Assembly: GCA_020631045.1 (NCBI GenBank)
Contig: JAHDHZ010000006.1
Coordinates: forward strand, 6,469 to 70,468
Length of the DNA stretch: 64,000 nucleotides
Reading direction: 5' to 3'
DNA from: Flavobacteriales bacterium
GTDB taxonomy: Bacteria > Bacteroidota > Bacteroidia > Flavobacteriales_G > JALEGO01
In this document: piece after piece, positions 1 through 64,000 of the stretch
Layout: every line of letters begins with the position of its first letter
Numbering within the stretch: position 1 is the first letter of the stretch
Notes under the pieces: generated by a model
Seen by the model: only the letters and a program-made list of their open reading frames with translations
Database searches by the model: none
Told to the model about the DNA's origin: nothing
Position numbers and translations under genes: made by a program

Positions 1-790
1 CCATGAGTTGCTTGGGTACATATTTGGTGCCTGATGCTTCTTCATGGCCGCGCATTCTGAAGGTGAGACATTCTAATAGAATAGGGCGAGGATTTTTTCT
101 AATCTCTTTAGTGAGTTTTTCAACGGTGTTTTTTACTTCTAAGATGTTATTGCCGTCAATTTGCACGCCTTCAATGCCATAACCAATGGCCTTGTCAATA
201 AATTGCTTACATCTAAATTGCTCGCTTGATGGGGTTGAGAGCCCGTAGCCATTGTTCTCAATAATGAAGATGACAGGCAAATCCCAAACGGCAGCTACAT
301 TTAAGGCTTCGTGAAAATCGCCTTCGCTAGTGCCTCCATCTCCGGTAAATACAACGGTAGCTTTTTGTTCTTTTTTGAGTTTGTGTGCAAGTGCAATACC
401 ATCTGCTAAAGCCAATTGAGGGCCTAAGTGTGAGATCATACCAACAATTTTGTGCTCAATTGACCCGAAATGAAAAGAACGATCTCTGCCATTTGTGAAA
501 CCTGATTTTTTACCTTGAAATTGTGTGAATAATCGATGTAAATCAATACCTCTAGTAGTGAAGATGCCTAAGTTTCTGTGCATAGGCAAAATAAATTCAT
601 CTTCTTGTAAGGCAAGGGCTGTGCCAACAGAAATGGCTTCTTGACCAATACCTGAAAACCATTTAGAGATTTTTCCGCCTCGTAAAAGAATCAGCATTTT
701 CTCTTCGATGCGCCTGGGAAGTACCAGCGATTCGTAAACTTCTAAGAGTGCTTTTTTAGAATATCCCTTTGCTTGTGATTTGAAGTTCAT
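1..790 (-). CDS. TPP-dependent 2-oxoacid dehydrogenase E1 component (alpha/TPP-binding part); 3' end runs off the window
   Basis: Own minus-strand translation from ATG (790-788): MNFKSQAKGYSKKALLEVYESLVLPRRIEEKMLILLRGGKISKWFSGIGQEAISVG...VVFTGDGGTSEGDFHEALNVAAVWDLPVIFIIENNGYGLSTP...LTFRMRGHEE. It carries the GDG-x26-NN thiamine-diphosphate motif. It is absent from the ORF track because no stop codon lies in the window. Confidence 0.85.
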   Translation of the reverse strand, partial: MNFKSQAKGYSKKALLEVYESLVLPRRIEEKMLILLRGGKISKWFSGIGQEAISVGTALALQEDEFILPMHRNLGIFTTRGIDLHRLFTQFQGKKSGFTNGRDRSFHFGSIEHKIVGMISHLGPQLALADGIALAHKLKKEQKATVVFTGDGGTSEGDFHEALNVAAVWDLPVIFIIENNGYGLSTPSSEQFRCKQFIDKAIGYGIEGVQIDGNNILEVKNTVEKLTKEIRKNPRPILLECLTFRMRGHEEASGTKYVPKQLM

Positions 791-829
791 AGAACGAAAA
801 AGAATTTCTTAAAAGTAGGTAAAAAAAAA

Positions 830-861
830 GGGAGATAAGAACTTCTTACCTCCCTTTTTTT
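830..861 (-). terminator. Rho-independent terminator hairpin (symmetrical, usable in both directions)
   Basis: Stem gggagataag (830-839) pairs with cttacctccc (845-854) with one G-U pair and a 5-nt loop. It is flanked by A9 (821-829) and a T-run (855-861). It lies just 3' of the stop of the minus-strand gene 878..1207. Confidence 0.55.
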
Positions 862-877
862 ATGCTTTTAATATTGC

Positions 878-1207
878 TTAGTCTTGAAGTGCTTGTCCAG
901 CATCTTCGATAACTTCTCCAGCTTTATCAGTAGCAGCGTCAACTGCGTTTCCAGCAGCATCAACAGCACCTTCAACAGCATCTCCAGTAGCTTCAGCAGC
1001 ACCTTCAACAGCATCAACAGCGCCTTCAGCAACGTCTCCAGCTACTTCAGCAGTAGCATCAACAGCATCTCCGGCAGCATCAGCAGTAGCTTCAACAGCG
1101 TCTCCAGCAGCTTCAGCAGCATTGCCAGCAGCTTCAGTGGCCTGTGAGCAAGAAGCTAAAGTTCCAGCAGCAAAGGCAATCATAGCAAAAAATGATAACT
1201 TTTTCAT
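878..1207 (-). CDS. small acidic Ala/Gly/Asp/Glu/Val-repeat lipoprotein
   Basis: 109-aa ORF with lipoprotein signal MKKLSFFAMIAFAAGTLAS|C. The mature chain is a low-complexity repeat (AGDAVEATADA / AGDAVDATAEV / AGNAVDAATDK). A terminator follows directly. Confidence 0.7.
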   Translation of the reverse strand: MKKLSFFAMIAFAAGTLASCSQATEAAGNAAEAAGDAVEATADAAGDAVDATAEVAGDVAEGAVDAVEGAAEATGDAVEGAVDAAGNAVDAATDKAGEVIEDAGQALQD

Positions 1208-1236
1208 TTTGTGTAAATTTTAATTAAGTTGTTAAA

Positions 1237-1244
1237 CAAATATA
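1237..1244 (-). promoter_or_regulatory. candidate Bacteroidota -7 box (TATATTTG on minus strand) for the repeat lipoprotein gene
   Basis: Plus-strand caaatata is TATATTTG on the minus strand and matches TAnnTTTG. It lies 29 nt upstream of the ATG at 1207. Confidence 0.35.
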
Positions 1245-1353
1245 GAATTTTTTACAAATTCATAAGTTTTATGAGGGTTTATTACCTGAATTCTGTTAAA
1301 AAGGTTACAAAAATGTTGAAAAAGCATACTTAAAAGGTTGATTTACCAAAAAA

Positions 1354-1386
1354 TTGACGTTCAATTTCAAAGAATTTATATTTTTG
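1354..1386 (+). promoter_or_regulatory. candidate Bacteroidota sigma-A promoter (-33 TTG / -7 TATTTTTG)
   Basis: TTG at 1354-1356, a 22-nt spacer, then TATTTTTG at 1379-1386. The -7 box is 28 nt upstream of the ATG at 1415. Confidence 0.4.
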
Positions 1387-1414
1387 AGGCTCAAACCAAT
1401 TAAATTTATATAAA

Positions 1415-2311
1415 ATGAAAAGACTTAAGTCTATTTTTATGGCTGCAGCTGCACTAGGAGTTGTAGGCCTTACAAGTTGTTCAAAAGACAACAATGATCC
1501 GATTATCACTGATTTTTTAACTTTTGATGTAAATGGCGGATATATCGAGCCAGGAGATTCTATTGAAGTAAGTGCTACTTTAACAGATGCAGAAGGTTTA
1601 GAGGAAGCGCGTTTTTCAGTTGAGACAAACGGAACTTCAGTAGGAACTGTTACAACAACTGGGTTGTCAGGAACCAATGAGACTTATAAAACATACTTTG
1701 TTGTACCTTCTACGGCTCAAAATGGTCAGGTTTACAGATTAAAGTTAACTGTGCAAGACGATGACAAAGACGCTCCTTTAACTGACTTTGCAGAAGAAGA
1801 CATTACTGTTGGAGTTGTGAATGTTGCTCCTGATTTTACTGGAACTGCTTGGACTGGAGTTACTTTAGAGGCTTCTACTTCAACCGCTGCAAACATGATT
1901 GTTTTTGTAAACCTTGCTTCAGGAACAACTTATACTGTTCAAGCAGGTGCATCAAATCAAAATCAGGTTGATTTAGCTTACTTTTATGGGTCAAGCAATG
2001 GTGATGCTCTAGCAGCTCCAGACGATGAGAATATTGACGGATCTAATGCAAATTCTTTTGAATTTACGCAAGGTTGGGCTTCACCGAATCAAACTAGATT
2101 AGTTTCTGCAAACAATGTTGACTTTGACAATGCTACAGATGCTGATATCGCAGCTTTGTCAACTTTTACAGCCTCTATTGTACCTAACTTAGCAGCTGGT
2201 AATGTTGTTGGTTTTGTAACTGCTTCAGGTAAAAAAGGATTGATTAAAATCAATTCTGTTGCGGGTTCTACTACAGGATCTGCTTCACTTGATATTAAGA
2301 TTCAGAACTAA
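1415..2311 (+). CDS. lipoprotein of unknown function
   Basis: 298-aa ORF with lipoprotein signal MKRLKSIFMAAAALGVVGLTS|C. The remainder is Thr/Ser/Asn/Gly-rich and looks like beta-rich extracellular protein. A terminator follows. No family recognised. Confidence 0.75.
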   Translation: MKRLKSIFMAAAALGVVGLTSCSKDNNDPIITDFLTFDVNGGYIEPGDSIEVSATLTDAEGLEEARFSVETNGTSVGTVTTTGLSGTNETYKTYFVVPSTAQNGQVYRLKLTVQDDDKDAPLTDFAEEDITVGVVNVAPDFTGTAWTGVTLEASTSTAANMIVFVNLASGTTYTVQAGASNQNQVDLAYFYGSSNGDALAAPDDENIDGSNANSFEFTQGWASPNQTRLVSANNVDFDNATDADIAALSTFTASIVPNLAAGNVVGFVTASGKKGLIKINSVAGSTTGSASLDIKIQN

Positions 2312-2334
2312 GAGTTTTTATAAAAATTAAGAAG

Positions 2335-2366
2335 GGCCTCATCTTTAATTAGATGGGGCTTTTTTT
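2335..2366 (+). terminator. Rho-independent terminator
   Basis: Stem gcctcatct (2336-2344) pairs with agatggggc (2351-2359) with one G-U pair, followed by T7 (2360-2366). It lies 25 nt after the stop at 2311. Confidence 0.6.
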
Positions 2367-2380
2367 ATACATTTAATCAT

Positions 2381-2797
2381 ATGAAATTTCTAATTTTAAA
2401 TGGTCCAAATCTAGATCAAATAGGCACAAGAGAGCAGTCTGTTTATGGCAATGAAAATATTCATGACTATTTAAAGAGGCTCAAGCAAGATTATGATGTT
2501 GAAGTGGCATTTGAATCTTCTGAGGCTACACTAGTAGAGATTATATTAAGTGCTCAAGACATTGATGGTATTGTATTAAATGCTGGTGCTTACACCCACA
2601 CTTCTTTAGCGATTGCTGATGCGATTGCAGCTATTCAGGTACCAGTAGTTGAAGTGCACCTTTCTAATATTTACGCCAGAGCGTTTTATAGAAAAACTTC
2701 TTATATAGCTGAAAAATGCAAAGGCAGTATTTCTGGTTTTGGTTTAGATGTTTATAGGTTAGCTTTACTGAGTTTAGAAGCGATATCCAACCGCTAA
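2381..2797 (+). CDS. aroQ: type II 3-dehydroquinate dehydratase
   Basis: 138 aa. ILNGPNLDQIGTREQSVYG, LNAGAYTHTSLAIADAI and VEVHLSNIYARAFYRKTSY are the characteristic AroQ motifs. Confidence 0.93.
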   Translation: MKFLILNGPNLDQIGTREQSVYGNENIHDYLKRLKQDYDVEVAFESSEATLVEIILSAQDIDGIVLNAGAYTHTSLAIADAIAAIQVPVVEVHLSNIYARAFYRKTSYIAEKCKGSISGFGLDVYRLALLSLEAISNR

Positions 2798-3349
2798 GAT
2801 TAGGCTAAAAGAGAAGTCTATACTTGTACTTATCCCGTTGTCTTGTTGAGCCAATCCACCCAAAAAAGTCAAAGAAGAATTTATGCCGTTTTGAAATTGA
2901 AGCCGAGTGCCAATAGGAATGCGTAATGCTTTGAGATTAACCAATCCATCTGAGACGTAACGAAATGAAAGGCCAGTGTAATGCTCTGCGTGAAATTCTT
3001 TAAGATGCAAGTTGCCTAAGTTGAAGTTTTTGCGATCAGAAATGTGGAAGTAGTAACGGTATCCTACATTGATTTCATTTTCACTTTCATTGGGAAGATA
3101 AAAATAGTGCGCTCTAAGACCATGGGTTTTGCCTAAAATATGTTCGTAAGCAATGTTTAAGGCTCCTTGTGTATAGTGCAGCGGAGAAGTTGAAATTATG
3201 TTTTTATCTTCTAAAACTTCATGATGGCTTGTGTCATGATGATCGACAAGGGCAATGAATTTCTTTTTTAGACTTTGATGCTCTTGACTCATAAGTTGAT
3301 TTGAAAAAATCAAATACAGGGCAATAAGGTATAAATAATGGTTTTTCAT
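2774..3349 (-). CDS. secreted protein, probable small outer-membrane beta-barrel
   Basis: The track ORF is 2774..3406. I prefer the internal ATG at 3349 (MKNHYLYLIALYLIFSNQLMSQ, a signal peptide), which avoids overlap with the divergent gene at 3392. It has alternating hydrophobic strands and a C-terminal ...LAVGYRF aromatic terminus. Confidence 0.55.
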   Translation of the reverse strand: MKNHYLYLIALYLIFSNQLMSQEHQSLKKKFIALVDHHDTSHHEVLEDKNIISTSPLHYTQGALNIAYEHILGKTHGLRAHYFYLPNESENEINVGYRYYFHISDRKNFNLGNLHLKEFHAEHYTGLSFRYVSDGLVNLKALRIPIGTRLQFQNGINSSLTFLGGLAQQDNGISTSIDFSFSLILAVGYRF

Positions 3350-3391
3350 CTTGTGTTTTGCTGAAAAATAGTAATTTTTTGCAAAAAAAGA

Positions 3392-4432
3392 ATGGCCTAC
3401 GATCAAAACGATATTGATTATATTTCAAAGAAAAAGCCTTCTTACCCGATTCTTGATTCACTTAGAGCATATTTGAAAAAATATGATAGAACCTATGATT
3501 TGCCGGTGAAGTATGATGATTTGTTGCGCTATTCAAATGCTTTTCCGCTCTATAATGAAAAGGGCGAAGATACGCTTTGGCAAACCGCAATGTACCATGA
3601 GTCAGAGCTCAATGATATTCATGATGGATTGACCCAGATTTATGCCATTATTAGAACAGCTGGAGACAAGAGTCTGATTGATCATTTGAGTGTTGAACGG
3701 ATTGATTATTGTACGTTTGGTAACTCAAATCCTTTTCGTATTCGCATTGTAAATAAGTTAAATGATAATTATGACTATTTTTATGTGAAAAAGGCTGATG
3801 CTTCTCGAATTTATGGCTTAGAATTAGAACATATTTTATCGCCCAATAGAATCAATTATTTGGTTGATGACAATACCTTGGTAGAAGATCATATTGCAGG
3901 CATTCCGGGAGATCAATTCATAGAGAAATATTTAAAGCGTAAACAAACCAATACGGTTCGAATTGCAAAAGAATTTGTAAAGTTTAACGAGCGTTGTTTT
4001 GTGCGTTTATTGGGTGATATGCGTTCATATAATTATGTAATTGATATTACTCCTGATTTTGATAATGAACAGTATCGTATTCGATCGATCGATTTTGACC
4101 AGCAGTGTTATGAAGGCAGACGAACACTTTATTTACCTCAATTTTTTAAAGAAAACATTAAGGTCGTTGAGTTTGTCAGAAACTTATTAGATGATAAAAC
4201 AATCTTACAATATCAACAAGAAGAACAAACCTTGATGAAAAGAAGGTATGTTTCATCAGAAAAAAAGATCAATTATTTATTAGAGGTAATGCAGCAAGAG
4301 CCTCTTTCTAAGTCAGAAAAAATCAAGGAATTGGCCTTGCAACTTTCAAAATACCACAAGATGGAACAGTTTTTGAATTGTAAAACAATGGGAGCGCTCT
4401 TGTCGCTTCATCTTAAAAAAATCTTATCTTGA
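3392..4432 (+). CDS. conserved-looking cytoplasmic protein of unknown function (possible kinase-like fold)
   Basis: 346-aa ORF with no signal peptide. The motifs YFYVKKAD and LGDMRSYNYVIDITPDFDNEQYRIRSIDFDQ weakly recall the Lys / HxD-N / DFD elements of atypical kinases. The function call is inference only. Confidence 0.6.
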   Translation: MAYDQNDIDYISKKKPSYPILDSLRAYLKKYDRTYDLPVKYDDLLRYSNAFPLYNEKGEDTLWQTAMYHESELNDIHDGLTQIYAIIRTAGDKSLIDHLSVERIDYCTFGNSNPFRIRIVNKLNDNYDYFYVKKADASRIYGLELEHILSPNRINYLVDDNTLVEDHIAGIPGDQFIEKYLKRKQTNTVRIAKEFVKFNERCFVRLLGDMRSYNYVIDITPDFDNEQYRIRSIDFDQQCYEGRRTLYLPQFFKENIKVVEFVRNLLDDKTILQYQQEEQTLMKRRYVSSEKKINYLLEVMQQEPLSKSEKIKELALQLSKYHKMEQFLNCKTMGALLSLHLKKILS

Positions 4433-4436
4433 GCCT

Positions 4437-5132
4437 GTGAAAAGTGTCTTTTTAATAAATCTGTTGTTCTTTGTGTTCGTCTTTTCTTTTTTGGGGCAAG
4501 ACAAAAATAGTGCAACTTACCGGTTAGATCAGGTGATGGATGAGCGGTATGGGATAACCATGTATGATGACCTGAATCAGAGACTTGAGAAAGATACCTT
4601 ACGGCTTTGTCAAGGGAGGCCCTGTCGCGGATGGGTGAAAGATTATTATGAGTCAGGTTCTATTTTGCACGAAGGGTTTTACGAAGAGGGTAAGCTACAC
4701 ATGTACAAGAATTATTATGTTGGCAAAAAATTGGAGCGTGAGTTTAAGACAGTTGACGATATAAAAAGTGTGTTGACGACATACTATTTGGGTGGAAAAG
4801 TAAAGTCTAAAGTGGTTTTTCAAAAAAGATTTGCACGTAAATGGCAAGATTTTTTTGAGAATGGTGCCCTTGAGTTTTATGAGGAGTATGACAAAAAAAT
4901 AGAATATCTAATCCGTCAAGATCATTATTACAGAACAGGTAAGCCAAAGACAACAATGAAATTGGTAAATAAAAAGAAGAAGATGTATGAAAAGAAAGTG
5001 TATCACAGCAATGGCAAAATAAAAGAGCAGGGGGCAGTGTTTTTTAGTATGGATGCCTTAGATTATCAGAAGAAAGGGCCTTGGAAATTTTACGATGAAA
5101 AAGGAAATTTGATCTCTCAAAGAGATTTTTAG
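4437..5132 (+). CDS. MORN-variant (YwqK-like) repeat protein with signal peptide
   Basis: GTG start and signal peptide MKSVFLINLLFFVFVFSFLGQ. Repeated G-x-W/H-x-x-Y/F-x-x-G units occur (GWVKDYYESGSILHEGFYEEGKLHMYKNYY; WQDFFENGALEFYEEY; VYHSNGKIKEQG; GPWKFYDEKGNL). Confidence 0.65.
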   Translation: MKSVFLINLLFFVFVFSFLGQDKNSATYRLDQVMDERYGITMYDDLNQRLEKDTLRLCQGRPCRGWVKDYYESGSILHEGFYEEGKLHMYKNYYVGKKLEREFKTVDDIKSVLTTYYLGGKVKSKVVFQKRFARKWQDFFENGALEFYEEYDKKIEYLIRQDHYYRTGKPKTTMKLVNKKKKMYEKKVYHSNGKIKEQGAVFFSMDALDYQKKGPWKFYDEKGNLISQRDF

Positions 5133-5145
5133 GCAGTTTCGTTTG

Positions 5146-5173
5146 TTTGACAATGAAAATCTAATTAAATTTG
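5146..5173 (+). promoter_or_regulatory. candidate promoter of rpmG operon (-33 TTTG / -7 TAAATTTG)
   Basis: TTTG at 5146-5149 and TAAATTTG at 5166-5173, 20 nt upstream of the rpmG ATG. Confidence 0.4.
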
Positions 5174-5193
5174 CCTTCCGCTAACGATTAGCT

Positions 5194-5376
5194 ATGGCAA
5201 AGAAAGATACAAGAGTACAAGTGATTTTAGAGTGTACAGAGCACAAAGCAACTGGTCAGCCAGGTACATCTCGATACGTAACTACAAAGAATAGAAAAAA
5301 CACTCCAGATCGTTTGGAGTTGAAAAAGTATAATCCAATCCTTAGAAAGTATACCATTCACAAGGAGATAAAGTAA
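5194..5376 (+). CDS. rpmG: 50S ribosomal protein L33
   Basis: 60 aa: [60 protein letters not shown], a typical L33 sequence. Confidence 0.95.
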
Positions 5377-5382
5377 GAAATT

Positions 5383-5538
5383 ATGGCTAAGAAAACTGTA
5401 GCAAGATTAAAGAAAGGCGAGTCTAAAGGTATGACTAAAGTAATCAAAGTAGTGAAGTCTGAAAAGACTGGTGCTTACAGCTTTAAGTCTGAAATCGTTT
5501 CAAAAGACATGGTTGATCAATACATCAACAGCAAGTAA
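5383..5538 (+). CDS. DUF4295-family small basic protein (usual partner of rpmG in Bacteroidota)
   Basis: Own translation: MAKKTVARLKKGESKGMTKVIKVVKSEKTGAYSFKSEIVSKDMVDQYINSK (51 aa). It starts 6 nt after rpmG and is followed by a terminator. It is below the ORF-track length cutoff. Confidence 0.75.
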   Translation: MAKKTVARLKKGESKGMTKVIKVVKSEKTGAYSFKSEIVSKDMVDQYINSK

Positions 5539-5560
5539 AATTTAGATTTAAGTTTATCAA

Positions 5561-5592
5561 AGCCTCTATCTTGTGATGGGGGCTTTTTTTTT
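5561..5592 (+). terminator. Rho-independent terminator of the rpmG operon
   Basis: agcctc...ggggct hairpin at 5561-5583, followed by T9 (5584-5592). Confidence 0.6.
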
Positions 5593-5600
5593 ATGATTAT

Positions 5601-6866
5601 ATGGGATTATTTGGCAAAATCAAAAAGTTTTTCACGGCTGATGAAACTCCATCAGAAGAAAAGGTAAGCAAAGAACAAGTTCAGCAGGATCATCGATCCA
5701 AAGAAGAGAAAACAACTGAAAAGTCGTTAGAACAGCCCACAAAAAAGGTAGAAGAGCGAAAGGAGAAGTCTAAGGTAGAAGAAAAAGTTGATTCGAAACT
5801 TGAGGTTAAAAAAGTTCAAATATCAGAATCTACAGCTCCAAAGCTGACTGAAAAAAAAGAAGAAAAACCTAAGCAAGAAATTAAAAAGCATGAGGCAAAA
5901 GCAACTACTCCTCTGCCAGAGGCGAAAAAAGAGCGTGAAGATTTAGATCAAGGCCTTAAAAAGACCAAAGAAGGGTTTTTTAGCAAGCTTTCTAGGGCAG
6001 TAGTGGGTAAATCGACTGTTGATGCCGATGTATTAGATAATCTAGAAGAAATGCTGATTGCCTCAGATGTAGGAGTGCAAACCACCATAAAAATTATTGA
6101 TGCCATTGAAGCGCGTGTTGCAAAAGACAAGTATGTCAATACTTCTGAGCTCAATGCAATTTTAAGAGCAGAAATCACAGGGCTGATGTTGGGCGATAAA
6201 AAAACCAACGAAATTGAAAATATTGTTCAAGGTAAGGTTGAAGGGGAGCCTTACGTAATAATGGTCGTAGGAGTAAATGGTGTGGGTAAGACCACAACCA
6301 TTGGTAAATTAGCGCATGGTTTTAAGTCAATTGGTCTAAATGTTACCATCGGAGCTGCTGATACTTTTAGAGCTGCGGCAATTGATCAAATTAAAGTGTG
6401 GGGAGAGCGCACCCGAGTACCTGTAGTAGCTCAAAAAATGGGTTCTGATCCAGCTTCTGTTGCTTATGATACACTTGAATCGGCTGTATCTACGAAAGCA
6501 GATGTTGTATTGGTTGATACTGCTGGAAGACTGCATAATAAGATCAATTTGATGAATGAATTGAGCAAGATTAAAAATGTAATGAAAAAAGTAGTGCCTG
6601 GTGCTCCGCATGAAGTATTGTTGGTATTAGATGCCTCTACTGGTCAAAATGCCATTGAGCAGGCCAAGCAATTTACAAAAGCCACAGAGGTGACTGCCCT
6701 TGCATTAACCAAACTTGACGGAACAGCTAAAGGGGGCGTAGTGATTGGAATTTCAGATCAATTTCAAATTCCAGTAAAATACATCGGAGTGGGTGAGGGC
6801 ATTGATCACCTTCAGATCTTTGATAAGAAGGCTTTTGTTGATTCTTTATTTGAGGGAGAAGCTTAA
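5601..6866 (+). CDS. ftsY: signal recognition particle receptor FtsY
   Basis: An N-terminal K/E-rich domain is followed by the SRP-GTPase NG domain: GVNGVGKTTTIGKLA, DTAGRLHNK, TKLDGTAKGG. Confidence 0.95.
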   Translation: MGLFGKIKKFFTADETPSEEKVSKEQVQQDHRSKEEKTTEKSLEQPTKKVEERKEKSKVEEKVDSKLEVKKVQISESTAPKLTEKKEEKPKQEIKKHEAKATTPLPEAKKEREDLDQGLKKTKEGFFSKLSRAVVGKSTVDADVLDNLEEMLIASDVGVQTTIKIIDAIEARVAKDKYVNTSELNAILRAEITGLMLGDKKTNEIENIVQGKVEGEPYVIMVVGVNGVGKTTTIGKLAHGFKSIGLNVTIGAADTFRAAAIDQIKVWGERTRVPVVAQKMGSDPASVAYDTLESAVSTKADVVLVDTAGRLHNKINLMNELSKIKNVMKKVVPGAPHEVLLVLDASTGQNAIEQAKQFTKATEVTALALTKLDGTAKGGVVIGISDQFQIPVKYIGVGEGIDHLQIFDKKAFVDSLFEGEA

Positions 6867-7306
6867 AAGGGTTTTTTATAGGTGAAAAAATCACCTTTTT
6901 GTAAGTCAAAAAAACTTTCAGCCAAATCTTTAGGGGGTGTGGCGAGTTTGCGTTTTTTTAAGTCAATCCAAGCACCTTTCAATGAGATGTGGGCTGCTTT
7001 TTCGGCTTTTTGATTGAAAATTTCGTGGTGTAAGGTCCATCTTGAGCCATCTTCTGTAGCTTCACCTCTCAAAAGATTGATGCTGATTTGTTCATCTGGC
7101 TTGAGTTCTTTGATGAAAGAGCATTCCTCTTTAAAAATGATGGGGCCCAATGAAAGAGCTTCAAACTTTTGGGCATTGTATCCTGCTTTTAGAAAATATT
7201 GAATACGGCAATGTGCTCCGTAATCGTAATAAGCAGAATGTCTAACATGGCGATTTTGATCAACGTCAGCCCAACGTACAGCTACTAAAATTGAGAATGG
7301 ATCCAT
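6863..7306 (-). CDS. hotdog-fold acyl-CoA thioesterase (4HBT/YbgC-like)
   Basis: 147 aa. The N-terminal VRWADVDQNRHVRHSAYYDY matches the catalytic-Asp region of 4HBT-type thioesterases. Confidence 0.75.
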   Translation of the reverse strand: MDPFSILVAVRWADVDQNRHVRHSAYYDYGAHCRIQYFLKAGYNAQKFEALSLGPIIFKEECSFIKELKPDEQISINLLRGEATEDGSRWTLHHEIFNQKAEKAAHISLKGAWIDLKKRKLATPPKDLAESFFDLQKGDFFTYKKPF

Positions 7307-7386
7307 TTGTTGTAGTTTGCTTGCTAAAATACGATGAATAAGTTTTTTTGCAAAAACATCTTTACTGCTTGATTCATGACGGTTTG

Positions 7387-8715
7387 ATGCGTACCTTTAA
7401 GGTCTTGAAAACTAGAACACTTAAGAAGAATAAGGTCAATGTAGTGACTTTGGGTTGTGCCAAGAATTTGTTTGATTCAGAGGTAATGCTCTCGCAATTG
7501 AAGGCAAATAATTTTGAAGTTGAACATGAATCTCAAAAAGAAGATGCTCAAATTGTGGTGATCAATACCTGCGGATTCATTGAAAACGCAAAGCAAGAAT
7601 CAATCGATACCATTTTGTCATTTGCTGAGGCAAAAAAACAAGGTAAGGTAGAGAAATTGTATGTCACAGGCTGTTTGTCTGAGCGCTATAAAGATGATTT
7701 AGAGAAAGAGATTACGGAGGTAGATGCCTATTTTGGCACGCGTGAATTGCCCCGATTATTAAAGACACTTAAAGCTGATTACAAGCACGAATTGGTGGGC
7801 GAACGTTTGTTGACCACCCCTTCACACTATGCTTATTTTAAAATTTCTGAAGGATGTGATCGTCCTTGTTCGTTTTGTGCCATTCCCTTGATGAGGGGCA
7901 AGCATCGATCAACCCCGATTGAGGCATTGGTAGATCAGGCTAAAGGGTTGGCAGCAAAAGGTGTGAAAGAATTGATGGTGATTGCGCAAGATTCAACTTA
8001 TTATGGATTAGATCTTTATGGAAAGCGTGAATTGCCTAAGCTATTAGATAAACTCTCTGATGTTCAGGGTATTGATTGGATTCGTTTGCACTATGCTTTT
8101 CCTACAGGGTTTCCGATGGAGGTATTTGATGTAATGAATGAAAAATCAGCGATTTGTAACTATTTAGATATTCCGTTGCAGCATGGTTCAAGTGCGATGT
8201 TAAAATCAATGCGTCGTGGAACCACAAGAGAGAAAACCACTAAACTCATTGAGGATATTCGCTCAAAAGTGCCCAGTATTGCCATTCGAACAACTTTGAT
8301 TGCAGGTTACCCAGGTGAGGGTGAAAAAGAATTTCAAGAAATGTATGATTGGGTTGAGCGAATGCGTTTTGAACGCTTGGGTATCTTTACTTATTCACAT
8401 GAAGAAAACACCCATGCTTTCAAGCTGAAAGATGATGTGCCTGCTGAATTAAAGCAAGAGCGCGCTAATCAGATTATGGAGCTGCAAGCTTCAATTTCAG
8501 AAGAGTTGAATCATCTGAAGGTAGGGAAGACTTTTAAGGTGTTGTTTGATAAGGTAGAAGCTGAATATTTCGTAGGGCGTACCGAGTTTGATTCAGTAGA
8601 GGTAGACAATCAAGTATTGGTGCCGACCAAAGATAATTATGTGCGTATCGGAGATTTTTCTAATGTAAAAATCAATGATGCAACTGCTTATGATTTGTAT
8701 GGTTCTGTAGAGTGA
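7387..8715 (+). CDS. rimO: ribosomal protein S12 methylthiotransferase RimO
   Basis: MTTase N-domain VNVVTLGCAKNLFDSE, radical-SAM CDRPCSFCAIP, and a C-terminal TRAM-like region. The ATG at 7387 is preferred over the track's TTG at 7348. Confidence 0.9.
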   Translation: MRTFKVLKTRTLKKNKVNVVTLGCAKNLFDSEVMLSQLKANNFEVEHESQKEDAQIVVINTCGFIENAKQESIDTILSFAEAKKQGKVEKLYVTGCLSERYKDDLEKEITEVDAYFGTRELPRLLKTLKADYKHELVGERLLTTPSHYAYFKISEGCDRPCSFCAIPLMRGKHRSTPIEALVDQAKGLAAKGVKELMVIAQDSTYYGLDLYGKRELPKLLDKLSDVQGIDWIRLHYAFPTGFPMEVFDVMNEKSAICNYLDIPLQHGSSAMLKSMRRGTTREKTTKLIEDIRSKVPSIAIRTTLIAGYPGEGEKEFQEMYDWVERMRFERLGIFTYSHEENTHAFKLKDDVPAELKQERANQIMELQASISEELNHLKVGKTFKVLFDKVEAEYFVGRTEFDSVEVDNQVLVPTKDNYVRIGDFSNVKINDATAYDLYGSVE

Positions 8716-10439
8716 TGAAAACTCAAAGCATCAACAGCAAAGAGATTGAATATTTTTCTAAAACAGTAGTTGCTTTTTTAGAACAGGCTCCTTTTTTTCA
8801 AGAATTTCATGCTCAGCAGTTCAATTTAGAGCAAATTGAGCAACAGACTACTTCGCGCATATTTTCAAAAGAGCAACGTGAAGTTTTGGTTGATGGCTTA
8901 AAAGAGCAGTATACACAATGGAACTTGCAAGTTCCTGAAAATGTGGCAAAACTCTCTGAGGAGCATACCTATACCATCACTACGGGGCATCAGTTGTGTT
9001 TGATGGCAGGGCCTTTGTATGTGATTTACAAAATTTTATCGATCATAAAATTAACCCAGCAACTGAATGCGCAGCCAGGCAAAGCACAGTATGTACCTGT
9101 TTTTTGGATGGCCAGTGAAGACCATGATTTTTTAGAGGTCAATCATGTGCAGCTCTATAACGATCGTTATGCCTATGGTTTTGGTTCTGAGGGTTTGCAA
9201 GAAAAAAAATCAGATGTAGCTTTAAAGCAAAATCTTACTGGTGGGTCTGATCAAAACTCTAAGCTAGACTCTGGTCAAGCATCTGAAGAACAAGATGGTA
9301 GAATGAGCATCAAGGAGGTTGATGCTAAATCTGGATTAGGCCCGGTAGGAGAAATCATTTTCGATGCACAAGATCTTGTTGCTCAAATAAAAACTAGATT
9401 AAAAGATCAAGCCTTTTCTTCTGTGCTAAACGCAATAATTGACAATAGCTACGGCAAAACTCACGCTAACAGCATTGCTTTTAGCCGATTTTTGCATGAA
9501 CTGTTTAAGGGCTATGGATTGGTGCTAATTGACGCACATAAAAAACATTTCAAAACCCCATTCATTCCTCATCTTACCCAAGAACTCAATCAATCTACCA
9601 CCCACCACCATCTCACCAAAACCAATCAACTATTCAAACAACACAACCTTAAAACCCAAATCACCCCAAGAGAAATAAACGTTTTTTATGTGCATGGCCC
9701 ATCGCGCAACCGCATCATCAAAACCGACCATGGCTATCAGGTTCAAAATACCGACCTTACCTTCACCCAACAAGAAATTCTTGCCCATCTTAAAGATTAC
9801 CCCCAGCGCTTTAGCCCCAATGTCGCCCTTAGGCCGCTTTACCAAGAACACATACTGCCCAATGTAGCGACCATTTTAGGCCCCTCAGAACTGGTGTACT
9901 GGTTGCAACTCAAAACCACCTTTAAAGCTTTTGATGTGCCTTACCCTGCTTTGTTTTTACGCGACTCTTTTTTGCTCTACTCGGCAAAAGATGTACAAAC
10001 CCTATCCACTCAAGGCCTAGAGCTAAAAGATATTTTCGCCCCAAAAGACACCCTATTAAACAAAGCCATCTCATCCACCCCAAAAAACCAGAGCATCTCT
10101 TCATCCACCCAAAAGCTCAAACATCTCCTAGCCCAACACACCCAAGAACTTGCCGCTCTAGAGCCCTCTATGCAACAAATGCTTTTGGCTGAGATGCAAA
10201 AAATTGAAAACACTCTTGAGCGCATTGAAAAAAAGTTTGTTGCTACTCAAAAAAAGCAACAAGAAGTGGTGCTGAATCGATTGTTGAAAATCAGATCAAA
10301 GTATATGCCTAGTGATAAACCACAAGAGCGGGTGCAAAATTTCATGCCCTTTTTTGTGCAAAAGGGAATGGGTTTATTTGATGAATTGCTTGAGCGATCA
10401 GATGTGATGCAGGTAGATGTGAAGCTGCTTGAGTTGTAA
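8715..10439 (+). CDS. bshC: bacillithiol biosynthesis cysteine-adding enzyme BshC
   Basis: FWMASEDHDF and FSPNVALRPLYQE...LPNVATILGPSELVYWLQLK are BshC (YllA-family) hallmarks. The ATG at 8715 overlaps the rimO stop (TGATG). The track lists a GTG at 8712. Confidence 0.8.
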   Translation: MKTQSINSKEIEYFSKTVVAFLEQAPFFQEFHAQQFNLEQIEQQTTSRIFSKEQREVLVDGLKEQYTQWNLQVPENVAKLSEEHTYTITTGHQLCLMAGPLYVIYKILSIIKLTQQLNAQPGKAQYVPVFWMASEDHDFLEVNHVQLYNDRYAYGFGSEGLQEKKSDVALKQNLTGGSDQNSKLDSGQASEEQDGRMSIKEVDAKSGLGPVGEIIFDAQDLVAQIKTRLKDQAFSSVLNAIIDNSYGKTHANSIAFSRFLHELFKGYGLVLIDAHKKHFKTPFIPHLTQELNQSTTHHHLTKTNQLFKQHNLKTQITPREINVFYVHGPSRNRIIKTDHGYQVQNTDLTFTQQEILAHLKDYPQRFSPNVALRPLYQEHILPNVATILGPSELVYWLQLKTTFKAFDVPYPALFLRDSFLLYSAKDVQTLSTQGLELKDIFAPKDTLLNKAISSTPKNQSISSSTQKLKHLLAQHTQELAALEPSMQQMLLAEMQKIENTLERIEKKFVATQKKQQEVVLNRLLKIRSKYMPSDKPQERVQNFMPFFVQKGMGLFDELLERSDVMQVDVKLLEL

Positions 10440-10503
10440 AGTTAAGACTACTTTAATTTTTGAATGAACAAGCTTTACTTCTTTAAAAACTCGTAGCTTT
10501 GCC

Positions 10504-12048
10504 ATGGATTTTATGGCACAAACACGCATTGATATTATAGACTTTGGTTCTCAGTATACGCAACTGATTGCAAGATCTTTACGTGAGTTAAATATCTATT
10601 GTGAAATCTCTCCTTACAACAACTATTCGTTTGAGTCTTTTGATGTTGTAAAAGGCATTATTCTTTCTGGAAGTCCTTGCTCTGTACATCAAAGCGATGC
10701 TCCTGGTTTTGATTTTGATGCATTTTTAAACCGTTTGCCTATTTTGGCGATTTGTTATGGCTCTCAACTCTATGCGCATCATTTTGGAGGCAGTGTTGTG
10801 CGCAGTGAAATTAGAGAATACGGCAGGGCAAATTTGAGTTTTGTGCAAACTTCGGCTGTCTTATTGAGAGGGCTTGAGCAAAACACGCAAGTATGGATGT
10901 CACATGGCGATACGATTGCTAAGTTGCCCCAGGTGGCCGAGAAAATTGCCTCTACTGACCATGTTGAGTTTGCTGCTTATCAAGTTGTAGATCAGCAATT
11001 TTATGCCCTGCAGTTTCATCCTGAGGTGTATCATTCATTAGATGGCAAGCAGATCTTGAGCAATTTTGTCTATGATATTTGTGGGCTTTCGCCTGATTTT
11101 ACTCCTGATGCTTTTGTTGAGGTAGCTTTAAATCAAATTAAGCAGCAGGTAGGTACAGATAAAGTGATTTTAGGTCTTTCGGGTGGAGTAGATTCTTCTG
11201 TGGCGGGGCTATTGATTCACAAGGCGATTGGTGATCAGTTGACGGGCATTTTTGTCGACAATGGATTACTGAGAAAAGAGGAGTTTGAGCAGGTATTAGA
11301 AAGCTATCAATCATTGGGTTTGCAAATCAAAGCTATTGATGCCAAAGAGCAGTTTTATAAGGCTTTGAAAGGTGTGAGTGACCCCGAAGAAAAACGCAAA
11401 ATTATTGGCAGAGTCTTCATTGAAGTATTTGACAGGGCTGCTGCAGAGATTAAAGATGCTAAGTGGTTGGCGCAAGGTACGATTTACCCTGATGTGATTG
11501 AGTCGGTATCGGTGAATGGCCCTTCAGCGACCATTAAATCACATCATAACGTGGGTGGATTGCCCGATCATATGAAATTGCAACTCTTAGAGCCTTTAAA
11601 GCAGTTGTTTAAAGATGAGGTAAGAAGAGTGGGTAAGACCCTTGAGTTGCCTTTAAAGATCTTAAATAGACATCCTTTCCCGGGACCAGGCTTGGCTATT
11701 CGAATTTTAGGAGAGATTACCCCAGAAAAAATTGCTATTTTGCAAGAGGTAGATGCTGTTTTTATTAATGGTTTGAAAGCGCACAATTTATATGATCAGG
11801 TTTGGCAGGCAGGAGCAATGCTATTGCCCGTGCAATCTGTTGGAGTGATGGGTGATGAGCGCACTTATGAGTCGGTGGTCGCTTTAAGGGCTGTAAGCTC
11901 TACTGATGGCATGACTGCTGATTGGGTACATTTGCCCTACGAGTTCTTAGCTGAGATTTCAAATCAAATCATCAACCGCGTCAAAGGAGTCAATAGAGTG
12001 GTGTATGACATCAGTTCTAAGCCTCCAGCTACTATAGAATGGGAATAA
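10504..12048 (+). CDS. guaA: GMP synthase (glutamine-hydrolysing)
   Basis: GATase domain ([31 protein letters not shown]), ATP-pyrophosphatase loop [11 protein letters not shown], and C-terminal PPATIEWE. A second in-frame ATG lies at 10513. Confidence 0.95.
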
Positions 12049-12050
12049 TT

Positions 12051-13646
12051 ATGAAAAGACTTTTATTCAATTTTTTAATGGTTTTTTGCTTTTTCTTGGG
12101 TACATACGCTCAAGAATATAGCTATACTACGCATACTGTTAAAGCTAAAGAGACATTATACAGTCTTTCAAAACAATACAATGTAAGCATTGATGAATTG
12201 TATGAAGACAATCCTAGCTTAGAGCTTGAGGGCTTAAAGCAAGGCAGCATCTTGCGCATTCGATCAGCATCACATCAAGTTTCATTACAAGTACCCATTG
12301 TGCACAAAGTGCAAAAGGGAGAAACACTCTATGGAATTGCAAAACAATATGGAGTTGAGGTTGAAAGAATAAAGGCAGACAATCCTATTATTGAGGCTCA
12401 AGGATTAAAAGAAGGATTCTTACTTGAAATTTATCAGCAAAGCAAGCAAAATACCTTAGATGTGAGCGCAGAGAATTTACAAACCATGAAAGTTAGCAAA
12501 ATGGTTGTAAAACAAGATTTAGAAGAAGCATTCTTAGAAATTACAGATACGCTAAAAGATACTTTAGAACATTTTAAAAGAGAGCGTTTAAACATTGCTT
12601 TTTTTGCGCCCTTAATGCTTGAGTTGAATGATTCACTTTGCAAGCAAAATTTGCCAATTGATAAGAAATCTGAGGTGGCTTATGATATTTATGCTGGAGT
12701 CTTATTGGCGATAGATTCATTGATCGAGACTGGTATAGCAGTTGATTTGCAGGTTTTTGATACTCAGAATGATGAAAAAATTGTTGAGCAAATAATAAAG
12801 AATGACAAGTTTAAAGGTATAGATATGATTGTAGGGCCTTTATATGCCAAAACATTTAAATTGGTGTCTAAACAAGCCAATGATTTGGGTATTCCGATTA
12901 TTTGTCCAGTGCCAATTAGTAAGAAGGTATTGATTGGTGCGCCATACACACTAAAAGCTTTTGCTTCTAAAGCTTCAAGGCATGATCAAATGGCTGAGTT
13001 TTTAAATGCGAATCATGCGTCTTCAAAAGTGTTTGTTGTTGATCAAAGAGGTAAGTATAAAATATTTGCAAATCAGTTTGTAAGCTCGTTTAATAAAAAG
13101 CATAAGTCTAATCATCTTCTAAAAGAAGATACAGCTATGTATTTATCAATGTGGAAGGTAGACGTTTCAAGAATCACTAAAAATATGCAGCCCTCTAAGC
13201 GAAATGTAGTGGCGATTTTATCTTCTGATAATTCTTTTGTTACTGAAGTTGTCTCAAATATTTACATGGCGAGTAAAGATCTTGATGTAATGGTCTTAGG
13301 AGAAGAAAAATGGCAAAGTTTCAAGTTGTTTGATGAACAATATTTAAGGCATTTAAATGTGCATTTGACATCATCATATTATATTGATCATGCATCTTTT
13401 TTATCGAAAGCACTGTTTGATAGAGGAGCGAATCATACCAAGTATTCAGATGCTGCTTATCGTTCTGTTTCTAGTTTGGCTAGTTTTTTAAGCAAGCATG
13501 AAGCAAAGAATTTAACACAAATAGAGCAGCAAGATTTTGGTAAATATCATTTTAAATTTTTGAAAAAAGGCTTTGATGCGGGTTATGAAAATGGCTATAC
13601 CCATATCTTGAAATATGAGAATTATGAGTATCTTAAGGTACGATAA
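12051..13646 (+). CDS. LysM (x2) peptidoglycan-binding protein with periplasmic-binding-protein-like C-terminal domain
   Basis: Signal peptide MKRLLFNFLMVFCFFLGTYAQ. Two LysM units are present (HTVKAKETLYSLSKQYNVSIDELYEDNPSL; HKVQKGETLYGIAKQYGVEVERIKADNPII). The ATG at 12051 is preferred over 12039. Confidence 0.8.
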   Translation: MKRLLFNFLMVFCFFLGTYAQEYSYTTHTVKAKETLYSLSKQYNVSIDELYEDNPSLELEGLKQGSILRIRSASHQVSLQVPIVHKVQKGETLYGIAKQYGVEVERIKADNPIIEAQGLKEGFLLEIYQQSKQNTLDVSAENLQTMKVSKMVVKQDLEEAFLEITDTLKDTLEHFKRERLNIAFFAPLMLELNDSLCKQNLPIDKKSEVAYDIYAGVLLAIDSLIETGIAVDLQVFDTQNDEKIVEQIIKNDKFKGIDMIVGPLYAKTFKLVSKQANDLGIPIICPVPISKKVLIGAPYTLKAFASKASRHDQMAEFLNANHASSKVFVVDQRGKYKIFANQFVSSFNKKHKSNHLLKEDTAMYLSMWKVDVSRITKNMQPSKRNVVAILSSDNSFVTEVVSNIYMASKDLDVMVLGEEKWQSFKLFDEQYLRHLNVHLTSSYYIDHASFLSKALFDRGANHTKYSDAAYRSVSSLASFLSKHEAKNLTQIEQQDFGKYHFKFLKKGFDAGYENGYTHILKYENYEYLKVR

Positions 13647-16222
13647 TGCTCAAAAAAGTTATTTATGCAGGTTTAGTGGCTTTGTTTTTTCTAGCCATGT
13701 TTATCTATGTTCAGCTTAGGTTTACTTCAGATAAGCAACAGGGGCAAGATGTTTATGGCTATGTTTCGTCTCGTTCGGCACTAATTTGTCAGCTAGATAA
13801 GGTTGATGAGCTGACCAAAACCCTGCAGCATTCTAATTTGATTTGGTCAGATTTGATCAACATTCCGTTCTGGAATAGGGTTGACCTTTTTTTAAAAGAT
13901 ATAGATCAAAAGGCTTCAATTGTTGATAGAATTGTAATTTCTGCTATTCAAAATAGTGCCAAAGAATTTGATTTTATCACATTTATTTCTTTTAAACAGG
14001 CGTTAACACACAATGAGATCAAAGAGATTAGTACGTTTAAAGACGTTAAACATGTTGGTACTTATCAAACAATAGATCTATATCAGATCACTCAACAAGA
14101 AAAAGAATTATTTTATTTTTTAGACGGTCAAATTGCTGGGGTCTCTGTCAGTAAACAACTTTTAGAAGAAGCCATTGATGTTTCATCACAAGCAGAAAGA
14201 TCTTTGAAACAATCAACTACTTTTTTAAAGGCCCAGAGGTATGCAGGCTCAGATTTAGACGGAAATTTATTTATCAATTTTAAGCATTCTCCGATAGTCT
14301 TTAGTCAAGCGATGTCAAAAAAACATAGAGATCAACTCGAAATTTTACAAAATGTAGGTGATTGGTTGAGTCTTGATTTACAAGTAAAACCCAACTACAT
14401 CAATGCCAATGGTTTTATTGTTAATGCTGATTCTTCTCAAAGTATTTTAAACTATTTTGATGGTCAATATCCTATCAAAAGCGGTATGAGCCAAGTCATT
14501 CCTTCAAAGGCTGCATTTGCAATGAATTTTATGTTTAGTGATTTTTATGGTTATTTATCTCGCTTGCATCAAGGAAAAGTATTGAGTCCTTCAATTGAGA
14601 GAATTTCTGAAGCTTTTACTGGTGAAATCTCTTATGCTTTAGTGAGTAAGGGCCAACTAAATAATTATGAAAAGCTTGCGATTCTTAAAATAAGAGATGA
14701 TCAGGCTTTACAAAGAGTGCTTGATCAAGTTGAATTGAGCAAAGATTATTTGCAACGTTATTTCGGCTCATTTTTTAAAGAGTTTAAATCACAATCACAT
14801 AAAATAGTAGATGATTATCTTTTTGTTGCTGAGTCTCAACAAGTTTTAGACTGGTTTGTAAAAACGCCCTTAAAAGTAAATAGTTTGTCTTCAGATGTGC
14901 GCTTTCAAGAGTTTAACAGGCACTTTGCCAAAAAGTCGAATGTGCAAGTTTACATAAGGCCTTCTGAGAATAAGCTATTGTTGGCAGATTATCTTTCTGC
15001 TCAAAGCCTTGTTTTTATTGAAAAGTATGATTTTCTATTTCACAAGTTTGAGACCGTTGGAATGCACTTGAGTAGAGAGCAAGATAATCTATTTTATGCA
15101 ACACTTCAAGCGACTTACAATGCCTCAAAAAGCAATTACCCTTCAATGTTGTGGGAATATTTCGGAGAAGATAAATTTACAAGACAACCCTTTTATTTTA
15201 AAAATCACAGAACTGGTTTGTATGACGTAGCCATACAAGATAATTCAAATCAGTTTTACTTAATTAGTGCTGGCGGAAAAGCCATTTTCAAACGGCAGTT
15301 CAACAGCCCTATTCAAGGCAGTATCTATCAGGTAGATGCTTTTAAAAACAATAAGCATCAATTGTTGTTTGCCACACTTAATAAAGTGTATTTAATTGAT
15401 CGAGATGGCAAAGATGTAGAAGGCTTTCCGATTGATGTTGCCCAAAAAATCTCTAATCAGGGCGTGCAGCTCTTTGATTATGATCAAAACAAAAATTACC
15501 GCATATTGATTGGCACCAAAGACCACAAAATACTCAATTACAATATCTCAGGATCACCAGTCGAAGGCTGGGCATTTCAAAAAACTTCTACAGAACTTGC
15601 AGCTCCAATCAAACACACATCAGTGCAAAACAAAGATTATCTTACAGCCATTGATGAGAAAGGAGCTGTTTATGTGTTTAACCGAAAAGGAGAGTCAAGA
15701 ATAAACTTAGATCGAGCTGTAAAGCTACAGTATGCTGATTTTGATGTAGTAAAAGCTCAAGATATTGAAAGCTCTTTTATTTGTTACACTGACAATGTTG
15801 GTGCCATTCATAAGTTGTATTTTAATGGAGAGCATCGCATAGAGCCTCATCAAAACTTTGTTTCAAATCATTCTTTCAAACGTACCGTGCAGCCTGATCA
15901 AAAGGTGAGATATGTATACACTTCAAAGAATAAACTTGAAGTATTTTCAACTTCACTTGACACAATATTTAGTTTTCAGGCGCCCTCTAGACTCGATGCT
16001 GGAGTAAAGACTTATATTTTTAACGAGCAAGAATATATAGGCGCAGTGAGTAAAGCAGCAGAGCAAATTTATTTGTTAGATCAAAAAGGAGCATTGTACA
16101 AACACTTTCCCTTGCCAGGAGTCACTCAATTTAGCATTAAAGACATCAATGCTGACGGGAAGCTCGATCTAGCCACCTGCACTCAGCAAGGTGCTTTGCG
16201 TCTTTATTCTTTAGAGGAGTAA
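13646..16222 (+). CDS. membrane-anchored protein of unknown function with C-terminal beta-propeller-like region
   Basis: 858 aa with an N-terminal TM anchor (VIYAGLVALFFLAMFIYV). The C-terminal third has repeated strand patterns ending in the FG-GAP/VCBS-like DINADGKLDLATCT. The start overlaps the upstream stop (TAATG). Confidence 0.6.
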   Translation: MLKKVIYAGLVALFFLAMFIYVQLRFTSDKQQGQDVYGYVSSRSALICQLDKVDELTKTLQHSNLIWSDLINIPFWNRVDLFLKDIDQKASIVDRIVISAIQNSAKEFDFITFISFKQALTHNEIKEISTFKDVKHVGTYQTIDLYQITQQEKELFYFLDGQIAGVSVSKQLLEEAIDVSSQAERSLKQSTTFLKAQRYAGSDLDGNLFINFKHSPIVFSQAMSKKHRDQLEILQNVGDWLSLDLQVKPNYINANGFIVNADSSQSILNYFDGQYPIKSGMSQVIPSKAAFAMNFMFSDFYGYLSRLHQGKVLSPSIERISEAFTGEISYALVSKGQLNNYEKLAILKIRDDQALQRVLDQVELSKDYLQRYFGSFFKEFKSQSHKIVDDYLFVAESQQVLDWFVKTPLKVNSLSSDVRFQEFNRHFAKKSNVQVYIRPSENKLLLADYLSAQSLVFIEKYDFLFHKFETVGMHLSREQDNLFYATLQATYNASKSNYPSMLWEYFGEDKFTRQPFYFKNHRTGLYDVAIQDNSNQFYLISAGGKAIFKRQFNSPIQGSIYQVDAFKNNKHQLLFATLNKVYLIDRDGKDVEGFPIDVAQKISNQGVQLFDYDQNKNYRILIGTKDHKILNYNISGSPVEGWAFQKTSTELAAPIKHTSVQNKDYLTAIDEKGAVYVFNRKGESRINLDRAVKLQYADFDVVKAQDIESSFICYTDNVGAIHKLYFNGEHRIEPHQNFVSNHSFKRTVQPDQKVRYVYTSKNKLEVFSTSLDTIFSFQAPSRLDAGVKTYIFNEQEYIGAVSKAAEQIYLLDQKGALYKHFPLPGVTQFSIKDINADGKLDLATCTQQGALRLYSLEE

Positions 16223-17223
16223 TCTGAAAAATAGTTGATCAGATGTTCAGACAGTAGTTTGTTTCCTCGCTCATTCAAATGAACATGATCAACAAATAAT
16301 TCTTTTGAATTATTTTCTCGAAAATAGGGTGTTGGGCCTATGTAGGGTAGGCCAATACTTAAACAAAGTTCTTGCATATTTTGATGCATCTTAAGTGCTT
16401 TTACCTCATCGCTGGCAATGACTTCTGAACGGTAAGGAGAGTATAGAATATGTAAAGTAGAACCTTTTGAATGACAGATTTCTTTGAGTTGTTGAAGCTC
16501 ATCTTTTAATTGATTGAGTATTTGATTAGAAATGTTGTGTTGTTGGTTTAAAAAGAAGTCTGCTTTGTTGTTTTTCAGATCAAAGTAATGTTTTTTTTCT
16601 GCCAAGAAAAGATAGAGTGCAAAGTTTTGAAAGTGTTTTTTCAACCAATTTTCTTTAGGGTTTTGAGAGTTAAAGTCTTTGTTTTTTGATCGCTTAATAA
16701 GATCTGTAACATCATTAAAGCAAAGTTGTATGATGGTGTGTTTAGAGATCTGTTTTTCTAAAATTTTAGTTAAAGTATGTTTGATGTCAAGTAGGCCGTA
16801 TCCCTGCATGCTGTAATTGTTTGATTTTGGGTGGATGTTTTTAAACAAGTTGAAAGCACTTGCATCATAAGCAACACCAAACCCTTCAAAGACAGAATCT
16901 CCAAAAAAATTGAAGAGCGGGGCTGATGTGCTGGGGGCTGATCTGAAGCCTTGATTGTTGATTTGGTATGAGTGGTTGAAAATATCAGTGAATTGTGCGT
17001 TGGCTACAAATCTATAACCAATACTCTGAAAAGAAGGAGTGATGTATTTTTTGATGATTTGATGATGTGCACTTGTGCGTTGCTTGCTTTCATAGGTTAC
17101 TGATAGTTTAAGTATACGTACAGCTAGCTCACAAAGAAAAAGCCCCACTATAAGTGAGGCTGTAATCATGCAAATTGAAAAAAAATATTTTTTAAATCGG
17201 GTCATTGGCGCTTGTTTGGCCAC
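16204..17223 (-). CDS. membrane-anchored SGNH/GDSL-type hydrolase
   Basis: N-terminal TM helix, block I FFGDSVFEGFG, and block V DHVHLNERGNKLLSEHL (DxxH). Confidence 0.6.
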   Translation of the reverse strand: MAKQAPMTRFKKYFFSICMITASLIVGLFLCELAVRILKLSVTYESKQRTSAHHQIIKKYITPSFQSIGYRFVANAQFTDIFNHSYQINNQGFRSAPSTSAPLFNFFGDSVFEGFGVAYDASAFNLFKNIHPKSNNYSMQGYGLLDIKHTLTKILEKQISKHTIIQLCFNDVTDLIKRSKNKDFNSQNPKENWLKKHFQNFALYLFLAEKKHYFDLKNNKADFFLNQQHNISNQILNQLKDELQQLKEICHSKGSTLHILYSPYRSEVIASDEVKALKMHQNMQELCLSIGLPYIGPTPYFRENNSKELFVDHVHLNERGNKLLSEHLINYFSDYSSKE

Positions 17224-17710
17224 TGCTTATTTTTTGAATGTCTCGGTCAAATAGATACAAGCCGCTTTTATCGGTGCCAATCAATTTAAGTTTGTCTTTT
17301 AAGCTTCTCGCTAAGTTCTCTTCTTCGATTTGTTCTGAAACATACCATTGCAAGAAATTATGAGTGGTATAATCTTTTTCTTCAAGGCACAAGAAGACCA
17401 ATTTGTTTATCGCATCAGTGACTTTCATTTCATGTTTAAGTAAGTCATCAAAAACTTGAGCAATAGATTTAAATGATTTGGGTGGAGCATCTACTTTTGC
17501 AATGACGGCTCCTGATCCGCGCTCATTGACAAACCTAACGAGCTTTAACATGTGCTGACGTTCTTCTTCAGCGTGCTCATAGAAAAAAGCAGATATGCCT
17601 TCAAATCCTTGTACTTCTGTCCAAGAGGCAATGGCTAAATAAAATTGAGAAGCAGCAGCTTCAAGGGCGATTTGATTGTTGAGGGCTTTTTCTATTTTTT
17701 TTGAAAGCAT
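17192..17710 (-). CDS. ftnA: bacterial non-haem ferritin
   Basis: 172 aa. ALNNQIALEAAASQFYLAIASW...FYEHAEEERQHMLKLVRFVNERG is the ferritin ferroxidase-centre pattern. Confidence 0.9.
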   Translation of the reverse strand: MLSKKIEKALNNQIALEAAASQFYLAIASWTEVQGFEGISAFFYEHAEEERQHMLKLVRFVNERGSGAVIAKVDAPPKSFKSIAQVFDDLLKHEMKVTDAINKLVFLCLEEKDYTTHNFLQWYVSEQIEEENLARSLKDKLKLIGTDKSGLYLFDRDIQKISSGQTSANDPI

Positions 17711-17715
17711 AATCT

Positions 17716-18759
17716 TTAAGTGTTAAAATGTTTAAATCCTTGGGCTTGAAGCGGAACAACAGTTTCGTTTGGAGTTACTAAGTTTTTGCCAGCTTCAGCT
17801 TCAGTAATGTGCCCAATAATATGAATATTTTTTTGATCTTTTAAAGTTTCAAAATCTTTTTGATTGATTGTAAATAACAACTCATAATCTTCTCCTCCAT
17901 TTAAAGCACACATAGTAGGTGAGAGGTTCATTTCAAGGGCAGTAGAGTGAGTTTGTTGATCGATAGGAATCTTTTCTTCATAGATTTGAACCCCACAATT
18001 ACTTGCTTTGCAAATATGAAATAATTCACTGGCCAATCCATCTGAAACATCAATCATCGATGTTGGTTGAATGTTTTGCTGGTCAAAAAATTCAATGAGT
18101 TGCTTTTGTGCTTCAGGCTTAAGCTGCCGTTCAACGATGTAGGCATAAGAAGCTAAATCTGGTTGAATCTGACTGTTTTGCTGAAAGACTTCTTTCTCTC
18201 TTTCAAGCACTTGTAGGCCCATATAGGCAGCTCCAAGATCACCTGTTACACAGATCAAGTCATTGTGCTTAGCACCAGTTCTTTGAGTGATTTTTTCTGA
18301 GTTAGCAAATCCTATGGCAGTTACTGAAATGCACAATCCTGAGGGGCTAGAAGAAGTGTCCCCGCCCACTAAATCAACTTTGTAGCGCTCACATGCTAGG
18401 TGAATGCCTTTGTAGAGTTCTTCTATGGCTTGCAAAGAAAAACGATTCGAAACAGCAATAGAAACAGTTACCTGAGAAGCAAGTGCGTTCATGGCATAGA
18501 TGTCAGATAAATTAACAACAATCGCCTTGTAGCCTAAATGCTTTAAAGGCATATACATTAAGTTAAAATGAGTGCCCTCAATCAAAAGATCAGTTGAGCA
18601 CACTAATTGTTGAGCTTCTTTGGTTTGAATAATTGCAGCGTCATCTCCAATACCCAATTTAGTTTCTGGGTGAAACAACTTGGTTTTTGATGCAATTTGA
18701 TCAATTAGACCAAATTCACCAAGTTCAGAGAGTTCTTCAGGCTGTTTTTTTTTGCTCAT
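17716..18759 (-). CDS. thiL: thiamine-monophosphate kinase
   Basis: 347 aa with KLGIGDDAAII and VGGDTSSS; AIR-synthase-related fold typical of ThiL. Confidence 0.9.
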   Translation of the reverse strand: MSKKKQPEELSELGEFGLIDQIASKTKLFHPETKLGIGDDAAIIQTKEAQQLVCSTDLLIEGTHFNLMYMPLKHLGYKAIVVNLSDIYAMNALASQVTVSIAVSNRFSLQAIEELYKGIHLACERYKVDLVGGDTSSSPSGLCISVTAIGFANSEKITQRTGAKHNDLICVTGDLGAAYMGLQVLEREKEVFQQNSQIQPDLASYAYIVERQLKPEAQKQLIEFFDQQNIQPTSMIDVSDGLASELFHICKASNCGVQIYEEKIPIDQQTHSTALEMNLSPTMCALNGGEDYELLFTINQKDFETLKDQKNIHIIGHITEAEAGKNLVTPNETVVPLQAQGFKHFNT

Positions 18760-18765
18760 GTTATA

Positions 18766-21700
18766 CTAGTGAGAAATTAGTTTTTTAATAATTGGCCCTT
18801 GGCTTGTTTGAATAATTAAGCTGTAAATGCCGCTGTTTAATTGGGTTTGTATCTGTTTGTCTACAATTAAGTTATGGTTTGTGTAAACGCGTTTTGCTAA
18901 TCCATCAAAAATGTCAATGCTCAATATGTTTTTGTGCTTAAGCGCAGTTAAATCAAGGTTGAACATTCCGTCATTGCTTGGGTTAGGATAGACCATAATT
19001 GCATCGCTTATTGTTTTTAAATCAATACTGTTGGGCGCGGCAATTGTAATGGTACATACATCTGAGAAATTACCCCACTCGCCGTTGATTTTAACAGCTA
19101 CAGTTACTTCATAGAGTACTTCTGTTTCAGCGCTGTCTAACCAAGTGAATTGAAAGTCATTGCTTGGTATAAGTCTTGTATATTCTTGTGTAGTGCCAGT
19201 TTGAGTGTTGGTGATGCTCCATTTGTAATCTTCAGCTCCCGTAATAGGGTCAGCATATAGGTAATCTCCCATATTTACAAGCACTATATTACACATTGAA
19301 TCTATGACTCCTGTTGTTGCAATCGAATTACTGGCTTCAATGTGAAGAAGGCAAGTGTCACTGTATTGGCCGTAGTTTGTGCCGATGTGCGCGCGAACTC
19401 TAACCTGATAGGTTGTGCCATTTGAAATTCCTTGAACAGTATCTAATTGCAAGAAAGGAGCTGCACTTGAAGCCTGAGTAGGATTTCCGTTTAAGTCTGT
19501 AAACAACCATTCATATTCATCTGCTCCGGCAACAACCTCTGCTGAGATGATGTCTGAAAGTGAATTTATGGTATCATTGCAAAGTGCTGCAATTAAGCCA
19601 GTATTTTGGTTTTGGGGAGTTGAGTTTCCTGAACTTGTATCTACTGCAATTTCAAGGTTGATGGTATCAGCGCACACCCCATTTGCAGTAGTGTCAATGA
19701 CAATGAACTCATAATTTCCGGCAGTTAATGCATTGATGAAAATAGAATCTTGATCAACAATTGCAGCAGCTTGCATGCCGTTTTGTAGAATGCCAAAACC
19801 TGATGCTGAAGCAGTATTTGAAACAGCAAGAGTTACTGTTGCATCAGAAGCACTGATGCTTGATTCATAAGTGGTGTCAGCACTTAGAATCGAGAAATTA
19901 CATGGAGTGCTTCCGAAATTGGTAGTGGTAATTGTACAAAATAAGCCTAAGTTAAACTCAGCCCAAGAGCAAGGAGCAACAAAAGCTCGAACAAACACAT
20001 CGTAGGTGGTGTTTGGTAAAATCCCGCTCACAGTATCAATTTGTAGTGTGTTGTCATTTGACAGACTTGTAATCGTGTCTGTACCGTTGACAAACATAAA
20101 TTCATGCATGGTTGATCCTGCAACAGGATTGCCAAACGGAATAAATTTATTGGCACTATCAACAGCCATGATGTTGTTGGCACTTGATGACCCACAAACG
20201 GTTAAGTCAAGAATGGAACTGTTTACAGGTTGAGGTGCACACCCTGTGTCGATGGCAATAGCCAGTAAGGTGTCTGCGCAACTACTGTCGTCTATTACAA
20301 TCACATTATAAAGACCCTCACTTATATTAGAAATAGTCAAAACATTTGATGCAACACTAAATGCCGCGGATAAAAGAGTCGTGCCATTGGTGTCTACTGA
20401 GATGTTGCCATTTGCCCCAGATAGGTTTATTTCTATTGCGCCATCTGAAGCCCCTTGCATGCTTACGGGAGTGTGGTTGCCTTCGGTGATTGATAAATTA
20501 CAATTGAAGGTAGATGTTTGTGGGGTGTAAATTGTACAGCTAGTTCCGTTGCTAGTTGTGTCGCCATCAATAATTGCTTTTAATGAGAAGGTATAGCTGT
20601 CATTTTCATTAAAAAAACTTGCATGATCACTCATGTTGAAAAAATTATTTGAAAACGTAGAAAAACTCGTGTCACTCATGTCAGAAGCCTGAATCACTTC
20701 CCATAAATAAAGAATGGTTGATCCATTAGGGCCATATGGTTGAATGGTAGTTATATCTTGGTTTAGGGAATCTAATGTGTCATTACAAAATAATGAACTG
20801 ATTTGAGGCCCTGTAATCAAATTTAAAGGTGTTGAAATAATACAAGTATCGCCAAAATCAGAAGTGTCTCCATCAACAATTGCTCTTAACGTAAATTCAT
20901 ATGTTTGCCCTTCACTAAAATAGGCAGAGTGGTCAGACACATTGAAGAAGTTATTTGAAAAAGTTTCAAAAACAGTATCGTTTGCTTGCCCCAATTCACT
21001 TACGTGCCATAAGTAGAGTATTGAGTTTGGTGCAGGAACAATTGGTTGGTAAGGTTGTATGGTAGTAATGTCTTGAGAAAGAGAGTCTAGTGTGTCAGAG
21101 CAAAAAGAAGTTGTTATAGAAGGTCCTTGTAAAAGAGCAGTCCCGGGAGTTGTTATTAAACAAGTGTCGCCTGTTAGGGTTGTGTCTCCATCAATCACAG
21201 CATGAAGAAATACTTCGTAAGTTGTGGCTTCATTAAAAAAGGTTGGATAGTCTGATAACTTAATAAAGTTAGTTGTAAATGTCGGAATAACCGTATCTGA
21301 AGTAGAACCCAACTCTTGCGCATGCCAAAAATATAAAATAATATTTGCGGGTGGATTTACAGGTCCGTAAGGTTGTTCTGTTGTTATTTCTTGGTTTAAA
21401 GAATCAAGTGTGTTTGAGCAAAAGTCTTGATTAACGCTCGGGCCTGGTAGTTGATTTGATTCAACAGAGGGAGTGAATAAAGTACATGAATTTACTGAGT
21501 TGTTAGCAGTGCCACCTTGATATCCTCTGATGGTTACAATATACTCAGTTCCAGGAAAAGAATTGAAGGCATCAAATAAGGCTCTACTATTTTGAGTTCC
21601 AGTAAAATCATAGACTGTATCGCCTAAAGTTGTCGTAACAATCCAACTGACAGAATCATGTCCTAAAAGGTTTATGGTTGTTTGTTGAGTAAGGGTGTCG

Positions 21701-23118
21701 ATGGTGTCTGAGCAAGTAGTAGAAAGATCGCCAAAGGGGGGGGTCGGCACTCCGTTGGTAAAGAAAGGAATATTTGTATTGGAGGTTTCTCCTACTGTGA
21801 CTTCAATCGTGTCTTTACATGCCTTGGGGGTGTAGTTGTTGTTGAAGTATTCAACTCTTATTTGATAGGTTCCGGATGTTAAGTTCTGAAATGACGCATC
21901 AGGGAAACCTGGTCCAGATAATTCTGGCGAAATCGTAATTGGTGTAGATTGATCTACATTACTTCTTCTGAATAAATAATTTACAGGACTTGGCGAAGAA
22001 AGGTCTCCTGGGTGGAGTGCTTGAACAGAAATTGACCCGATGCCGCTACTCGCTGAATCATCAATTACTGAGGTATAGTTAAAGCTAAAGTTAGAGCAGT
22101 TCCATGGCTCTGGGTTAATTTTGACATTTTCTTCAATAGTGTTACATGAAACATTACTAGCGTCAAAGACTAAAAAATCATATGCAATGGTATCTAAATT
22201 AATGGCTGTGAAAGGAGCGGTTTGATTAAAGTAATCAATCGATGGAGCTAATATGTCATTTGTTTCTAAAATTTGAATGTCATAAGTGCCCGATCCACCC
22301 GAAATAAAAAGTGTTGCTTGGCCATCATTATAAAGATTAGGAGTTGCGAACTGTGTTTGGAAAGAATCAATCAATAAGGTACACGGCGGGGCAGGAGTAG
22401 TAATAAACAACTGCCCCCATTCAGACATTTTGCTGTTGTTAGGATTTGCAGCATCTATGGCATGCGCATATTCAAGAATATACTGCTCGCCAAGTGCAAC
22501 ACTAAAATTAGCAGTATTAAAATCATCAAAGTAAATAGATCGGTTTGGCCCGCCACTAAACAAGCTTTGGTGAATTGATGAGACGTAATTGCCTTTGTGT
22601 TTTAGTCTAAAAACAATAAGATCATAGTTCACATCGTTTGCAATAAAATTGATTTGTTGGTCAAGAGAATCGAGTTCGTTTTGTGAAAGGTCAGCAGAAT
22701 CAGGACAATTCGGAATCGCAATAGAATTGTCAAGAGGATAAAAGCAAAATTCTACATCGTCAGATATGGGCGGAGACATTGTTCCGTCTTCAGAGCTAAC
22801 TTGAATTTGATTAGGAGCAGAGCCACTGTGCAGGCCGGTGTCTAAGTCTGCGTTTGATAAAATGTATTGAAGGGTTACAAATGTGTCTGTGATTTGAGGG
22901 GTGATTGCGTTGAACATGCCCCACTGTTCAGTGTAAAGATGAAAAATATATCCGTTTACTCCAGGGTTGTTGTCTGTATAACATTTGATCGTATCATTTT
23001 CATTGAATATGATTGGGTTGAGCAGATCAATACCCTCTCTTGGAGAGCTTATTTGAGGTTGGCTCAAAAAAGTAAGTGGTATAAAGAAAAGAATGATATA
23101 TGTATAAAGAGACTTCAT
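18766..23118 (-). CDS. giant secreted multi-repeat surface protein, T9SS type A C-terminal sorting domain
   Basis: 1450 aa with signal peptide MKSLYTYIILFFIPLTFLSQ. It contains many Cys-bracketed ~95-105-aa modules, including three tandem copies at aa ~555-870. The C-terminus VYPNPSNDGMFNLDL...GIYSLIIQTSQGPIIKKLISH fits the Por-secretion-tail (type A CTD) pattern. Confidence 0.8.
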   Translation of the reverse strand: MKSLYTYIILFFIPLTFLSQPQISSPREGIDLLNPIIFNENDTIKCYTDNNPGVNGYIFHLYTEQWGMFNAITPQITDTFVTLQYILSNADLDTGLHSGSAPNQIQVSSEDGTMSPPISDDVEFCFYPLDNSIAIPNCPDSADLSQNELDSLDQQINFIANDVNYDLIVFRLKHKGNYVSSIHQSLFSGGPNRSIYFDDFNTANFSVALGEQYILEYAHAIDAANPNNSKMSEWGQLFITTPAPPCTLLIDSFQTQFATPNLYNDGQATLFISGGSGTYDIQILETNDILAPSIDYFNQTAPFTAINLDTIAYDFLVFDASNVSCNTIEENVKINPEPWNCSNFSFNYTSVIDDSASSGIGSISVQALHPGDLSSPSPVNYLFRRSNVDQSTPITISPELSGPGFPDASFQNLTSGTYQIRVEYFNNNYTPKACKDTIEVTVGETSNTNIPFFTNGVPTPPFGDLSTTCSDTIDTLTQQTTINLLGHDSVSWIVTTTLGDTVYDFTGTQNSRALFDAFNSFPGTEYIVTIRGYQGGTANNSVNSCTLFTPSVESNQLPGPSVNQDFCSNTLDSLNQEITTEQPYGPVNPPANIILYFWHAQELGSTSDTVIPTFTTNFIKLSDYPTFFNEATTYEVFLHAVIDGDTTLTGDTCLITTPGTALLQGPSITTSFCSDTLDSLSQDITTIQPYQPIVPAPNSILYLWHVSELGQANDTVFETFSNNFFNVSDHSAYFSEGQTYEFTLRAIVDGDTSDFGDTCIISTPLNLITGPQISSLFCNDTLDSLNQDITTIQPYGPNGSTILYLWEVIQASDMSDTSFSTFSNNFFNMSDHASFFNENDSYTFSLKAIIDGDTTSNGTSCTIYTPQTSTFNCNLSITEGNHTPVSMQGASDGAIEINLSGANGNISVDTNGTTLLSAAFSVASNVLTISNISEGLYNVIVIDDSSCADTLLAIAIDTGCAPQPVNSSILDLTVCGSSSANNIMAVDSANKFIPFGNPVAGSTMHEFMFVNGTDTITSLSNDNTLQIDTVSGILPNTTYDVFVRAFVAPCSWAEFNLGLFCTITTTNFGSTPCNFSILSADTTYESSISASDATVTLAVSNTASASGFGILQNGMQAAAIVDQDSIFINALTAGNYEFIVIDTTANGVCADTINLEIAVDTSSGNSTPQNQNTGLIAALCNDTINSLSDIISAEVVAGADEYEWLFTDLNGNPTQASSAAPFLQLDTVQGISNGTTYQVRVRAHIGTNYGQYSDTCLLHIEASNSIATTGVIDSMCNIVLVNMGDYLYADPITGAEDYKWSITNTQTGTTQEYTRLIPSNDFQFTWLDSAETEVLYEVTVAVKINGEWGNFSDVCTITIAAPNSIDLKTISDAIMVYPNPSNDGMFNLDLTALKHKNILSIDIFDGLAKRVYTNHNLIVDKQIQTQLNSGIYSLIIQTSQGPIIKKLISH

Positions 23119-23170
23119 TGTTTGTATGTTAACACCAATGTTTTAACGATTAAAAGTAAATTAGGTTGCA

Positions 23171-25504
23171 TTATGGTTGAATATTGAGTTTTTTAACCCA
23201 ATATGATTGTTCAGATTTAAACACCAATAGATAAGTAGAGCTTGGGAGATTTGGTGGTAGTTGAATGTTATTTATGCCTGGCCTTAAGTGATTTGAATAA
23301 ATGCTTTGTCCTTTTAAGTTTTGAATTTCAAGTAAGCTGTTTTGCTCGGCCTCGACAGTTAAAAGTTGATCACGTTTTATGGGGTTAGGATAAAATTGAG
23401 GAGCTTTTTGAGTGTTTTTTTGCTCAATTGAGGTTGCATATTGAGCTGGTATGGTAATCTCACAGGCATCAGCATAAGTGCCCCAAATACCATTTACTTT
23501 TGCTAAAACAGAAATAAAATAGGTGTTTTCGTAAATAAGCCCATTGATGAGGTGTAAGTGCAGGTCTGTAGCTGCAATTTCTCTGGTATATTCAAATACA
23601 TTGCCATTGCGGTCGTCAAGTTTCCATCGAAATTGCTCAGCTCCAGTAACACCCAAACAATATAAAGCACTGTTGGGGCTTTCTAAAGTAGTGCCACACA
23701 TTGAAGGCAAAACCTGAACATTTTCAACTTGATTTTCAGGCAACAAAATCTGACAGGTAGATCCATAGTGGCTCCATTGGTTGTTTACTTGAATGGCTAC
23801 TTGAACTTGCATGTATCCGTCATACCAAATTCCGACTTGAGTCAAGTCTAAAACACCTCTAGAATCAGTGTGCTCTAATTGATCTTGATTTTCAAAAGTC
23901 ATTAAGAAACGATAATTGCTGGCGCCTTGTATAAGATCAGCTTGAAGTGATGCATTTAATGAACTTAGACTCACTGAACAATCTTGTGTTCTTAATTGAG
24001 TTGGTTCAAGTGGAGGATAAGCGGTAGTGATTTGACAGGTTTGGTCATAATTTAAGTAAGAACCGTTTACTTTGCCTTTGACCTGAATATTTATGATTTG
24101 GTCATGACCAATCCCGGGAAGATTTGCCATGTTAAAATAATTGGCAGGGCTTTCAATTTCATGTACAATTCCTGACGAGGTATATTCGAATCGAAACATA
24201 TAATCAGAGGCGTTGGTCACTTGATTACAAGTGATAAATTGATCTAAACTGTCAAGGCGTTGATTGCAAAATTGTGCCTCTATATTGGCTGTAGTAATCG
24301 GAGCAGCTGAAATATGTATAAGACAGATATCGCTGTAATTGCCCCAATGACTATTTACTTGAGCTTTTACGCGCACCTCATAAGAGCTGCTGTAATCAAG
24401 GTGACTTTCGTTAAGGTTGATCGATGTTGAAGAACTTGTTAGTTCAATGATTTGATTAGTAGATGCGTTTTTAAGTTCAAAACTATACATGCTCGCATTG
24501 CTTACTGAAAAACATTCGATTGTTTGATGAAGTCCGTTGAAGCTTGCGTGGCAGTCAGAATTGATGAGCTTAGTGTTTTCAATCGCTGCTTGAGGTGTTT
24601 GAACAGTACAAGAAGTTGAATATCCTGACCACTGACCACCTACAAAAGCTTGCGCTTCGATGTTGTAATTTTGGTTGTAGGTTACTCCATTTGCATCAGA
24701 AAATACAAAGCTCGGGCTTGCGCTAGTTAGTTCGTCAAGTTGTGATCCTGCAAGAGTACTAACTTTAAATTTATAACTCGAAGCTGAAGCCACTGGTTCG
24801 CATGAAATGGTCTCATCAAGGCTGTTGAGTGTGCTGCCACATTGTGCAGTAACTACTTGGGTTGTTGAAGCATTAGATCCTGTAGGAGCACTCACAGCAC
24901 ATGTTTGGCCAAATTGCCCCCAGGTAGTGCCTACTTGAGCGCGTACTGAAATTTGATAGGTAGCGCCCTGTTGAACACCTGAAACAGAATTAAAGATAAA
25001 ATTACGATCACTTCTCTGAATGACTTGATAAGAATTGTCAGGAAATTCAAGTTTGAATTCATAGGTATTGGCATTTGTAACTTGATTGCAATGCACAACA
25101 TCTGTCATTGATGTAAGCGTATGGCCACACTGGGTTGAAATAATACTTGTTTGATCAACAACTGAATCAGGAAATGTAACAAAGCATCCGCTGCTCCAGG
25201 GTCCCCAATTGCCAGCTACTTTTGCTTTTACTTGAATGAGGTAAAGTTCATCATAGTGTTCTAGGTTAGGGATATTCATAAAATTGATTTGAGGCTCGCT
25301 CACAGTTTGACCTGAAACAATAGAGCCTGATCCTGGAGTGAATTGAAACTGATAGAGTTCTGCTGATGCAACAGGATTACAATAAATGAATTGCTCGCCA
25401 ATGACCAGTGTGCTGTTGCATTGATCGGCTATGATTTCAGTGGTTTGACTCTGTGAAATTTGTATTGTTAAAACACAGATAAGAAAAGAGATGATCGGTT
25501 TCAT
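23171..25504 (-). CDS. secreted protein made of seven Cys-bracketed ~95-aa modules + T9SS type A C-terminal sorting domain
   Basis: 777 aa with a signal peptide. Seven units have the form QCGxTLxSLxxxIxCxxVxxAxxYxF...W(G)xYxxxCxVxxP. The C-terminus is FYPNPIKRDQLLTVEA...STYLLVFKSEQSYWVKKLNIQP. Confidence 0.8.
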   Translation of the reverse strand: MKPIISFLICVLTIQISQSQTTEIIADQCNSTLVIGEQFIYCNPVASAELYQFQFTPGSGSIVSGQTVSEPQINFMNIPNLEHYDELYLIQVKAKVAGNWGPWSSGCFVTFPDSVVDQTSIISTQCGHTLTSMTDVVHCNQVTNANTYEFKLEFPDNSYQVIQRSDRNFIFNSVSGVQQGATYQISVRAQVGTTWGQFGQTCAVSAPTGSNASTTQVVTAQCGSTLNSLDETISCEPVASASSYKFKVSTLAGSQLDELTSASPSFVFSDANGVTYNQNYNIEAQAFVGGQWSGYSTSCTVQTPQAAIENTKLINSDCHASFNGLHQTIECFSVSNASMYSFELKNASTNQIIELTSSSTSINLNESHLDYSSSYEVRVKAQVNSHWGNYSDICLIHISAAPITTANIEAQFCNQRLDSLDQFITCNQVTNASDYMFRFEYTSSGIVHEIESPANYFNMANLPGIGHDQIINIQVKGKVNGSYLNYDQTCQITTAYPPLEPTQLRTQDCSVSLSSLNASLQADLIQGASNYRFLMTFENQDQLEHTDSRGVLDLTQVGIWYDGYMQVQVAIQVNNQWSHYGSTCQILLPENQVENVQVLPSMCGTTLESPNSALYCLGVTGAEQFRWKLDDRNGNVFEYTREIAATDLHLHLINGLIYENTYFISVLAKVNGIWGTYADACEITIPAQYATSIEQKNTQKAPQFYPNPIKRDQLLTVEAEQNSLLEIQNLKGQSIYSNHLRPGINNIQLPPNLPSSTYLLVFKSEQSYWVKKLNIQP

Positions 25505-25524
25505 GTTTTATGAGTTTATTTTGC

Positions 25525-28500
25525 TTACTTAATGATCAGCAGTTTGCTTTCTTTTTGAGTGTTTTGCTGTACTAAAATTGTGTATACTCCAGTTGAAAGG
25601 TGGCTAGGTAAATCGATTGATTTGGCTTTCGTAGAGCTTGAAAATACTTCTTGCATGCTTGCATTGTAAATCATGATATTTTTGTGATTTTCATTTGTAA
25701 AACGAATTGAAGAAGCACTTCCCGCAACAGATGGGTTAGGATAAATTGATTCAATGATGCTACTTGTATTGTTGAGCCATTGATTCGAGGTAGTAAAATC
25801 TGAAGGGGTAGTGACTTGGCAGTGTGATCCGTATTCAGTGATGCGGCCATTAATTTGAGCTTTTACGCGAAGTTCGTAGGTGGTGGCACTCTGAGCATTT
25901 TCAAGCCAAATGAATGTAAAGTCATTTTGATTGACATCTCTGATGTATTCTTCTACTTCTAGGGTTTGTCTGTTGGTGATTTGCCAAATGTATTTTTCAG
26001 CTCCACTTAGCTCATTGCACTCTATGAAGTCAGTGATGCGATCAAGAGTTTGTCCGCAAAATTCTTGTTTTACTTCAGTTGTAGGTGCTGAAGGAGTGGT
26101 GATCGCGCAAGAGGTGCCGTAAGTTTGCCAAGCATTGTTGATTCTAGCTTTTACAGAAATCTGATAGGTGCTGGAGTATTGTAATTCATTGACATCATCT
26201 AAGACCAATAAGTTACTTTGAGTGGCTCTTGGGTGCTCAATGACTTGACCATCTGAAGTGATGAATCTCCACTTATACTCTTGAGCATTTGTAAGAGCAT
26301 TGCACTGAATATGATCTGTGAAACTTGAAAGTGTAGTGCCGCAATATGCTGCTTGAACCTCTGTTGTTAAGGCAGGAGGAGCAGGCGTGGTAATAGAACA
26401 AGATGCAGCATACCCCCCCCAAACATTGTTTGATTGAATTTTAACGCGCATGTGATAAGTAGCATCAAACTCAATACCTGCTTGGTTAACAAGATTTATA
26501 GCATTATTTGTGCTTAAAACATATTGAATACTTTGATCAGGATAAGTGATTTCAAACATATATTGTTGAGCACTGTTGATTGGCGTGCAATAAATTAACT
26601 CATCAATTGCATTTAAAAGAGTGTTGCACTGACTGTGGTGGATTTCTGTAGTTGCAATCTGCACTGTTCCTGCGTCAATCGAAACAGACTTTACATCTGA
26701 GCAATTGTTGTTGTCAGTAACTGTTGCGGTGTATGTTGCAGGAGCTAGATTAGAAATACTGCCAGTGTTTGCGCCATTAGACCAGTTGTAGGTGTAAGGA
26801 ACTGATCCACCCGAAACGTTAAGACTTACAGATCCATCAGAAGCACCTTGAGTGGTTTCATTGGTAGAAGAAATGCTTACAGAGAAGTTTTGGCAAGGGT
26901 CATTGCCTGCGTTTACAGAAACAGACTTTACATCTGAGCAATTGTTGTTGTCAGTAACTGTTGCGGTGTATGTTGCAGGAGCTAGATTAGAAATACTGCC
27001 AGTGTTTGCGCCATTAGACCAGTTGTAGGTGTAAGGAACTGATCCACCCGAAACGTTAAGACTTACAGATCCATCAGAAGCACCTTGAGTGGTTTCATTG
27101 GTAGAAGAAATGCTTACAGAGAAGTTTTGGCAAGGGTCATTGCCTGCGTTTACAGAAACAGACTTTACCTCAGAACAATTATTGTTGTCAGTAACAGTCG
27201 CTGTATAAGTAGCTGGCGCTAGATTAGAAATACTGGCAGTGTTTGCGCCATTAGACCAGTTGTAGGTGTAAGGAGCTGATCCACCCGAAACGTTAAGACT
27301 TGCAGATCCGTCAGAAGCACCTTGAGTGGTTTCATTGGCAGAAGAAATGCTTACAGAGAAGTTTTGGCAAGGGTCGCTGCCTGCTTGAATCGTGAAGTTT
27401 TCAGTAGTAAGACATGAAAAAGCATCATAAACACTTACAGAATAGTTGTTGGGAGAAAGATTTTGAAGGCTTTGTTGGGTAGCGCCGTTAGACCAGTTAT
27501 AGGTGTAAGGGGCTGATCCGCCTGAAATACTAACACTCGCAGATCCGTCAGAAGCGCCCTGAATGGTTTCATTGGTGTAAGAAACAAGTAGCGTGTTTTG
27601 GCATGCAGGAGTGCTCAACTGGCAAGTGTTGCCAAACTCTGACCATGCGTTGTTGACCATGCTGCGTACCTTAACGAGATAGGTTTGGTTGTATGTGATG
27701 TTTTGAATTGAATTTAATGAGAAATTATTTGAAGATTGAGTTAAAACGTCATGTGGTGAGCCGTTGGTGTTGAGTATGTGAAATTCGTATTGACTTGCAT
27801 TGCTTACTGGGGTGCACTGAATAGTCTGTTGCATGCTTGAAGCTGTTGAGTTACAAAAGTTTTGAGTAAGTTGAGTTGTGGCAATAGGGTCTGGTTGACT
27901 TGAGCCATAAAACACAACTGAATAATCTTCGGTTTCTCCCATTTCAGGATTGTAACAAGCAGAACTGATGGAGTTGTTGCTCTTGTCAGAGATGACGCGC
28001 ATTCTTAAAAATTGATTTTCAGTTAGGTTGCTTGGAGTGGCGATGCTGCCAGTATGCAGGGTTTTGTTTTGGCTAGAGAATACCTCTTCTGAAGCATCAG
28101 AGAAATCACCATCATTGTTGTAGTCAATAAAGACTTTAATGTTTTCTGTGTTGATGCCATTTTTAATGCTAATAGAATAAGTTGATGTTTTTTCTAGTGC
28201 TGTAAAATAAAAGCAGGTTCTGTCGTTGTATCCGCCGTCTCCAGAGGTACTTAAAGAACTTACATCTAATGTGTTTAGGGTGACGTTTCGAATGCCGTAA
28301 CCAAAGTAATTGTTGGTGTTTGTTGTGGTTGTGAGGCAAGCTTGTGCGGGATTGGTGTTGTTGGATGGAGCAATTAAGGCAGATGAGCTGATCAGTCCTG
28401 AGCGCTCAGTAAGTATGGCTGCTCTCATGCGATCTTTTTGACCTTGTGTAAAGTTAGTTTGACAAGCATCGGAGGAGTAAGAAAGAAAGTTTGAAGAGAT

Positions 28501-29406
28501 TTCGCTTAAATCTCCACCATCACAGCTGTTTGAGCCGCTTGCGCAGCCGTAATCTCTTTTGTGTCTTCTTGTGTCGCTTACGCAATCACCATTTGAGCCA
28601 CAGTCTGAATCGGTAGGGCATCTTAATGTGCCGTCATTAGTAAGGTCTCCCTGAAAAGTGTGGTATAATCCAAAGGCATGCCCCAGTTCGTGAATGACTG
28701 TGATGTTGTGATTTGTGTAAGATTTTAGGTTGTACCCCTTGGTTTGGTTAGGGTCGTATCCAAAAGCATTGTAAAGAATTACTGCTCCGTCATTGCTGCT
28801 GTAAACCGGCGGAAGATAGGCGAATCCTTGTGTGCCTGAAGCACCGTCATTGTCGTTGATTTCACTAACAATCCAAATGTTATAGTAAATTTCTTTGGGC
28901 CATTTACTTAAATCTTTAATCTCGTTTTCATTATCTGCAGAGCCGTAATACACTAGACCAACATTTTGATAATTTGAAGTGTTTGAGGCGTTAATTCTGT
29001 TGATTCCATTTGTGCTGTTGCAGTTTGGATCTCTTTTGGCCAATTCAAATCGAATCAAAGTTTCGACACTTTGTGAAGAGTAGTTGCCACTGTAGGCATC
29101 ATTCAGAGATTGAACTGCACTTTGAATTTGAGCAGTAGAGATGTTAGATCCTTGACCAACAGGTTCTCCGTTGTGCATGATGTGTACTACTAGCGGAATG
29201 GTAAGTGTGTCTTGATTTGATTTTTGCTGAGTACTTAAAAGTGTGTTGTTTATTTTTTTATGATATTCTTTGACAAGATTTGAAAAGTCTGGTCTTCTAA
29301 GTAGTTCATTAAATATGTGATCGCTACCGCATTGCTCGTGCTGTTGAGCTTGTGTGAATTGCGTGAATAGCAGCAGTGCTGCAAAAAGTGTTGTTAAGCG
29401 GTTCAT
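25525..29406 (-). CDS. secreted M43-like (cytophagalysin/pappalysin-type) zinc metalloprotease with GEVED-type domain, SprB-type repeats, Cys-bracketed modules and T9SS type A sorting domain
   Basis: 1293 aa with a signal peptide. It has the metzincin motif HELGHAFGLYHTF (HExxHxxGxxH), GETEDYSV, four SprB-type repeats (QGASDGSxSxxVSGGSxPYTYNWSNG), five Cys-bracketed modules, and the C-terminus IYPNPSVAGSASSIRF...GVYTILVQQNTQKESKLLIIK. Confidence 0.8.
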   Translation of the reverse strand: MNRLTTLFAALLLFTQFTQAQQHEQCGSDHIFNELLRRPDFSNLVKEYHKKINNTLLSTQQKSNQDTLTIPLVVHIMHNGEPVGQGSNISTAQIQSAVQSLNDAYSGNYSSQSVETLIRFELAKRDPNCNSTNGINRINASNTSNYQNVGLVYYGSADNENEIKDLSKWPKEIYYNIWIVSEINDNDGASGTQGFAYLPPVYSSNDGAVILYNAFGYDPNQTKGYNLKSYTNHNITVIHELGHAFGLYHTFQGDLTNDGTLRCPTDSDCGSNGDCVSDTRRHKRDYGCASGSNSCDGGDLSEISSNFLSYSSDACQTNFTQGQKDRMRAAILTERSGLISSSALIAPSNNTNPAQACLTTTTNTNNYFGYGIRNVTLNTLDVSSLSTSGDGGYNDRTCFYFTALEKTSTYSISIKNGINTENIKVFIDYNNDGDFSDASEEVFSSQNKTLHTGSIATPSNLTENQFLRMRVISDKSNNSISSACYNPEMGETEDYSVVFYGSSQPDPIATTQLTQNFCNSTASSMQQTIQCTPVSNASQYEFHILNTNGSPHDVLTQSSNNFSLNSIQNITYNQTYLVKVRSMVNNAWSEFGNTCQLSTPACQNTLLVSYTNETIQGASDGSASVSISGGSAPYTYNWSNGATQQSLQNLSPNNYSVSVYDAFSCLTTENFTIQAGSDPCQNFSVSISSANETTQGASDGSASLNVSGGSAPYTYNWSNGANTASISNLAPATYTATVTDNNNCSEVKSVSVNAGNDPCQNFSVSISSTNETTQGASDGSVSLNVSGGSVPYTYNWSNGANTGSISNLAPATYTATVTDNNNCSDVKSVSVNAGNDPCQNFSVSISSTNETTQGASDGSVSLNVSGGSVPYTYNWSNGANTGSISNLAPATYTATVTDNNNCSDVKSVSIDAGTVQIATTEIHHSQCNTLLNAIDELIYCTPINSAQQYMFEITYPDQSIQYVLSTNNAINLVNQAGIEFDATYHMRVKIQSNNVWGGYAASCSITTPAPPALTTEVQAAYCGTTLSSFTDHIQCNALTNAQEYKWRFITSDGQVIEHPRATQSNLLVLDDVNELQYSSTYQISVKARINNAWQTYGTSCAITTPSAPTTEVKQEFCGQTLDRITDFIECNELSGAEKYIWQITNRQTLEVEEYIRDVNQNDFTFIWLENAQSATTYELRVKAQINGRITEYGSHCQVTTPSDFTTSNQWLNNTSSIIESIYPNPSVAGSASSIRFTNENHKNIMIYNASMQEVFSSSTKAKSIDLPSHLSTGVYTILVQQNTQKESKLLIIK
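26681..27391. repeat. in-frame 237-bp (79-codon) tandem repeat, three full units; units 1 and 2 identical
   Basis: 26681-26917 and 26918-27154 read identically base for base by eye. 27155-27391 is a diverged third unit, and a fourth more diverged unit follows to ~27600. All lie inside the metalloprotease CDS. Confidence 0.9.
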
Positions 29407-29460
29407 CTGTGTTGTTGTTTTGAACCTGCTTTACGCAATAAAAAAATAAAAGGTTACTTG

Positions 29461-30819
29461 CTAAAGAAAAGATGCTGGACAGAACTCGTCACTAAAAAAC
29501 TGATTTTCAGGAATTTTTATGTGTGTTTTTTTTGTTCCTATCAAGATGATGTTCTGAACAATCTCTGAGTTGTTTTTGCTTTGAATTGGATGGATGGATA
29601 GCTTGAAATAAGCAGAAAAACTTTGCTTAATGGCTCCTAAAATGTATTGGTTTGTGTCTTTTAAACTCGCTAAGACATTGATCTGTAAAAGACCATTTTT
29701 GTTGAGTCGTTGATGTGCTTTTTTAGCAGTTTCTATAGTAGTTAAATGATCTGGAATGTTTTTTTCTGAAGTAAATACATCAAATACAATCTGGTCATAT
29801 ACCTGATCGCTGGTGTTTAAAAAATAACGCGCATCTTGGTGAATGCATTGAAAATTTTCTGACAGTTTTACATCAAATTCACTTTGCGCAAGCTTTGTAA
29901 GTGTTTGATCTATTTCTACTACTTGTATGTGGCTGTTAGGATGGTTTTTGTAAATATAATTAGGGAGGCTCATGGCTGCTCCGCCCAGAAACAATAGATG
30001 TTCTTTGTGCTTGTGGTCTAATATATTATCTGCAATAAATTGATTGTAAGGGTATACAAGTGTGTCTTTTGTGTTAGATTTTGCAGAATTAATGTGGTTA
30101 CCCAGTTGTAATACTTTTGTTTCGGTTTTTGGATCATCGAAAATGAGTACCCGGTTGTAAAGTGTATCTAAGTCAATGTAATTCATCTTTGTTGATTTGT
30201 AGCTTTGATAAAAGCATAGTAAGCTTATGCATATAACAAGAAGTGATTGCTTGAATTGTTTGGTATATAGCAAGCAATTGGTCAGTAACATGAAAGCTAA
30301 AGCGTAAAGTGTTTTTTGACTTGAAAGATTGGGGATAAGTATAAATACAGTACTCCAAATGCCAATTAATGCGCCTATTGATCCTGCAATGTATAGTTGA
30401 CTTATGAGTTTTGTGTTTTCTTGTTTTTCAACACGGTAAATACAGATAGGAATGATGCTCAACAAACATGTCGGGATGTAAAAAAGACACATGCTTGCAC
30501 AAATAGTACCAATATGTTGATTGATTTGTGCGCTCAGTAAATAATGTAGTATGTTGTTTTTGAAAATGTTGAGAAAGATGATGCTTAAAGCTGAAGAAAC
30601 TAAGATTTGAAGAATGATTCTATTTTGATTCTTTAAATGAGTAATTTTTTGAGCAAGAAAATAGCCAGTACTCATGGCAATTAAAATAGTTGAGATGATC
30701 GCTGCCCATGTGATGGTTGATGTGCCAAAAAAAGGTGCAATAATTCTGGTAGCTGAAAGCTCAAGACTCATGATGACCACGTTGCAAATGATAATGGTGA
30801 TGAAACTTGTAGCTTTCAT
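29461..30819 (-). CDS. fused polytopic membrane domain / spermidine-synthase-like protein
   Basis: 452 aa. The N-terminal ~200 aa hold multiple TM helices. The C-terminal LLFLGGAAMSLPNYI...IQVVEIDQTL...HQDARYFL...YDQIVFDVF are spermidine-synthase-fold SAM/polyamine motifs. Confidence 0.6.
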   Translation of the reverse strand: MKATSFITIIICNVVIMSLELSATRIIAPFFGTSTITWAAIISTILIAMSTGYFLAQKITHLKNQNRIILQILVSSALSIIFLNIFKNNILHYLLSAQINQHIGTICASMCLFYIPTCLLSIIPICIYRVEKQENTKLISQLYIAGSIGALIGIWSTVFILIPNLSSQKTLYALAFMLLTNCLLYTKQFKQSLLVICISLLCFYQSYKSTKMNYIDLDTLYNRVLIFDDPKTETKVLQLGNHINSAKSNTKDTLVYPYNQFIADNILDHKHKEHLLFLGGAAMSLPNYIYKNHPNSHIQVVEIDQTLTKLAQSEFDVKLSENFQCIHQDARYFLNTSDQVYDQIVFDVFTSEKNIPDHLTTIETAKKAHQRLNKNGLLQINVLASLKDTNQYILGAIKQSFSAYFKLSIHPIQSKNNSEIVQNIILIGTKKTHIKIPENQFFSDEFCPASFL

Positions 30820-30820
30820 T

Positions 30821-30828
30821 TAAATTTG
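30821..30828 (+). promoter_or_regulatory. candidate -7 box TAAATTTG only 4 nt upstream of the ATG at 30833
   Basis: Exact TAnnTTTG match inside the 13-bp divergent intergenic spacer 30820-30832. Confidence 0.3.
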
Positions 30829-30832
30829 TGGT

Positions 30833-31399
30833 ATGAAAGAGAAGTGGTTTTTAAACTTATTTGTTGCTTTGAGCTTCTCATTTGTCTGTCTGCATTTCTT
30901 TTTTTCTGGCATTTACTTAACTGATGGCAAATATACGCCCTTTGCTTTGAATGCTTGGGTTTATCGCTATGTGCAGTTGGGGTTTTATCAAGATTGGCGA
31001 TTGTTTGCCCCTGAAGCTCCTTCTTGTCATGTAGGTTTTGTTTATGAATTAGATTCTAATAAAGTGAGTGATCACTTATTTTTAGGTAAAACCTACTTTA
31101 AGTCGATTGCCTTAAATCCTTTGAGTAGTAAAGGCATGCAGTACAGGGTAGTTCAGGCTTTGTCAAGAAATATGTTAAAAGCACACCATATAGTTCAAAA
31201 TTTACCTCAAAATGAGCGACTGAATTATCTATTAAAAGACCAGGCGGTCAAAAAGGCACTAAAACTTATTAAAAAAGAACACAAGACAGCAAAATCTGTT
31301 CGATTTACTTATTTATGTGCACAATTCGATGATTCTTTAAATTTAGATTACAGTTTAAGTACCGATAAACAAACTTTTATATGGTTGCCCATTGACTAG
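30833..31399 (+). CDS. DUF5819/SdpA-like membrane-anchored protein (partner of the following HTTM-like protein)
   Basis: 188 aa with an N-terminal TM helix. The motif FYQDWRLFAPEAP is one I associate from memory with DUF5819/SdpA-family partners of HTTM proteins. It overlaps the next gene by 8 nt. Confidence 0.5.
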   Translation: MKEKWFLNLFVALSFSFVCLHFFFSGIYLTDGKYTPFALNAWVYRYVQLGFYQDWRLFAPEAPSCHVGFVYELDSNKVSDHLFLGKTYFKSIALNPLSSKGMQYRVVQALSRNMLKAHHIVQNLPQNERLNYLLKDQAVKKALKLIKKEHKTAKSVRFTYLCAQFDDSLNLDYSLSTDKQTFIWLPID

Positions 31400-32234
31400 A
31401 GCTTTAACATATTATTTTTTTTGGTTTCAAAGACTCGCATATACAGCTTTGTTGATCTTTTTTGCCTACACACTAATTGATGTAGACTTTTTCTATTTTG
31501 ATCAAACACTCTTGAATCAAACTAATTTTGTTCAAGGTGTTTTGTATCAGTTTAGCCATCAGCTAAAAGATGCAAACCCTTTTAAGATATGGGTTTTTAT
31601 TTTAGTGTATGCATCAGCTTTGATTTATGGGATAATTGTAAAAGCTCATTTTTTTCATCGGCTATTAGTTTGGTTCTTTACCCTTCAGCTTTTCAGCTTG
31701 CTTGCCGAAGTGTTGACAGGAGGGCACAACTTGATGTTGATCTTACTGTTCTTTCATATTTTTTTCTTTTACTCAGAAAAGCAAGCTCATCAGAAAGTGA
31801 GTCGCGTGATGTGGTGGGGAGCTAAAAATCAGTTTTTGTGGATGTATGCTTGGTCGTTGTATTTTAAGTTAAAGGGAGAAGATTGGATGAGTGGAAGGGC
31901 TCTTGAAATTGTTTTTAGCGATAAGATTTATAGTGTAGATTGGGTTACTCAGATAGTACAGTATTTAAATCTCACTGAACTATTTACCTATTTGATACTG
32001 TTCTATCATGTTATTTTTATTGTGTACTTGAGTCTTGATTTATTTTTTAGACGAAGGCCTTTCAAGAACTTGGTCTTCATGTTAGGGGTGAGCTTTCACT
32101 TGAGCATTGCCCTTGTGGTAGGCTTGCCAGATTTTAGTTTGTTTGTATTTGCTGGTTATGTGTTGGTTTTTGCTCAAGATAGGTATATCCTACCAAAATA
32201 CAGATCAAAATTGGAGATTGTACAAAGCCCATAA
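31392..32234 (+). CDS. HTTM/SdpB-like polytopic membrane protein
   Basis: 280 aa with at least 6 TM helices. LTGGHNLMLILLFF and YFKLKGEDWMSGRALEIVF resemble HTTM (vitamin-K-carboxylase-related, SdpB-family) conserved blocks. Confidence 0.5.
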   Translation: MTRALTYYFFWFQRLAYTALLIFFAYTLIDVDFFYFDQTLLNQTNFVQGVLYQFSHQLKDANPFKIWVFILVYASALIYGIIVKAHFFHRLLVWFFTLQLFSLLAEVLTGGHNLMLILLFFHIFFFYSEKQAHQKVSRVMWWGAKNQFLWMYAWSLYFKLKGEDWMSGRALEIVFSDKIYSVDWVTQIVQYLNLTELFTYLILFYHVIFIVYLSLDLFFRRRPFKNLVFMLGVSFHLSIALVVGLPDFSLFVFAGYVLVFAQDRYILPKYRSKLEIVQSP

Positions 32235-32625
32235 TGTATCTGCTTAGTGGATAAAACTCAGTTGATTTAGACAAGCAGTATCCTAAGGTAAGTATGCCAA
32301 AAGCTAAAAGAGTAAGCCCTGTATAGATCACACTAATTTGTTTGAAGAAGTATTTTTTAAATAACAGCCAATGTATCGATAAGGCACATAGATAATACAA
32401 CAAAGAGAATACAAGGGTTAAGAGATATTTGCCGTAGTAAAGTTGAAGATAAGAAAGTCCTTGAAACAAGTCTTGAGATGTTTGGTTGAAGTAAGTATGG
32501 TTGTTGTTGTATAAAAAGGCGAGTTGATAGTTTAAGTGAACAAATAAGAAGTCTCTTAAAAAACCCAGAACAATAATAAAGGAGAGTAAAACTAAGATTG
32601 AAATTTTTTTACCCATAAATACCAC
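32134..32625 (-). CDS. exosortase F system-associated membrane protein
   Basis: 163 aa with four TM helices, immediately 3' of and overlapping the XrtF-like gene. Its size and topology fit the family that always neighbours XrtF. An alternative ATG lies at 32616. Confidence 0.6.
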   Translation of the reverse strand: MVFMGKKISILVLLSFIIVLGFLRDFLFVHLNYQLAFLYNNNHTYFNQTSQDLFQGLSYLQLYYGKYLLTLVFSLLYYLCALSIHWLLFKKYFFKQISVIYTGLTLLAFGILTLGYCLSKSTEFYPLSRYIMGFVQSPILICILVGYTYLEQKPTHNQQIQTN

Positions 32626-33155
32626 AAAAAGAAGATAAATGCATAAACGATAATCGTAAAGGTGTAGGTATGGTTAAAGTCAAGTGCCTGGGGCGCATAC
32701 AGAGAAATAAGACAAAGGGCACTGATGCGAAGAACATTGAGTAGGTGGATGAGTGTAATTCCTGAAATGATGTAGATCAGTTTGTGCCATATTTTACCAG
32801 GAAAAGCAATAATAAAACCTGTAAAAAGAGCAAAAAGAGCAATGCCATTACAATTATCGCCAATCCAAACGCCATGAGAGCCATCTATGCCAAGGGTTAC
32901 AATTCCTGTGTCGTAACTGCTAAAATCAATTAATGTGTAGCCAATGCTTTTTAAAAAAAAGCTGCTGCATAAAGCTAAATTGTGAATGACAGCATCATCA
33001 AGAATTCTAGTTTGATGTAAGCAAACATCGTAAACAACATACCACAATAAGTAGATGATTAGACATTTGATTAAAAATAGCTTTGAAGCAGAAGTGTTGT
33101 TAAACACGTGTATTTTTTTCTCTTGAAAGTTTGTAGCCAGCTGCGAGCCCAACAA
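32592..33155 (-). CDS. xrtF: exosortase family protein XrtF
   Basis: 187 aa polytopic membrane protein. It has the exosortase catalytic-type motifs in the expected order: Cys in IGDNCNGIALFALF, Arg in LLNVLRISALCL, His in FNHTYTF. The short length is typical of the Flavobacteriia XrtF subclass. The start is uncertain, because the ORF overlaps the upstream small ORF by 56 nt. Confidence 0.7.
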   Translation of the reverse strand: MLGSQLATNFQEKKIHVFNNTSASKLFLIKCLIIYLLWYVVYDVCLHQTRILDDAVIHNLALCSSFFLKSIGYTLIDFSSYDTGIVTLGIDGSHGVWIGDNCNGIALFALFTGFIIAFPGKIWHKLIYIISGITLIHLLNVLRISALCLISLYAPQALDFNHTYTFTIIVYAFIFFLWYLWVKKFQS

Positions 33156-33324
33156 GTGCTAAAATGCCTGCTCCTCCGTCAATAGGAACGCAAGGTGGTG
33201 GCCAACAAGGAGGGGTTGATCCACCAGCCGGTGGTGGTGGTGGTGCAAACAGCTGCTTAGGCTGAAGTGCTGTAAAAGCAAGTGTCGCTATAAGTATGAA
33301 AATTATTTTTCTCAACGTTTGCAA
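33100..33324 (-). CDS. 74-aa secreted Pro/Cys-rich mini-protein with exosortase-type C-terminal sorting signal (PID-GG / TM helix / basic tail)
   Basis: TTG start. MQTLRKIIFILIATLAFTA|LQPKQLFAPPPPPAGGSTPPCWPPPCV-PIDGG-AGILALVGLAAGY-KLSREKNTRV reads as signal peptide, ~27-aa core, then the tripartite motif/TM/basic architecture of PEP-CTERM-class signals. It starts 9 nt after the upstream stop and lies directly 5' of xrtF. Confidence 0.6.
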   Translation of the reverse strand: MQTLRKIIFILIATLAFTALQPKQLFAPPPPPAGGSTPPCWPPPCVPIDGGAGILALVGLAAGYKLSREKNTRV

Positions 33325-33333
33325 ATGTACGAA

Positions 33334-36300
33334 TTAATGGTGAAATAGTTTCATGCTCTTTAGGAGTCTCTCACCTTGTTTAATTTCAATCAAGTAAATG
33401 CCAGATTGACTTGGCATTTGAAAAGAAATTTGAGCATTTTTTTGAATTTGATTAAAGTTTTTAGAACCTATAACTTGCCCAAGAGCATTGTATAAAGTAA
33501 ATGCAGTAGGAACGTTTGACCCAACTAAAGAAGTGATGCGCGTTTCATTTTCTAATTGCTGTAAAGTAAAATCTTTAGACAATACATCATTTAAACCGAC
33601 AGTAACATTTAAAGAAAGTGTTTGAGTGATTACATCGTCACATCCATTCTCATTGCTTGATACCAGACTAACTGTATATAAACCTGGAGCTTGGTAGGTT
33701 TGTGTAGGATCATCTACAGTTGAGGTGTTGCCGTTGCCAAAATCCCAAGCATAGGTAGTAGCTCCTTGCGAGGTGTTGTTAAATAAAATCTCTTCTCCAA
33801 CAATAAGGGTGTTTGTATCTGTATTGAACCCAGCAATTACTTGAGCAGGCTCTTCAATGGTGTAATTGTAATTTTTAACGCAGGCATTGGCATCTGTGAC
33901 TTGCAAGACATAAGAGCCTCCACTTAAATTAGAGAGAGAATCTCCTGATAAAGCACTGTTGCCCCAAGTAATAACGTAAGGGGTAATACCACCTGAAATA
34001 TTTAAATTGATGGCCCCATTTTGATCACCAAAACAAGATATATTTTCGATGGTTTCTTCAACTAAGAGCTCTGTAGGTGATGCAATTACAAAAGATTCAG
34101 TCTGGCTACACCCTGTCAATGTGTTGGTTAAGGTGATTTGATAATTGCCGTCAGTTAAGTTTGAAATTTGAGCAGTCGTATCTCCATTAGACCACCCATA
34201 GGTATATGTGGCTGAAGGATCTGTAGAGCTAACAGAAGCAGCACCTAAGGTTTGATCACTACATACATTGTTTGTAGTGATTACATCTTGTATCACTTCA
34301 GCTCCTTGGTTAATGGTTGCATTGGTGATGATCGAGCAGCCAGAGCTTGTCTCAGTAATGGTTACAAAATAAGTTGACGGAGAGAGATTGGTAAGTACAT
34401 CTCCTGTCTGGCCATTAGACCAAGCAAATGTTTTGCCTGTATTTCCGTTACTTGCCAAAACAGAGATGCTGCCGTTGTTTGCATCATAACAACTGATATC
34501 TTGAGTCGTAACTTGAGTTGAAAGCAATGAAAGTGGTGCGATGACTTCGATCAAGGCGGTTGACAAAGCTAGATTAGCATCTAATACCTCGACCTTGTAA
34601 ATGCCCTCTTCACTCAAAATAGTTGAATCTGTTGAGTTTGATGTAGTTTCAACTCGAAGGGTGTCGTTGTTTTCATCAATCCATGTAAAGGTATATGGTG
34701 CAACACCTGCCACTTGAACACTAGCCATACCATCATTTGAATTCGCACAAGTAGGTTGTGTTTGTGAAATATTCAAAGGACTCGTAATGTTTAAGAACAG
34801 TCTTCTTAACACAGTATCATTCTTGGTAAATGCATAAGCTTGACCTTCTGTGGTGATTTTTGTAAAAGTTCCTAAAATGGAATCTTCAAGGACAATATTC
34901 TTGTTTTGATTGGTGAAAGCTTCTAGATTATTAAAGGTGATTTGGTAGGTGTCAGTAGATGAAAGTGCTCCATTTCTTCTGTAAAAAACTAAAGGGATTC
35001 TAACGCTTGTTAAATTAGAGGGCAAAGCATTTAATTCAATGAATCTACCTTCGTTGAGCGTTGCGATGTTGATTTGATTGTTTTCATTGCCAAAATCTGA
35101 ATTTTCATGATTCCAGTCATATCCTACAGTTGATTGATCATTTAAGACAATCTGAGCCTCATCAATTCGCTGACCGCCATTTAAGTCTAAGTTAATGCTT
35201 AAGGTTGGAGTTTGAGTGCCTACAACTTTAACAGAATTGTAAGAATCAGCTGCCGCTGATTCAACTTTATCGCTTTCTTGAAAATCAATGCTGGCTGTAC
35301 CATCAACGGCCTGAACAAAAAAGGCTTCTCCTGAAGCAATGACATCTCCAGCACCATCGCCATTGTATGTTACATAATTTCCGCTGTTGTCGTTTTGTAG
35401 TACATAAATCGCTCCACCGTCAGCTCCGGTAATGTTAGACATATTCAAGCTGTCAACATATAGATGTGCTGCGTAAGGATTACCCAGTAAATTCCATCCA
35501 TCACCATAAGTGCATGCTCCTGCAGAGCTTGTAAACGAAAGTCCTGAAATAGAAACATCACCAGAGGCAGGGGTGCCTGAAGTTGTAATGGTATTTCCTG
35601 TATTGTCATAAATGTACCACCCAGAAGTACTTGTGGCGTGATTTAAACTTTGAGCAAACCCTGTTGGGGTAGCGTAATCACACATGGCTTCATCCCAGTA
35701 TGAAATAGAAACAAAAGAACTTGCAGGGTCTTCACTGTCAGGAAATCCGCTAGTATACGTATCGTTTGCCCACTGACCAACATCTGCTGAAGTTACTTGA
35801 GGAGCTAGTGTATACCAGTGTGCAGAATCATCTTCATTTAAAAAGCGTTCAGCGATTAAGTTGCCAGAAAAAGGTGTAGATGGAGCAGCGCCTAAATTAC
35901 CGATTACGGCAGTACCTGTTGCATTTGACTTGAGATAAACACTGCCAGATAAATTAAAGGTTCCGTTTTCAACATCTAATACATTATAGACGTTAAGAAC
36001 AGCTCCCGCCCCGCAAGACAAACCTCCACCTGTATTGTCTAAGAGAATGTTATAAACATTGGTAGTGTCTCCGTCAATGGTCTGCGCCATAGTTGTGCTG
36101 TTGAAACGAATTCTTGAACCATCTGTATAATTAAACCCAGAAGAACCAGCATTGTTTAACCAATTACCTTGCACTGAAAAGTGTTTTTCAGCCCCATTCA
36201 AAGTGCTGCCTGTTTCAATTGAAACATCTCCGAAAGACAAGCTGTCATGTCCAGAATTTAAGTTTAATGTCGTATTGTTGTTGATTTGTACAGCACCTAA

Positions 36301-37605
36301 AAAGCTAAGACCTTCAATGTTTTGAGAAGATCCTAAAAAGCGAATGGTATCAGCGTTTGATCCGTTAAAGGTTCCTAAATCTTTGAAGTTTCCGTTTATA
36401 GTAAATCCTTGATTGTAAGAAAACACACCGTTAGTATCTACTAAAAATTCATTTGTTGTAACATCAGAGCTGGCATCTAAAACAACCCCCCCAACAACAT
36501 TTGTGTTTGACACTTTGAACAATCCATCAAACGTAGAAGTGCCAAATACTGTTTGAGTACCCGTGCCTACAAAGTCAAAAGTGTCTGTGGTAAGTAAATT
36601 TAAAGTGCCTTGATTATAAAAATCATTATTTAGATAAATATTGTTGTTGTTAGAATTTAAAATTCCGCCAGAAGCAATGCGAAGATCACCTAAAATTGAC
36701 GAGGCTTCAACATCAGTGCTCAAGTTTAAGCCAGAAGCATTTGAAACATATAAGTCATGATATTCAAAAGTTGAAACATGGCTGAACGATTGAGTTGCTG
36801 ATCCGTTGTAGTAAAAAGAAGAGGTATTTGATGCGTCAGCATTAATAGTTGCTCCATTTACAACAGTAAGCGTTCCATTTAAAAACACAGTAGCATCTGC
36901 GGTCTGCATATCAAGGGTTAAAGATGAAGCTGGTGCAGCAGATGGATTCGTGAAGCTTAGATTGTTGACTATAAGAGTGTCATTTACATCAATAGTAACA
37001 GAAGATCCACTACCGACAATAGTTGTTGCAAGTTGACTAGAAATAGTTGCTTGATCGTTAACATTTAAGCTAACATTTCCTCCGCTAATGCCTATAAGTA
37101 CTAAATTACTTGCGACATTTAAATCACCCGATACATTCCAAGTAATTACCGTGCCTGATTGTGCAAATAGACTGTTGTTTCCTGAGGCTAAATTTAAATT
37201 CATCTCGCCGTTCTGGTCTATAGTAGTATTGCCTGATGCTAGATTGCCACCAAAAGAACCTGCTACATTTACAACACCATTATTTGTGAAAATCAATGCT
37301 GCGCCAACTCCTGATGTTTGTTGAATAGTAACAGCGCCATTTATATTCAGCGTATCACCTGCAGAGACCGTAACTAGGTGAAAAAATCCGCCATTGATGG
37401 TTAGGTTGTTGCATTCAGCATTTTCTGATGTAGTAATAAAATGGTCTGCATTAATTATAACATTGTCTGCAGGGCCAGGAATACATCCGCAATCCCAAGA
37501 ATCTTCAGAGCTCCAATCAGTATCAATACCAGTTGAGTTGATTTGGGCAACAACAATGCTTTGTATTGTTAGGGTAAGGGCGAAAAAAGTAAATAATTTC
37601 TTCAT
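33334..37605 (-). CDS. giant secreted adhesin-like protein: beta-helix-like N-terminal region, SprB-type repeats, PKD-like domain, T9SS type A-like C-terminal domain
   Basis: 1423 aa with a signal peptide. The ~600-aa N/G/T/S-rich region has a short repetitive strand pattern. SprB-type units are present (CANSNDGMASVQVAGVAPYTFTWID; CYDANNGSISVLASNG; CFGDQNGAINLNISGGITPYVITWG), plus the PKD-like YAWDFGNGNTSTVDDPTQTYQAPGLYTVSLV. The C-terminus is FTLYNALGQVIGSKNF...GIYLIEIKQGERLLKSMKLFHH. Confidence 0.75.
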   Translation of the reverse strand: MKKLFTFFALTLTIQSIVVAQINSTGIDTDWSSEDSWDCGCIPGPADNVIINADHFITTSENAECNNLTINGGFFHLVTVSAGDTLNINGAVTIQQTSGVGAALIFTNNGVVNVAGSFGGNLASGNTTIDQNGEMNLNLASGNNSLFAQSGTVITWNVSGDLNVASNLVLIGISGGNVSLNVNDQATISSQLATTIVGSGSSVTIDVNDTLIVNNLSFTNPSAAPASSLTLDMQTADATVFLNGTLTVVNGATINADASNTSSFYYNGSATQSFSHVSTFEYHDLYVSNASGLNLSTDVEASSILGDLRIASGGILNSNNNNIYLNNDFYNQGTLNLLTTDTFDFVGTGTQTVFGTSTFDGLFKVSNTNVVGGVVLDASSDVTTNEFLVDTNGVFSYNQGFTINGNFKDLGTFNGSNADTIRFLGSSQNIEGLSFLGAVQINNNTTLNLNSGHDSLSFGDVSIETGSTLNGAEKHFSVQGNWLNNAGSSGFNYTDGSRIRFNSTTMAQTIDGDTTNVYNILLDNTGGGLSCGAGAVLNVYNVLDVENGTFNLSGSVYLKSNATGTAVIGNLGAAPSTPFSGNLIAERFLNEDDSAHWYTLAPQVTSADVGQWANDTYTSGFPDSEDPASSFVSISYWDEAMCDYATPTGFAQSLNHATSTSGWYIYDNTGNTITTSGTPASGDVSISGLSFTSSAGACTYGDGWNLLGNPYAAHLYVDSLNMSNITGADGGAIYVLQNDNSGNYVTYNGDGAGDVIASGEAFFVQAVDGTASIDFQESDKVESAAADSYNSVKVVGTQTPTLSINLDLNGGQRIDEAQIVLNDQSTVGYDWNHENSDFGNENNQINIATLNEGRFIELNALPSNLTSVRIPLVFYRRNGALSSTDTYQITFNNLEAFTNQNKNIVLEDSILGTFTKITTEGQAYAFTKNDTVLRRLFLNITSPLNISQTQPTCANSNDGMASVQVAGVAPYTFTWIDENNDTLRVETTSNSTDSTILSEEGIYKVEVLDANLALSTALIEVIAPLSLLSTQVTTQDISCYDANNGSISVLASNGNTGKTFAWSNGQTGDVLTNLSPSTYFVTITETSSGCSIITNATINQGAEVIQDVITTNNVCSDQTLGAASVSSTDPSATYTYGWSNGDTTAQISNLTDGNYQITLTNTLTGCSQTESFVIASPTELLVEETIENISCFGDQNGAINLNISGGITPYVITWGNSALSGDSLSNLSGGSYVLQVTDANACVKNYNYTIEEPAQVIAGFNTDTNTLIVGEEILFNNTSQGATTYAWDFGNGNTSTVDDPTQTYQAPGLYTVSLVSSNENGCDDVITQTLSLNVTVGLNDVLSKDFTLQQLENETRITSLVGSNVPTAFTLYNALGQVIGSKNFNQIQKNAQISFQMPSQSGIYLIEIKQGERLLKSMKLFHH

Positions 37606-37609
37606 GTGA

Positions 37610-38179
37610 TTATAGGTTAAGGAGTTGTTTTTTTAGCGTTTCGTCTACAGAATTTGGACCAAGCCAAACGCGCAACAATGCTTTTTTAAACGCTGGTTTT
37701 TCAATGGTCTTTTTAAGTGTGTTGTTGATGTAGAATTCAAGGCCTTTTTCAGGACTGTATTTAAGATTACAATGATCGCCTTTGCTTAAGTTAGAGCTTT
37801 CAAATACGCCAATAAAACTATTTATTTCTTTTTCAAGAGAACTGATGTCTCCGTTCATGGCTTTGATGAACCCTTCTTTTGTTGCTTCTGCCATTTTTTC
37901 TCCCGTAATTAAAGAAGAGACAATGGTAATAGACATCACAAAGGAACTATTGGCATTGATGATGTTCGTTGCATTGTTGTCTCTTTTATTTAAATACAAT
38001 CCTGCGACATAAAGATCTAAAAACCATTTTTCTCTAAGGCCTGCGCCATTCAGTACAAGTGTTTCGCCGTTGTAGGTCACTTTTTCATCAAAACGAATGC
38101 CTTCAACAGTTTTTTGTGCAAGACCACATTCGCAAATCAGAGAAAGTGCTATAAATAGTGTGATGATGTGTGATTTCAT
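37610..38179 (-). CDS. chalcone-isomerase-like family protein (secreted)
   Basis: VEGIRFDEKVTYNGETLVLNGAGLREKWFLDLYVAGLYL...FKKALLRVWLGPNSVDETLKKQLL matches the bacterial chalcone-isomerase-like family pattern. The ATG at 38179 (MKSHIITLFIALSL, a signal peptide) is preferred over 38200. Confidence 0.75.
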   Translation of the reverse strand: MKSHIITLFIALSLICECGLAQKTVEGIRFDEKVTYNGETLVLNGAGLREKWFLDLYVAGLYLNKRDNNATNIINANSSFVMSITIVSSLITGEKMAEATKEGFIKAMNGDISSLEKEINSFIGVFESSNLSKGDHCNLKYSPEKGLEFYINNTLKKTIEKPAFKKALLRVWLGPNSVDETLKKQLLNL

Positions 38180-38255
38180 ACTTAGTTTTTTGATTAACAC
38201 AATGAACCGAGACTAAGATATAAAGATTTTTGAAATACAAGTCTATTGCAAAGAG

Positions 38256-41200
38256 CTATTTTATAAGCTGTACATAGCCTGTTTGGCGAATGGTTTCACC
38301 ATTTAAGTCTTTGTACTTTATTTGCCATAAGTATAAACCCTTATCACACGTTCTTTGTTTTAAGTCATGGCCAGTCCACTGAAATTCTAAATCTGACGAT
38401 TCATATACTAGATTTGACCATCTATTGTAGATTTCAATTGAAAAGCTTGAAGTGTCAATACCACAAGACTCCATGTTAAAGGCATCGTTTAAGAAATCTT
38501 CATTCGGAGAAAATGCGGTAGGAATAAATAAGTGTTGTTTTTGTTCTAGTCTAATGATTTTTGAAGTGCTATCGGAGCAACCAGAATCACTTGAAACAAT
38601 GAGTTTGACTTCAAATTCACTGCCTTGAAGTTCATCTAGATTTGCAGTAAACTGTTCTTGATCAGATTCAATTGTTTGGTTGTTGTTTGCTAGAGTTGAT
38701 TCAATCATCCACTCAAAATCAGAACTTAATAAAGAAGTGTTTTCAAGAAGAATGTTTTGGTTGAATTCATCTAACGTATGTGCTTGTAGTGTGTAATTAA
38801 AACCTGCAGTAGGGCTTTCAAATACACGCACAAAGCTAGGTTTAATGAGCGTGTCGTAACATGAATTCCCATATTCGAGAGCTAGGCCAACATCATAAAT
38901 CCCAGGATTTTGAAAAGTAAATACAGTAGAATCACAAGCCCCACCAATAGTAGCGATAGAGTCAATTATCCACACACATTGCGTGAAACCTAAAATAGAT
39001 AAATCGGTGTTGTTTGTTAGATGAGTTTCAAGTGGAGCGCATCCATTTTGTAAAGAGCTTGTAAAGTCAAAATTTGGAATTTCAAAATATTCAAACACAA
39101 AGGTGAGTGTATCTTCTGTTGAGCATCCATCTGAAATCACTACATCATAAAAATCTTGATCGGGGAAACTCCCTTGAGCTTGAATCTGTTCGATTTGATT
39201 GTTGCTTTGGTTGTGAATCCATAAGTAGTTTAAGGTAGAGTCAGGGTGTCCGCCAAAGCCTTCTGCAGTGTAATTAAATATAGCCCCGTTGCAGGTGTTG
39301 ATCAATAAGCTGTCTGCACTCGTAATAGGAGCATGCAAATCAATGCATATGATTTCACTTTGATCTGAGCACCCATTTGCATCAGTTATTTCAAGACCAT
39401 AACATAAAGCTGTGGTGTCATTGGTAGCAATCATTTCACTTGTCTGACCGTTATTCCATAAATAACTAAAGGGCATGGTTCCGTTTTGAATATTGCCCAT
39501 TAAATCAAGGCTAGATCCAAAACACAATGTAGTGTCAGAGTAATTAAGTGATACATTGGGTGGATTGATGAATTCTATAGCCAGCCCCTCTAGAACAGTA
39601 TCACATGCATTGCCATCGGTAACGGTTAAGCTGTATAGGCCTGTGTCTAGATTTATGATGTTGTTAGATGTAGCACCCGTATTCCATAAATAAGAAAGAG
39701 GTGGGTTCACATTATTTAAATTCATGACCTGTAGACTTCCACTAGGAGCAGTACAACTTGAATTTTGTAGATCTAAATCAAAAGTAAGCGAAGGAACAAA
39801 TGAAACAGAAAAAGTAGAATCAAGTGTGCATCCTTTAGCATCAGTAATGCTAACCGTATAATTGCCCTGACAAATAGAAAATAAAGTGTCGGTATTCACA
39901 AATGGCAAAGGGCTCCACTGAACTTGAAAAGGAGCAAATGATCCTGTAGGGCTCACCCAAGCTTTTGCATTGCAAGAACCATTTTTACACGTAACTGGGA
40001 GGGTTTTTAAATTAGGTGTAATCTGATTTGTGTCAAGTAACTCAATTTCAATACTGTCATAGCATTGTTGGGCACTTTGGGCAACAACCAAATAAGAACC
40101 AGCAAAAAGATTTGAAAAAGTATTACTAGTCTGCCAGTTCAATCCACTGTCAATTGAGTAGTTTGTAGTATTTGTACTTTGAATAGAAATTTCTCCAGAG
40201 CTTTCTTCAAAACAAATGGGAGATGTGACAACTGTTGTATCGATTAAATCAATCGGAGATTCGTAAAAAAAAGAATCTACATAGGTGCATGAAGGGCTTT
40301 GATTATAAGATAAGTAAAACCAAGTGTCTTGGTCAATAGAAGAAAGCTTTAGCGAAGCGTTGTTTGGTGTATTTATTGTGAATCCAGGATTGTTTTCACT
40401 CCAATTAAAAGAAGTGTTTGGTAAAGCACTGAATCCAAATGCACTTTGAAGTGTAGCTGGTGTAGAAGGAATGTTAAACTTAGCAGCTGTTGAAAAATTA
40501 TTTGTACTGGTGAAATTTTGATTGATTGTTCCCGTTGAAATGATGTGAGTGGAGTCATAACAAAGAGGATTGTTGTTTTTAAAGGTGATGGTTGCTGAGT
40601 GTAGAATGCCATTTTCGGCAGTGCTATTCTCGCTATCAAGAATGCTCAATGACCAACCCGGGTCTTGAACATTGCAACCTATAAAACCGTTTGGTGTAGC
40701 ATTTGTAGGGTAGTTAGGCGAGGGGTTTGACGCATTCCACCAAGCGTGAGTACCTGAAGAGGGAATCGATAAGTCTGAACAATTGAATGAAAGTTGCGCT
40801 AAAGAATCAGAATGAAAACACAAATTTGTGGCATTTGTAATGGATGGAAAACATGCGGTTAAGGTGTTGATTGATGCTGCATCAGGATGTACAATAGCTG
40901 TGGGTGAGCCACAAGAAGCGGGGCCTTCGAGTACATAGCCAAGTTGGTAGGTTTCATCATGCGTTATGTTCAGGCATATTTCTATAGAAGTATTGGCATC
41001 ATATATAAAGTCATTTTTAGGAGGTAAATAGTAGGTGAAATTTTGAATTGCTGAAAATTCTGCTGCAATACAAAATGAATCACAGTCATTTTTTGAAACA
41101 TTGAATAAAGCTTTTGCTGTGTCTTGAAACACCCAAGCCTGATCACAAGCTAAAAAATTGCCATTTTCTGTAACAACGACTCTATACCCGCCCTCACTTA

Positions 41201-41504
41201 AATTACTAATACTACTTGAAGTGCTGTTTTCAATAGCGTACTGAGTGAATTTATTTAAAGTAGCATCGTATTTATACCAGTTGTAAGTTAGCGTGTTTGT
41301 TGTTGGATGTTGGGCGTTAAGCTCAAGAGATTGATTTTTACAAAAAATATAAATTGAATCTTCTAATTGCCCAGCAATATTGTAGTTGGTCAGGTATGCT
41401 TGAGTTGCGCTGGGTGCCGAAATTTGAGCTACTGATTCTAAGTAGGCTCCAAAGAAGCAAAACAATAAACTACAAACCAATACCCTTAATTGCATAACTT
41501 TCAA
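38256..41504 (-). CDS. large secreted protein with SprB-type repeats, PKD-like domains and T9SS type B (gliding-motility-associated) C-terminal sorting domain
   Basis: 1082 aa. The C-terminus LFIPTAFSPNEDFLNDAFNM...IEIYNRWSNLVYES...FQWTGHDL...GLYLWQIKYKDLNGETIRQTGYVQLIK is the type B CTD pattern. A degenerate P-domain-like block is present (CLNITHDETYQLGYVLEGPASCGSPTAIV...GWSLSILDSENSTAENGILHSATITF). The track start is a TTG at 41504, and the ATG at 41495 is equally plausible. Confidence 0.8.
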   Translation of the reverse strand: MKVMQLRVLVCSLLFCFFGAYLESVAQISAPSATQAYLTNYNIAGQLEDSIYIFCKNQSLELNAQHPTTNTLTYNWYKYDATLNKFTQYAIENSTSSSISNLSEGGYRVVVTENGNFLACDQAWVFQDTAKALFNVSKNDCDSFCIAAEFSAIQNFTYYLPPKNDFIYDANTSIEICLNITHDETYQLGYVLEGPASCGSPTAIVHPDAASINTLTACFPSITNATNLCFHSDSLAQLSFNCSDLSIPSSGTHAWWNASNPSPNYPTNATPNGFIGCNVQDPGWSLSILDSENSTAENGILHSATITFKNNNPLCYDSTHIISTGTINQNFTSTNNFSTAAKFNIPSTPATLQSAFGFSALPNTSFNWSENNPGFTINTPNNASLKLSSIDQDTWFYLSYNQSPSCTYVDSFFYESPIDLIDTTVVTSPICFEESSGEISIQSTNTTNYSIDSGLNWQTSNTFSNLFAGSYLVVAQSAQQCYDSIEIELLDTNQITPNLKTLPVTCKNGSCNAKAWVSPTGSFAPFQVQWSPLPFVNTDTLFSICQGNYTVSITDAKGCTLDSTFSVSFVPSLTFDLDLQNSSCTAPSGSLQVMNLNNVNPPLSYLWNTGATSNNIINLDTGLYSLTVTDGNACDTVLEGLAIEFINPPNVSLNYSDTTLCFGSSLDLMGNIQNGTMPFSYLWNNGQTSEMIATNDTTALCYGLEITDANGCSDQSEIICIDLHAPITSADSLLINTCNGAIFNYTAEGFGGHPDSTLNYLWIHNQSNNQIEQIQAQGSFPDQDFYDVVISDGCSTEDTLTFVFEYFEIPNFDFTSSLQNGCAPLETHLTNNTDLSILGFTQCVWIIDSIATIGGACDSTVFTFQNPGIYDVGLALEYGNSCYDTLIKPSFVRVFESPTAGFNYTLQAHTLDEFNQNILLENTSLLSSDFEWMIESTLANNNQTIESDQEQFTANLDELQGSEFEVKLIVSSDSGCSDSTSKIIRLEQKQHLFIPTAFSPNEDFLNDAFNMESCGIDTSSFSIEIYNRWSNLVYESSDLEFQWTGHDLKQRTCDKGLYLWQIKYKDLNGETIRQTGYVQLIK

Positions 41505-41569
41505 ATGCTTATCGAAAGATACACATAAAAGTTGCCTTTGAGAACTTTTAAACTTAGGCTTTTTTGATT

Positions 41570-43591
<2,022 letters not shown>

Positions 43592-43621
43592 TTATCAACA
43601 GGCAATTAACAATTTAGGACG

Positions 43622-45298
43622 CTAAAAAATGAGCTTAATTCCGCCTAAAACATGAATGGATTGCACCGGAAAATTATTGAACAACTCATAGCGTTGAGCT
43701 GCTAAGTTTCTACCTGCAAGAAAGGCAGAAATTTTAGTTGAATATCTGTATTCTAAAGACAAGTTTAAGTCAATGATAGAACCCAATTGTTTTACGTTAT
43801 AGCTGTTAGAGCTTTGATTGAATATCTTAGTTTTTCTTTTTGCCCAAAAGTTTGCCTCAGCAGAAGTGATGAGCTTGTCTGATATATAATATCTTGCTTC
43901 AATGGCAAACGTAAAGTTGGGTAAGTTCCAAGCAACAGTGTCAATTTCAGGACGATATTCAATGCGAGAGGCTCTTGCGTTAAGCTCGTATTTTTTTTGT
44001 TTGAGCAATGAGAACTCTGCATTTAAAGCACTGAAATTAACATTGTCATAAATGACCATAAACCTGTTTGAGATCAGAGAAGTTGAGTCATTGATAAATA
44101 AGTGTTGGTTTCGATTAGAGCCCAGTTCAAAGTAGATGTTGGTGCTCATTTGATCAGATAAGTTTACTGAAAGGCCGAGCTTTAAATTGTATAGCTGATT
44201 TAAGTTGTTAAGCACTAAGTTAGGACTGTATAAAAATGGGTTTTCTTGGGTTAAATTTTTGAAATCAGTACGTTCAATGCCTCCTTGCAGGCTAATATAA
44301 GGAGTGAAAATATTATCTAAAATGCCGTATTTAGCAGAAATATTTGGCCTAAAAGCAAAGCGAGCACTAGAGTCAATTTCTGAGAAAATAGAAGCCCCTA
44401 ATTCAATGTCTAGGCCTTGGTAATTTGTCATGAAAACGGGCTTTAGAGCAATGATGGTGTTGTTGAAACTAATTGAATCTGAGCGCTTGAAATTATTGTG
44501 GTTTACATTTATGGTGGTTTTTAAAACATCGTTTGTTGAAACCTCATAATTGTATTGGCCATTCAAATTGAATTGATGTTGCTGTGCGCCGATTTTGTCT
44601 TGCCAAAAATGATAGCCCCCGCCGTATTTATAACCCGACTCTACCAGAGATTCATCTCTGATAAGGGTAGAGTTTTCAAACTCAATGCTTGGCCCGAAAT
44701 AGTGCTGGGCAGTATTTTGTCTGTTGAGCGTGGGGTTGAATACTGGGTCGTATCCGTAGTAATGGTATTTGTTAAAGTTAAATGCTGTTTTAAGCGAGAA
44801 CTGTGCGGTGGCGTCATATCTTTTATTCAGAGAATAAGAGATGTGATTTGTCATGAAACCTGCGTAGCCTGTTTCTTTTAAATCAGTTCCCATGCCTTTA
44901 TGAGCGATGTTAAATGATTCATTTTTTTTGCTTGATCGCAGGTTAGATCTTGAGTAATCAAGCAAGGTGTTTAAATTGCTGCCGATGCCTGCTGTTAAAT
45001 AATTTCTGTAAAGTCTCGGAAGTTTTTCGCGTTTCATTTTTACGGCCTCAACCTCTGATGGGTCAAAACGCACAGCGACATCTTTTTCTATAAACGGATA
45101 GGTTACCTCAAGACGCTCAACATTGGTTTTGAGCATAGTGGGGAGTGTCGATATTTTTTTAGACCCTTCTTTTACCTCAGGTTTAAATGATTTAATGATG
45201 TAAATATCATCTGTTTTTAAGCTGTCGTTTTGAGAGATAGCAAAATTGCTTGTAAGCAAAACAAAGCCATAAGCGATATGTGTAAGCCATTTATTCAT
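43622..45298 (-). CDS. large outer-membrane beta-barrel protein (putative porin-like), unknown function
   Basis: 558 aa with signal peptide MNKWLTHIAYGFVLLTSNFAISQ. It has abundant alternating aromatic/polar strands and the C-terminal ...HVLGGIKLIF terminal-Phe OMP signature. Its start overlaps the upstream TPR gene by 8 nt. Confidence 0.6.
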   Translation of the reverse strand: MNKWLTHIAYGFVLLTSNFAISQNDSLKTDDIYIIKSFKPEVKEGSKKISTLPTMLKTNVERLEVTYPFIEKDVAVRFDPSEVEAVKMKREKLPRLYRNYLTAGIGSNLNTLLDYSRSNLRSSKKNESFNIAHKGMGTDLKETGYAGFMTNHISYSLNKRYDATAQFSLKTAFNFNKYHYYGYDPVFNPTLNRQNTAQHYFGPSIEFENSTLIRDESLVESGYKYGGGYHFWQDKIGAQQHQFNLNGQYNYEVSTNDVLKTTINVNHNNFKRSDSISFNNTIIALKPVFMTNYQGLDIELGASIFSEIDSSARFAFRPNISAKYGILDNIFTPYISLQGGIERTDFKNLTQENPFLYSPNLVLNNLNQLYNLKLGLSVNLSDQMSTNIYFELGSNRNQHLFINDSTSLISNRFMVIYDNVNFSALNAEFSLLKQKKYELNARASRIEYRPEIDTVAWNLPNFTFAIEARYYISDKLITSAEANFWAKRKTKIFNQSSNSYNVKQLGSIIDLNLSLEYRYSTKISAFLAGRNLAAQRYELFNNFPVQSIHVLGGIKLIF

Positions 45299-48200
45299 CT
45301 AGGTTGAATTCTTCTAATTCAAAGGGTTCTTCTACTTGAATGTCAATGTAGTTAGAGTCTGGTTGTTCTTGAGGTTTTTGTGCTTCTTCAAGCTTGATAA
45401 TTTCATCGAGCTTTTGTTTTGCGGTGTTTAATTCTTGCTCGCCTTGGTGGTTTTCTATGATGGAAGACAATGTTTGTTTTGCCAAAAACAAATCGTTTTT
45501 CTTGACGTAAATATCAGAGAGTAAAATAAGTGCCTTAGCAAGCCATTTTTGATTGTCGATCTCTGAGTTTAAAAGTTCGTTGACTTTGGTTTCACTGGCG
45601 TTAAATTGTTCTTTTGAAAAGAGTATTTCGGCAATATTGTACAGAGCCTCACTCTGGTATTGAACCTTGTAGCTTAAAAGAGTTTCAAAATCTTGGATGG
45701 CTTGATCGAGATTCTGAGTTTTCTTATTTGAAATGGCTTTGATGTAAAGAGCTTCAACTTTGGTTTGGTCATCTAATTCAAGGGTTAGTGCTTTTTGAGC
45801 ATAGCTTTGTGCGGCAATAGAATCGTTTAAATAATTTGAAGTGTACATTAGGTTCACGATGGCTTCATCTTGATGCGCTTTTATTTGGGTGGATTGTTCA
45901 ATACTTAGGTAGTGTTTGTGAGATTTTTTATAATCTGATTGATTGTAGTACGCCCTTGCTAGGCGGATATGCGCGTTTTCAGAGAAGTCATTTTCTGGCT
46001 GTTCAGTCACATATTCGTAATGTTTGATCGATTCATCAAAATTTGATGATTTGATCAAACATTCTGCTAAGTAATAGTGGGCTTGAAGATTGAAGATGCC
46101 TGAAATTTCTTTTTGCTCACTTGATGCAATATATTCTTTGAAACCGTTTTGAGCAGCTGCACAATTATTGTCTACATACATTAAGTAGGCTGATTCATAT
46201 ATTGTTGAATCAAGTGAGCTTTGATTGACTTGTACAAAATCAAGTTGCTCAATGTAATTTTTGTAATCTAAGGCGTTGCCTTGTTCAGTATATATTTTTT
46301 TTAGTTGGTTTAAAGCCAAAGAAGCTTGGGCGTAATTTTGATTTAAATCAATGTACTTTTTATATGTATCGATCGCTTTTGAGGTATTGCCTTGGTTGTA
46401 ATACAGTTGGCCTTTTTCAAGTAAGGCTTTTTGGCTGTAAAAAGAACTGCTGTGCTTCAGGCTCAGTTCATCTAACAGACTTAAGGCTTTCTCAGGTTGG
46501 TTATTGAGGCTATATATTTTTGCTAAGTGCCATAAGCTGGCAGGATAATGCTCTGAGGTTTTGTGATTGTTTTGAAAAGCAATTAAGTGTTGTTTTTTTG
46601 ATTCTTGATCGCCGATGATGCCTTCGCACATGGCAATTTGAAAGAGCTGATAATCTTTTTCTTTTTGATCTAACCCGTAGGCTTTTTTGTAAAACTCAAT
46701 AGCAGCTTTATAATCTTTATTGAGCAAAAAGATGTCAGCAGATTTTTCAAGAGCATCTGCATGCATTTCTTTATTTTCAATTTCTGTTTCCATATCAAAT
46801 TTTCTAAACCAAATAAGGGCATTTTTAAGATCATTAAGCTTATAGTAACAGTATGCAATATTGTAATGAGCGATACCAAATTCACTTAAAATAATGGCCC
46901 CTGGAGCATAGATGAAGTTTTGAAAATCAGCAATTGCTTTCTGGTAGTCTTTTAGTTTATAATATCCTTCGGCACTCCAAAAATAAGACAGTGTTTTGGC
47001 GTATTTGTGATGGTTGTATTTTTGAGCTTTTTTATAGTATTGAATTGATTTTGTGTATTGCTTTTGTTTGAAAAGTTGATTGGCGTAATTAAAGGCGACT
47101 TCTTGATAGGCTTGATTGATTTGGTCATCATTTAAATTAATCTGCTCAATTTGTTCAAGCGCATATTCGTAATTTTTAGAGAGCAGCAATACATTAATTA
47201 GGTACTGCTTAGCTTGATTTGATTTTTCTGTATTTGCGTAAGTCTTGATAAATGAAGAAAGTGATTCAATGGCCTCAAAATAGGGGTCAAGAGATGTTTC
47301 ATATGATATTTTAGCCATGGCAAAGGCAGCTTCTAAACCAAGCTCTTCATCAATGTTAATTTTTGCTGCTTGTTTAAAGCTTTTAAAAGCATATTTTGCT
47401 TGTTTGAGCTTTAAGTAACCGTTTGCCATTGAGTAATGTGCCAATTGATTGATGGTGTCGTTTTGCTCAATAGCTTGCTTGAAGTACTCGATAGATTCAG
47501 AAGTTTGATCACTTTTATAAAGTGCATACCCTAAGTGATAGCTTTCAGTTTGTGATATAGGTTTATTTTGAAAAGCCTGTTTTAAAAATTTGGCTGACTT
47601 TGCGAACTCTTTTTGGTGAAAATAAGCTTCGCCCAACATGCGTTTAAGTTCTTGGCCCTTATACTCTTCTAGATCATTTATTTTGGGACTCAAGTAATCT
47701 ATGAGCTGTTGATACTTTTCTTGTTTGTACAGAATGTTAGACTTATAATAAGGAGCAATAAATCCGAATTTTTCATCTTTTTCTAAACTGTCAAATGTTT
47801 TGAGTGCTTCAGAAAAGTTGTTTTGAGCATAGGCAATATGCCCGTAGTAATATTGAGAGGGGGTTTGGTAATTTCCTTGTTTGTCTTTTAGATTGTAAAA
47901 CAAATTCGAAGCCTGATTGAATTTATTTAATCGAAAAAGGGCATAAGCACGTTTGAAATTATATTCATTTTGTTTTTCTGTAGGTTTTGAAGTGAGATTT
48001 AGTAAATCATAATATTTGATTGCATTTTTCCATTTCCGTTTTAAAAAATAGTGTTGTGCTAGAGCGCTTCTGGCATCTTCTGAAAGCGCGTGAGTTGGAT
48101 GCTTTTTTAAGGTTTGCATTAATGAGATATCCGATTTTTTATTGAATAAATAGAGTGCAGCTAGGTCTCTGTAAAAAAGTGCATTTTGCTCAATTTGTAA

Positions 48201-48386
48201 GGGTTGTTTTTCTTTTAAAAGCTCATCAAACAAGACAATGGCTTGGTTGTATACTTTTTTGTTGAAGCACTCTACAGCTTTTTGGTACTGATGGTTTTGT
48301 TCAGCAAGTGTTTGTTGAGCATTGCTGAAAAAATAAAAAGCAACACAAAGTATAAAAGTGAGTTTATATGACTTAAAAGCAAACAT
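45291..48386 (-). CDS. large tetratricopeptide-repeat (TPR) protein with signal peptide
   Basis: 1031 aa with an N-terminal hydrophobic signal. Dozens of 34-residue A/Y/L-pattern repeats occur (e.g. YQKAVECFNKKVYNQAIVLFDELL, AHYSMANGYLKLKQAKYAFKSFKQAAKI). The C-terminal tail is acidic. Confidence 0.7.
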   Translation of the reverse strand: MFAFKSYKLTFILCVAFYFFSNAQQTLAEQNHQYQKAVECFNKKVYNQAIVLFDELLKEKQPLQIEQNALFYRDLAALYLFNKKSDISLMQTLKKHPTHALSEDARSALAQHYFLKRKWKNAIKYYDLLNLTSKPTEKQNEYNFKRAYALFRLNKFNQASNLFYNLKDKQGNYQTPSQYYYGHIAYAQNNFSEALKTFDSLEKDEKFGFIAPYYKSNILYKQEKYQQLIDYLSPKINDLEEYKGQELKRMLGEAYFHQKEFAKSAKFLKQAFQNKPISQTESYHLGYALYKSDQTSESIEYFKQAIEQNDTINQLAHYSMANGYLKLKQAKYAFKSFKQAAKINIDEELGLEAAFAMAKISYETSLDPYFEAIESLSSFIKTYANTEKSNQAKQYLINVLLLSKNYEYALEQIEQINLNDDQINQAYQEVAFNYANQLFKQKQYTKSIQYYKKAQKYNHHKYAKTLSYFWSAEGYYKLKDYQKAIADFQNFIYAPGAIILSEFGIAHYNIAYCYYKLNDLKNALIWFRKFDMETEIENKEMHADALEKSADIFLLNKDYKAAIEFYKKAYGLDQKEKDYQLFQIAMCEGIIGDQESKKQHLIAFQNNHKTSEHYPASLWHLAKIYSLNNQPEKALSLLDELSLKHSSSFYSQKALLEKGQLYYNQGNTSKAIDTYKKYIDLNQNYAQASLALNQLKKIYTEQGNALDYKNYIEQLDFVQVNQSSLDSTIYESAYLMYVDNNCAAAQNGFKEYIASSEQKEISGIFNLQAHYYLAECLIKSSNFDESIKHYEYVTEQPENDFSENAHIRLARAYYNQSDYKKSHKHYLSIEQSTQIKAHQDEAIVNLMYTSNYLNDSIAAQSYAQKALTLELDDQTKVEALYIKAISNKKTQNLDQAIQDFETLLSYKVQYQSEALYNIAEILFSKEQFNASETKVNELLNSEIDNQKWLAKALILLSDIYVKKNDLFLAKQTLSSIIENHQGEQELNTAKQKLDEIIKLEEAQKPQEQPDSNYIDIQVEEPFELEEFNLDE

Positions 48387-48435
48387 CCTATATTACAAGA
48401 TATGACTTTTTTAAGGTTTATCGACACATAAGCCT

Positions 48436-48443
48436 TAAATTTG
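48436..48443 (+). promoter_or_regulatory. candidate -7 box TAAATTTG for the 48487 cargo gene
   Basis: Exact TAnnTTTG match 43 nt upstream of the ATG at 48487, in a divergent intergenic region. Confidence 0.35.
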
Positions 48444-48486
48444 TAAACTCAGACAACCCTTTTTGAATTTTTGCGATTAGTTAGTA

Positions 48487-51327
48487 ATGCAAATTCTAGT
48501 TAAAAAAATATTACTTCTTTCATGCTTGTTAATAAGCTTGGTTTCATACAATCAGACTTATGTGATTAATTCAAGTATGTCAATTGACGATTGTGCGGGC
48601 GAGATTTTTGATAGTGGAAATTTGGGCTCTGGATATTCTGCAAATGAAAATTACACCTTTACGCTATGCCCTAGTGTTCCTGGGTTGAAATCTACAGTAA
48701 CCTTTACAAGCTTTGATTTACATGTAAGTGATGAGTTGTGTATCTATGATGGAGCGACTAATATAGCGCCCTTAATTGGTTGTTTTACAGGCTCTGATAT
48801 CAATGGGGTTACCTTCAATGCGTTTGATGATTGTTTAACCTTTGAGTTTACTTCTGATGCCTCACTTCAGGCAACAGGATGGCAAGCAGAAATATCGTGT
48901 AACAATTGCCAAAAAATTGTTCCTGATGCTTCAACTGATCCGGCTGGATCACAAAACTTAACCAACTTCATTGATATTTGTCAAGGAGAAACGGTCACTT
49001 TTACAGCACAGCCTGATTTTCCTGAAAACAACACCAATTACAATCAAGATTTAAATTCAAGTACTTTTTTTTGGGATTTTTTCAATGCTACATCTCAAGA
49101 ACAAAATCCAACAAATGAGTATTTTTTACCTGGTTATTACCCTGTGTACCTTACGGTCAATGATGTAAATAACTGTTCACGAACCAAGGAGATTTACGTA
49201 GTTCGTGTTGCAGGAGAGCCGCAATACAATGTTTCTTTAGATAATCTAAACCCATTAGCAGGACCTACAGAGGTTTGTATGGGGGCAGACTTTCAGCTCA
49301 ATGCTCAGGCGCAAACTGAAGAGTATACTTTTGTGTATTCAGACAATGGAGATCCTGTATTTTTAGATGATGTGTTGGGAGGTCAATTTGCATCAAGCAT
49401 TCAAATGCAAGATTTTTATTTGGGTCAAACAGTTGGTTCTGTGAATGATATTCCTAATGTTTGTGTGAATATAGAGCATTCTTATATCGGAGATTTGTTG
49501 ATTGAGTTAGAATGTCCTGATGGGACATCAATTGTGTTGCACAATCAAGAAGGTGGAGGTGTTTATCTAGGAGACCCTGTAGATTTTGATGGCAGTAATC
49601 CTACGCCAGGCACAGGTTATAATTACTGTTGGTCGATGCAGGCTAGTAATGAAAATTGGGAAGATTACATCGATAATTTTGCATTGAGTTCAGGAACAAG
49701 TTTGCCTGCAGGCTCTTATCAGCCCTATGAATCTTTTGATGATTTGATTGGTTGTCCTTTAAATGGTGAGTGGGAAGTTGTTGTGACAGATTTATTACTC
49801 TCAGACAATGGCTTTATTTTCGGGTGGTCAATTGAATTTGAAGCAAGTTTGTATCCACCTGGAAATGCCATTACTTTTCAGCCTGAAATCATTGATTCTT
49901 CTTGGACTTCACAAGGAGTGTTGTTGGGTAACAACGGAGCCGTAACAGCTCAAGCGAATTCTTTTCCAAATCAGGCTTATACCTATACTGTTGTAGATAA
50001 TTTTGGTTGTTCTTGGGATACCACAGTCATTGTTGATGTCTTGAAATTACCTGAGCCTGATCTTTTGTATGATCCTGAATGTCTAGATGATCAACCCACT
50101 CAAATGACTGCAAGTTCAAGTTCTCAAAATGGAGCCATTACAATGACCAATTGGCAAGTCTACAGTGATGTCTACTCTGGAAATTCAGCTACGCATGCTT
50201 TTTTAAACTCAGGATTACATGATGTGTCTATTCAAACTGAAGATGCAAAAGGATGTGTGGGTGATTCAACATTTCAAGTAATTGTACATTATGAGCCAGT
50301 GGCAGATTTTACCAATGATTTAGCCTGTATTTACGAAGGCATTACATTTTCAGACCTTTCTTCTGTAAACAATGTAGATCAATTGAATAACTGGAACTGG
50401 GATTTTGGTGATGGTAATTTTGCTTCTTATTCAATACCTCAAGATTATACGCACAATTACGGTGTGGTCAATGCTTTTCAAGCAACCTTAACGGTCACTA
50501 CAGATAAAGGATGTGTAGATGATACGACAAAACAAGTTGAAATTTTTGAACAGCCCAATTCAGATTTCACTCTTGATACCACTCAGGGTTGCGTAGAGTT
50601 GTGTATAAATCCAACAGATATTTCAACATCTGCAACCTCGTCAATTGTTTCATGGCAATGGGATTATGGCAATGGAGCAGGGTCTTTAAGTCAAACCCCT
50701 GTGGTATGTTATTCAGAAAGTGGTAATTATGATTTAAAGCTTATTGTTCAGAATGCTTACGGTTGCTTTGATACTTCAGAAATTAAAGTATTTGCTCAGC
50801 CTTTGCCAGAAGGTGAGTACAGTTATTCTCCAGCTCCACCAACAATTTTAAATAACAGAGTGAAATTTAATGATGAAACATTTGATGCCATGCAATGGTC
50901 TTGGGTAGTTGAAGATAGTGCGTTTTCTGATCAATCGGCCCCTTTTTATACGTTTTCAGATACTGGTTCATATGCCGTGAAGTTAATTGTTGAGAATTCT
51001 TATGGATGTATTGATTCATTGACTAAAATTGTTGATGTTGATGCGGTATACATGGTTTATATTCCCAATAGTTTTACGCCAAATGAAGATTTGTTAAATG
51101 ATGGATTTTCAATTTCAACTATAGGGATCAAACCTGAAGAATTTAGCTTTAAAATTCAAGACAGGTGGGGTAAGGTGGTCTATGAAACGCAGAATAGAGA
51201 TTTTATTTGGGATGGAAAAGCAGATCAAAAATTACTAAAGAACGATGTCTACTTGTACGAGGCAAAACTCTTAGACGTCTTTGACAATACCCACGAATAT
51301 ACTGGCAAGATCATCTTGCTTAAATAA
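48487..51327 (+). CDS. secreted protein with CUB-like N-terminal domain, proprotein-convertase P-domain, PKD-like repeats and T9SS type B C-terminal sorting domain
   Basis: 946 aa. CUB-like block: CAGEIFDSGNLGSGYSANENYTFTLCP...FTSFDLHVSDELCIYDGATNIAPLIGCFTG...FEFTSDASLQATGWQAEISC. P-domain: CVNIEHSYIGDLLIELECPDGTSIVLHN...CPLNGEWEVVVTDLLLSDNGFIFGWSIEF. PKD-like: WNWDFGDGN and WQWDYGNGA. CTD: VYIPNSFTPNEDLLNDGFSI...IQDRWGKVVYE...FIWDGK...DVYLYEAKL. Confidence 0.8.
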   Translation: MQILVKKILLLSCLLISLVSYNQTYVINSSMSIDDCAGEIFDSGNLGSGYSANENYTFTLCPSVPGLKSTVTFTSFDLHVSDELCIYDGATNIAPLIGCFTGSDINGVTFNAFDDCLTFEFTSDASLQATGWQAEISCNNCQKIVPDASTDPAGSQNLTNFIDICQGETVTFTAQPDFPENNTNYNQDLNSSTFFWDFFNATSQEQNPTNEYFLPGYYPVYLTVNDVNNCSRTKEIYVVRVAGEPQYNVSLDNLNPLAGPTEVCMGADFQLNAQAQTEEYTFVYSDNGDPVFLDDVLGGQFASSIQMQDFYLGQTVGSVNDIPNVCVNIEHSYIGDLLIELECPDGTSIVLHNQEGGGVYLGDPVDFDGSNPTPGTGYNYCWSMQASNENWEDYIDNFALSSGTSLPAGSYQPYESFDDLIGCPLNGEWEVVVTDLLLSDNGFIFGWSIEFEASLYPPGNAITFQPEIIDSSWTSQGVLLGNNGAVTAQANSFPNQAYTYTVVDNFGCSWDTTVIVDVLKLPEPDLLYDPECLDDQPTQMTASSSSQNGAITMTNWQVYSDVYSGNSATHAFLNSGLHDVSIQTEDAKGCVGDSTFQVIVHYEPVADFTNDLACIYEGITFSDLSSVNNVDQLNNWNWDFGDGNFASYSIPQDYTHNYGVVNAFQATLTVTTDKGCVDDTTKQVEIFEQPNSDFTLDTTQGCVELCINPTDISTSATSSIVSWQWDYGNGAGSLSQTPVVCYSESGNYDLKLIVQNAYGCFDTSEIKVFAQPLPEGEYSYSPAPPTILNNRVKFNDETFDAMQWSWVVEDSAFSDQSAPFYTFSDTGSYAVKLIVENSYGCIDSLTKIVDVDAVYMVYIPNSFTPNEDLLNDGFSISTIGIKPEEFSFKIQDRWGKVVYETQNRDFIWDGKADQKLLKNDVYLYEAKLLDVFDNTHEYTGKIILLK

Positions 51328-51330
51328 CGC

Positions 51331-52377
51331 TTAAAATTTAGCGCAAGGAATTTGATGCCTTTTGTAAGAGATTTTCTGTTGTCTATTGGCAATTTCCCAA
51401 GAAATAGAAATTTCATGACTCCCTGCTGAGCTTCCTGCTAATCTAGATATGGTAATGTCGTAAGAATAGCCGATTCGAGCTTCTTCAATGTCAAGTCCGA
51501 AAAGTAAGGTGATGGCATCTTGATTGATGTTTTTTAAATCATTTAAGTCATTGATTGACCTGTCTGGGTTGTTTTTTACTAAGGGCAATCCTCTATACCA
51601 AATACCCCAAGTTAAAAGTGGCGTATTGAAATAAGTGCCGACATCTAGTTGATCCCAATTTTCAGAGAGTTTGTAGTGCAAAATAGGTGTCATAGAGAGC
51701 TTGATATGTTTTTTAATATTTTGCTTCAAGGCAATTCTGTATCCGCCATGAAACGAACCTAACAACGGAAGAGTATAAATCGATGTTGTAGATAAATTCA
51801 GATCTTGTTGAGGTCGATTGATGTGTCCTAAAGAAATGCCAGCCCACCACTTTTTGGCGTACAGTAATCCACCAAAAGAAGCATCAAAATAACTAGAGCT
51901 TTGAAAGCCGACATTTGCTGATGAATTGTTCGCGATTTGTGAGGGTAGAATAACTTTTGATTGGTCTAATGCCCTAGTGGCATAGGCAACACCTAATCCT
52001 AGTCGAGCATGTAACACTCTGTTGATCGGAATCATATAAGCATAAGTAGCCTCAGCTTTAGTGAAGTTTAAATCTACTGATCCAGATTTGTCTTTGGTGA
52101 AAATAAATCCAAGCCCGCTATTTTTATCCATGAAATTATGATCTACAGAAAAGTTATACGATCTAAAACTACCTGCAAAGGCAACCCATTGAGCCCTGTA
52201 GATCGCTGCAAATCTAGTGCCGGCAGTATTTCCAGTAAATGCCGGATTTGTATAGGTCGGAGTGGCGTAAAACTGAGAGAACTGAATGTCTTGAGTCCAA
52301 ATTTGGGAGTTGATCCCAAAACAAATAACAATATGTAGTAAGTGTTTTTTCAAATTAACGAACCAAGGTGACATCAC
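51331..52377 (-). CDS. type IX secretion system membrane protein, PorP/SprF family
   Basis: 348 aa. The N-terminal QDIQFSQFYATPTYTNPAFTGNTAG is the PorP/SprF signature, followed by a beta-barrel-like body. It lies immediately 3' of, and overlaps, the 1471-aa type B cargo gene, the classic sprB-sprF-type arrangement. Confidence 0.85.
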   Translation of the reverse strand: MMSPWFVNLKKHLLHIVICFGINSQIWTQDIQFSQFYATPTYTNPAFTGNTAGTRFAAIYRAQWVAFAGSFRSYNFSVDHNFMDKNSGLGFIFTKDKSGSVDLNFTKAEATYAYMIPINRVLHARLGLGVAYATRALDQSKVILPSQIANNSSANVGFQSSSYFDASFGGLLYAKKWWAGISLGHINRPQQDLNLSTTSIYTLPLLGSFHGGYRIALKQNIKKHIKLSMTPILHYKLSENWDQLDVGTYFNTPLLTWGIWYRGLPLVKNNPDRSINDLNDLKNINQDAITLLFGLDIEEARIGYSYDITISRLAGSSAGSHEISISWEIANRQQKISYKRHQIPCAKF

Positions 52378-55300
52378 CAGTTAATGTTTTTTGTTGACCA
52401 TCAATAAAGGTGGCTTTGATTTTCCACATATATGTATCTTGTTGTGCTAATTTGCCTTTGTAATAGCCATCCCATCCGATGTTGATGTCAAAGGTTTCAA
52501 ACATAATTTCACCCCATCTTGAGAAGATGAGCATATGAAATTCAGTAACATAATCAGTGAATGGGAAAAAGACTTCATTTGATGGATTGGTTTTGTCGTA
52601 AACTCCTCCATTAGGGCCATTAGGATTTGGCGTGAAAACATTCGGAGTTTTTATGCTAATAGCAGGATTTACCCGAACAATAACTTCACATGTATCTTTA
52701 CAGTTGAATTCTGTGGCGACATATACCTGAGCTAGGTAATTTCCAGTGTCTTGATAAGTATACACATCAGTTTTACTTATAGAAGTATCGGCTTGGGTGC
52801 TTAGGTCACCAAAATCCCAAAAATAACTGCTGTAAAAGTCTGTTGTAAAGGTTACATCTGGATTGTCAGTGTCTGTAATGATTGGAGTAGCGCTACAATT
52901 GGCTTGCGGTTTTGGATGCACAGTGACTAGAGCTGTTGTGTCAAAGTTAGTAGTACATCCATAAATTGAAGCCATTGATAATTGAATTACAAAAGTATTC
53001 GCTTCATTGTAGGTGTGATTTATAGATGGAGTGTTGTATGTTGTGCCGTCGCCCATTTCCCATTGGTAAAAATCAACGTCTGGGTTTGTAGCTGAATCAC
53101 TTAGCGATAAGCTAAAAGGTTGGCAGCCACTCAACAGTCCATTATTTCGAATCGTTGGATATGGATAAGCAAATATTGTTCTTTGATTGACTACTTGGTT
53201 ATTACACTGATCTGTGACTGTGACGCTGTAAATAGTAGTGTCTAAAATAGTAACGCTATGTGGGCCATTGCCTGAGGGTAGTCCATTGTTCCAGGTATAG
53301 GTGTAGGGGCCGAGAGTACCTTGGTAAGAAGCTTCAATATTTGATGTTGAGCCTTGGCATACGTTTTCTGCATCAATGAGTAAACTGTCAGGATTAAAAA
53401 CTCTGACATTTAAGTAAACACTATCTGGTAATGAAGGGCAGCCATCTTTATCGTATGCTACGACTTGGTATAGAGTGCTGTTGCTAACAGTTACATTGAT
53501 GTTCTCACCGCTACCCCATCCATTGTTCCAGTCATAGGTGTAAGGACCTCCATTTCCGCCAGAAGCAGAGGCAGTCAGATTGTATGAGTCATTCGGACAA
53601 AGTGTGTCATCATTTGAAACAACTGTAAAAATTTGCCCACCAGACAAATCAAGAATTTCAACTGGGATTGAAACGCGACATCCAACACCATCAGTAAGCG
53701 TGACTCGGTATATGCCTATGCCAAGATTAGAGGCTGTTTGCCCGGTTTGGTTTTGAGTTTGAGCATCCCAATTGTATTGATAGGGTAATGATCCACCCAT
53801 AGCCGAAACAGTGGCAGCCCCTGAGGTTTCATTAAAACAATTCACGTGTGTTGTGTCTGTGATTGAAAGTGTCGGTTGGTTGTTCTCTAAGTTGATAGAA
53901 TCAATGGTAGAGCATCCAATCTGGTCAGTTACTGTGATGTAATGCCATGTAGGAGCAAGTTGTGTTGCTGAATCAGTTGTTTGGTTGTTAGAGCTATTTC
54001 CCCACTGATAGTTGTATGGACTGCTACCGTTACTAGCTGATACAAAACCAACACCGTTTAAAGAATCGCAGTCTGGAATCACAGAGTCTATAGATAAAGA
54101 GATTCTGCCAATCCCAACAGTAATACTGTCTGTTTTTATGGGGCAATTAAGTGTGTCAACTTGAGTTTGTGCAAATAAGGTAAAGCTTAAATTGTTGATT
54201 TCTGAAGCAGAGGGAGAATACTGAATAGATGTGCTGTTTAAGTTTGGATTGGCAGAGCCTGAAACGATCCAATCAAAACCTGGCGCGTTGCTAAAGCTAA
54301 GAGAGGCGTTAAAGGGTAAGTCTTCAAAGCAGATGGTAGTGTCAGGGATAATATCAATGGTGGTTGGCTGTGGAATTTTTGTAACAACAATTGTATCTTG
54401 ATCGGTTTTGCAACCGTTGGCATCTGTGATTTCAAACCAATAAGTGCCTTGGTCTACAAAAATATTTTGTGTGCTGTCTAGCGTGCTCCAGGCATAGGTG
54501 TAGGGTAGGGTTCCGTCAGTTGCCATGGAGGTAATTTCAATGCTGTCATAATCAAAACACATGACAGAATCTGGTTGAGGTACAGCTATGGGAGGGTCAA
54601 CAAAAGTTGCTTTTACACTGTCGTAAACTGTAGCACAAAAATCGCTGTTGGCCTCAATCACAAAAGTGATTTCTGACACATTGAAGGTGGTGTTGAGTGA
54701 GTTGAGTCTAAACCTAGTATTTGTTGAAAAGCTAGAGGTAAACGAGCCATATCCGCCAATTCTACTCCACCGAACTGAGCTGTAATTCTCAGCATTTGAA
54801 TTTAAGACAACTTCTTCAGCATTTCTACACAAATTAAAGTCATCTATTAAGCTTACTTTAGGGTTTGGATGAGTTTCTAATGACTGTGTCGCTGTATCTT
54901 TACATCCATCGGGGTCTGTAATGATTAAAGAAATTTCAAATGTGCCAACACTGTCGTATACTAGTTGACTGTTTTGAGAAGAAGCATTGGTTTGATTGCC
55001 AAAATCCCAGTTCCATGAAGTAATCGAGTTGTTGCTGGAGCTGGTAGAAGAGTCAGAGAATGTAATGAGGTCTTCTTTACAATGAGGGGTTGTGTGCTCA
55101 AAGTTTGCTTCTAGGGTTTTTACCTGGATGTTTTTATAAGAAGTGTCAGCGCATTTAGTGCCCGGGTTTGTGATCAGCGTAATGGTGTAATCTCCTCCTT
55201 CAGTATAGGTGTAGCTTGGGTTTTGATCGGTAGATATGTCAGAAGTGATGTTTGTGTCGCCAAAATCCCAACTGTATCCGTACTTTGCGCTTTCTTGACT

Positions 55301-56770
55301 TTGAAAAAATAATTCTTTGCTGTTGCAATTGATCGAATCTTCAATGATAGATAAAGCGACAGGAGGGCAATAAATAACATTGAATTGAAAATCTCGCACA
55401 GTATAACCGATTAGAATGCCGTCTCTATATTCATCAACCCGAACACCAACAACAAATTGGCCTAGGGTAGAGGGATTTATCGTAAGCATGCCAGTGTGTC
55501 TGTCAAGTGAAGTCGCTCCAGTTCCAAGGGCGTTGCTGGCATTGTATCCGTTTACCCAATTCACGGTTTGAAAAATAATAGAGTCATTCTCAGAATATTT
55601 AGGAACATAATCTGGGTATAAAGGGCTGGTGTTTAATTTAGCATCAAAAGGATCGTAAAAGCTGTAGACTAAAGAATCTCCATCAGCATCAGTAGCAGAA
55701 TTATCAAAAACTAATGTTGTGTCAGCACACACGAAAATGGGTGGAAAATTTGTGAAGACTGGGCTTGAGTTACTTGTTATAGATGAGGTGCTTGTACTGG
55801 GTCTAAGTACGAATATGTTGTCAATTAAATACTCTTCGTTAGATCCTGTACAACGCATGAGAATTTTAATCACCAGTTTTGATCCACTGATGTTTTTGTG
55901 TGAAGCAAATAAAGCGTCAAAATTACCTAGATTATCGCCATTAGTTTCAAAGGCAACATCAGTTGCTGATCCGTCAAGATTGTAGTAAAAACGAATGTAG
56001 TCGTTGTTTGGTGGTACGACATCTAAAGGGCCTTCTTCAAGAAAATTAATCAATAAATCAACAGAAGGGTAGCTGCTAATGTCAATTGTATCTGTTGTAA
56101 GCCAATAATCATTTTGTTGAGCTCTTGATAGCTTGTATAAGCCATTTTCTACACCATGCACTATTGTAGAAGGTGCGCTGTGTGATGTGCTCCATGCGGT
56201 AGGACCATTATCTATGGTGTCTCCGTTTGTTAGATTAAAATCTTCATGCCAAATCGAGCGTTCTAAAAGTGTTTCTGTTTGATGTGTCTCGGGAGGGATG
56301 TAAGTGTAAAAACTTTCACCCGCATCTAAGGGAAGGGTAATGTTTGTAATACTCCAGTTTCTGCAACATGTTTGAAAATAAACATGGTATCCAAAAGCAG
56401 GGTCTATGCCAAAAATGGTGTCTTGGTAAATGCCTTCTTCAACACAAATGCCTGGTTTCACAACACAGGTGTCTACGACAGGGTCTAGTTCTCTAATTGA
56501 GATGCGAGGTAGGCTTTGGTCGTATTCCATGACCCCGCCAAATGGGCCTCTAATTCGCGCTGTTGCAAATGAGGGTAGGTCTAAATGAAAGGTGTCTTTA
56601 CCACAATCTCTATATAGTTTTAAGGTAACTATGTAGGTTGAGTCGGCGATTTTTTGATAATCAAAAGCTCCTCCAACAATATGAGTCGCCCAGGTTTGGT
56701 TAAAAAATAATACCGTAAAAATGACGGTGAATATGTTTCTTATTATTTTAAACACAATAAAGCAATTCAA
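52355..56770 (-). CDS. giant gliding-motility-associated (SprB-class) surface protein with T9SS type B C-terminal sorting domain
   Basis: 1471 aa with a TTG start (a GTG at 56755 is also possible). N-terminal domain: THIVGGAFDYQKIADSTYIVTLKLYRDCG...CCRNWSITNI. PKD-like: YSWDFGDTN and WNWDFGNQT. SprB-type repeats: CDSLNGVGFVSASNGSSPYNYQWGN and CFNETSGAATVSAMGGSLPYQYNWD. CTD: TPNVFTPNPNG...MLIFSRWGEIMFE...IGWDGYYKGKLAQQDTYMWKIKA. Confidence 0.8.
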   Translation of the reverse strand: MNCFIVFKIIRNIFTVIFTVLFFNQTWATHIVGGAFDYQKIADSTYIVTLKLYRDCGKDTFHLDLPSFATARIRGPFGGVMEYDQSLPRISIRELDPVVDTCVVKPGICVEEGIYQDTIFGIDPAFGYHVYFQTCCRNWSITNITLPLDAGESFYTYIPPETHQTETLLERSIWHEDFNLTNGDTIDNGPTAWSTSHSAPSTIVHGVENGLYKLSRAQQNDYWLTTDTIDISSYPSVDLLINFLEEGPLDVVPPNNDYIRFYYNLDGSATDVAFETNGDNLGNFDALFASHKNISGSKLVIKILMRCTGSNEEYLIDNIFVLRPSTSTSSITSNSSPVFTNFPPIFVCADTTLVFDNSATDADGDSLVYSFYDPFDAKLNTSPLYPDYVPKYSENDSIIFQTVNWVNGYNASNALGTGATSLDRHTGMLTINPSTLGQFVVGVRVDEYRDGILIGYTVRDFQFNVIYCPPVALSIIEDSINCNSKELFFQSQESAKYGYSWDFGDTNITSDISTDQNPSYTYTEGGDYTITLITNPGTKCADTSYKNIQVKTLEANFEHTTPHCKEDLITFSDSSTSSSNNSITSWNWDFGNQTNASSQNSQLVYDSVGTFEISLIITDPDGCKDTATQSLETHPNPKVSLIDDFNLCRNAEEVVLNSNAENYSSVRWSRIGGYGSFTSSFSTNTRFRLNSLNTTFNVSEITFVIEANSDFCATVYDSVKATFVDPPIAVPQPDSVMCFDYDSIEITSMATDGTLPYTYAWSTLDSTQNIFVDQGTYWFEITDANGCKTDQDTIVVTKIPQPTTIDIIPDTTICFEDLPFNASLSFSNAPGFDWIVSGSANPNLNSTSIQYSPSASEINNLSFTLFAQTQVDTLNCPIKTDSITVGIGRISLSIDSVIPDCDSLNGVGFVSASNGSSPYNYQWGNSSNNQTTDSATQLAPTWHYITVTDQIGCSTIDSINLENNQPTLSITDTTHVNCFNETSGAATVSAMGGSLPYQYNWDAQTQNQTGQTASNLGIGIYRVTLTDGVGCRVSIPVEILDLSGGQIFTVVSNDDTLCPNDSYNLTASASGGNGGPYTYDWNNGWGSGENINVTVSNSTLYQVVAYDKDGCPSLPDSVYLNVRVFNPDSLLIDAENVCQGSTSNIEASYQGTLGPYTYTWNNGLPSGNGPHSVTILDTTIYSVTVTDQCNNQVVNQRTIFAYPYPTIRNNGLLSGCQPFSLSLSDSATNPDVDFYQWEMGDGTTYNTPSINHTYNEANTFVIQLSMASIYGCTTNFDTTALVTVHPKPQANCSATPIITDTDNPDVTFTTDFYSSYFWDFGDLSTQADTSISKTDVYTYQDTGNYLAQVYVATEFNCKDTCEVIVRVNPAISIKTPNVFTPNPNGPNGGVYDKTNPSNEVFFPFTDYVTEFHMLIFSRWGEIMFETFDINIGWDGYYKGKLAQQDTYMWKIKATFIDGQQKTLTGDVTLVR

Positions 56771-56904
56771 AAAGCGTTTTACGCAGAAAAATGCATATAG
56801 TTACAAGATAAATTTTTTTTTCATGTTTGTAGGGCTTTTGAGTAGAAAAACTCTATCTTTAATAAGATCTGTTAGACTCATCTAATGAGTGGTTTAGGCA
56901 AAAA

Positions 56905-59070
56905 ATGAAAAATTTAGATCAAGCACTAAAAAAGTATTTTGGATTTGATTCTTTTCGAGCAAATCAACAGCAAATCATAGAACACTTACTCTCAGGTAAT
57001 AATACCTTTGTCATTAAACCAACTGGTGGAGGTAAGTCACTTTGTTATCAATTGCCAGCTTTGGTCAGTGAAGGAACTGCTCTGGTTATATCTCCATTGA
57101 TTGCATTGATGAAAAATCAAGTTGATGCCATGCGAGCCAGATCGATAGATGATTCAGTTGCGCATTTTTTGAATTCATCGCTTGAAAAAGATCAGATTGA
57201 TCAAGTGAAAAAAGATGTACTTGAACAAAAGACGAAACTCTTGTACATTGCCCCTGAGTCTTTGCAAAAAAAATCTGTGCAAACTTTTTTATCAAAGGCT
57301 CATATTTCTTTTGTAGCTGTAGATGAGGCGCATTGTATTTCTGAATGGGGGCATGATTTTAGACCCGAATACAGAAAGATTAAGCAAGTCATAGAAAGCT
57401 TGTGTGGTCCAAAGGCATTTATTGCTCTCACAGCAACGGCTACCTTGAAAGTGCAACAAGATATTTTAAACAATTTAGGCATTGAAAATGCACAAGTATT
57501 TAAAAGTTCTTTCAATCGATTGAATCTTTTTTACAATGTTACTTCAAAGCAAAATTTAGAGAGTAAACTCATCGGTTTTGTAAAAAAGTACGCAGGCAAG
57601 TCAGGCATTGTATATTGCATGAGTAGAAAAAAGGTTGAGCAAGTCACTGAGTTACTAAATTTGAATGGAGTCAGTGCAGTAGCTTATCACGCAGGATTTG
57701 ATAGAGATCAAAGAGCTGAAAACCAAGAGTTGTTTATTAAAGACAAAGTCAATGTTATTGTTGCAACCATTGCTTTTGGAATGGGCATTGATAAACCCAA
57801 TGTTCGATTTGTTGTGCACTATGATTTACCAAAAACAATAGAGAGTTACTATCAAGAGACAGGTAGGGCGGGTAGAGATGGCTTACCTTCTGAGTGCTTG
57901 ACCTTCTTTAGTCAAGAAGATGTCGAGAAGTTTGAGCATTTTATTTCAAAGAAAAATGCAGTTGAAGAGCTAAAACATCGTTTTCTGTTAGATCAAGTTG
58001 TGCATTTTTTTGAGTCAGGGATCTGTAGAAGAAAATTCATACTCAAATATTTCGGAGAAGATTTTCAAGTAAAAGATTGCGCAAAGCATTGTGATAATTG
58101 TAATTATGATGCCGAACAGACAAATATTGAAAATGGATTAAAGCAACTTTTTTTAGCGATTCAGGTTATGAAAGAACAAGCTTCGTCAAAACAATTAGAG
58201 TATTTTTTGAAAGGAAATCTTTCTCCAATAATAAAACAATATGAATTTGATCAACATGCCGTTTTTGGTGCTTTAAAGCAGTATGATTCAGAGCAAATCA
58301 AAGCATTGATTATCAATGCTTATGTTGAAGGTTATACTGATCTGAACTTCAACGAGTCTGCTTATTATTCAAATACTCAAAAGTCTTTTGATCAAGATTT
58401 TAGCATTGTGATGAACCGTGATTTGAATGCTCAAGATAATTTACCTTCAAAAGCTTCTCAAAAACAAAACATTGAATATGACAAGAATTTATTTGAGCTT
58501 TTAAACAAAGAGGTACGCCAAATTGCAGAGCTCAACAATTTACCCCCTTATGTTGTTTTTTCTGAGGTTTCTATAATTGAAATGGCATCAAAATATCCTA
58601 CATCAGAACAAGAAATGGTCTCCATAACAGGAGTCGGTGCAGGAAAAGCTAAGAAATATGCAGCTTCACTCATTAAAATTGTACAAGACTTTGTAGAGCA
58701 AAACAACATTGAAAAACAAGAGCATTTTGCAATTAAAACCATTGCCAATAAGTCAGTACACAAAATTCATATCATTCAAAGTATTGATCGTAAAATGCCC
58801 TTTGAAGACATTGCCGGGGCCAAGAAGTTAAGCATTGATGAATTGCTCAGTCAAATTGAAATTATTGTAGAATCAGGTACAAAGGTGAACATTGATTATT
58901 ACTTGAATGATTTGTTCGATGAAGATCAGCAAGAAGATTTTATAGAGTACTTCAAAGAAACAGAAAGTGATTGTGTAGATTCTGCAGTTGAAGAATTTGA
59001 AGATGAAGGCTATTCGCGTGAAGACATTCGATTGATGCGCATCCACTTTTTATCAAAATACGCTCATTAA
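56905..59070 (+). CDS. recQ: ATP-dependent DNA helicase RecQ
   Basis: KPTGGGKSLCYQLPA, DEAHCISEWGHDFRPEY, ATIAFGMGIDKPNVRFVVHYD, QETGRAGRDG, a Zn-binding CRR...C..CDNC, and a C-terminal HRDC-like region. Confidence 0.93.
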   Translation: MKNLDQALKKYFGFDSFRANQQQIIEHLLSGNNTFVIKPTGGGKSLCYQLPALVSEGTALVISPLIALMKNQVDAMRARSIDDSVAHFLNSSLEKDQIDQVKKDVLEQKTKLLYIAPESLQKKSVQTFLSKAHISFVAVDEAHCISEWGHDFRPEYRKIKQVIESLCGPKAFIALTATATLKVQQDILNNLGIENAQVFKSSFNRLNLFYNVTSKQNLESKLIGFVKKYAGKSGIVYCMSRKKVEQVTELLNLNGVSAVAYHAGFDRDQRAENQELFIKDKVNVIVATIAFGMGIDKPNVRFVVHYDLPKTIESYYQETGRAGRDGLPSECLTFFSQEDVEKFEHFISKKNAVEELKHRFLLDQVVHFFESGICRRKFILKYFGEDFQVKDCAKHCDNCNYDAEQTNIENGLKQLFLAIQVMKEQASSKQLEYFLKGNLSPIIKQYEFDQHAVFGALKQYDSEQIKALIINAYVEGYTDLNFNESAYYSNTQKSFDQDFSIVMNRDLNAQDNLPSKASQKQNIEYDKNLFELLNKEVRQIAELNNLPPYVVFSEVSIIEMASKYPTSEQEMVSITGVGAGKAKKYAASLIKIVQDFVEQNNIEKQEHFAIKTIANKSVHKIHIIQSIDRKMPFEDIAGAKKLSIDELLSQIEIIVESGTKVNIDYYLNDLFDEDQQEDFIEYFKETESDCVDSAVEEFEDEGYSREDIRLMRIHFLSKYAH

Positions 59071-60047
59071 TTGAATGTACTGATATAAGCTGCTAAGTCT
59101 TCGATTTGTTGATCAGAAAGGCGCTCTTTAGTATAGTGAGGCATATAAGGTTTGTATCCTGCAACAGGGTGCGTACCATATCTTGTGATCCAATAGATTG
59201 AATACTTGTTGTAGGTATCTAAATTTTTAGCTAAAAACTTTAAATCAATAGAGCTAACATCTAAGGTGAAGTTGGTCACTCCTTTTGAGCTGTTGTGGCA
59301 ATGCATACAGCTTTTTTCATAAATATACCTTCCGTGTTCGGGGCTTCCTTTTTTTGTACGAACCTGCATTTGATCTACAAAAGTAGCAGGCGAGTATTGC
59401 AAATATTTAGATTTAATAAGATCAATTGCTTGGTTGTTGCTTTGATTGTGGATGGCTTCTTTTTCTTGTTTTGTGAGGATTAGATCTTCAAATTTGAGCT
59501 CAAGAGTCCATAAATAATGTAAAACTGCATTGAGTTCTTCTTTGTTGAGTGCTCGTCCTTGAGCACACTCAGTGGCGCAAAGTTGAATGGCGTTTTCAAG
59601 ATTTTTATTTGCCTTTTCAACCTTTGAGCCATATTTCTTGACGTAATCTCCATTGTAATAACTTTCTCGATTTACAATGCCCCACAGTGTGGTTCCTTGC
59701 AAAAAAGGTAAGTCGTTTTTAAGACCGTATTTTAATCGGTCTTCTGGTGTTGGATGGCTTAAGTTATCGTCTTCTCTCACTACATTGTGACAACTTCTAC
59801 AAGTAAAGTGTTTAGATTGTCTTTTTTTGTTTAGGTTGGATTGCCCATTGTGTATAATTTCATAGCCATATCTTGCAAGTTGTGTGTCTATTTTGGTAAT
59901 TTCATGAGTTACAGGACTCAGGCCTAATTGCTTCAATGCGTTGTAAACTGAACTGTTTTCTGAAAACTTTAGCTTGTCTTTTTTCGGGGCAAAAAGTGTA
60001 AAAGCAAATAAAGTAAAAACCAACATAAAAAGAGCAAGATTTTTCAT
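59067..60047 (-). CDS. secreted dihaem c-type cytochrome
   Basis: 326 aa with a signal peptide and two CxxCH haem-binding motifs (CRSCH, CMHCH). The subfamily is not recognised. Confidence 0.65.
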   Translation of the reverse strand: MKNLALFMLVFTLFAFTLFAPKKDKLKFSENSSVYNALKQLGLSPVTHEITKIDTQLARYGYEIIHNGQSNLNKKRQSKHFTCRSCHNVVREDDNLSHPTPEDRLKYGLKNDLPFLQGTTLWGIVNRESYYNGDYVKKYGSKVEKANKNLENAIQLCATECAQGRALNKEELNAVLHYLWTLELKFEDLILTKQEKEAIHNQSNNQAIDLIKSKYLQYSPATFVDQMQVRTKKGSPEHGRYIYEKSCMHCHNSSKGVTNFTLDVSSIDLKFLAKNLDTYNKYSIYWITRYGTHPVAGYKPYMPHYTKERLSDQQIEDLAAYISTFN

Positions 60048-60088
60048 AGCTGTAGATAATGAGCTTCAAATTTATCTAAATTTGATGT

Positions 60089-61585
60089 ATGTCAAAAAAA
60101 GATCATTTTGATTTATGTGTTATCGGAGCAGGACCAGCTGGTTATGCTGCAGCTATGCGCGCCATAGATTTTGGTAAAAAAGTAGCTTTAATTGAGAAGC
60201 ATAAGATTGGTGGGGCAGGAATCTACAACGGAGCATTGACTTCAAAAACAATGTGGGAACTTTCAGAAAAAGTCGCTTACATCAACGATACCTTAGAGGC
60301 ACACAAGCAGCAAAAATACGAAGTGTCTTGGTCTGAGGTAATCAAAACCTTGACTGAAGCTGTTTTTGAAAAAAAATTACAGTACTCAGTGCACTTAAAA
60401 CTGTTGCAACAAGAAAAACATCAGAATGAGTTCTCATACATCAAAGGAAAAGCTAGTTTACTTGATCAGCATACTATTCAAATACATTCAAAAGACAATC
60501 ATTCAAAAGAAATTTCTGCTGATCATATTATTATTGCTACGGGCTCAAGGCCAAGAAAATTAGACCACATTCAGGTTGATGAGCAAGTGATTATGACCAG
60601 TGACGGCATTCATTCTATGAATGATTATCCGAAGAGCTTGGTGATACTTGGTGCTGGAGTAATTGGATGTGAGTATGCGACCATTTTCTCAAACTTTGGT
60701 AAAACAAAGGTGTACTTGATCGACAGGGCCGATCGCATATTGCCCTTTGAAGATGATGATTTGGCTGAAGTAGTTACTAAAAGTTTATGTGAAAGAGGGG
60801 TAACTATTCATCAATGCGCAAACCTAGTGCGTATGCAACAGAAAGATGGAGGAGTAGAATACGAGATTGAGCACAATAAGACAGGTAAGAGAGAAGTCAT
60901 TCAAGTAGAAAAAGCATTACTCTCAATCGGAAGAGTACCCAATATTGAACACTTAGGGATGAATCGTTTAGGTCTTAAAATGGGTAAAAGAGGAAGACAC
61001 ATTGGTGATGATGATACCCAGACAAACATTGAAAACATTTATGCGGTTGGTGATGTTTCAGGCCACATCGCCCTGGTCAATGTCGGAGAAGTTGAAGCTC
61101 GTCATGCGGTTGAAAAAATTTACGCTGAGAAAACCAAAAGGTTGAGTTATGATAATGTATCAACCATTATGTTTTTAAAGCCTGAGGTAGCTTCGGTGGG
61201 CGTCAATGAAAAACATTGTGTCGAACAAAATATCAATGTTCGAGTGGTGAAACTTGATTATTCAGTAATCACAAGAGCTATTGCTATGCGTAGTACAGAA
61301 GGATTTTTTAAAATCATCGTAACAGATGACGATGAAATGAAGATCTTGGGTATGCGTGCGATTGGTGCACATGCTTCTAGTGCGATTCAAGGAGTTGCTT
61401 TACTGATAAAAATGAACAAAGGGATAGAAGAGTTGGCTGAAATGGTGCATCCTCATCCATCCATCACAGAAGGCATACAAGAATGCGTGCGTATGCTGTT
61501 AAAAACCTCAATGCTCAAGCCAGAAGTATTTAGTGATAAGCTACATTGTTACAGGTTAATCAACGGAGAAAAGCTGTCATTTTGA
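60089..61585 (+). CDS. class I pyridine-nucleotide-disulfide-oxidoreductase-family flavoprotein (dihydrolipoyl dehydrogenase-like) lacking the redox-active cysteine pair
   Basis: 498 aa. FAD GxGxxG: DLCVIGAGPAGYAAA. NAD site: ILGAGVIGCEYA. AVGDV is present, as is the C-terminal dimerisation-domain HPHPSITEG. The CxxxxC site reads GGAGIYNGALTSK, with no Cys. Confidence 0.75.
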   Translation: MSKKDHFDLCVIGAGPAGYAAAMRAIDFGKKVALIEKHKIGGAGIYNGALTSKTMWELSEKVAYINDTLEAHKQQKYEVSWSEVIKTLTEAVFEKKLQYSVHLKLLQQEKHQNEFSYIKGKASLLDQHTIQIHSKDNHSKEISADHIIIATGSRPRKLDHIQVDEQVIMTSDGIHSMNDYPKSLVILGAGVIGCEYATIFSNFGKTKVYLIDRADRILPFEDDDLAEVVTKSLCERGVTIHQCANLVRMQQKDGGVEYEIEHNKTGKREVIQVEKALLSIGRVPNIEHLGMNRLGLKMGKRGRHIGDDDTQTNIENIYAVGDVSGHIALVNVGEVEARHAVEKIYAEKTKRLSYDNVSTIMFLKPEVASVGVNEKHCVEQNINVRVVKLDYSVITRAIAMRSTEGFFKIIVTDDDEMKILGMRAIGAHASSAIQGVALLIKMNKGIEELAEMVHPHPSITEGIQECVRMLLKTSMLKPEVFSDKLHCYRLINGEKLSF

Positions 61586-63831
61586 GAAATCTCATTGTAC
61601 AAATACTGGTTCTTTTTGTGCTCAATTCTTTTGCTCAACCTGACCAAAGATGGGTGCAAAAAGCTAAAGAGGCTGAAAGCTATGCAGACTATCTAGCTGC
61701 TGCTGAGTACTACAAAGCTGCTTATGAATTAAATGGCTCAAATCTAGAGCACCTGCACAACAGAGCAATGGCTTTTTTGTGGGCCAATGATTATGTAAGA
61801 GCAAAAACTGTGTTTAAAAAAGTAGTTGAGCTAGATCTTAAAAAGAGTTTTGCAGAGAGTTATTTTTGGCTGGCTAGAATGCATAAATATGCTTATGATT
61901 TTGAGCAGGCATCAAATATGTTTAGTGCATTTTCAAAAACATATCGACGAGCTTCGGCCAAATTAAAGCGTGCTGCAAAAAATGAAATTTTTGCTTGTAA
62001 AGAAGCCAAAAAAATTATCGATCAAGAGCATGATGTCGACTTGAAAAGATTTCCTGATCATTTAAATTCTCAGTTAGCAGATTTTGCGCCAAGATATTCT
62101 GGCAATAACCAAGTGAATTTTAGTGCACTTGATTTTCAACAAATTGCAAAAGACGGAAAGATTTCAAAAAAAGAGGCAAAAGATCAAAAGATTCAAATTT
62201 TTACAACGCAGTTTGACCTGAAAACTGAGCAATTTTCTAAGAAAAAGAAACTAGATGCAGTGATCAATAATTTAAGTTTTAACAATGCCAATGCTTTTTT
62301 TGCACCATGGCAAAACACAGTTTATTTTTCAAGATGTAATGACCTTGAATGTAAGATTTATTTCGCTGAAAAAAAGAACAACGAGTACGTGATTCCTAAA
62401 GAGATTGAAGGAGCTGTAAATGTTGAGGGTGCTAGCAGTACACAACCTTTTTTGTTCAAGTATAAGAAACATACTTACATGTTGTTTGCTTCGAATAAAA
62501 AAGGCTCAAAAGGCGGATTTGATTTATACCTTTCAAAACAATTAAGCCCAGGTAAGTTTAGTGCTGTTAAGAATTTAGGCAGAAACATCAATACTGATCA
62601 AGACGAAGTGGCTCCTTTTTATGATACGCTTAACGATGTACTTTATTTTAGCTCAAATGGACATTTAGGTTTGGGTGGATTTGACATATTCAAGTCAGAG
62701 GGCTCTGTCAAAAAATTTGAGATGGCCCAAAATATTGGCATTCCTTTTAATAGCGCTTATCAAGACTTATATTACTCAGTATATGATGATTCATTAGGAT
62801 TTTTAAGTTCTAATAGACCAACACAGACAAGTAAAGGCGATTCAAGTGTATGTTGTAGCGATTTGTTTTATTTCAAAAAAGACCTAAATAAGTCTTCGGC
62901 AAATGACTCTATTTCAGATAGTTTGATAGTAGCTAGACAATTAAGGCAAATTCAATCGTATTTGCCAACGCTTTATTTTGACAATGATCACCCAAATCCA
63001 AAGACCATTGATACGACAACAGACTTGACTTACATTCAAACTTACGACGCATATGTGAAGCGGGTAGAGGTCTATAAGCAAGAGTACAGTAAAGGATTGC
63101 CTGATTCTGTGTTACAAGATGCAAAAAATGAAATGCAAGATTTTTTCAAGCACTATGTTGACCAAGGTTTAAAAGATCTAGATCTATTTATGAAGCATCT
63201 TTCAAAAGCACTTGAGAGTGGATCAGCTTTTCAATTAAAGATCAAAGGCTATGCCTCACCTTTAGCCAAGAGTGATTATAACGAGAAGTTGACTTTGAGA
63301 AGAATTGCTTCATTGATCAATTATATTAAGGCCTATGATGGTCAAAAACTCAAGAAGTATGTTGATCAAAACATCTTGAGTTTTGAGAAGGTTCCTTTTG
63401 GTGAATACAAAGCTGATCAGAGTGTTAGTGATGATTATGACGACAAACAAAACTCAGTGTACAGTATTCAGGCAGCTAAAGAAAGAAAGATTGAGGTGCT
63501 GTCAGTTGAATTAAATAAAACAGAGCAGCCAGTGCTGCTTGTAGATTCTGTCATTGATTTGGGTAAAGTAAAGCAATCACAGATACATAAGGGGAGTATT
63601 TTACTGAAGAATAATTCATCACAAGAGTTAGTGATTTACAGCATTGAGTCAGATTGCAGTTGTACGGTTGCTGATCAATCACAAATATCATTGCAGCCTG
63701 GTGCATCTTCAGAGTTGAATTTCACCATCCATCCTAAACAAAAAGGCCTATTTTTAAGAGCTTTAAGTTTGCAATATTCAGGTATTGTGCAACAATCTAA
63801 AATTATACGCGTAAAGGCTGAAGTGTATTGA
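61546..63831 (+). CDS. secreted multidomain protein: TPR-like N-terminus, TolB/PD40-like beta-propeller region, OmpA-like segment, C-terminal DUF1573-like domain
   Basis: 761 aa with signal peptide ILVLFVLNSFAQ. PD40-like units: DEVAPFYD...LYFSSN. OmpA-like: IKGYASPLAKSDYNEKLTLRRIASLINYI. DUF1573-like: GKVKQSQIHKGSILLKNNSSQELVIYSIESDCSCTV. The start is uncertain, with a TTG at 61582 as an alternative to the ATG at 61546. Confidence 0.65.
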   Translation: MLQVNQRRKAVILRNLIVQILVLFVLNSFAQPDQRWVQKAKEAESYADYLAAAEYYKAAYELNGSNLEHLHNRAMAFLWANDYVRAKTVFKKVVELDLKKSFAESYFWLARMHKYAYDFEQASNMFSAFSKTYRRASAKLKRAAKNEIFACKEAKKIIDQEHDVDLKRFPDHLNSQLADFAPRYSGNNQVNFSALDFQQIAKDGKISKKEAKDQKIQIFTTQFDLKTEQFSKKKKLDAVINNLSFNNANAFFAPWQNTVYFSRCNDLECKIYFAEKKNNEYVIPKEIEGAVNVEGASSTQPFLFKYKKHTYMLFASNKKGSKGGFDLYLSKQLSPGKFSAVKNLGRNINTDQDEVAPFYDTLNDVLYFSSNGHLGLGGFDIFKSEGSVKKFEMAQNIGIPFNSAYQDLYYSVYDDSLGFLSSNRPTQTSKGDSSVCCSDLFYFKKDLNKSSANDSISDSLIVARQLRQIQSYLPTLYFDNDHPNPKTIDTTTDLTYIQTYDAYVKRVEVYKQEYSKGLPDSVLQDAKNEMQDFFKHYVDQGLKDLDLFMKHLSKALESGSAFQLKIKGYASPLAKSDYNEKLTLRRIASLINYIKAYDGQKLKKYVDQNILSFEKVPFGEYKADQSVSDDYDDKQNSVYSIQAAKERKIEVLSVELNKTEQPVLLVDSVIDLGKVKQSQIHKGSILLKNNSSQELVIYSIESDCSCTVADQSQISLQPGASSELNFTIHPKQKGLFLRALSLQYSGIVQQSKIIRVKAEVY

Positions 63832-63838
63832 GTAAATT

Positions 63839-63860
63839 CTACTAAGAAATTAGTAGTTTT
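63839..63860 (+). terminator. weak AT-rich terminator hairpin
   Basis: ctactaa (63839-63845) pairs with ttagtag (63850-63856) around a 4-nt loop, followed by TTTT. It lies 8 nt after the stop at 63831. Confidence 0.35.
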
Positions 63861-63883
63861 ACTAAAAATTAAAAATCAAAATT

Positions 63884-64000
63884 ATGAAATCAATTGTATT
63901 AGGATTGTCAATGGTGTTCGCGTTTTCAACTTTTTGTAACGCTCAAGAAGATGTGAAATTAAAAACAGTAGAAAAAACAGAGGCTAAAGCTTGTGCTCCT
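63884..64000 (+). CDS. secreted protein, N-terminal fragment (runs off window)
   Basis: Own translation from the ATG at 63884: MKSIVLGLSMVFAFSTFCNAQEDVKLKTVEKTEAKACAP. This is a typical signal peptide and the frame stays open to the window edge. Confidence 0.55.
   Translation, partial: MKSIVLGLSMVFAFSTFCNAQEDVKLKTVEKTEAKACAP

Follow-up and report, generated by a model that had tools for sequence, protein, structure and literature searches.

A predicted FN3-type module with a probable first-to-last-strand disulfide recurs in three neighbouring T9SS cargo proteins of a Flavobacteriales bacterium

In secreted bacterial glycoside hydrolases, FN3 domains that stand between the catalytic domain and its neighbours are usually regarded as spacers; they occur in one to three copies, lack a bracket of cysteines and are normally caught by the Pfam model fn3 (PF00041). 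Ig-like domains of Gram-positive pilins and adhesins, in which an isopeptide bond joins the first and the last β-strand, are resistant to force and proteases. Among T9SS cargo, cytophagalysin CPL1 of Cytophaga sp. L43-1 combines an M43 lower-pappalysin and its prosegment with a chain of Ig-like domains, including the FNIII-type domains D7 and D9, and a T9SS CTD (PMC11674741). Its Ig-like domains were read as linkers or stabilisers, and the FNIII domains are described without an A'-G disulfide, the four predicted disulfides being placed elsewhere (PMC11674741). The protease C1293 reported here follows, as far as the descriptions can be compared, the same design of M43 head, Ig-like/FN3 chain and T9SS CTD, but it features GEVED and SprB units, both of which are missing from CPL1.

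Three neighbouring cargo genes

The window analysed in this study comprises 64,000 nucleotides from a Flavobacteriales bacterium. As originally predicted, it contains three consecutive minus-strand genes encoding proteins of 1450, 777 and 1293 amino acids (A1450, B777 and C1293; Table 1), which are separated by gaps of 20 nt and 52 nt and are presumably co-transcribed. Their proposed role as T9SS cargo was supported: all three (3/3) carry a Por_Secre_tail/TIGR04183 domain at the extreme C-terminus, as is characteristic of type-A cargo. In the case of B777, the scores fall below the curated cutoffs (PF18962 21.1 bits, cutoff 27; TIGR04183 21.6 bits, cutoff 23), but the alignment is full-length (TIGR04183 positions 2-72 of 72) and a local CTD HMM recovers the domain with E 6e-13. 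The hydrophobic N-termini read from the translations (MKSLYTYIILFFIPLTFLSQ, MKPIISFLICVLTIQISQSQ and MNRLTTLFAALLLFTQFTQAQ) represent putative Sec signal peptides. Genes of the T9SS machinery (GldKLMN/SprA/PorV/PorU) were not identified among the scanned ORFs of the window; a further cargo protein (CHU_C, 38256-41504) also bears a CTD, implying that this is probably a T9SS organism.

Table 1. Features of C1293, B777 and A1450, with coordinates referring to the window.
Feature	Residues (aa)	Coordinates	Strand	Basis
C1293 ORF	1293 aa	25525-29406	minus	ORF list
C1293 order: putative signal peptide, prosegment, M43B metallopeptidase, GEVED, module 1, four SprB-type units, modules 2-4, CTD				
C1293 prosegment and ulilysin-like catalytic domain	22-339	28390-29343	minus	PDB sequence search
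C1293 GEVED	422-497	27916-28143	minus	Pfam PF20009, E 7.7e-15, 55.9 bits
C1293 FN3-like module 1	510-600	27607-27879	minus	family HMM, E 1.6e-30
C1293 four 79-aa Cys-bracketed SprB-type units	601-916	26659-27606	minus	Pfam SprB, local HMM, tandem repeat
C1293 FN3-like modules 2-4	919-1008, 1014-1105, 1109-1201	25804-26652	minus	HMM, E 2.6e-27, 4.3e-30, 1.5e-28
C1293 type-A T9SS CTD	1221-1293	25528-25746	minus	TIGR04183 34.4 bits (cutoff 23), PF18962 26.4 bits
B777 ORF	777 aa	23171-25504	minus	ORF list
B777 order: putative signal peptide, 7 FN3-like modules, CTD; no further domain				ORF and HMM
B777 FN3-like modules 1-7	21-112, 118-207, 214-304, 310-399, 405-495, 501-589, 595-686	23447-25444	minus	family HMM, E 5e-22 to 2e-30
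B777 type-A CTD	705-777	23174-23392	minus	PF18962/TIGR04183 below cutoff, local CTD HMM
A1450 ORF	1450 aa	18766-23118	minus	ORF list
A1450 order: putative signal peptide, N-terminal region (aa ~20-245), 7 FN3-like modules with SprB-like units interleaved, CTD				
A1450 divergent modules 1-4	465-550, 560-658, 666-764, 771-866	20521-21726	minus	HMM, E 6e-7 to 3e-13
A1450 SprB-like Cys-bracketed unit	870-962	20233-20511	minus	HMM from C1293 units, E 5.3e-7
A1450 divergent module 5	975-1066	19921-20196	minus	family HMM, E 5.3e-12
A1450 canonical modules 6-7	1172-1261, 1268-1360	19039-19605	minus	HMM, E 2.6e-24, 2.4e-28
A1450 type-A CTD	1376-1450	18769-18993	minus	PF18962 39.1 bits, TIGR04183 29.7 bits

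A catalytic head of the metzincin type had been assigned to one of the three proteins only, and in fact C1293 alone possesses one. It matches Peptidase_M43 (PF05572) with 62 bits (cutoff 23), its HELGHAFGLYH conforms to the extended zinc motif HExxHxxGxxH, and it aligns from the prosegment on to residues 37-339 of proulilysin (8cdb) in a PDB sequence search (ulilysin E 7e-25, mirolysin E 3e-20), identifying it as an M43B, or lower pappalysin, peptidase. Five modules had been counted in this protease, of which the family HMM found four; the stretch between modules 1 and 2 consists instead of SprB-type units (PF13573, 112 bits, cutoff 28, four stretches with a 79-aa period). These are encoded by a 237-nt tandem repeat with 98/90/84% DNA identity, the last three units being near-identical. 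SprB repeats occur in the same proteins as the FN3-like module and are also short, Cys-bracketed, β-rich and tandemly amplified in T9SS cargo, but they constitute a separate sequence family of 79 aa with the motif GASDGS...GGxxPYxYxW, and the HMMs of module and SprB unit showed no cross-match. The seven copies predicted for B777 were recovered, with starts 94-97 aa apart. In contrast, the 1450-aa protein, thought to contain many more, also has seven (two canonical and five divergent), interleaved with four SprB-like units, three of which are weaker candidates (aa 246-340, 341-440 and 1072-1163; E 0.03-0.06 with the HMM built from the C1293 units).

Fold and cysteines of the module

The FN3-like module spans about 91 aa, recurs every ~96 aa and is present in 18 window copies (A1450 7, B777 7, C1293 4). 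In agreement with the proposal of one module common to the three genes, a single family HMM matches the canonical window copies with E 1e-20 to 1e-30, far beyond chance, and the divergent A1450 copies more weakly. The start and end motifs given in the original prediction correspond to the formal consensus CxxTLxSxxxxIxCxxVxxAxxYxF ... TYxxxVxAxVNxxWGxYxxxCxITxP.

Likeness to FN3 had been noted for the C-terminal half; this likeness holds, but its limitation to that half does not, as AF2, Foldseek and covariation assign the FN3 fold to the whole module. The AF2 model of a single module (B777 module 2; pLDDT 97.3, pTM 0.86) together with covariation yields the seven-stranded 3+4 β-sandwich of the FN3 superfamily (ABE and GFCC' sheets), and the top Foldseek matches in the PDB were all FN3 domains (1ujt, EphA4, neogenin and integrin β4; TM 0.6-0.73 over 82-100 aligned columns for a module of 90 residues). 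DCA and MI recovered the C-F, F-G, B-E and A'-G strand pairings, the covarying pairs including 34-70 and 32-72 (C-F) as well as 68-87 and 66-89 (F-G). Moreover, the module shares the core signature of the FN3 superfamily, with Y31 on strand C (97% conserved) and Y67 (95%) and V71 (88%) in the F-strand consensus TYxVxVxA. The canonical B-strand Trp of FN3, which we take from the general consensus of the fold rather than from an alignment to fall at module column 22, is Ala or Cys here. What distinguishes the module from fn3 is the conserved A'-G Cys pair, the FG loop NGxWGxYG and its strict association with T9SS CTDs in Flavobacteriales.

Profile searches of Pfam-A and NCBIfam gave no end-to-end match, consistent with the claim that the module corresponds to no recognised domain. 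Pfam fn3 reported one of the 18 window copies, a single stretch of B777 covering profile positions 29-78 of 84 (28.5 bits, cutoff 25), while A1450 remained below this cutoff (19.9 bits) and C1293 gave no fn3 match; ten relatives from elsewhere showed 0-1 sub-threshold stretches each. Judging from the structural model, the whole module appears to be a divergent FN3 β-sandwich subfamily for which Pfam-A and NCBIfam hold no model.

Of the conserved Cys triad that had been described, C1 and C3 stood the comparison, being present in 18/18 window copies and each 96% conserved family-wide (n=891 modules), but C2 is optional (10/18 window copies, 28% family-wide): it is absent from A1450 modules 1-4, which keep C1 and C3, and from B777 module 6, and is replaced by Ala in A1450 modules 6 and 7. 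Of the 891 modules, 849 have C1 as well as C3, 10 have just one of them and 32 have neither, a co-loss statistic that is inflated by kinship among modules; the 32 modules are distributed across 16 proteins and often feature Arg/Tyr or Ser/Ser pairs instead. In mean-field DCA, the pair 9-86 (C1-C3) ranks second of 3,741, and the pairs 3-83, 3-84 and 12-89 support a parallel A'-G arrangement. On the question of disulfide pairing, raised along with the triad, these statistics strongly support a C1-C3 contact; as both residues are highly conserved, lost together and linked by the second-strongest direct coupling, they very probably form a disulfide. Pairs involving C2 (9-22 and 22-86) rank at about 3,450, and its position couples to position 33 (Cys with W or Y 62%, Ala with F 88%). 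C2 is accordingly predicted from sequence to be a facultative buried core residue of strand B, which packs on the aromatic residue at position 33 and has no disulfide partner.

In structural terms, the A/A' segment with C1 would lie beside the last strand G with C3, and a bond formed in the periplasm, ahead of T9SS export, would turn the segment from residue 9 to residue 86 of the 91-aa domain into a covalently closed loop. We propose this bond as a functional analogue of the isopeptide staple, which is found in tandem surface proteins as well; the latter is, however, a Lys-Asn/Asp linkage in sortase-routed proteins of another phylum, and no sequence relationship exists. The first-to-last-strand Cys pair offers a testable idea on how Bacteroidota could harden surface proteins that reside beside their own secreted proteases.

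Kinship of the genes and range of the family

Adjacent genes on one strand with such short gaps (20 nt and 52 nt), sharing a domain family and a CTD type, could be recent tandem paralogues that arose by whole-gene duplication and were each then expanded by module amplification, as had been suggested. The last modules of A1450 and C1293 are reciprocal best matches (37%) and A1450 modules 2-4 are 51-58% identical, both of which would fit this scenario. However, window modules share 19-37% identity whether they lie in the same gene or in different ones, the DNA encoding them shows no repeat, and every canonical module is closer to another genome (36-44%) than to its own three genes (30-38%). Furthermore, the three sorting domains are not mutually nearest relatives, and where relatives of the protease occur in other genomes, they are solitary and lie in unrelated neighbourhoods. 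Modules and sorting domains alike have better counterparts in foreign genomes than among themselves, so that a recent whole-gene duplication is not supported, and we regard it as highly improbable. Lineage-specific amplification was observed only in A1450 modules 2-4 (aa 560-866) and in the 237-nt SprB-type unit of C1293. The subtype proposed for the last module before each CTD applies to A1450 and C1293, but the last module of B777 is nearest to the penultimate one of C1293. Family-wide, this subtype (W57) comprises 114/891 modules and is slightly overrepresented beside the CTD (19% vs 12%, p = 0.026).

The module family amounts to 2,870 clusters at 50% identity, is nearly confined to Flavobacteriales/Bacteroidia and is very common in Flavobacteria, with 4-20 copies per protein. 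Por_Secre_tail or TIGR04183 was present in every complete member scanned, and among the top 150 proteins, 90% have 60-140 aa left between the end of the last module and the C-terminus. The N-terminal heads are highly diverse (GEVED, GBD_T9SS_assoc, Big_2, PKD_6, Ig_7, YDG, LTD, SBBP, Ig_3, M43+GEVED and TIG+M10), and head-less all-module proteins also occur elsewhere (P0012, P0018 and P0022). Flavobacterium sp. BFFFF2 harbours 9 module loci and two other MAGs 8 each, and tandem gene sets were found at 12/77 loci. Sources that give relatives a name list them as "hypothetical protein". Flavobacteriales secretomes contain a large block of "hypothetical" sequence that consists of this module, and a curated model would improve T9SS cargo annotation and help to find functional heads.

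Candidate roles of the module array

We consider it probable that the three proteins are Sec-exported T9SS cargo in which the disulfide-bearing FN3-subfamily modules form a flexible, protease- and force-resistant stalk, stalk function and surface attachment being what we infer from the architecture. Modules are joined by linkers of 5-6 residues and would have no fixed inter-domain angle; in a two-module AF2 model (pLDDT 92.9, pTM 0.56), confidence in the linker block falls to 74. Such flexible linkers and the location of the array directly before the sorting domain make a stalk the most likely role. Once the CTD is removed, it could hold a variable N-terminal head away from the cell surface or from an anchor point. 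In C1293 this head is the ulilysin-like M43B protease, with GEVED and SprB units, and in A1450 it is the N-terminal region with SprB-like units. B777 would be all stalk and may itself act as a surface fibril or adhesin.

An alternative option could be that the modules are ligand-binding units, directed at carbohydrates or proteins and repeated for avidity in multivalent surface adhesins. The head-less proteins (B777 and its three counterparts elsewhere), the hypervariable C-C' region, and the many loci per genome and tandem gene sets, both typical of adhesin families, would agree with this option. Yet conservation falls on core or structural positions (Y31, Y67, V71, A28, G83 and W79, the latter coupling to sheet positions 32 and 74), no conserved surface patch was identified, a Pfam profile search gave no match to a CBM or adhesin family, and a spacer better explains why the array stays fixed beside the CTD while the heads differ so much, so that binding appears unlikely as the main role.

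A contribution of the CTD-proximal module to secretion, e.g., by aiding T9SS recognition, PorV/PorU handling or CTD cleavage, could also be envisaged, and the IgSF domain preceding the CTD of RgpB in P. gingivalis has reportedly been proposed to have such a role. The array adjoins the CTD in most of the proteins, as described above, and the mild CTD-proximal enrichment of the W57 subtype points in the same direction. For this purpose, however, one domain would do in place of 4-20, modules are also found far from the CTD (C1293 module 1, A1450 modules 1-5), and other T9SS cargo of the window, type-A as well as type-B, lacks the module, which is consequently not required for secretion. We therefore judge a secretion role very unlikely.

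Compared with the stalk itself, a broader proposal is rather tentative: the module might define a large uncurated FN3 subfamily for T9SS type-A cargo whose A'-G disulfide renders the domain all but inextensible and protease-proof, with the head-less proteins as a dedicated fibrillar surface layer or adhesin class in Flavobacteriales. If true, this would be a Gram-negative disulfide counterpart of the isopeptide-stapled pilin domains of Gram-positives. The FN3 fold, the secretion route and the multi-Ig-repeat design are already known and the likely spacer role is an ordinary one; our contribution accordingly lies in domain curation and structural detail and not in a new system.

Proteins consisting of nothing but modules (B777, P0012 and P0018) would be unusual if the array served purely as a spacer, and they suggest that the module may have a function of its own. 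Across modules, positions 36-52 in the C-C' region are hypervariable, which recalls binding scaffolds and counts against reading the array purely as a stalk.

Three sorting-domain genes and their repeated module

The three adjacent minus-strand ORFs of the original prediction, here named A1450, B777 and C1293 after the lengths of their products, are all present with the coordinates claimed for them (table below). Their assignment as T9SS cargo likewise held, as a type-A sorting domain (CTD; PF18962/TIGR04183) lies at the C-terminus of all three proteins, the one of B777 scoring slightly below the curated cutoffs, yet with an alignment spanning the entire profile. Each protein forms a singleton cluster without a name, and a genome scan using B777 peptides found no relative.

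The repeat itself is real and statistically robust. Its length came out as 91 positions both with a first HMM, derived from the cysteine-bracketed segments, and with a later family HMM (from 925 module matches, including 891 full-length ones), and the formal consensus reproduced the start and end motifs proposed earlier; in B777, module starts are spaced by 94–97 aa. The copy numbers had been overestimated: instead of five copies, the protease C1293 contains four, residues 601–916 being 79-aa SprB-type units, and the “many more” copies expected in A1450 amount to seven (two canonical, five divergent), interleaved with SprB-like units, one of which is significant (E 5e-7). The module is absent from every other ORF of the 64-kb window. 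C1293 carries an M43 peptidase head (motif HELGHAFGLYH), homologous to proulilysin over residues 22–339 (E 7e-25) and also to mirolysin, as well as a GEVED domain and four SprB repeats.

The first 245 residues of A1450 match no family, and module-like fragments occur in this N-terminal region (GVNGYIFHLY and a terminal WGQLFITTP lacking the third module cysteine). Two extra degenerate modules within residues 20–245 were dropped as non-significant (E 0.43, family HMM); the region may be a novel head or consist of two modules that have decayed.

Features of the three genes and their surroundings (module boundaries from HMM searches)
Feature	Window position	Strand	Protein length or residues (aa)	Remark
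A1450 ORF	18766–23118	-	1450	
B777 ORF	23171–25504	-	777	
C1293 ORF	25525–29406	-	1293	
A1450 modules (7)			about 466–550, 562–658, 668–764, 772–866, 977–1066, 1172–1260, 1268–1360	
B777 modules (7)			21–112, 118–207, 214–304, 310–399, 405–495, 501–589, 595–686	
C1293 modules (4)			510–600, 919–1008, 1014–1105, 1109–1201	
A1450 N-terminal region	22384–23118	-	1–245	
C1293 237-nt tandem repeat	26669–27584	-	about 601–916	SprB-type
Terminator-like hairpin	17161–17141	-		
Ferritin-like gene	17192–17710	-		
AIR-synthase-like gene	17716–18759	-		ThiL-type, by sequence reading
Antisense ORF	22867–23187	+	106	
Large repeat protein	33334–37605	-		SprB + PKD; type-A-like CTD (local HMM, E 1e-7)
Large repeat protein	38256–41504	-		SprB; CHU_C type-B CTD
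gyrB (DNA gyrase B)	41570–43540	-		
Large repeat protein	52355–56770	-		PKD + SprB; no CTD detected

Fold and cysteines of the module

That no known domain covers the module end to end holds for both Pfam-A, where a single B777 copy gave a weak partial fn3 match (profile positions 29–78 of 84), and NCBIfam, where nothing matched across the module; ten relatives from other sources likewise showed at most weak partial fn3 matches in Pfam-A and nothing over the module in NCBIfam. At the sequence level, the module is a subfamily modelled by neither library. A profile search against the PDB gave FN3 matches, marginal only. An AlphaFold2 model (pLDDT 97.3, pTM 0.86), computed from an alignment of the 13 canonical window copies, retrieved FN3 domains almost exclusively from the PDB in a Foldseek search (TM 0.6–0.73, 10–20% identity, 82–100 aligned columns for a 90-residue query), and covariation across the 891 full-length modules independently recovered the strand pairings C-F (34-70, 32-72), F-G (68-87, 66-89) and B-E (19-54, 20-53). 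Together, these lines identify the entire module as an FN3 fold; the FN3-likeness noticed earlier is thus not confined to the C-terminal half.

The proposed conserved cysteine triad (C1, C2 and C3; alignment columns 9, 22 and 86) stood in part. All 18 window copies have both C1 and C3, each of which is conserved to 96% over the 891 modules, where both occur in 849, only one in 10 and neither in 32 (Fisher p = 8e-49 for co-loss, a value inflated by module relatedness). In mean-field DCA, the pair 9-86 ranks second among 3,741, and the couplings 3-83, 3-84 and 12-89 place the N-terminal A’ segment parallel to strand G. C2 is present in 10/18 window copies and 28% of the family, with Ala instead in 49%; it is uncoupled from C1 and C3 (ranks about 3,450) and was rejected as a disulfide partner. 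Its column covaries with that of core residue 33, where W or Y accompanies Cys and F accompanies Ala. The coupling of C1 with C3 and its lack for C2 resolve the “triad” into a probable A’-G disulfide and a facultative buried cysteine. The 32 modules lacking C1 and C3 stem from 16 proteins (e.g., the family proteins P0010 and P0049), with Arg/Tyr or Ser/Ser as frequent replacements; Arg at C1 with Tyr at C3 is the commonest (8/32) and could possibly act as a cation-π substitute for the disulfide.

Family range and evolution

When 1.84 billion representative proteins were searched exhaustively by profile, 2,870 clusters passed E ≤ 1e-3, of which 944 also reached E ≤ 1e-30, and single proteins contained up to 20 copies. 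Where public sources name cluster members, they are called “hypothetical protein,” and a full-text literature search found no description of the module. Word-indexed homologue searches gave no match with the module profile and only three relatives with the whole 777-aa protein. Since an alignment of 43 module sequences proved too diverse to design a pattern from, a narrower alignment served for a genome scan, which was seeded by the single motif YG[TAS][AS]C[NT]VTTP and therefore yields a biased taxonomic picture: 77 loci, nearly all from Flavobacterium, Flavobacteriaceae, Flavobacteriales or Bacteroidia, with at most nine per genome and same-strand tandem module genes at 12 of them. Module contigs also occur in MAGs labelled Hydrocarboniphaga, Cellvibrionaceae, Bdellovibrio and ‘Chitinophaga pinensis’ (loci L011, L042, L045 and L017/L024). 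The first three labels are non-Bacteroidota and suggest contamination during binning, or mislabelling, as the range is otherwise strictly Flavobacteriales/Bacteroidia, while the Chitinophaga-labelled MAG, outside Flavobacteriales, could be a genuine carrier.

Whole-gene duplication followed by module amplification, as originally proposed, was not corroborated. Window modules share 19–37% pairwise identity without detectable DNA-level repeats, each canonical module finds its best match in a foreign genome (36–44% vs. 30–38% within its own three genes), the nearest relatives of the three CTDs are not one another, and protease relatives in other genomes are solitary in unrelated neighbourhoods; a recent whole-gene duplication is thus unsupported. 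The suggested last-module subtype does link module 7 of A1450 with module 4 of C1293, but only those two; it is an old subtype that accounts for 13% of modules across the family and is weakly enriched next to the CTD. Lineage-specific amplification was seen in two places only, A1450 modules 2–4 (51–58% identical) and the SprB-type 237-nt unit of C1293, whose copies (98/90/about 84% identical) reflect a recent amplification. Strains could differ in the number of these units, or assemblies could collapse the array.

Possible role and genomic surroundings

The final module stops 60–140 aa short of the C-terminus in 90% of the top 150 proteins and therefore abuts the CTD, which is of type A in every complete family protein scanned. 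The N-terminal heads vary (GEVED, GBD_T9SS_assoc, Big_2, PKD_6, Ig_7, YDG, LTD, SBBP, Ig_3, TIG+M10), and the M43+GEVED design of C1293 was found twice more among them. A two-module AlphaFold2 model (pLDDT 92.9, linker block down to 74) had a pTM of 0.56, which indicates flexible joints, and a rigid-rod array was dropped on these grounds. Given these joints, the CTD-adjacent position and the variety of heads, the array is best read as a stalk or tether for type-A cargo, flexible and hardened by the disulfides, with B777 as an all-stalk protein. As main rival, the modules themselves might bind ligands; the existence of all-module proteins, a hypervariable C-C’ region and large per-genome expansions speak for this, and the purely structural conservation pattern speaks against it. 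Among characterised proteins, cytophagalysin comes closest to C1293; it combines an M43 domain, Ig-like/FNIII domains and a T9SS CTD, the Ig-like domains being interpreted as linkers or stabilisers (PMC11674741). The variant is new and uncurated, its fold very well known and its class of secreted proteins well known; its value is moderate for curation and modest as biological surprise.

The gaps of 52 nt (A1450/B777) and 20 nt (B777/C1293) would suggest co-transcription. Promoter and terminator scans performed no better than on shuffled sequence, with Bacteroidota promoters outside their coverage, and Rfam gave no match anywhere in the window. The AIR-synthase-like gene starts 6 nt past the end of A1450 and is followed by the ferritin-like gene; as the sole minus-strand terminator-like hairpin lies beyond the latter, cargo and housekeeping genes may share one transcript. 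The 106-aa ORF antisense to the A1450 start and B777 end is almost certainly spurious.

Genes for surface proteins are abundant in this region, and at least two of the three further large repeat proteins are T9SS cargo; the FN3-like module is missing from all three. The presence of gyrB marks the window as chromosomal.

Follow-up and report, generated by a model that had tools for sequence, protein, structure and literature searches.

Organization of the locus

The locus described here lies in a window of 64,000 nucleotides (the whole stretch of DNA that was analysed) from a Flavobacteriales bacterium, contig JAHDHZ010000006.1. Three open reading frames of the minus strand, at 33100-33324, 32592-33155 and 32134-32625, are all present on direct reading of the sequence and have maximal lengths of 74 (from a TTG codon), 187 and 163 amino acid residues, respectively. 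The first of these (33100-33324) codes for the 74-residue mini-protein MQTLRKIIFILIATLAFTALQPKQLFAPPPPPAGGSTPPCWPPPCVPIDGGAGILALVGLAAGYKLSREKNTRV. Its start is the TTG at 33324; another TTG occurs at 33315, and the reading frame contains no in-frame ATG or GTG. The second gene codes for an exosortase, and its most likely start is the GTG at 33107, giving a protein of 171 rather than 187 residues (32592-33107, minus strand), in agreement with the gene called in a contig of 99% identity (P0001/L083). The overlap with the peptide gene would therefore be 8 nt (GTGTTTAA) and not 56 nt. The third gene, for a small membrane protein, is likely to start with the ATG at 32616 (32134-32616, minus strand, 160 residues) and overlaps the stop of the exosortase gene by 25 nt. 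On the other side of the mini-protein, a large gene of the same strand (33334-37605) codes for a protein of 1423 residues; 9 nt separate its stop from the downstream start of the mini-protein. A promoter and terminator scan gave no signal above the shuffled background, and an Rfam search of the window found no RNA family.

The mini-protein reads as described in the initial annotation, with a putative signal peptide, a Pro/Cys core, PIDGG, a transmembrane helix and the tail KLSREKNTRV. A hydropathy scan places a signal-like hydrophobic segment at residues 7-19. The run of five prolines P28-P32 (33229-33243), read from the sequence as (CCA)4CCG, is followed by the twin-cysteine loop C40-W-P-P-P-C45 (33190-33207), which is located immediately before the sorting motif P47-I-D-G-G51 (33172-33186). 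The C-terminal helix A52-Y64 and the basic tail (33103-33171) were delimited by the hydropathy scan, direct reading and alignment with the family tails. The basic cluster, from K65 to R73, is found at the extreme C-terminus and reads GYKLSREK where the family has GGKK.

The initial annotation had suggested that the microsatellite coding for the proline run could vary in length. The mini-protein is identical in L083, a separate contig with 99% identity, where the lone change is a synonymous CCA to CCT within this run. In the nearest clade (L003) the run is equally long and made up of other codons. Variation in length is not supported, as no length change was seen in L083 or L003.

Family assignment of the three proteins

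The mini-protein matches the NCBIfam model NF046080 (PID_CTERM) over residues 46-67 with a marginal score of 26.9 bits (cutoff 26). Its score against a local HMM of the tail is 32 bits (E 3.6e-8), the lowest in the family sample, where the other members range from 37 to 59 bits. The PID-CTERM model that the initial annotation half remembered therefore exists as NF046080 and matches the peptide. The suggestion that such a mini-substrate was undescribed did not hold, since the system is already curated as NF046080, NF046081 and NF046082 in NCBIfam and as PF28310 (PID_CTERM) in Pfam, and NCBI already names such PID-CTERM proteins of ~70 residues. The literature searched contained no publications on PID-CTERM, and the term 'XrtX' gave unrelated matches only.

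The best exosortase subfamily for the enzyme is exosortase X, XrtX (NF046081), with 183 bits (cutoff 170); the general exosortase/archaeosortase signature TIGR04178 gives 55.8 bits. The motifs GDNCNG, NVLRI and NHTY are all found, as the initial annotation had noted for the Cys, Arg and His motifs (NCNG, NVLRI, NHTY). In an alignment of 30 XrtX homologues the corresponding residues C86 (32850-32852), R127 (32727-32729) and H146 (32670-32672) are invariant. At least four hydrophobic segments were seen in XrtX by hydropathy scan, and no relative was found among the PDB sequences. The third protein, annotated as having four transmembrane segments, does contain four hydrophobic segments. It matches the XrtX-associated family NF046082 with 51.4 bits (E 9e-14), which is under the cutoff of 75, and the match spans positions 1-145 of the 147 in the model.

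The enzyme and the third protein had initially been taken for exosortase F (XrtF) and its associated protein, which would make the PID-tailed peptide the long-missing substrate of XrtF. The two systems have features in common: in the XrtF system (TIGR04128/TIGR04127; Fjoh_1448/1449 in Flavobacterium johnsoniae) a short Bacteroidota exosortase of ~170-190 residues is likewise followed by a small multi-TM partner, the enzyme of the window also clears the XrtF cutoff (93.3 bits against 90), and many homologues carry the name XrtF in older annotations. However, XrtF is the next-best model, about 90 bits under XrtX, and the same relation was found in ten further loci: ten xrtX genes from loci where a first motif scan saw no adjacent mini-protein all still score as XrtX. 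On the HMM scores of this locus and these ten, the XrtF identity of the enzyme was rejected. The third protein gave no match to TIGR04127, the exosortase F system-associated family, at E<=1. Across the loci, NF046082 matches 57 of the 61 downstream neighbours of xrtX, and TIGR04127 touches one of the 61. In Flavobacterium, a host of XrtF, no PID-like small ORF was found downstream of the RemZ-like genes (L084, L086). Thus, it is highly improbable that the peptide is the substrate of XrtF. Of the models that the initial annotation had in mind, PID-CTERM is borne out, and neither XrtF as the best model nor the XrtF-associated family is.

For XrtF itself, deletion of xrtF and Fjoh_1449 in F. johnsoniae lowers sand colonisation, greatly reduces biofilm and abolishes zorb formation, as in the porU and porZ mutants of the T9SS (type IX secretion system), and its substrates were still unknown in 2024 (PMC10936215).

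Conservation of the mini-protein

Of 63 non-redundant XrtX loci, 54 have the mini-protein immediately 5' of xrtX, and the common gene order is mini-protein, xrtX and associated protein. The initial proposal of a dedicated mini-substrate encoded directly in front of the exosortase gene is thus well founded. The adjacent mini-proteins range from 68 to 90 residues and consist of a signal peptide, a Pro/Gly core, usually with C-x4-C, the motif P[IVL]DGG, a TM helix and KK. For the 58 mini-proteins derived from the loci, C-x4-C is present in 47 and PIDGG in 45, with PVDGG, PLDGG and similar motifs in the others. In the top 120 family members of the database, the Cys pair is present in 94 and absent from 26; the CWPPPC loop to which the initial annotation drew attention therefore represents a common feature and not a defining one. 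About 14% of the XrtX loci have no adjacent mini-protein, some mini-proteins stand alone (L093), and others are located away from xrtX.

The initial annotation also raised the matter of other PID-tailed proteins. Among 7,898 six-frame segments (507 kb examined), the tail-only HMM matches only mini-proteins. The best 120 of 3,157 database matches to the tail-only profile are all proteins of 35-76 residues and are all flagged PF28310. No large unrelated PID-tailed protein was found in the 507 kb or among these best 120 of 3,157 matches.

On this comparative evidence the 74-residue reading frame is not a chance ORF, because the same small protein is conserved beside xrtX in 54 of the 63 loci. One could still argue for a decaying remnant in this particular genome from the requirement for a TTG start, the barely passed NF046080 cutoff, the weakest tail score and the atypical basic cluster. 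However, the peptide is unaltered in the independent contig, where the proline run carries a synonymous substitution, the nearest clade L003 likewise uses TTG and keeps the full architecture, and more than 50 other loci agree with this one in position, strand and coupling. A chance or decaying frame is accordingly extremely unlikely.

These comparisons suggest, with a probability of about three in four, that the three genes form a PID-CTERM/XrtX sorting cassette. The enzyme and the peptide pass the curated cutoffs, and gene order, peptide size and architecture match the curated system. In comparison with typical members the cassette of the window is divergent, in its tail score, TTG start, GYKLSREK cluster and associated protein below the cutoff. 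The family to which it belongs has already been curated and, its divergence aside, the cassette is an ordinary member.

Proposed sorting mechanism

The arrangement of the mini-protein allows us to propose a possible pathway. The signal-like N-terminal segment suggests that the 74-residue protein would be exported by Sec. The C-terminal helix and basic tail could then hold it in the inner membrane, with PIDGG at the periplasmic face. XrtX, a polytopic protein with conserved Cys, Arg and His, would recognise this tripartite signal, remove the helix and transfer the remaining Pro/Gly-rich peptide of ~20-25 residues (here with the CWPPPC loop) to an acceptor in the envelope. Synteny suggests that the 4-TM XrtX-associated protein may be an accessory subunit. 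The peptide itself would be the product, as a tag, linker or anchor, and not a cargo domain, because the whole family consists of ~70-residue proteins with 10-30 low-complexity exported residues.

Cleavage and transfer are proposed by analogy with two systems. In archaeosortase A (ArtA)/PGF-CTERM sorting, the C-terminal helix is removed and the new C-terminus is joined to a lipid-containing moiety. In the rhombosortase/GlyGly-CTERM system the helix is also removed and the new C-terminus attached to a lipid-containing moiety (PMC7468200). Sorting in both of these systems has been characterised experimentally and acts on full-size proteins, whereas sorting by XrtX is predicted from sequence.

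A further comparison can be made with PEP-CTERM proteins. In his 2006 and 2012 work, Haft reportedly described PEP-CTERM genomes with many substrates, often large; the XrtX system differs in having essentially one substrate of ~70 residues. The PEP-CTERM/exosortase A (EpsH) system has a tripartite C-terminal signal, a polytopic Cys/Arg enzyme and a frequent linkage to exopolysaccharide loci (PMC7468200). Both signals consist of a motif, a TM helix and a basic cluster, and the polysaccharide-export genes Wza/Wzc/Wzx lie beside the cassette in several other XrtX loci. However, the motif of the XrtX system is PID-GG and not PEP, and the enzyme of the window scores 20.7 bits against the Pfam EpsH model PF09721, under the threshold of 25.7.

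The N-terminal processing of the mini-protein of the window has to be considered separately. In this peptide and its clade a proline follows the apparent signal-peptidase site (LFA-PPPPP). Proline at position +1 blocks cleavage of that bond by signal peptidase I. The N-terminal processing of this peptide is therefore uncertain. An uncleaved N-terminal helix would be compatible with a different role, in which the mini-protein stays intact in the membrane and serves XrtX as a small subunit or regulator. It would then form a hairpin of two helices joined by a Pro/Gly loop on the periplasmic side, and might sit in the active site, control access to it or bring in the neighbouring T9SS protein. The tight coupling of the genes with the 8-nt overlap, the shortness of the exported part in all members and the number of mini-proteins, roughly one per locus, would also agree with such a subunit. 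However, the order of motif, helix and basic cluster is that of cleaved sorting signals, and it has been curated as a protein-sorting domain. In addition, most family members have ordinary signal-peptidase sites (A-x-A followed by Q, G or A), and mini-proteins are found also away from xrtX. A stable subunit is thus an unlikely role for the mini-protein.

The small size of the peptide, its leader-like N-terminus, the Cys pair capable of forming a loop and the dedicated adjacent membrane enzyme would also be expected of a secreted signalling or RiPP-like product, for which XrtX would be the maturation protease. Against this, no genes for modification enzymes, exporters or receptors are conserved in the cassette. 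The low-complexity Pro/Gly core varies freely in length and composition, with the Cys absent from 26 of 120 members, and such variation is unlike that of a ligand under receptor constraint. Therefore, a signalling or RiPP-like function is very unlikely.

We know of no Bacteroidota exosortase with a demonstrated substrate or function. The sorting cassette proposed here would be the simplest case to study, with one enzyme, one substrate of ~70 residues and one accessory protein, and the small size of the predicted mature product would allow it to be analysed directly by mass spectrometry.

The neighbouring cargo protein and its putative RemA/RemZ-like module

The less expected result is that the cassette adjoins the gene of a predicted RemA-like secreted adhesin in many Bacteroidota. 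In about two thirds of the loci, the next gene upstream of the mini-protein codes for a large T9SS type A cargo. The distance from the end of a gene with a T9SS C-terminal domain (CTD) to the start of the mini-protein is -7 to +53 nt in 30 of 47 assessable loci, against 6 of ~170 other long ORFs. The type A CTD model TIGR04183 matches 29 of 38 upstream neighbours on the same strand. The large protein and the mini-protein also remain paired in loci with a permuted gene order (L076, L058) and where xrtX is found at another place (Hugenholtzia roseola, L088). In the window, the 1423-residue protein (33334-37605) matches this model (Por_Secre_tail) with 26.7 bits (cutoff 23), and its last 120 residues alone give 34.3 bits. 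It also contains SprB repeats and a PKD domain according to Pfam. T9SS cargo genes are in general abundant in the window.

The large proteins of the XrtX loci, including that of the window, are homologous to each other. They share a module of ~300 residues before the CTD, located at 34789-35766 (minus strand) in the window and containing GWNLLGNPY and GEAFFVQ. A profile of this module matches the F. johnsoniae proteins RemZ (residues 701-1025, E 7.5e-21) and RemA (residues 1078-1349, E 1.2e-19). The family module HMM matches the large protein of the window, whose sequence belonged to the training alignment; by itself this sequence does not reach RemA or RemZ, and it had no match among the PDB sequences. 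No other long ORF of the window or the loci contains the module. Its cysteines are not consistently conserved in the alignment, and the idea of a Cys that covaries between the large protein and the mini-protein was dropped on that account. The AlphaFold2 model of the module was poor (pLDDT 58.7), and the best Foldseek match in the PDB (TM 0.18) was not meaningful. RemA and RemZ are T9SS type A substrates, RemA being a gliding adhesin, and have the same combination of pre-CTD module and type A CTD. They differ from the large proteins in their N-terminal regions, and in the protein of the window the SprB repeats and the PKD domain lie between the module and the CTD.

The link of the cassette to the T9SS protein is one that we infer from synteny only. 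Together, the T9SS cargo and polysaccharide-export neighbours point to a possible role in cell-surface or adhesin biology. The conserved pairing with a RemA/RemZ-like cargo, together with the Wza/Wzc genes often found nearby, suggests where the acceptor of the peptide may be sought. These neighbours also connect two systems of envelope sorting that tend to be considered apart.

A more specific and rather doubtful idea is that the Pro/Gly peptide processed by XrtX might serve the neighbouring RemA/RemZ-like protein as a dedicated covalent adaptor. XrtX may attach the peptide to a carrier, either lipid or polysaccharide, that would be the surface anchor of the adhesin; in Porphyromonas, PorU attaches cargo to an amino-acid-modified linking sugar (PMC7468200). 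Alternatively, XrtX may directly tag the adhesin or a component of the track. Disulfide exchange would be a possible role of the twin cysteines, by analogy with the C-tails of SprF/PorG, which bond to GldK (PMC12635249). An adaptor of this kind, if real, would provide a concrete function for Bacteroidota exosortases and explain how a type A substrate stays associated with the cell.

Results and Discussion

The three minus-strand ORFs described in the initial annotation are all present: the mini-protein gene (33100-33324, 74 amino acid residues, TTG start), the exosortase gene (32592-33155, 187 residues as the longest ORF) and a third gene (32134-32625, 163 residues as the longest ORF). The cassette belongs to the PID-CTERM/XrtX system and not to PEP-CTERM/XrtA. 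In the NCBIfam comparison the enzyme scores 183 bits against NF046081, exosortase X (cutoff 170), but only 93.3 bits against TIGR04128, XrtF; its sole Pfam match is a sub-threshold one to EpsH. The peptide matches NF046080, PID-CTERM protein-sorting domain, at residues 46-67 with 26.9 bits (cutoff 26). The third protein matches NF046082, XrtX-associated membrane protein, over its full length with 51.4 bits (E 9e-14). The score falls short of the cutoff (75), but the gene is syntenic, and no match to the XrtF-associated family was obtained in the same search. The catalytic-type residues C86 (GDNCNG), R127 (NVLRI) and H146 (NHTY), in the numbering of a 171-residue enzyme, are invariant across 30 aligned homologues. 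These scores and invariant residues identify the cassette as XrtX, and the XrtF and XrtF-associated assignments proposed initially are ruled out. The PID-CTERM model mentioned initially exists as NF046080, and the Pfam family PF28310, PID_CTERM, is seen in the precomputed annotation of database proteins. No paper containing the term was found in the literature searched. Since the system is curated in both collections, the mini-substrate cannot be called undescribed at database level, and the window cassette is a rather divergent member of a known system.

The peptide, MQTLRKIIFILIATLAFTALQPKQLFAPPPPPAGGSTPPCWPPPCVPIDGGAGILALVGLAAGYKLSREKNTRV, has one N-terminal and one C-terminal hydrophobic segment in a hydropathy scan; the enzyme has at least four such segments and the third protein has four. 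There is no ATG or GTG in frame in the peptide ORF, and a putative TTG start is plausible. The mini-protein of L003, the comparison locus of the nearest clade (59% XrtX identity), is also TTG-started, directly after a stop codon. The enzyme homologue P0001 from Logan contig L083, which is 99% identical, is called with 171 residues. This matches a start at GTG 33107, so that the peptide and enzyme genes overlap by 8 nt, reading GTGTTTAA, and not by 56 nt. The most likely start of the third gene is ATG 32616, giving a protein of 160 residues and a 25-nt overlap with the enzyme stop.

The sample of 82 XrtX loci (2 from genomes and 80 from metagenomes) was reduced to 69 non-redundant ones, of which 63 have at least 300 nt upstream of xrtX. 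Of these 63, 54 (86%) have a PID-tailed small ORF immediately 5' of xrtX and in the same orientation, so the proposal of a conserved mini-substrate encoded in cis holds. The mini-proteins from the loci have a median length of 76 residues (range 68-90) and a signal-like segment at the N-terminus. Gly makes up 35% and Pro 33% of the 15 residues ahead of the first Cys, and the Cys pair is C-x4-C in 47 of 58. The sorting motif is [IVM]P[IVL][DN]GG (PIDGG in 45/58), and the C-terminus consists of a helix of the type [ILV]xxLxAAGxAxGG followed by KK and a short polar tail. Ten xrtX genes with no adjacent mini-protein in the first motif scan were tested, and all ten are XrtX (173-199 bits); two of these loci do carry a mini-protein, which in L068 is a variant lying directly upstream and in L076 lies 4 kb downstream. 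In 57 of 61 loci the gene following xrtX is recognised by NF046082.

The distribution of the tail was examined with an HMM built without the Cys pair. Among 7,898 six-frame segments from the window and the 82 loci (507 kb) it matches mini-proteins only. The sole match in the window is the 74-residue ORF (32 bits, E 3.6e-8), the lowest tail score of the set; the others score 37-59 bits, except for L068 at 32.4. Against 5.8 billion proteins the profile gave 3,157 matches at E<=10. The best 120 of these (database proteins P0121-P0240) are without exception 35-76 residues long and annotated with PF28310. NCBI gives the name PID-CTERM protein-sorting domain-containing protein to several of them, which come from Hugenholtzia roseola and from MAGs of Sphingobacteriaceae and of unclassified Bacteroidota; other top matches, from Marinilabiliaceae and Flavobacteriales MAGs, are named hypothetical only. 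The profile scores the tail alone, so that a large protein with a good tail would be placed just as high; none is present in the best 120 of the 3,157, which argues that the PID signal is essentially restricted to mini-proteins. Many unrelated PID-tailed proteins, which the initial annotation had named as evidence against its reading, were thus found neither in the 507 kb nor among these 120 matches. The Cys pair directly precedes the motif in 94 of the 120 and is missing in 26, so the CWPPPC loop noted initially represents a frequent feature but not a defining one. Judged from sequence, the exported part of the mini-protein would never be a folded domain. About one fifth of the mini-proteins are Cys-less, some with acidic Pro/Gly cores of only about 10 residues, for example QPDPGGDPDV. 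Two of them (L092:2976-3188 and L094:5001-5213) lie between a T9SS cargo gene and xrtX, and a third (L088:6001-6207) follows a T9SS cargo gene with xrtX not nearby.

The gene directly upstream of the window mini-protein (33334-37605, minus strand) codes for a large T9SS type A cargo of 1423 residues with SprB repeats, PKD and a type A C-terminal domain (CTD), and ends 9 nt ahead of the peptide start. Such a gene is found immediately upstream in about two thirds of the loci. TIGR04183 matches 29 of 38 same-strand upstream neighbours. A gene matching a local CTD HMM ends between -7 and +53 nt ahead of the mini-protein start in 30 of 47 assessable loci, and L068 escaped this count only through a mis-estimate of its mini-protein start; the same HMM matches just 6 of about 170 other long ORFs. 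Besides the window, the pair is present in loci L001, L010, L015, L016, L022, L032, L033, L045, L062, L065, L068, L076, L082, L088 and L092.

The large proteins of different loci are mutually homologous, and no Pfam or NCBIfam family covers their bodies. They have in common a module of about 300 residues just ahead of the CTD, in which GWNLxGNPY, PGQGFWV and LED motifs occur. The module profile without the CTD matches F. johnsoniae RemZ at residues 701-1025 (E 7.5e-21) and RemA at 1078-1349 (E 1.2e-19), in the sequences deposited with PDB entries 8gl8 and 8gl6; the match is also obtained with the CTD kept. Among all ORFs of at least 150 residues in the window and loci, the module HMM finds only large proteins adjacent to mini-proteins, including 14 outside its training set, and it has no match in the other T9SS cargos of the window, at least five in number. 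In the window protein, as in L049, the module is in the middle of the chain and is followed by extra SprB/PKD domains; the window module by itself does not reach RemA/RemZ in a search. In Flavobacterium, an XrtF host, no PID-like small ORF follows the RemZ-like genes of L084 and L086. These genes occur as tandem paralogues in assemblies L084:255-8127 and L086:4512-7317, and several are called as two pieces (970+242, 946+243 and 510+438 residues), which suggests that these repetitive adhesin genes are frameshifted or misassembled.

The pairing survives rearrangement of gene order. In both L076 and L058, xrtX is followed by the associated gene and then by the large T9SS gene; the mini-protein comes next in L076, and the L058 contig ends inside the large gene. 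In Hugenholtzia roseola (L088) a T9SS protein of more than 2000 residues with the module (E 2e-37) precedes a Cys-less mini-protein, away from xrtX. The order in L092 is large protein with module, mini-protein, xrtX, associated gene, Wza, Wzc and GT4. In L094 the T9SS protein that precedes the mini-protein and xrtX lacks the module, and L093 has a mini-protein alone. The synteny statistics support a conserved partnership, in a neighbourhood of four genes, of the mini-protein with a T9SS cargo bearing the RemA/RemZ module. The curators' own notes aside, this partnership was not found in the literature searched.

Several XrtX loci adjoin polysaccharide-export genes: Wzc-like tyrosine kinases (YGYGYG tail), Wzx-like flippase, Wzt/Wzm, Wza and GT4. 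These are divergent upstream genes in L009, L014, L028, L058 and L076, and are also found at L090:233-5896 and L092:4508-8188. They echo the exopolysaccharide linkage of PEP-CTERM systems; none flanks the cassette in the window. Serine hydroxymethyltransferase and RelA/SpoT genes recur beside loci of distant Bacteroidota (L009:4971-6257; L088:6366-8654 and 11178-12207; L090:7244-10784) and may represent an ancestral neighbourhood.

The mini-protein would be exported via Sec and retained through its C-terminal helix. XrtX would then cleave at or near PIDGG and transfer the short peptide to an acceptor, by analogy with rhombosortase and archaeosortase A, and the 4-TM protein would have an accessory role. 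Its mode of action would be that of other C-terminal sorting systems, though confined to one minimal substrate. Since the product would be a Pro/Gly peptide of 10-30 residues, it is read as a tag, linker or anchor, not as a displayed protein, and the synteny suggests a role together with either the RemA-like T9SS protein or a surface polysaccharide. Many mini-proteins would start with Gln after signal-peptide cleavage; by the Bacteroidetes "Q-rule" a Gln exposed in this way is likely cyclised, which speaks against a free N-terminal amine as the acceptor. Cleavage and transfer by rhombosortase are summarised in PMC7468200. Two published findings bear on such a role. Type A cargo of the T9SS is joined at its C-terminus, through an amide bond, to a linking sugar modified with an amino acid (PMC7468200), and GldK, a part of the gliding/T9SS track, is disulfide-bonded by twin cysteines that SprF and PorG carry in their periplasmic tails (PMC12635249). 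In SprF, an outer-membrane protein, the motif is C-x-C, while that of the mini-protein is C-x4-C in a peptide. Given this mismatch and the probable cyclisation, an attachment of the linking-sugar type or GldK-type disulfides for the mini-peptide are of low probability. Through the simple enzyme/substrate pair and its T9SS link, what exosortases do in Bacteroidota can be tested directly.

In the window peptide, Pro directly follows the apparent signal-peptidase site (LFA-PPPPP, residues 27-32, window 33229-33246). Pro at +1 is expected to block signal peptidase I at that bond. The same feature (e.g. LYA-PPP) is present in the related peptides of L003, L016, L025, L032 and L057. In most other mini-proteins the site is an ordinary A-x-A with Q, G, A or S as the next residue. 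The N-terminal helix of the window-clade peptides may be cut elsewhere or retained. The microsatellite length variation suggested for this Pro run was not seen in L083 or L003: the former has the same five Pro with one synonymous CCA>CCT change, and the latter five Pro by different codons.

The 3' end of the XrtX-associated gene overlaps by 101 nt (32134-32234) that of a convergent ORF (31392-32234, plus strand) of 280 residues with a weak SdpB-family match, and the gene calls of L083 show this overlap as well. The ORF that precedes the convergent one (30833-31399) has a weak resemblance to DUF5819. Further T9SS cargo genes are densely present in the window (18766-23118, 25525-29406, 38256-41504 and 48487-51327). 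Type A tails are found in a 1450-residue protein and an M43 peptidase/GEVED/SprB protein, and type B CHU_C tails in an SprB-repeat protein and a PKD/CUB/P-domain protein. A chalcone-isomerase-like gene (37610-38200, minus strand; PF16036, E 5e-49) is co-oriented with the large T9SS gene, ends 4 nt ahead of its start and may belong to the same transcription unit.
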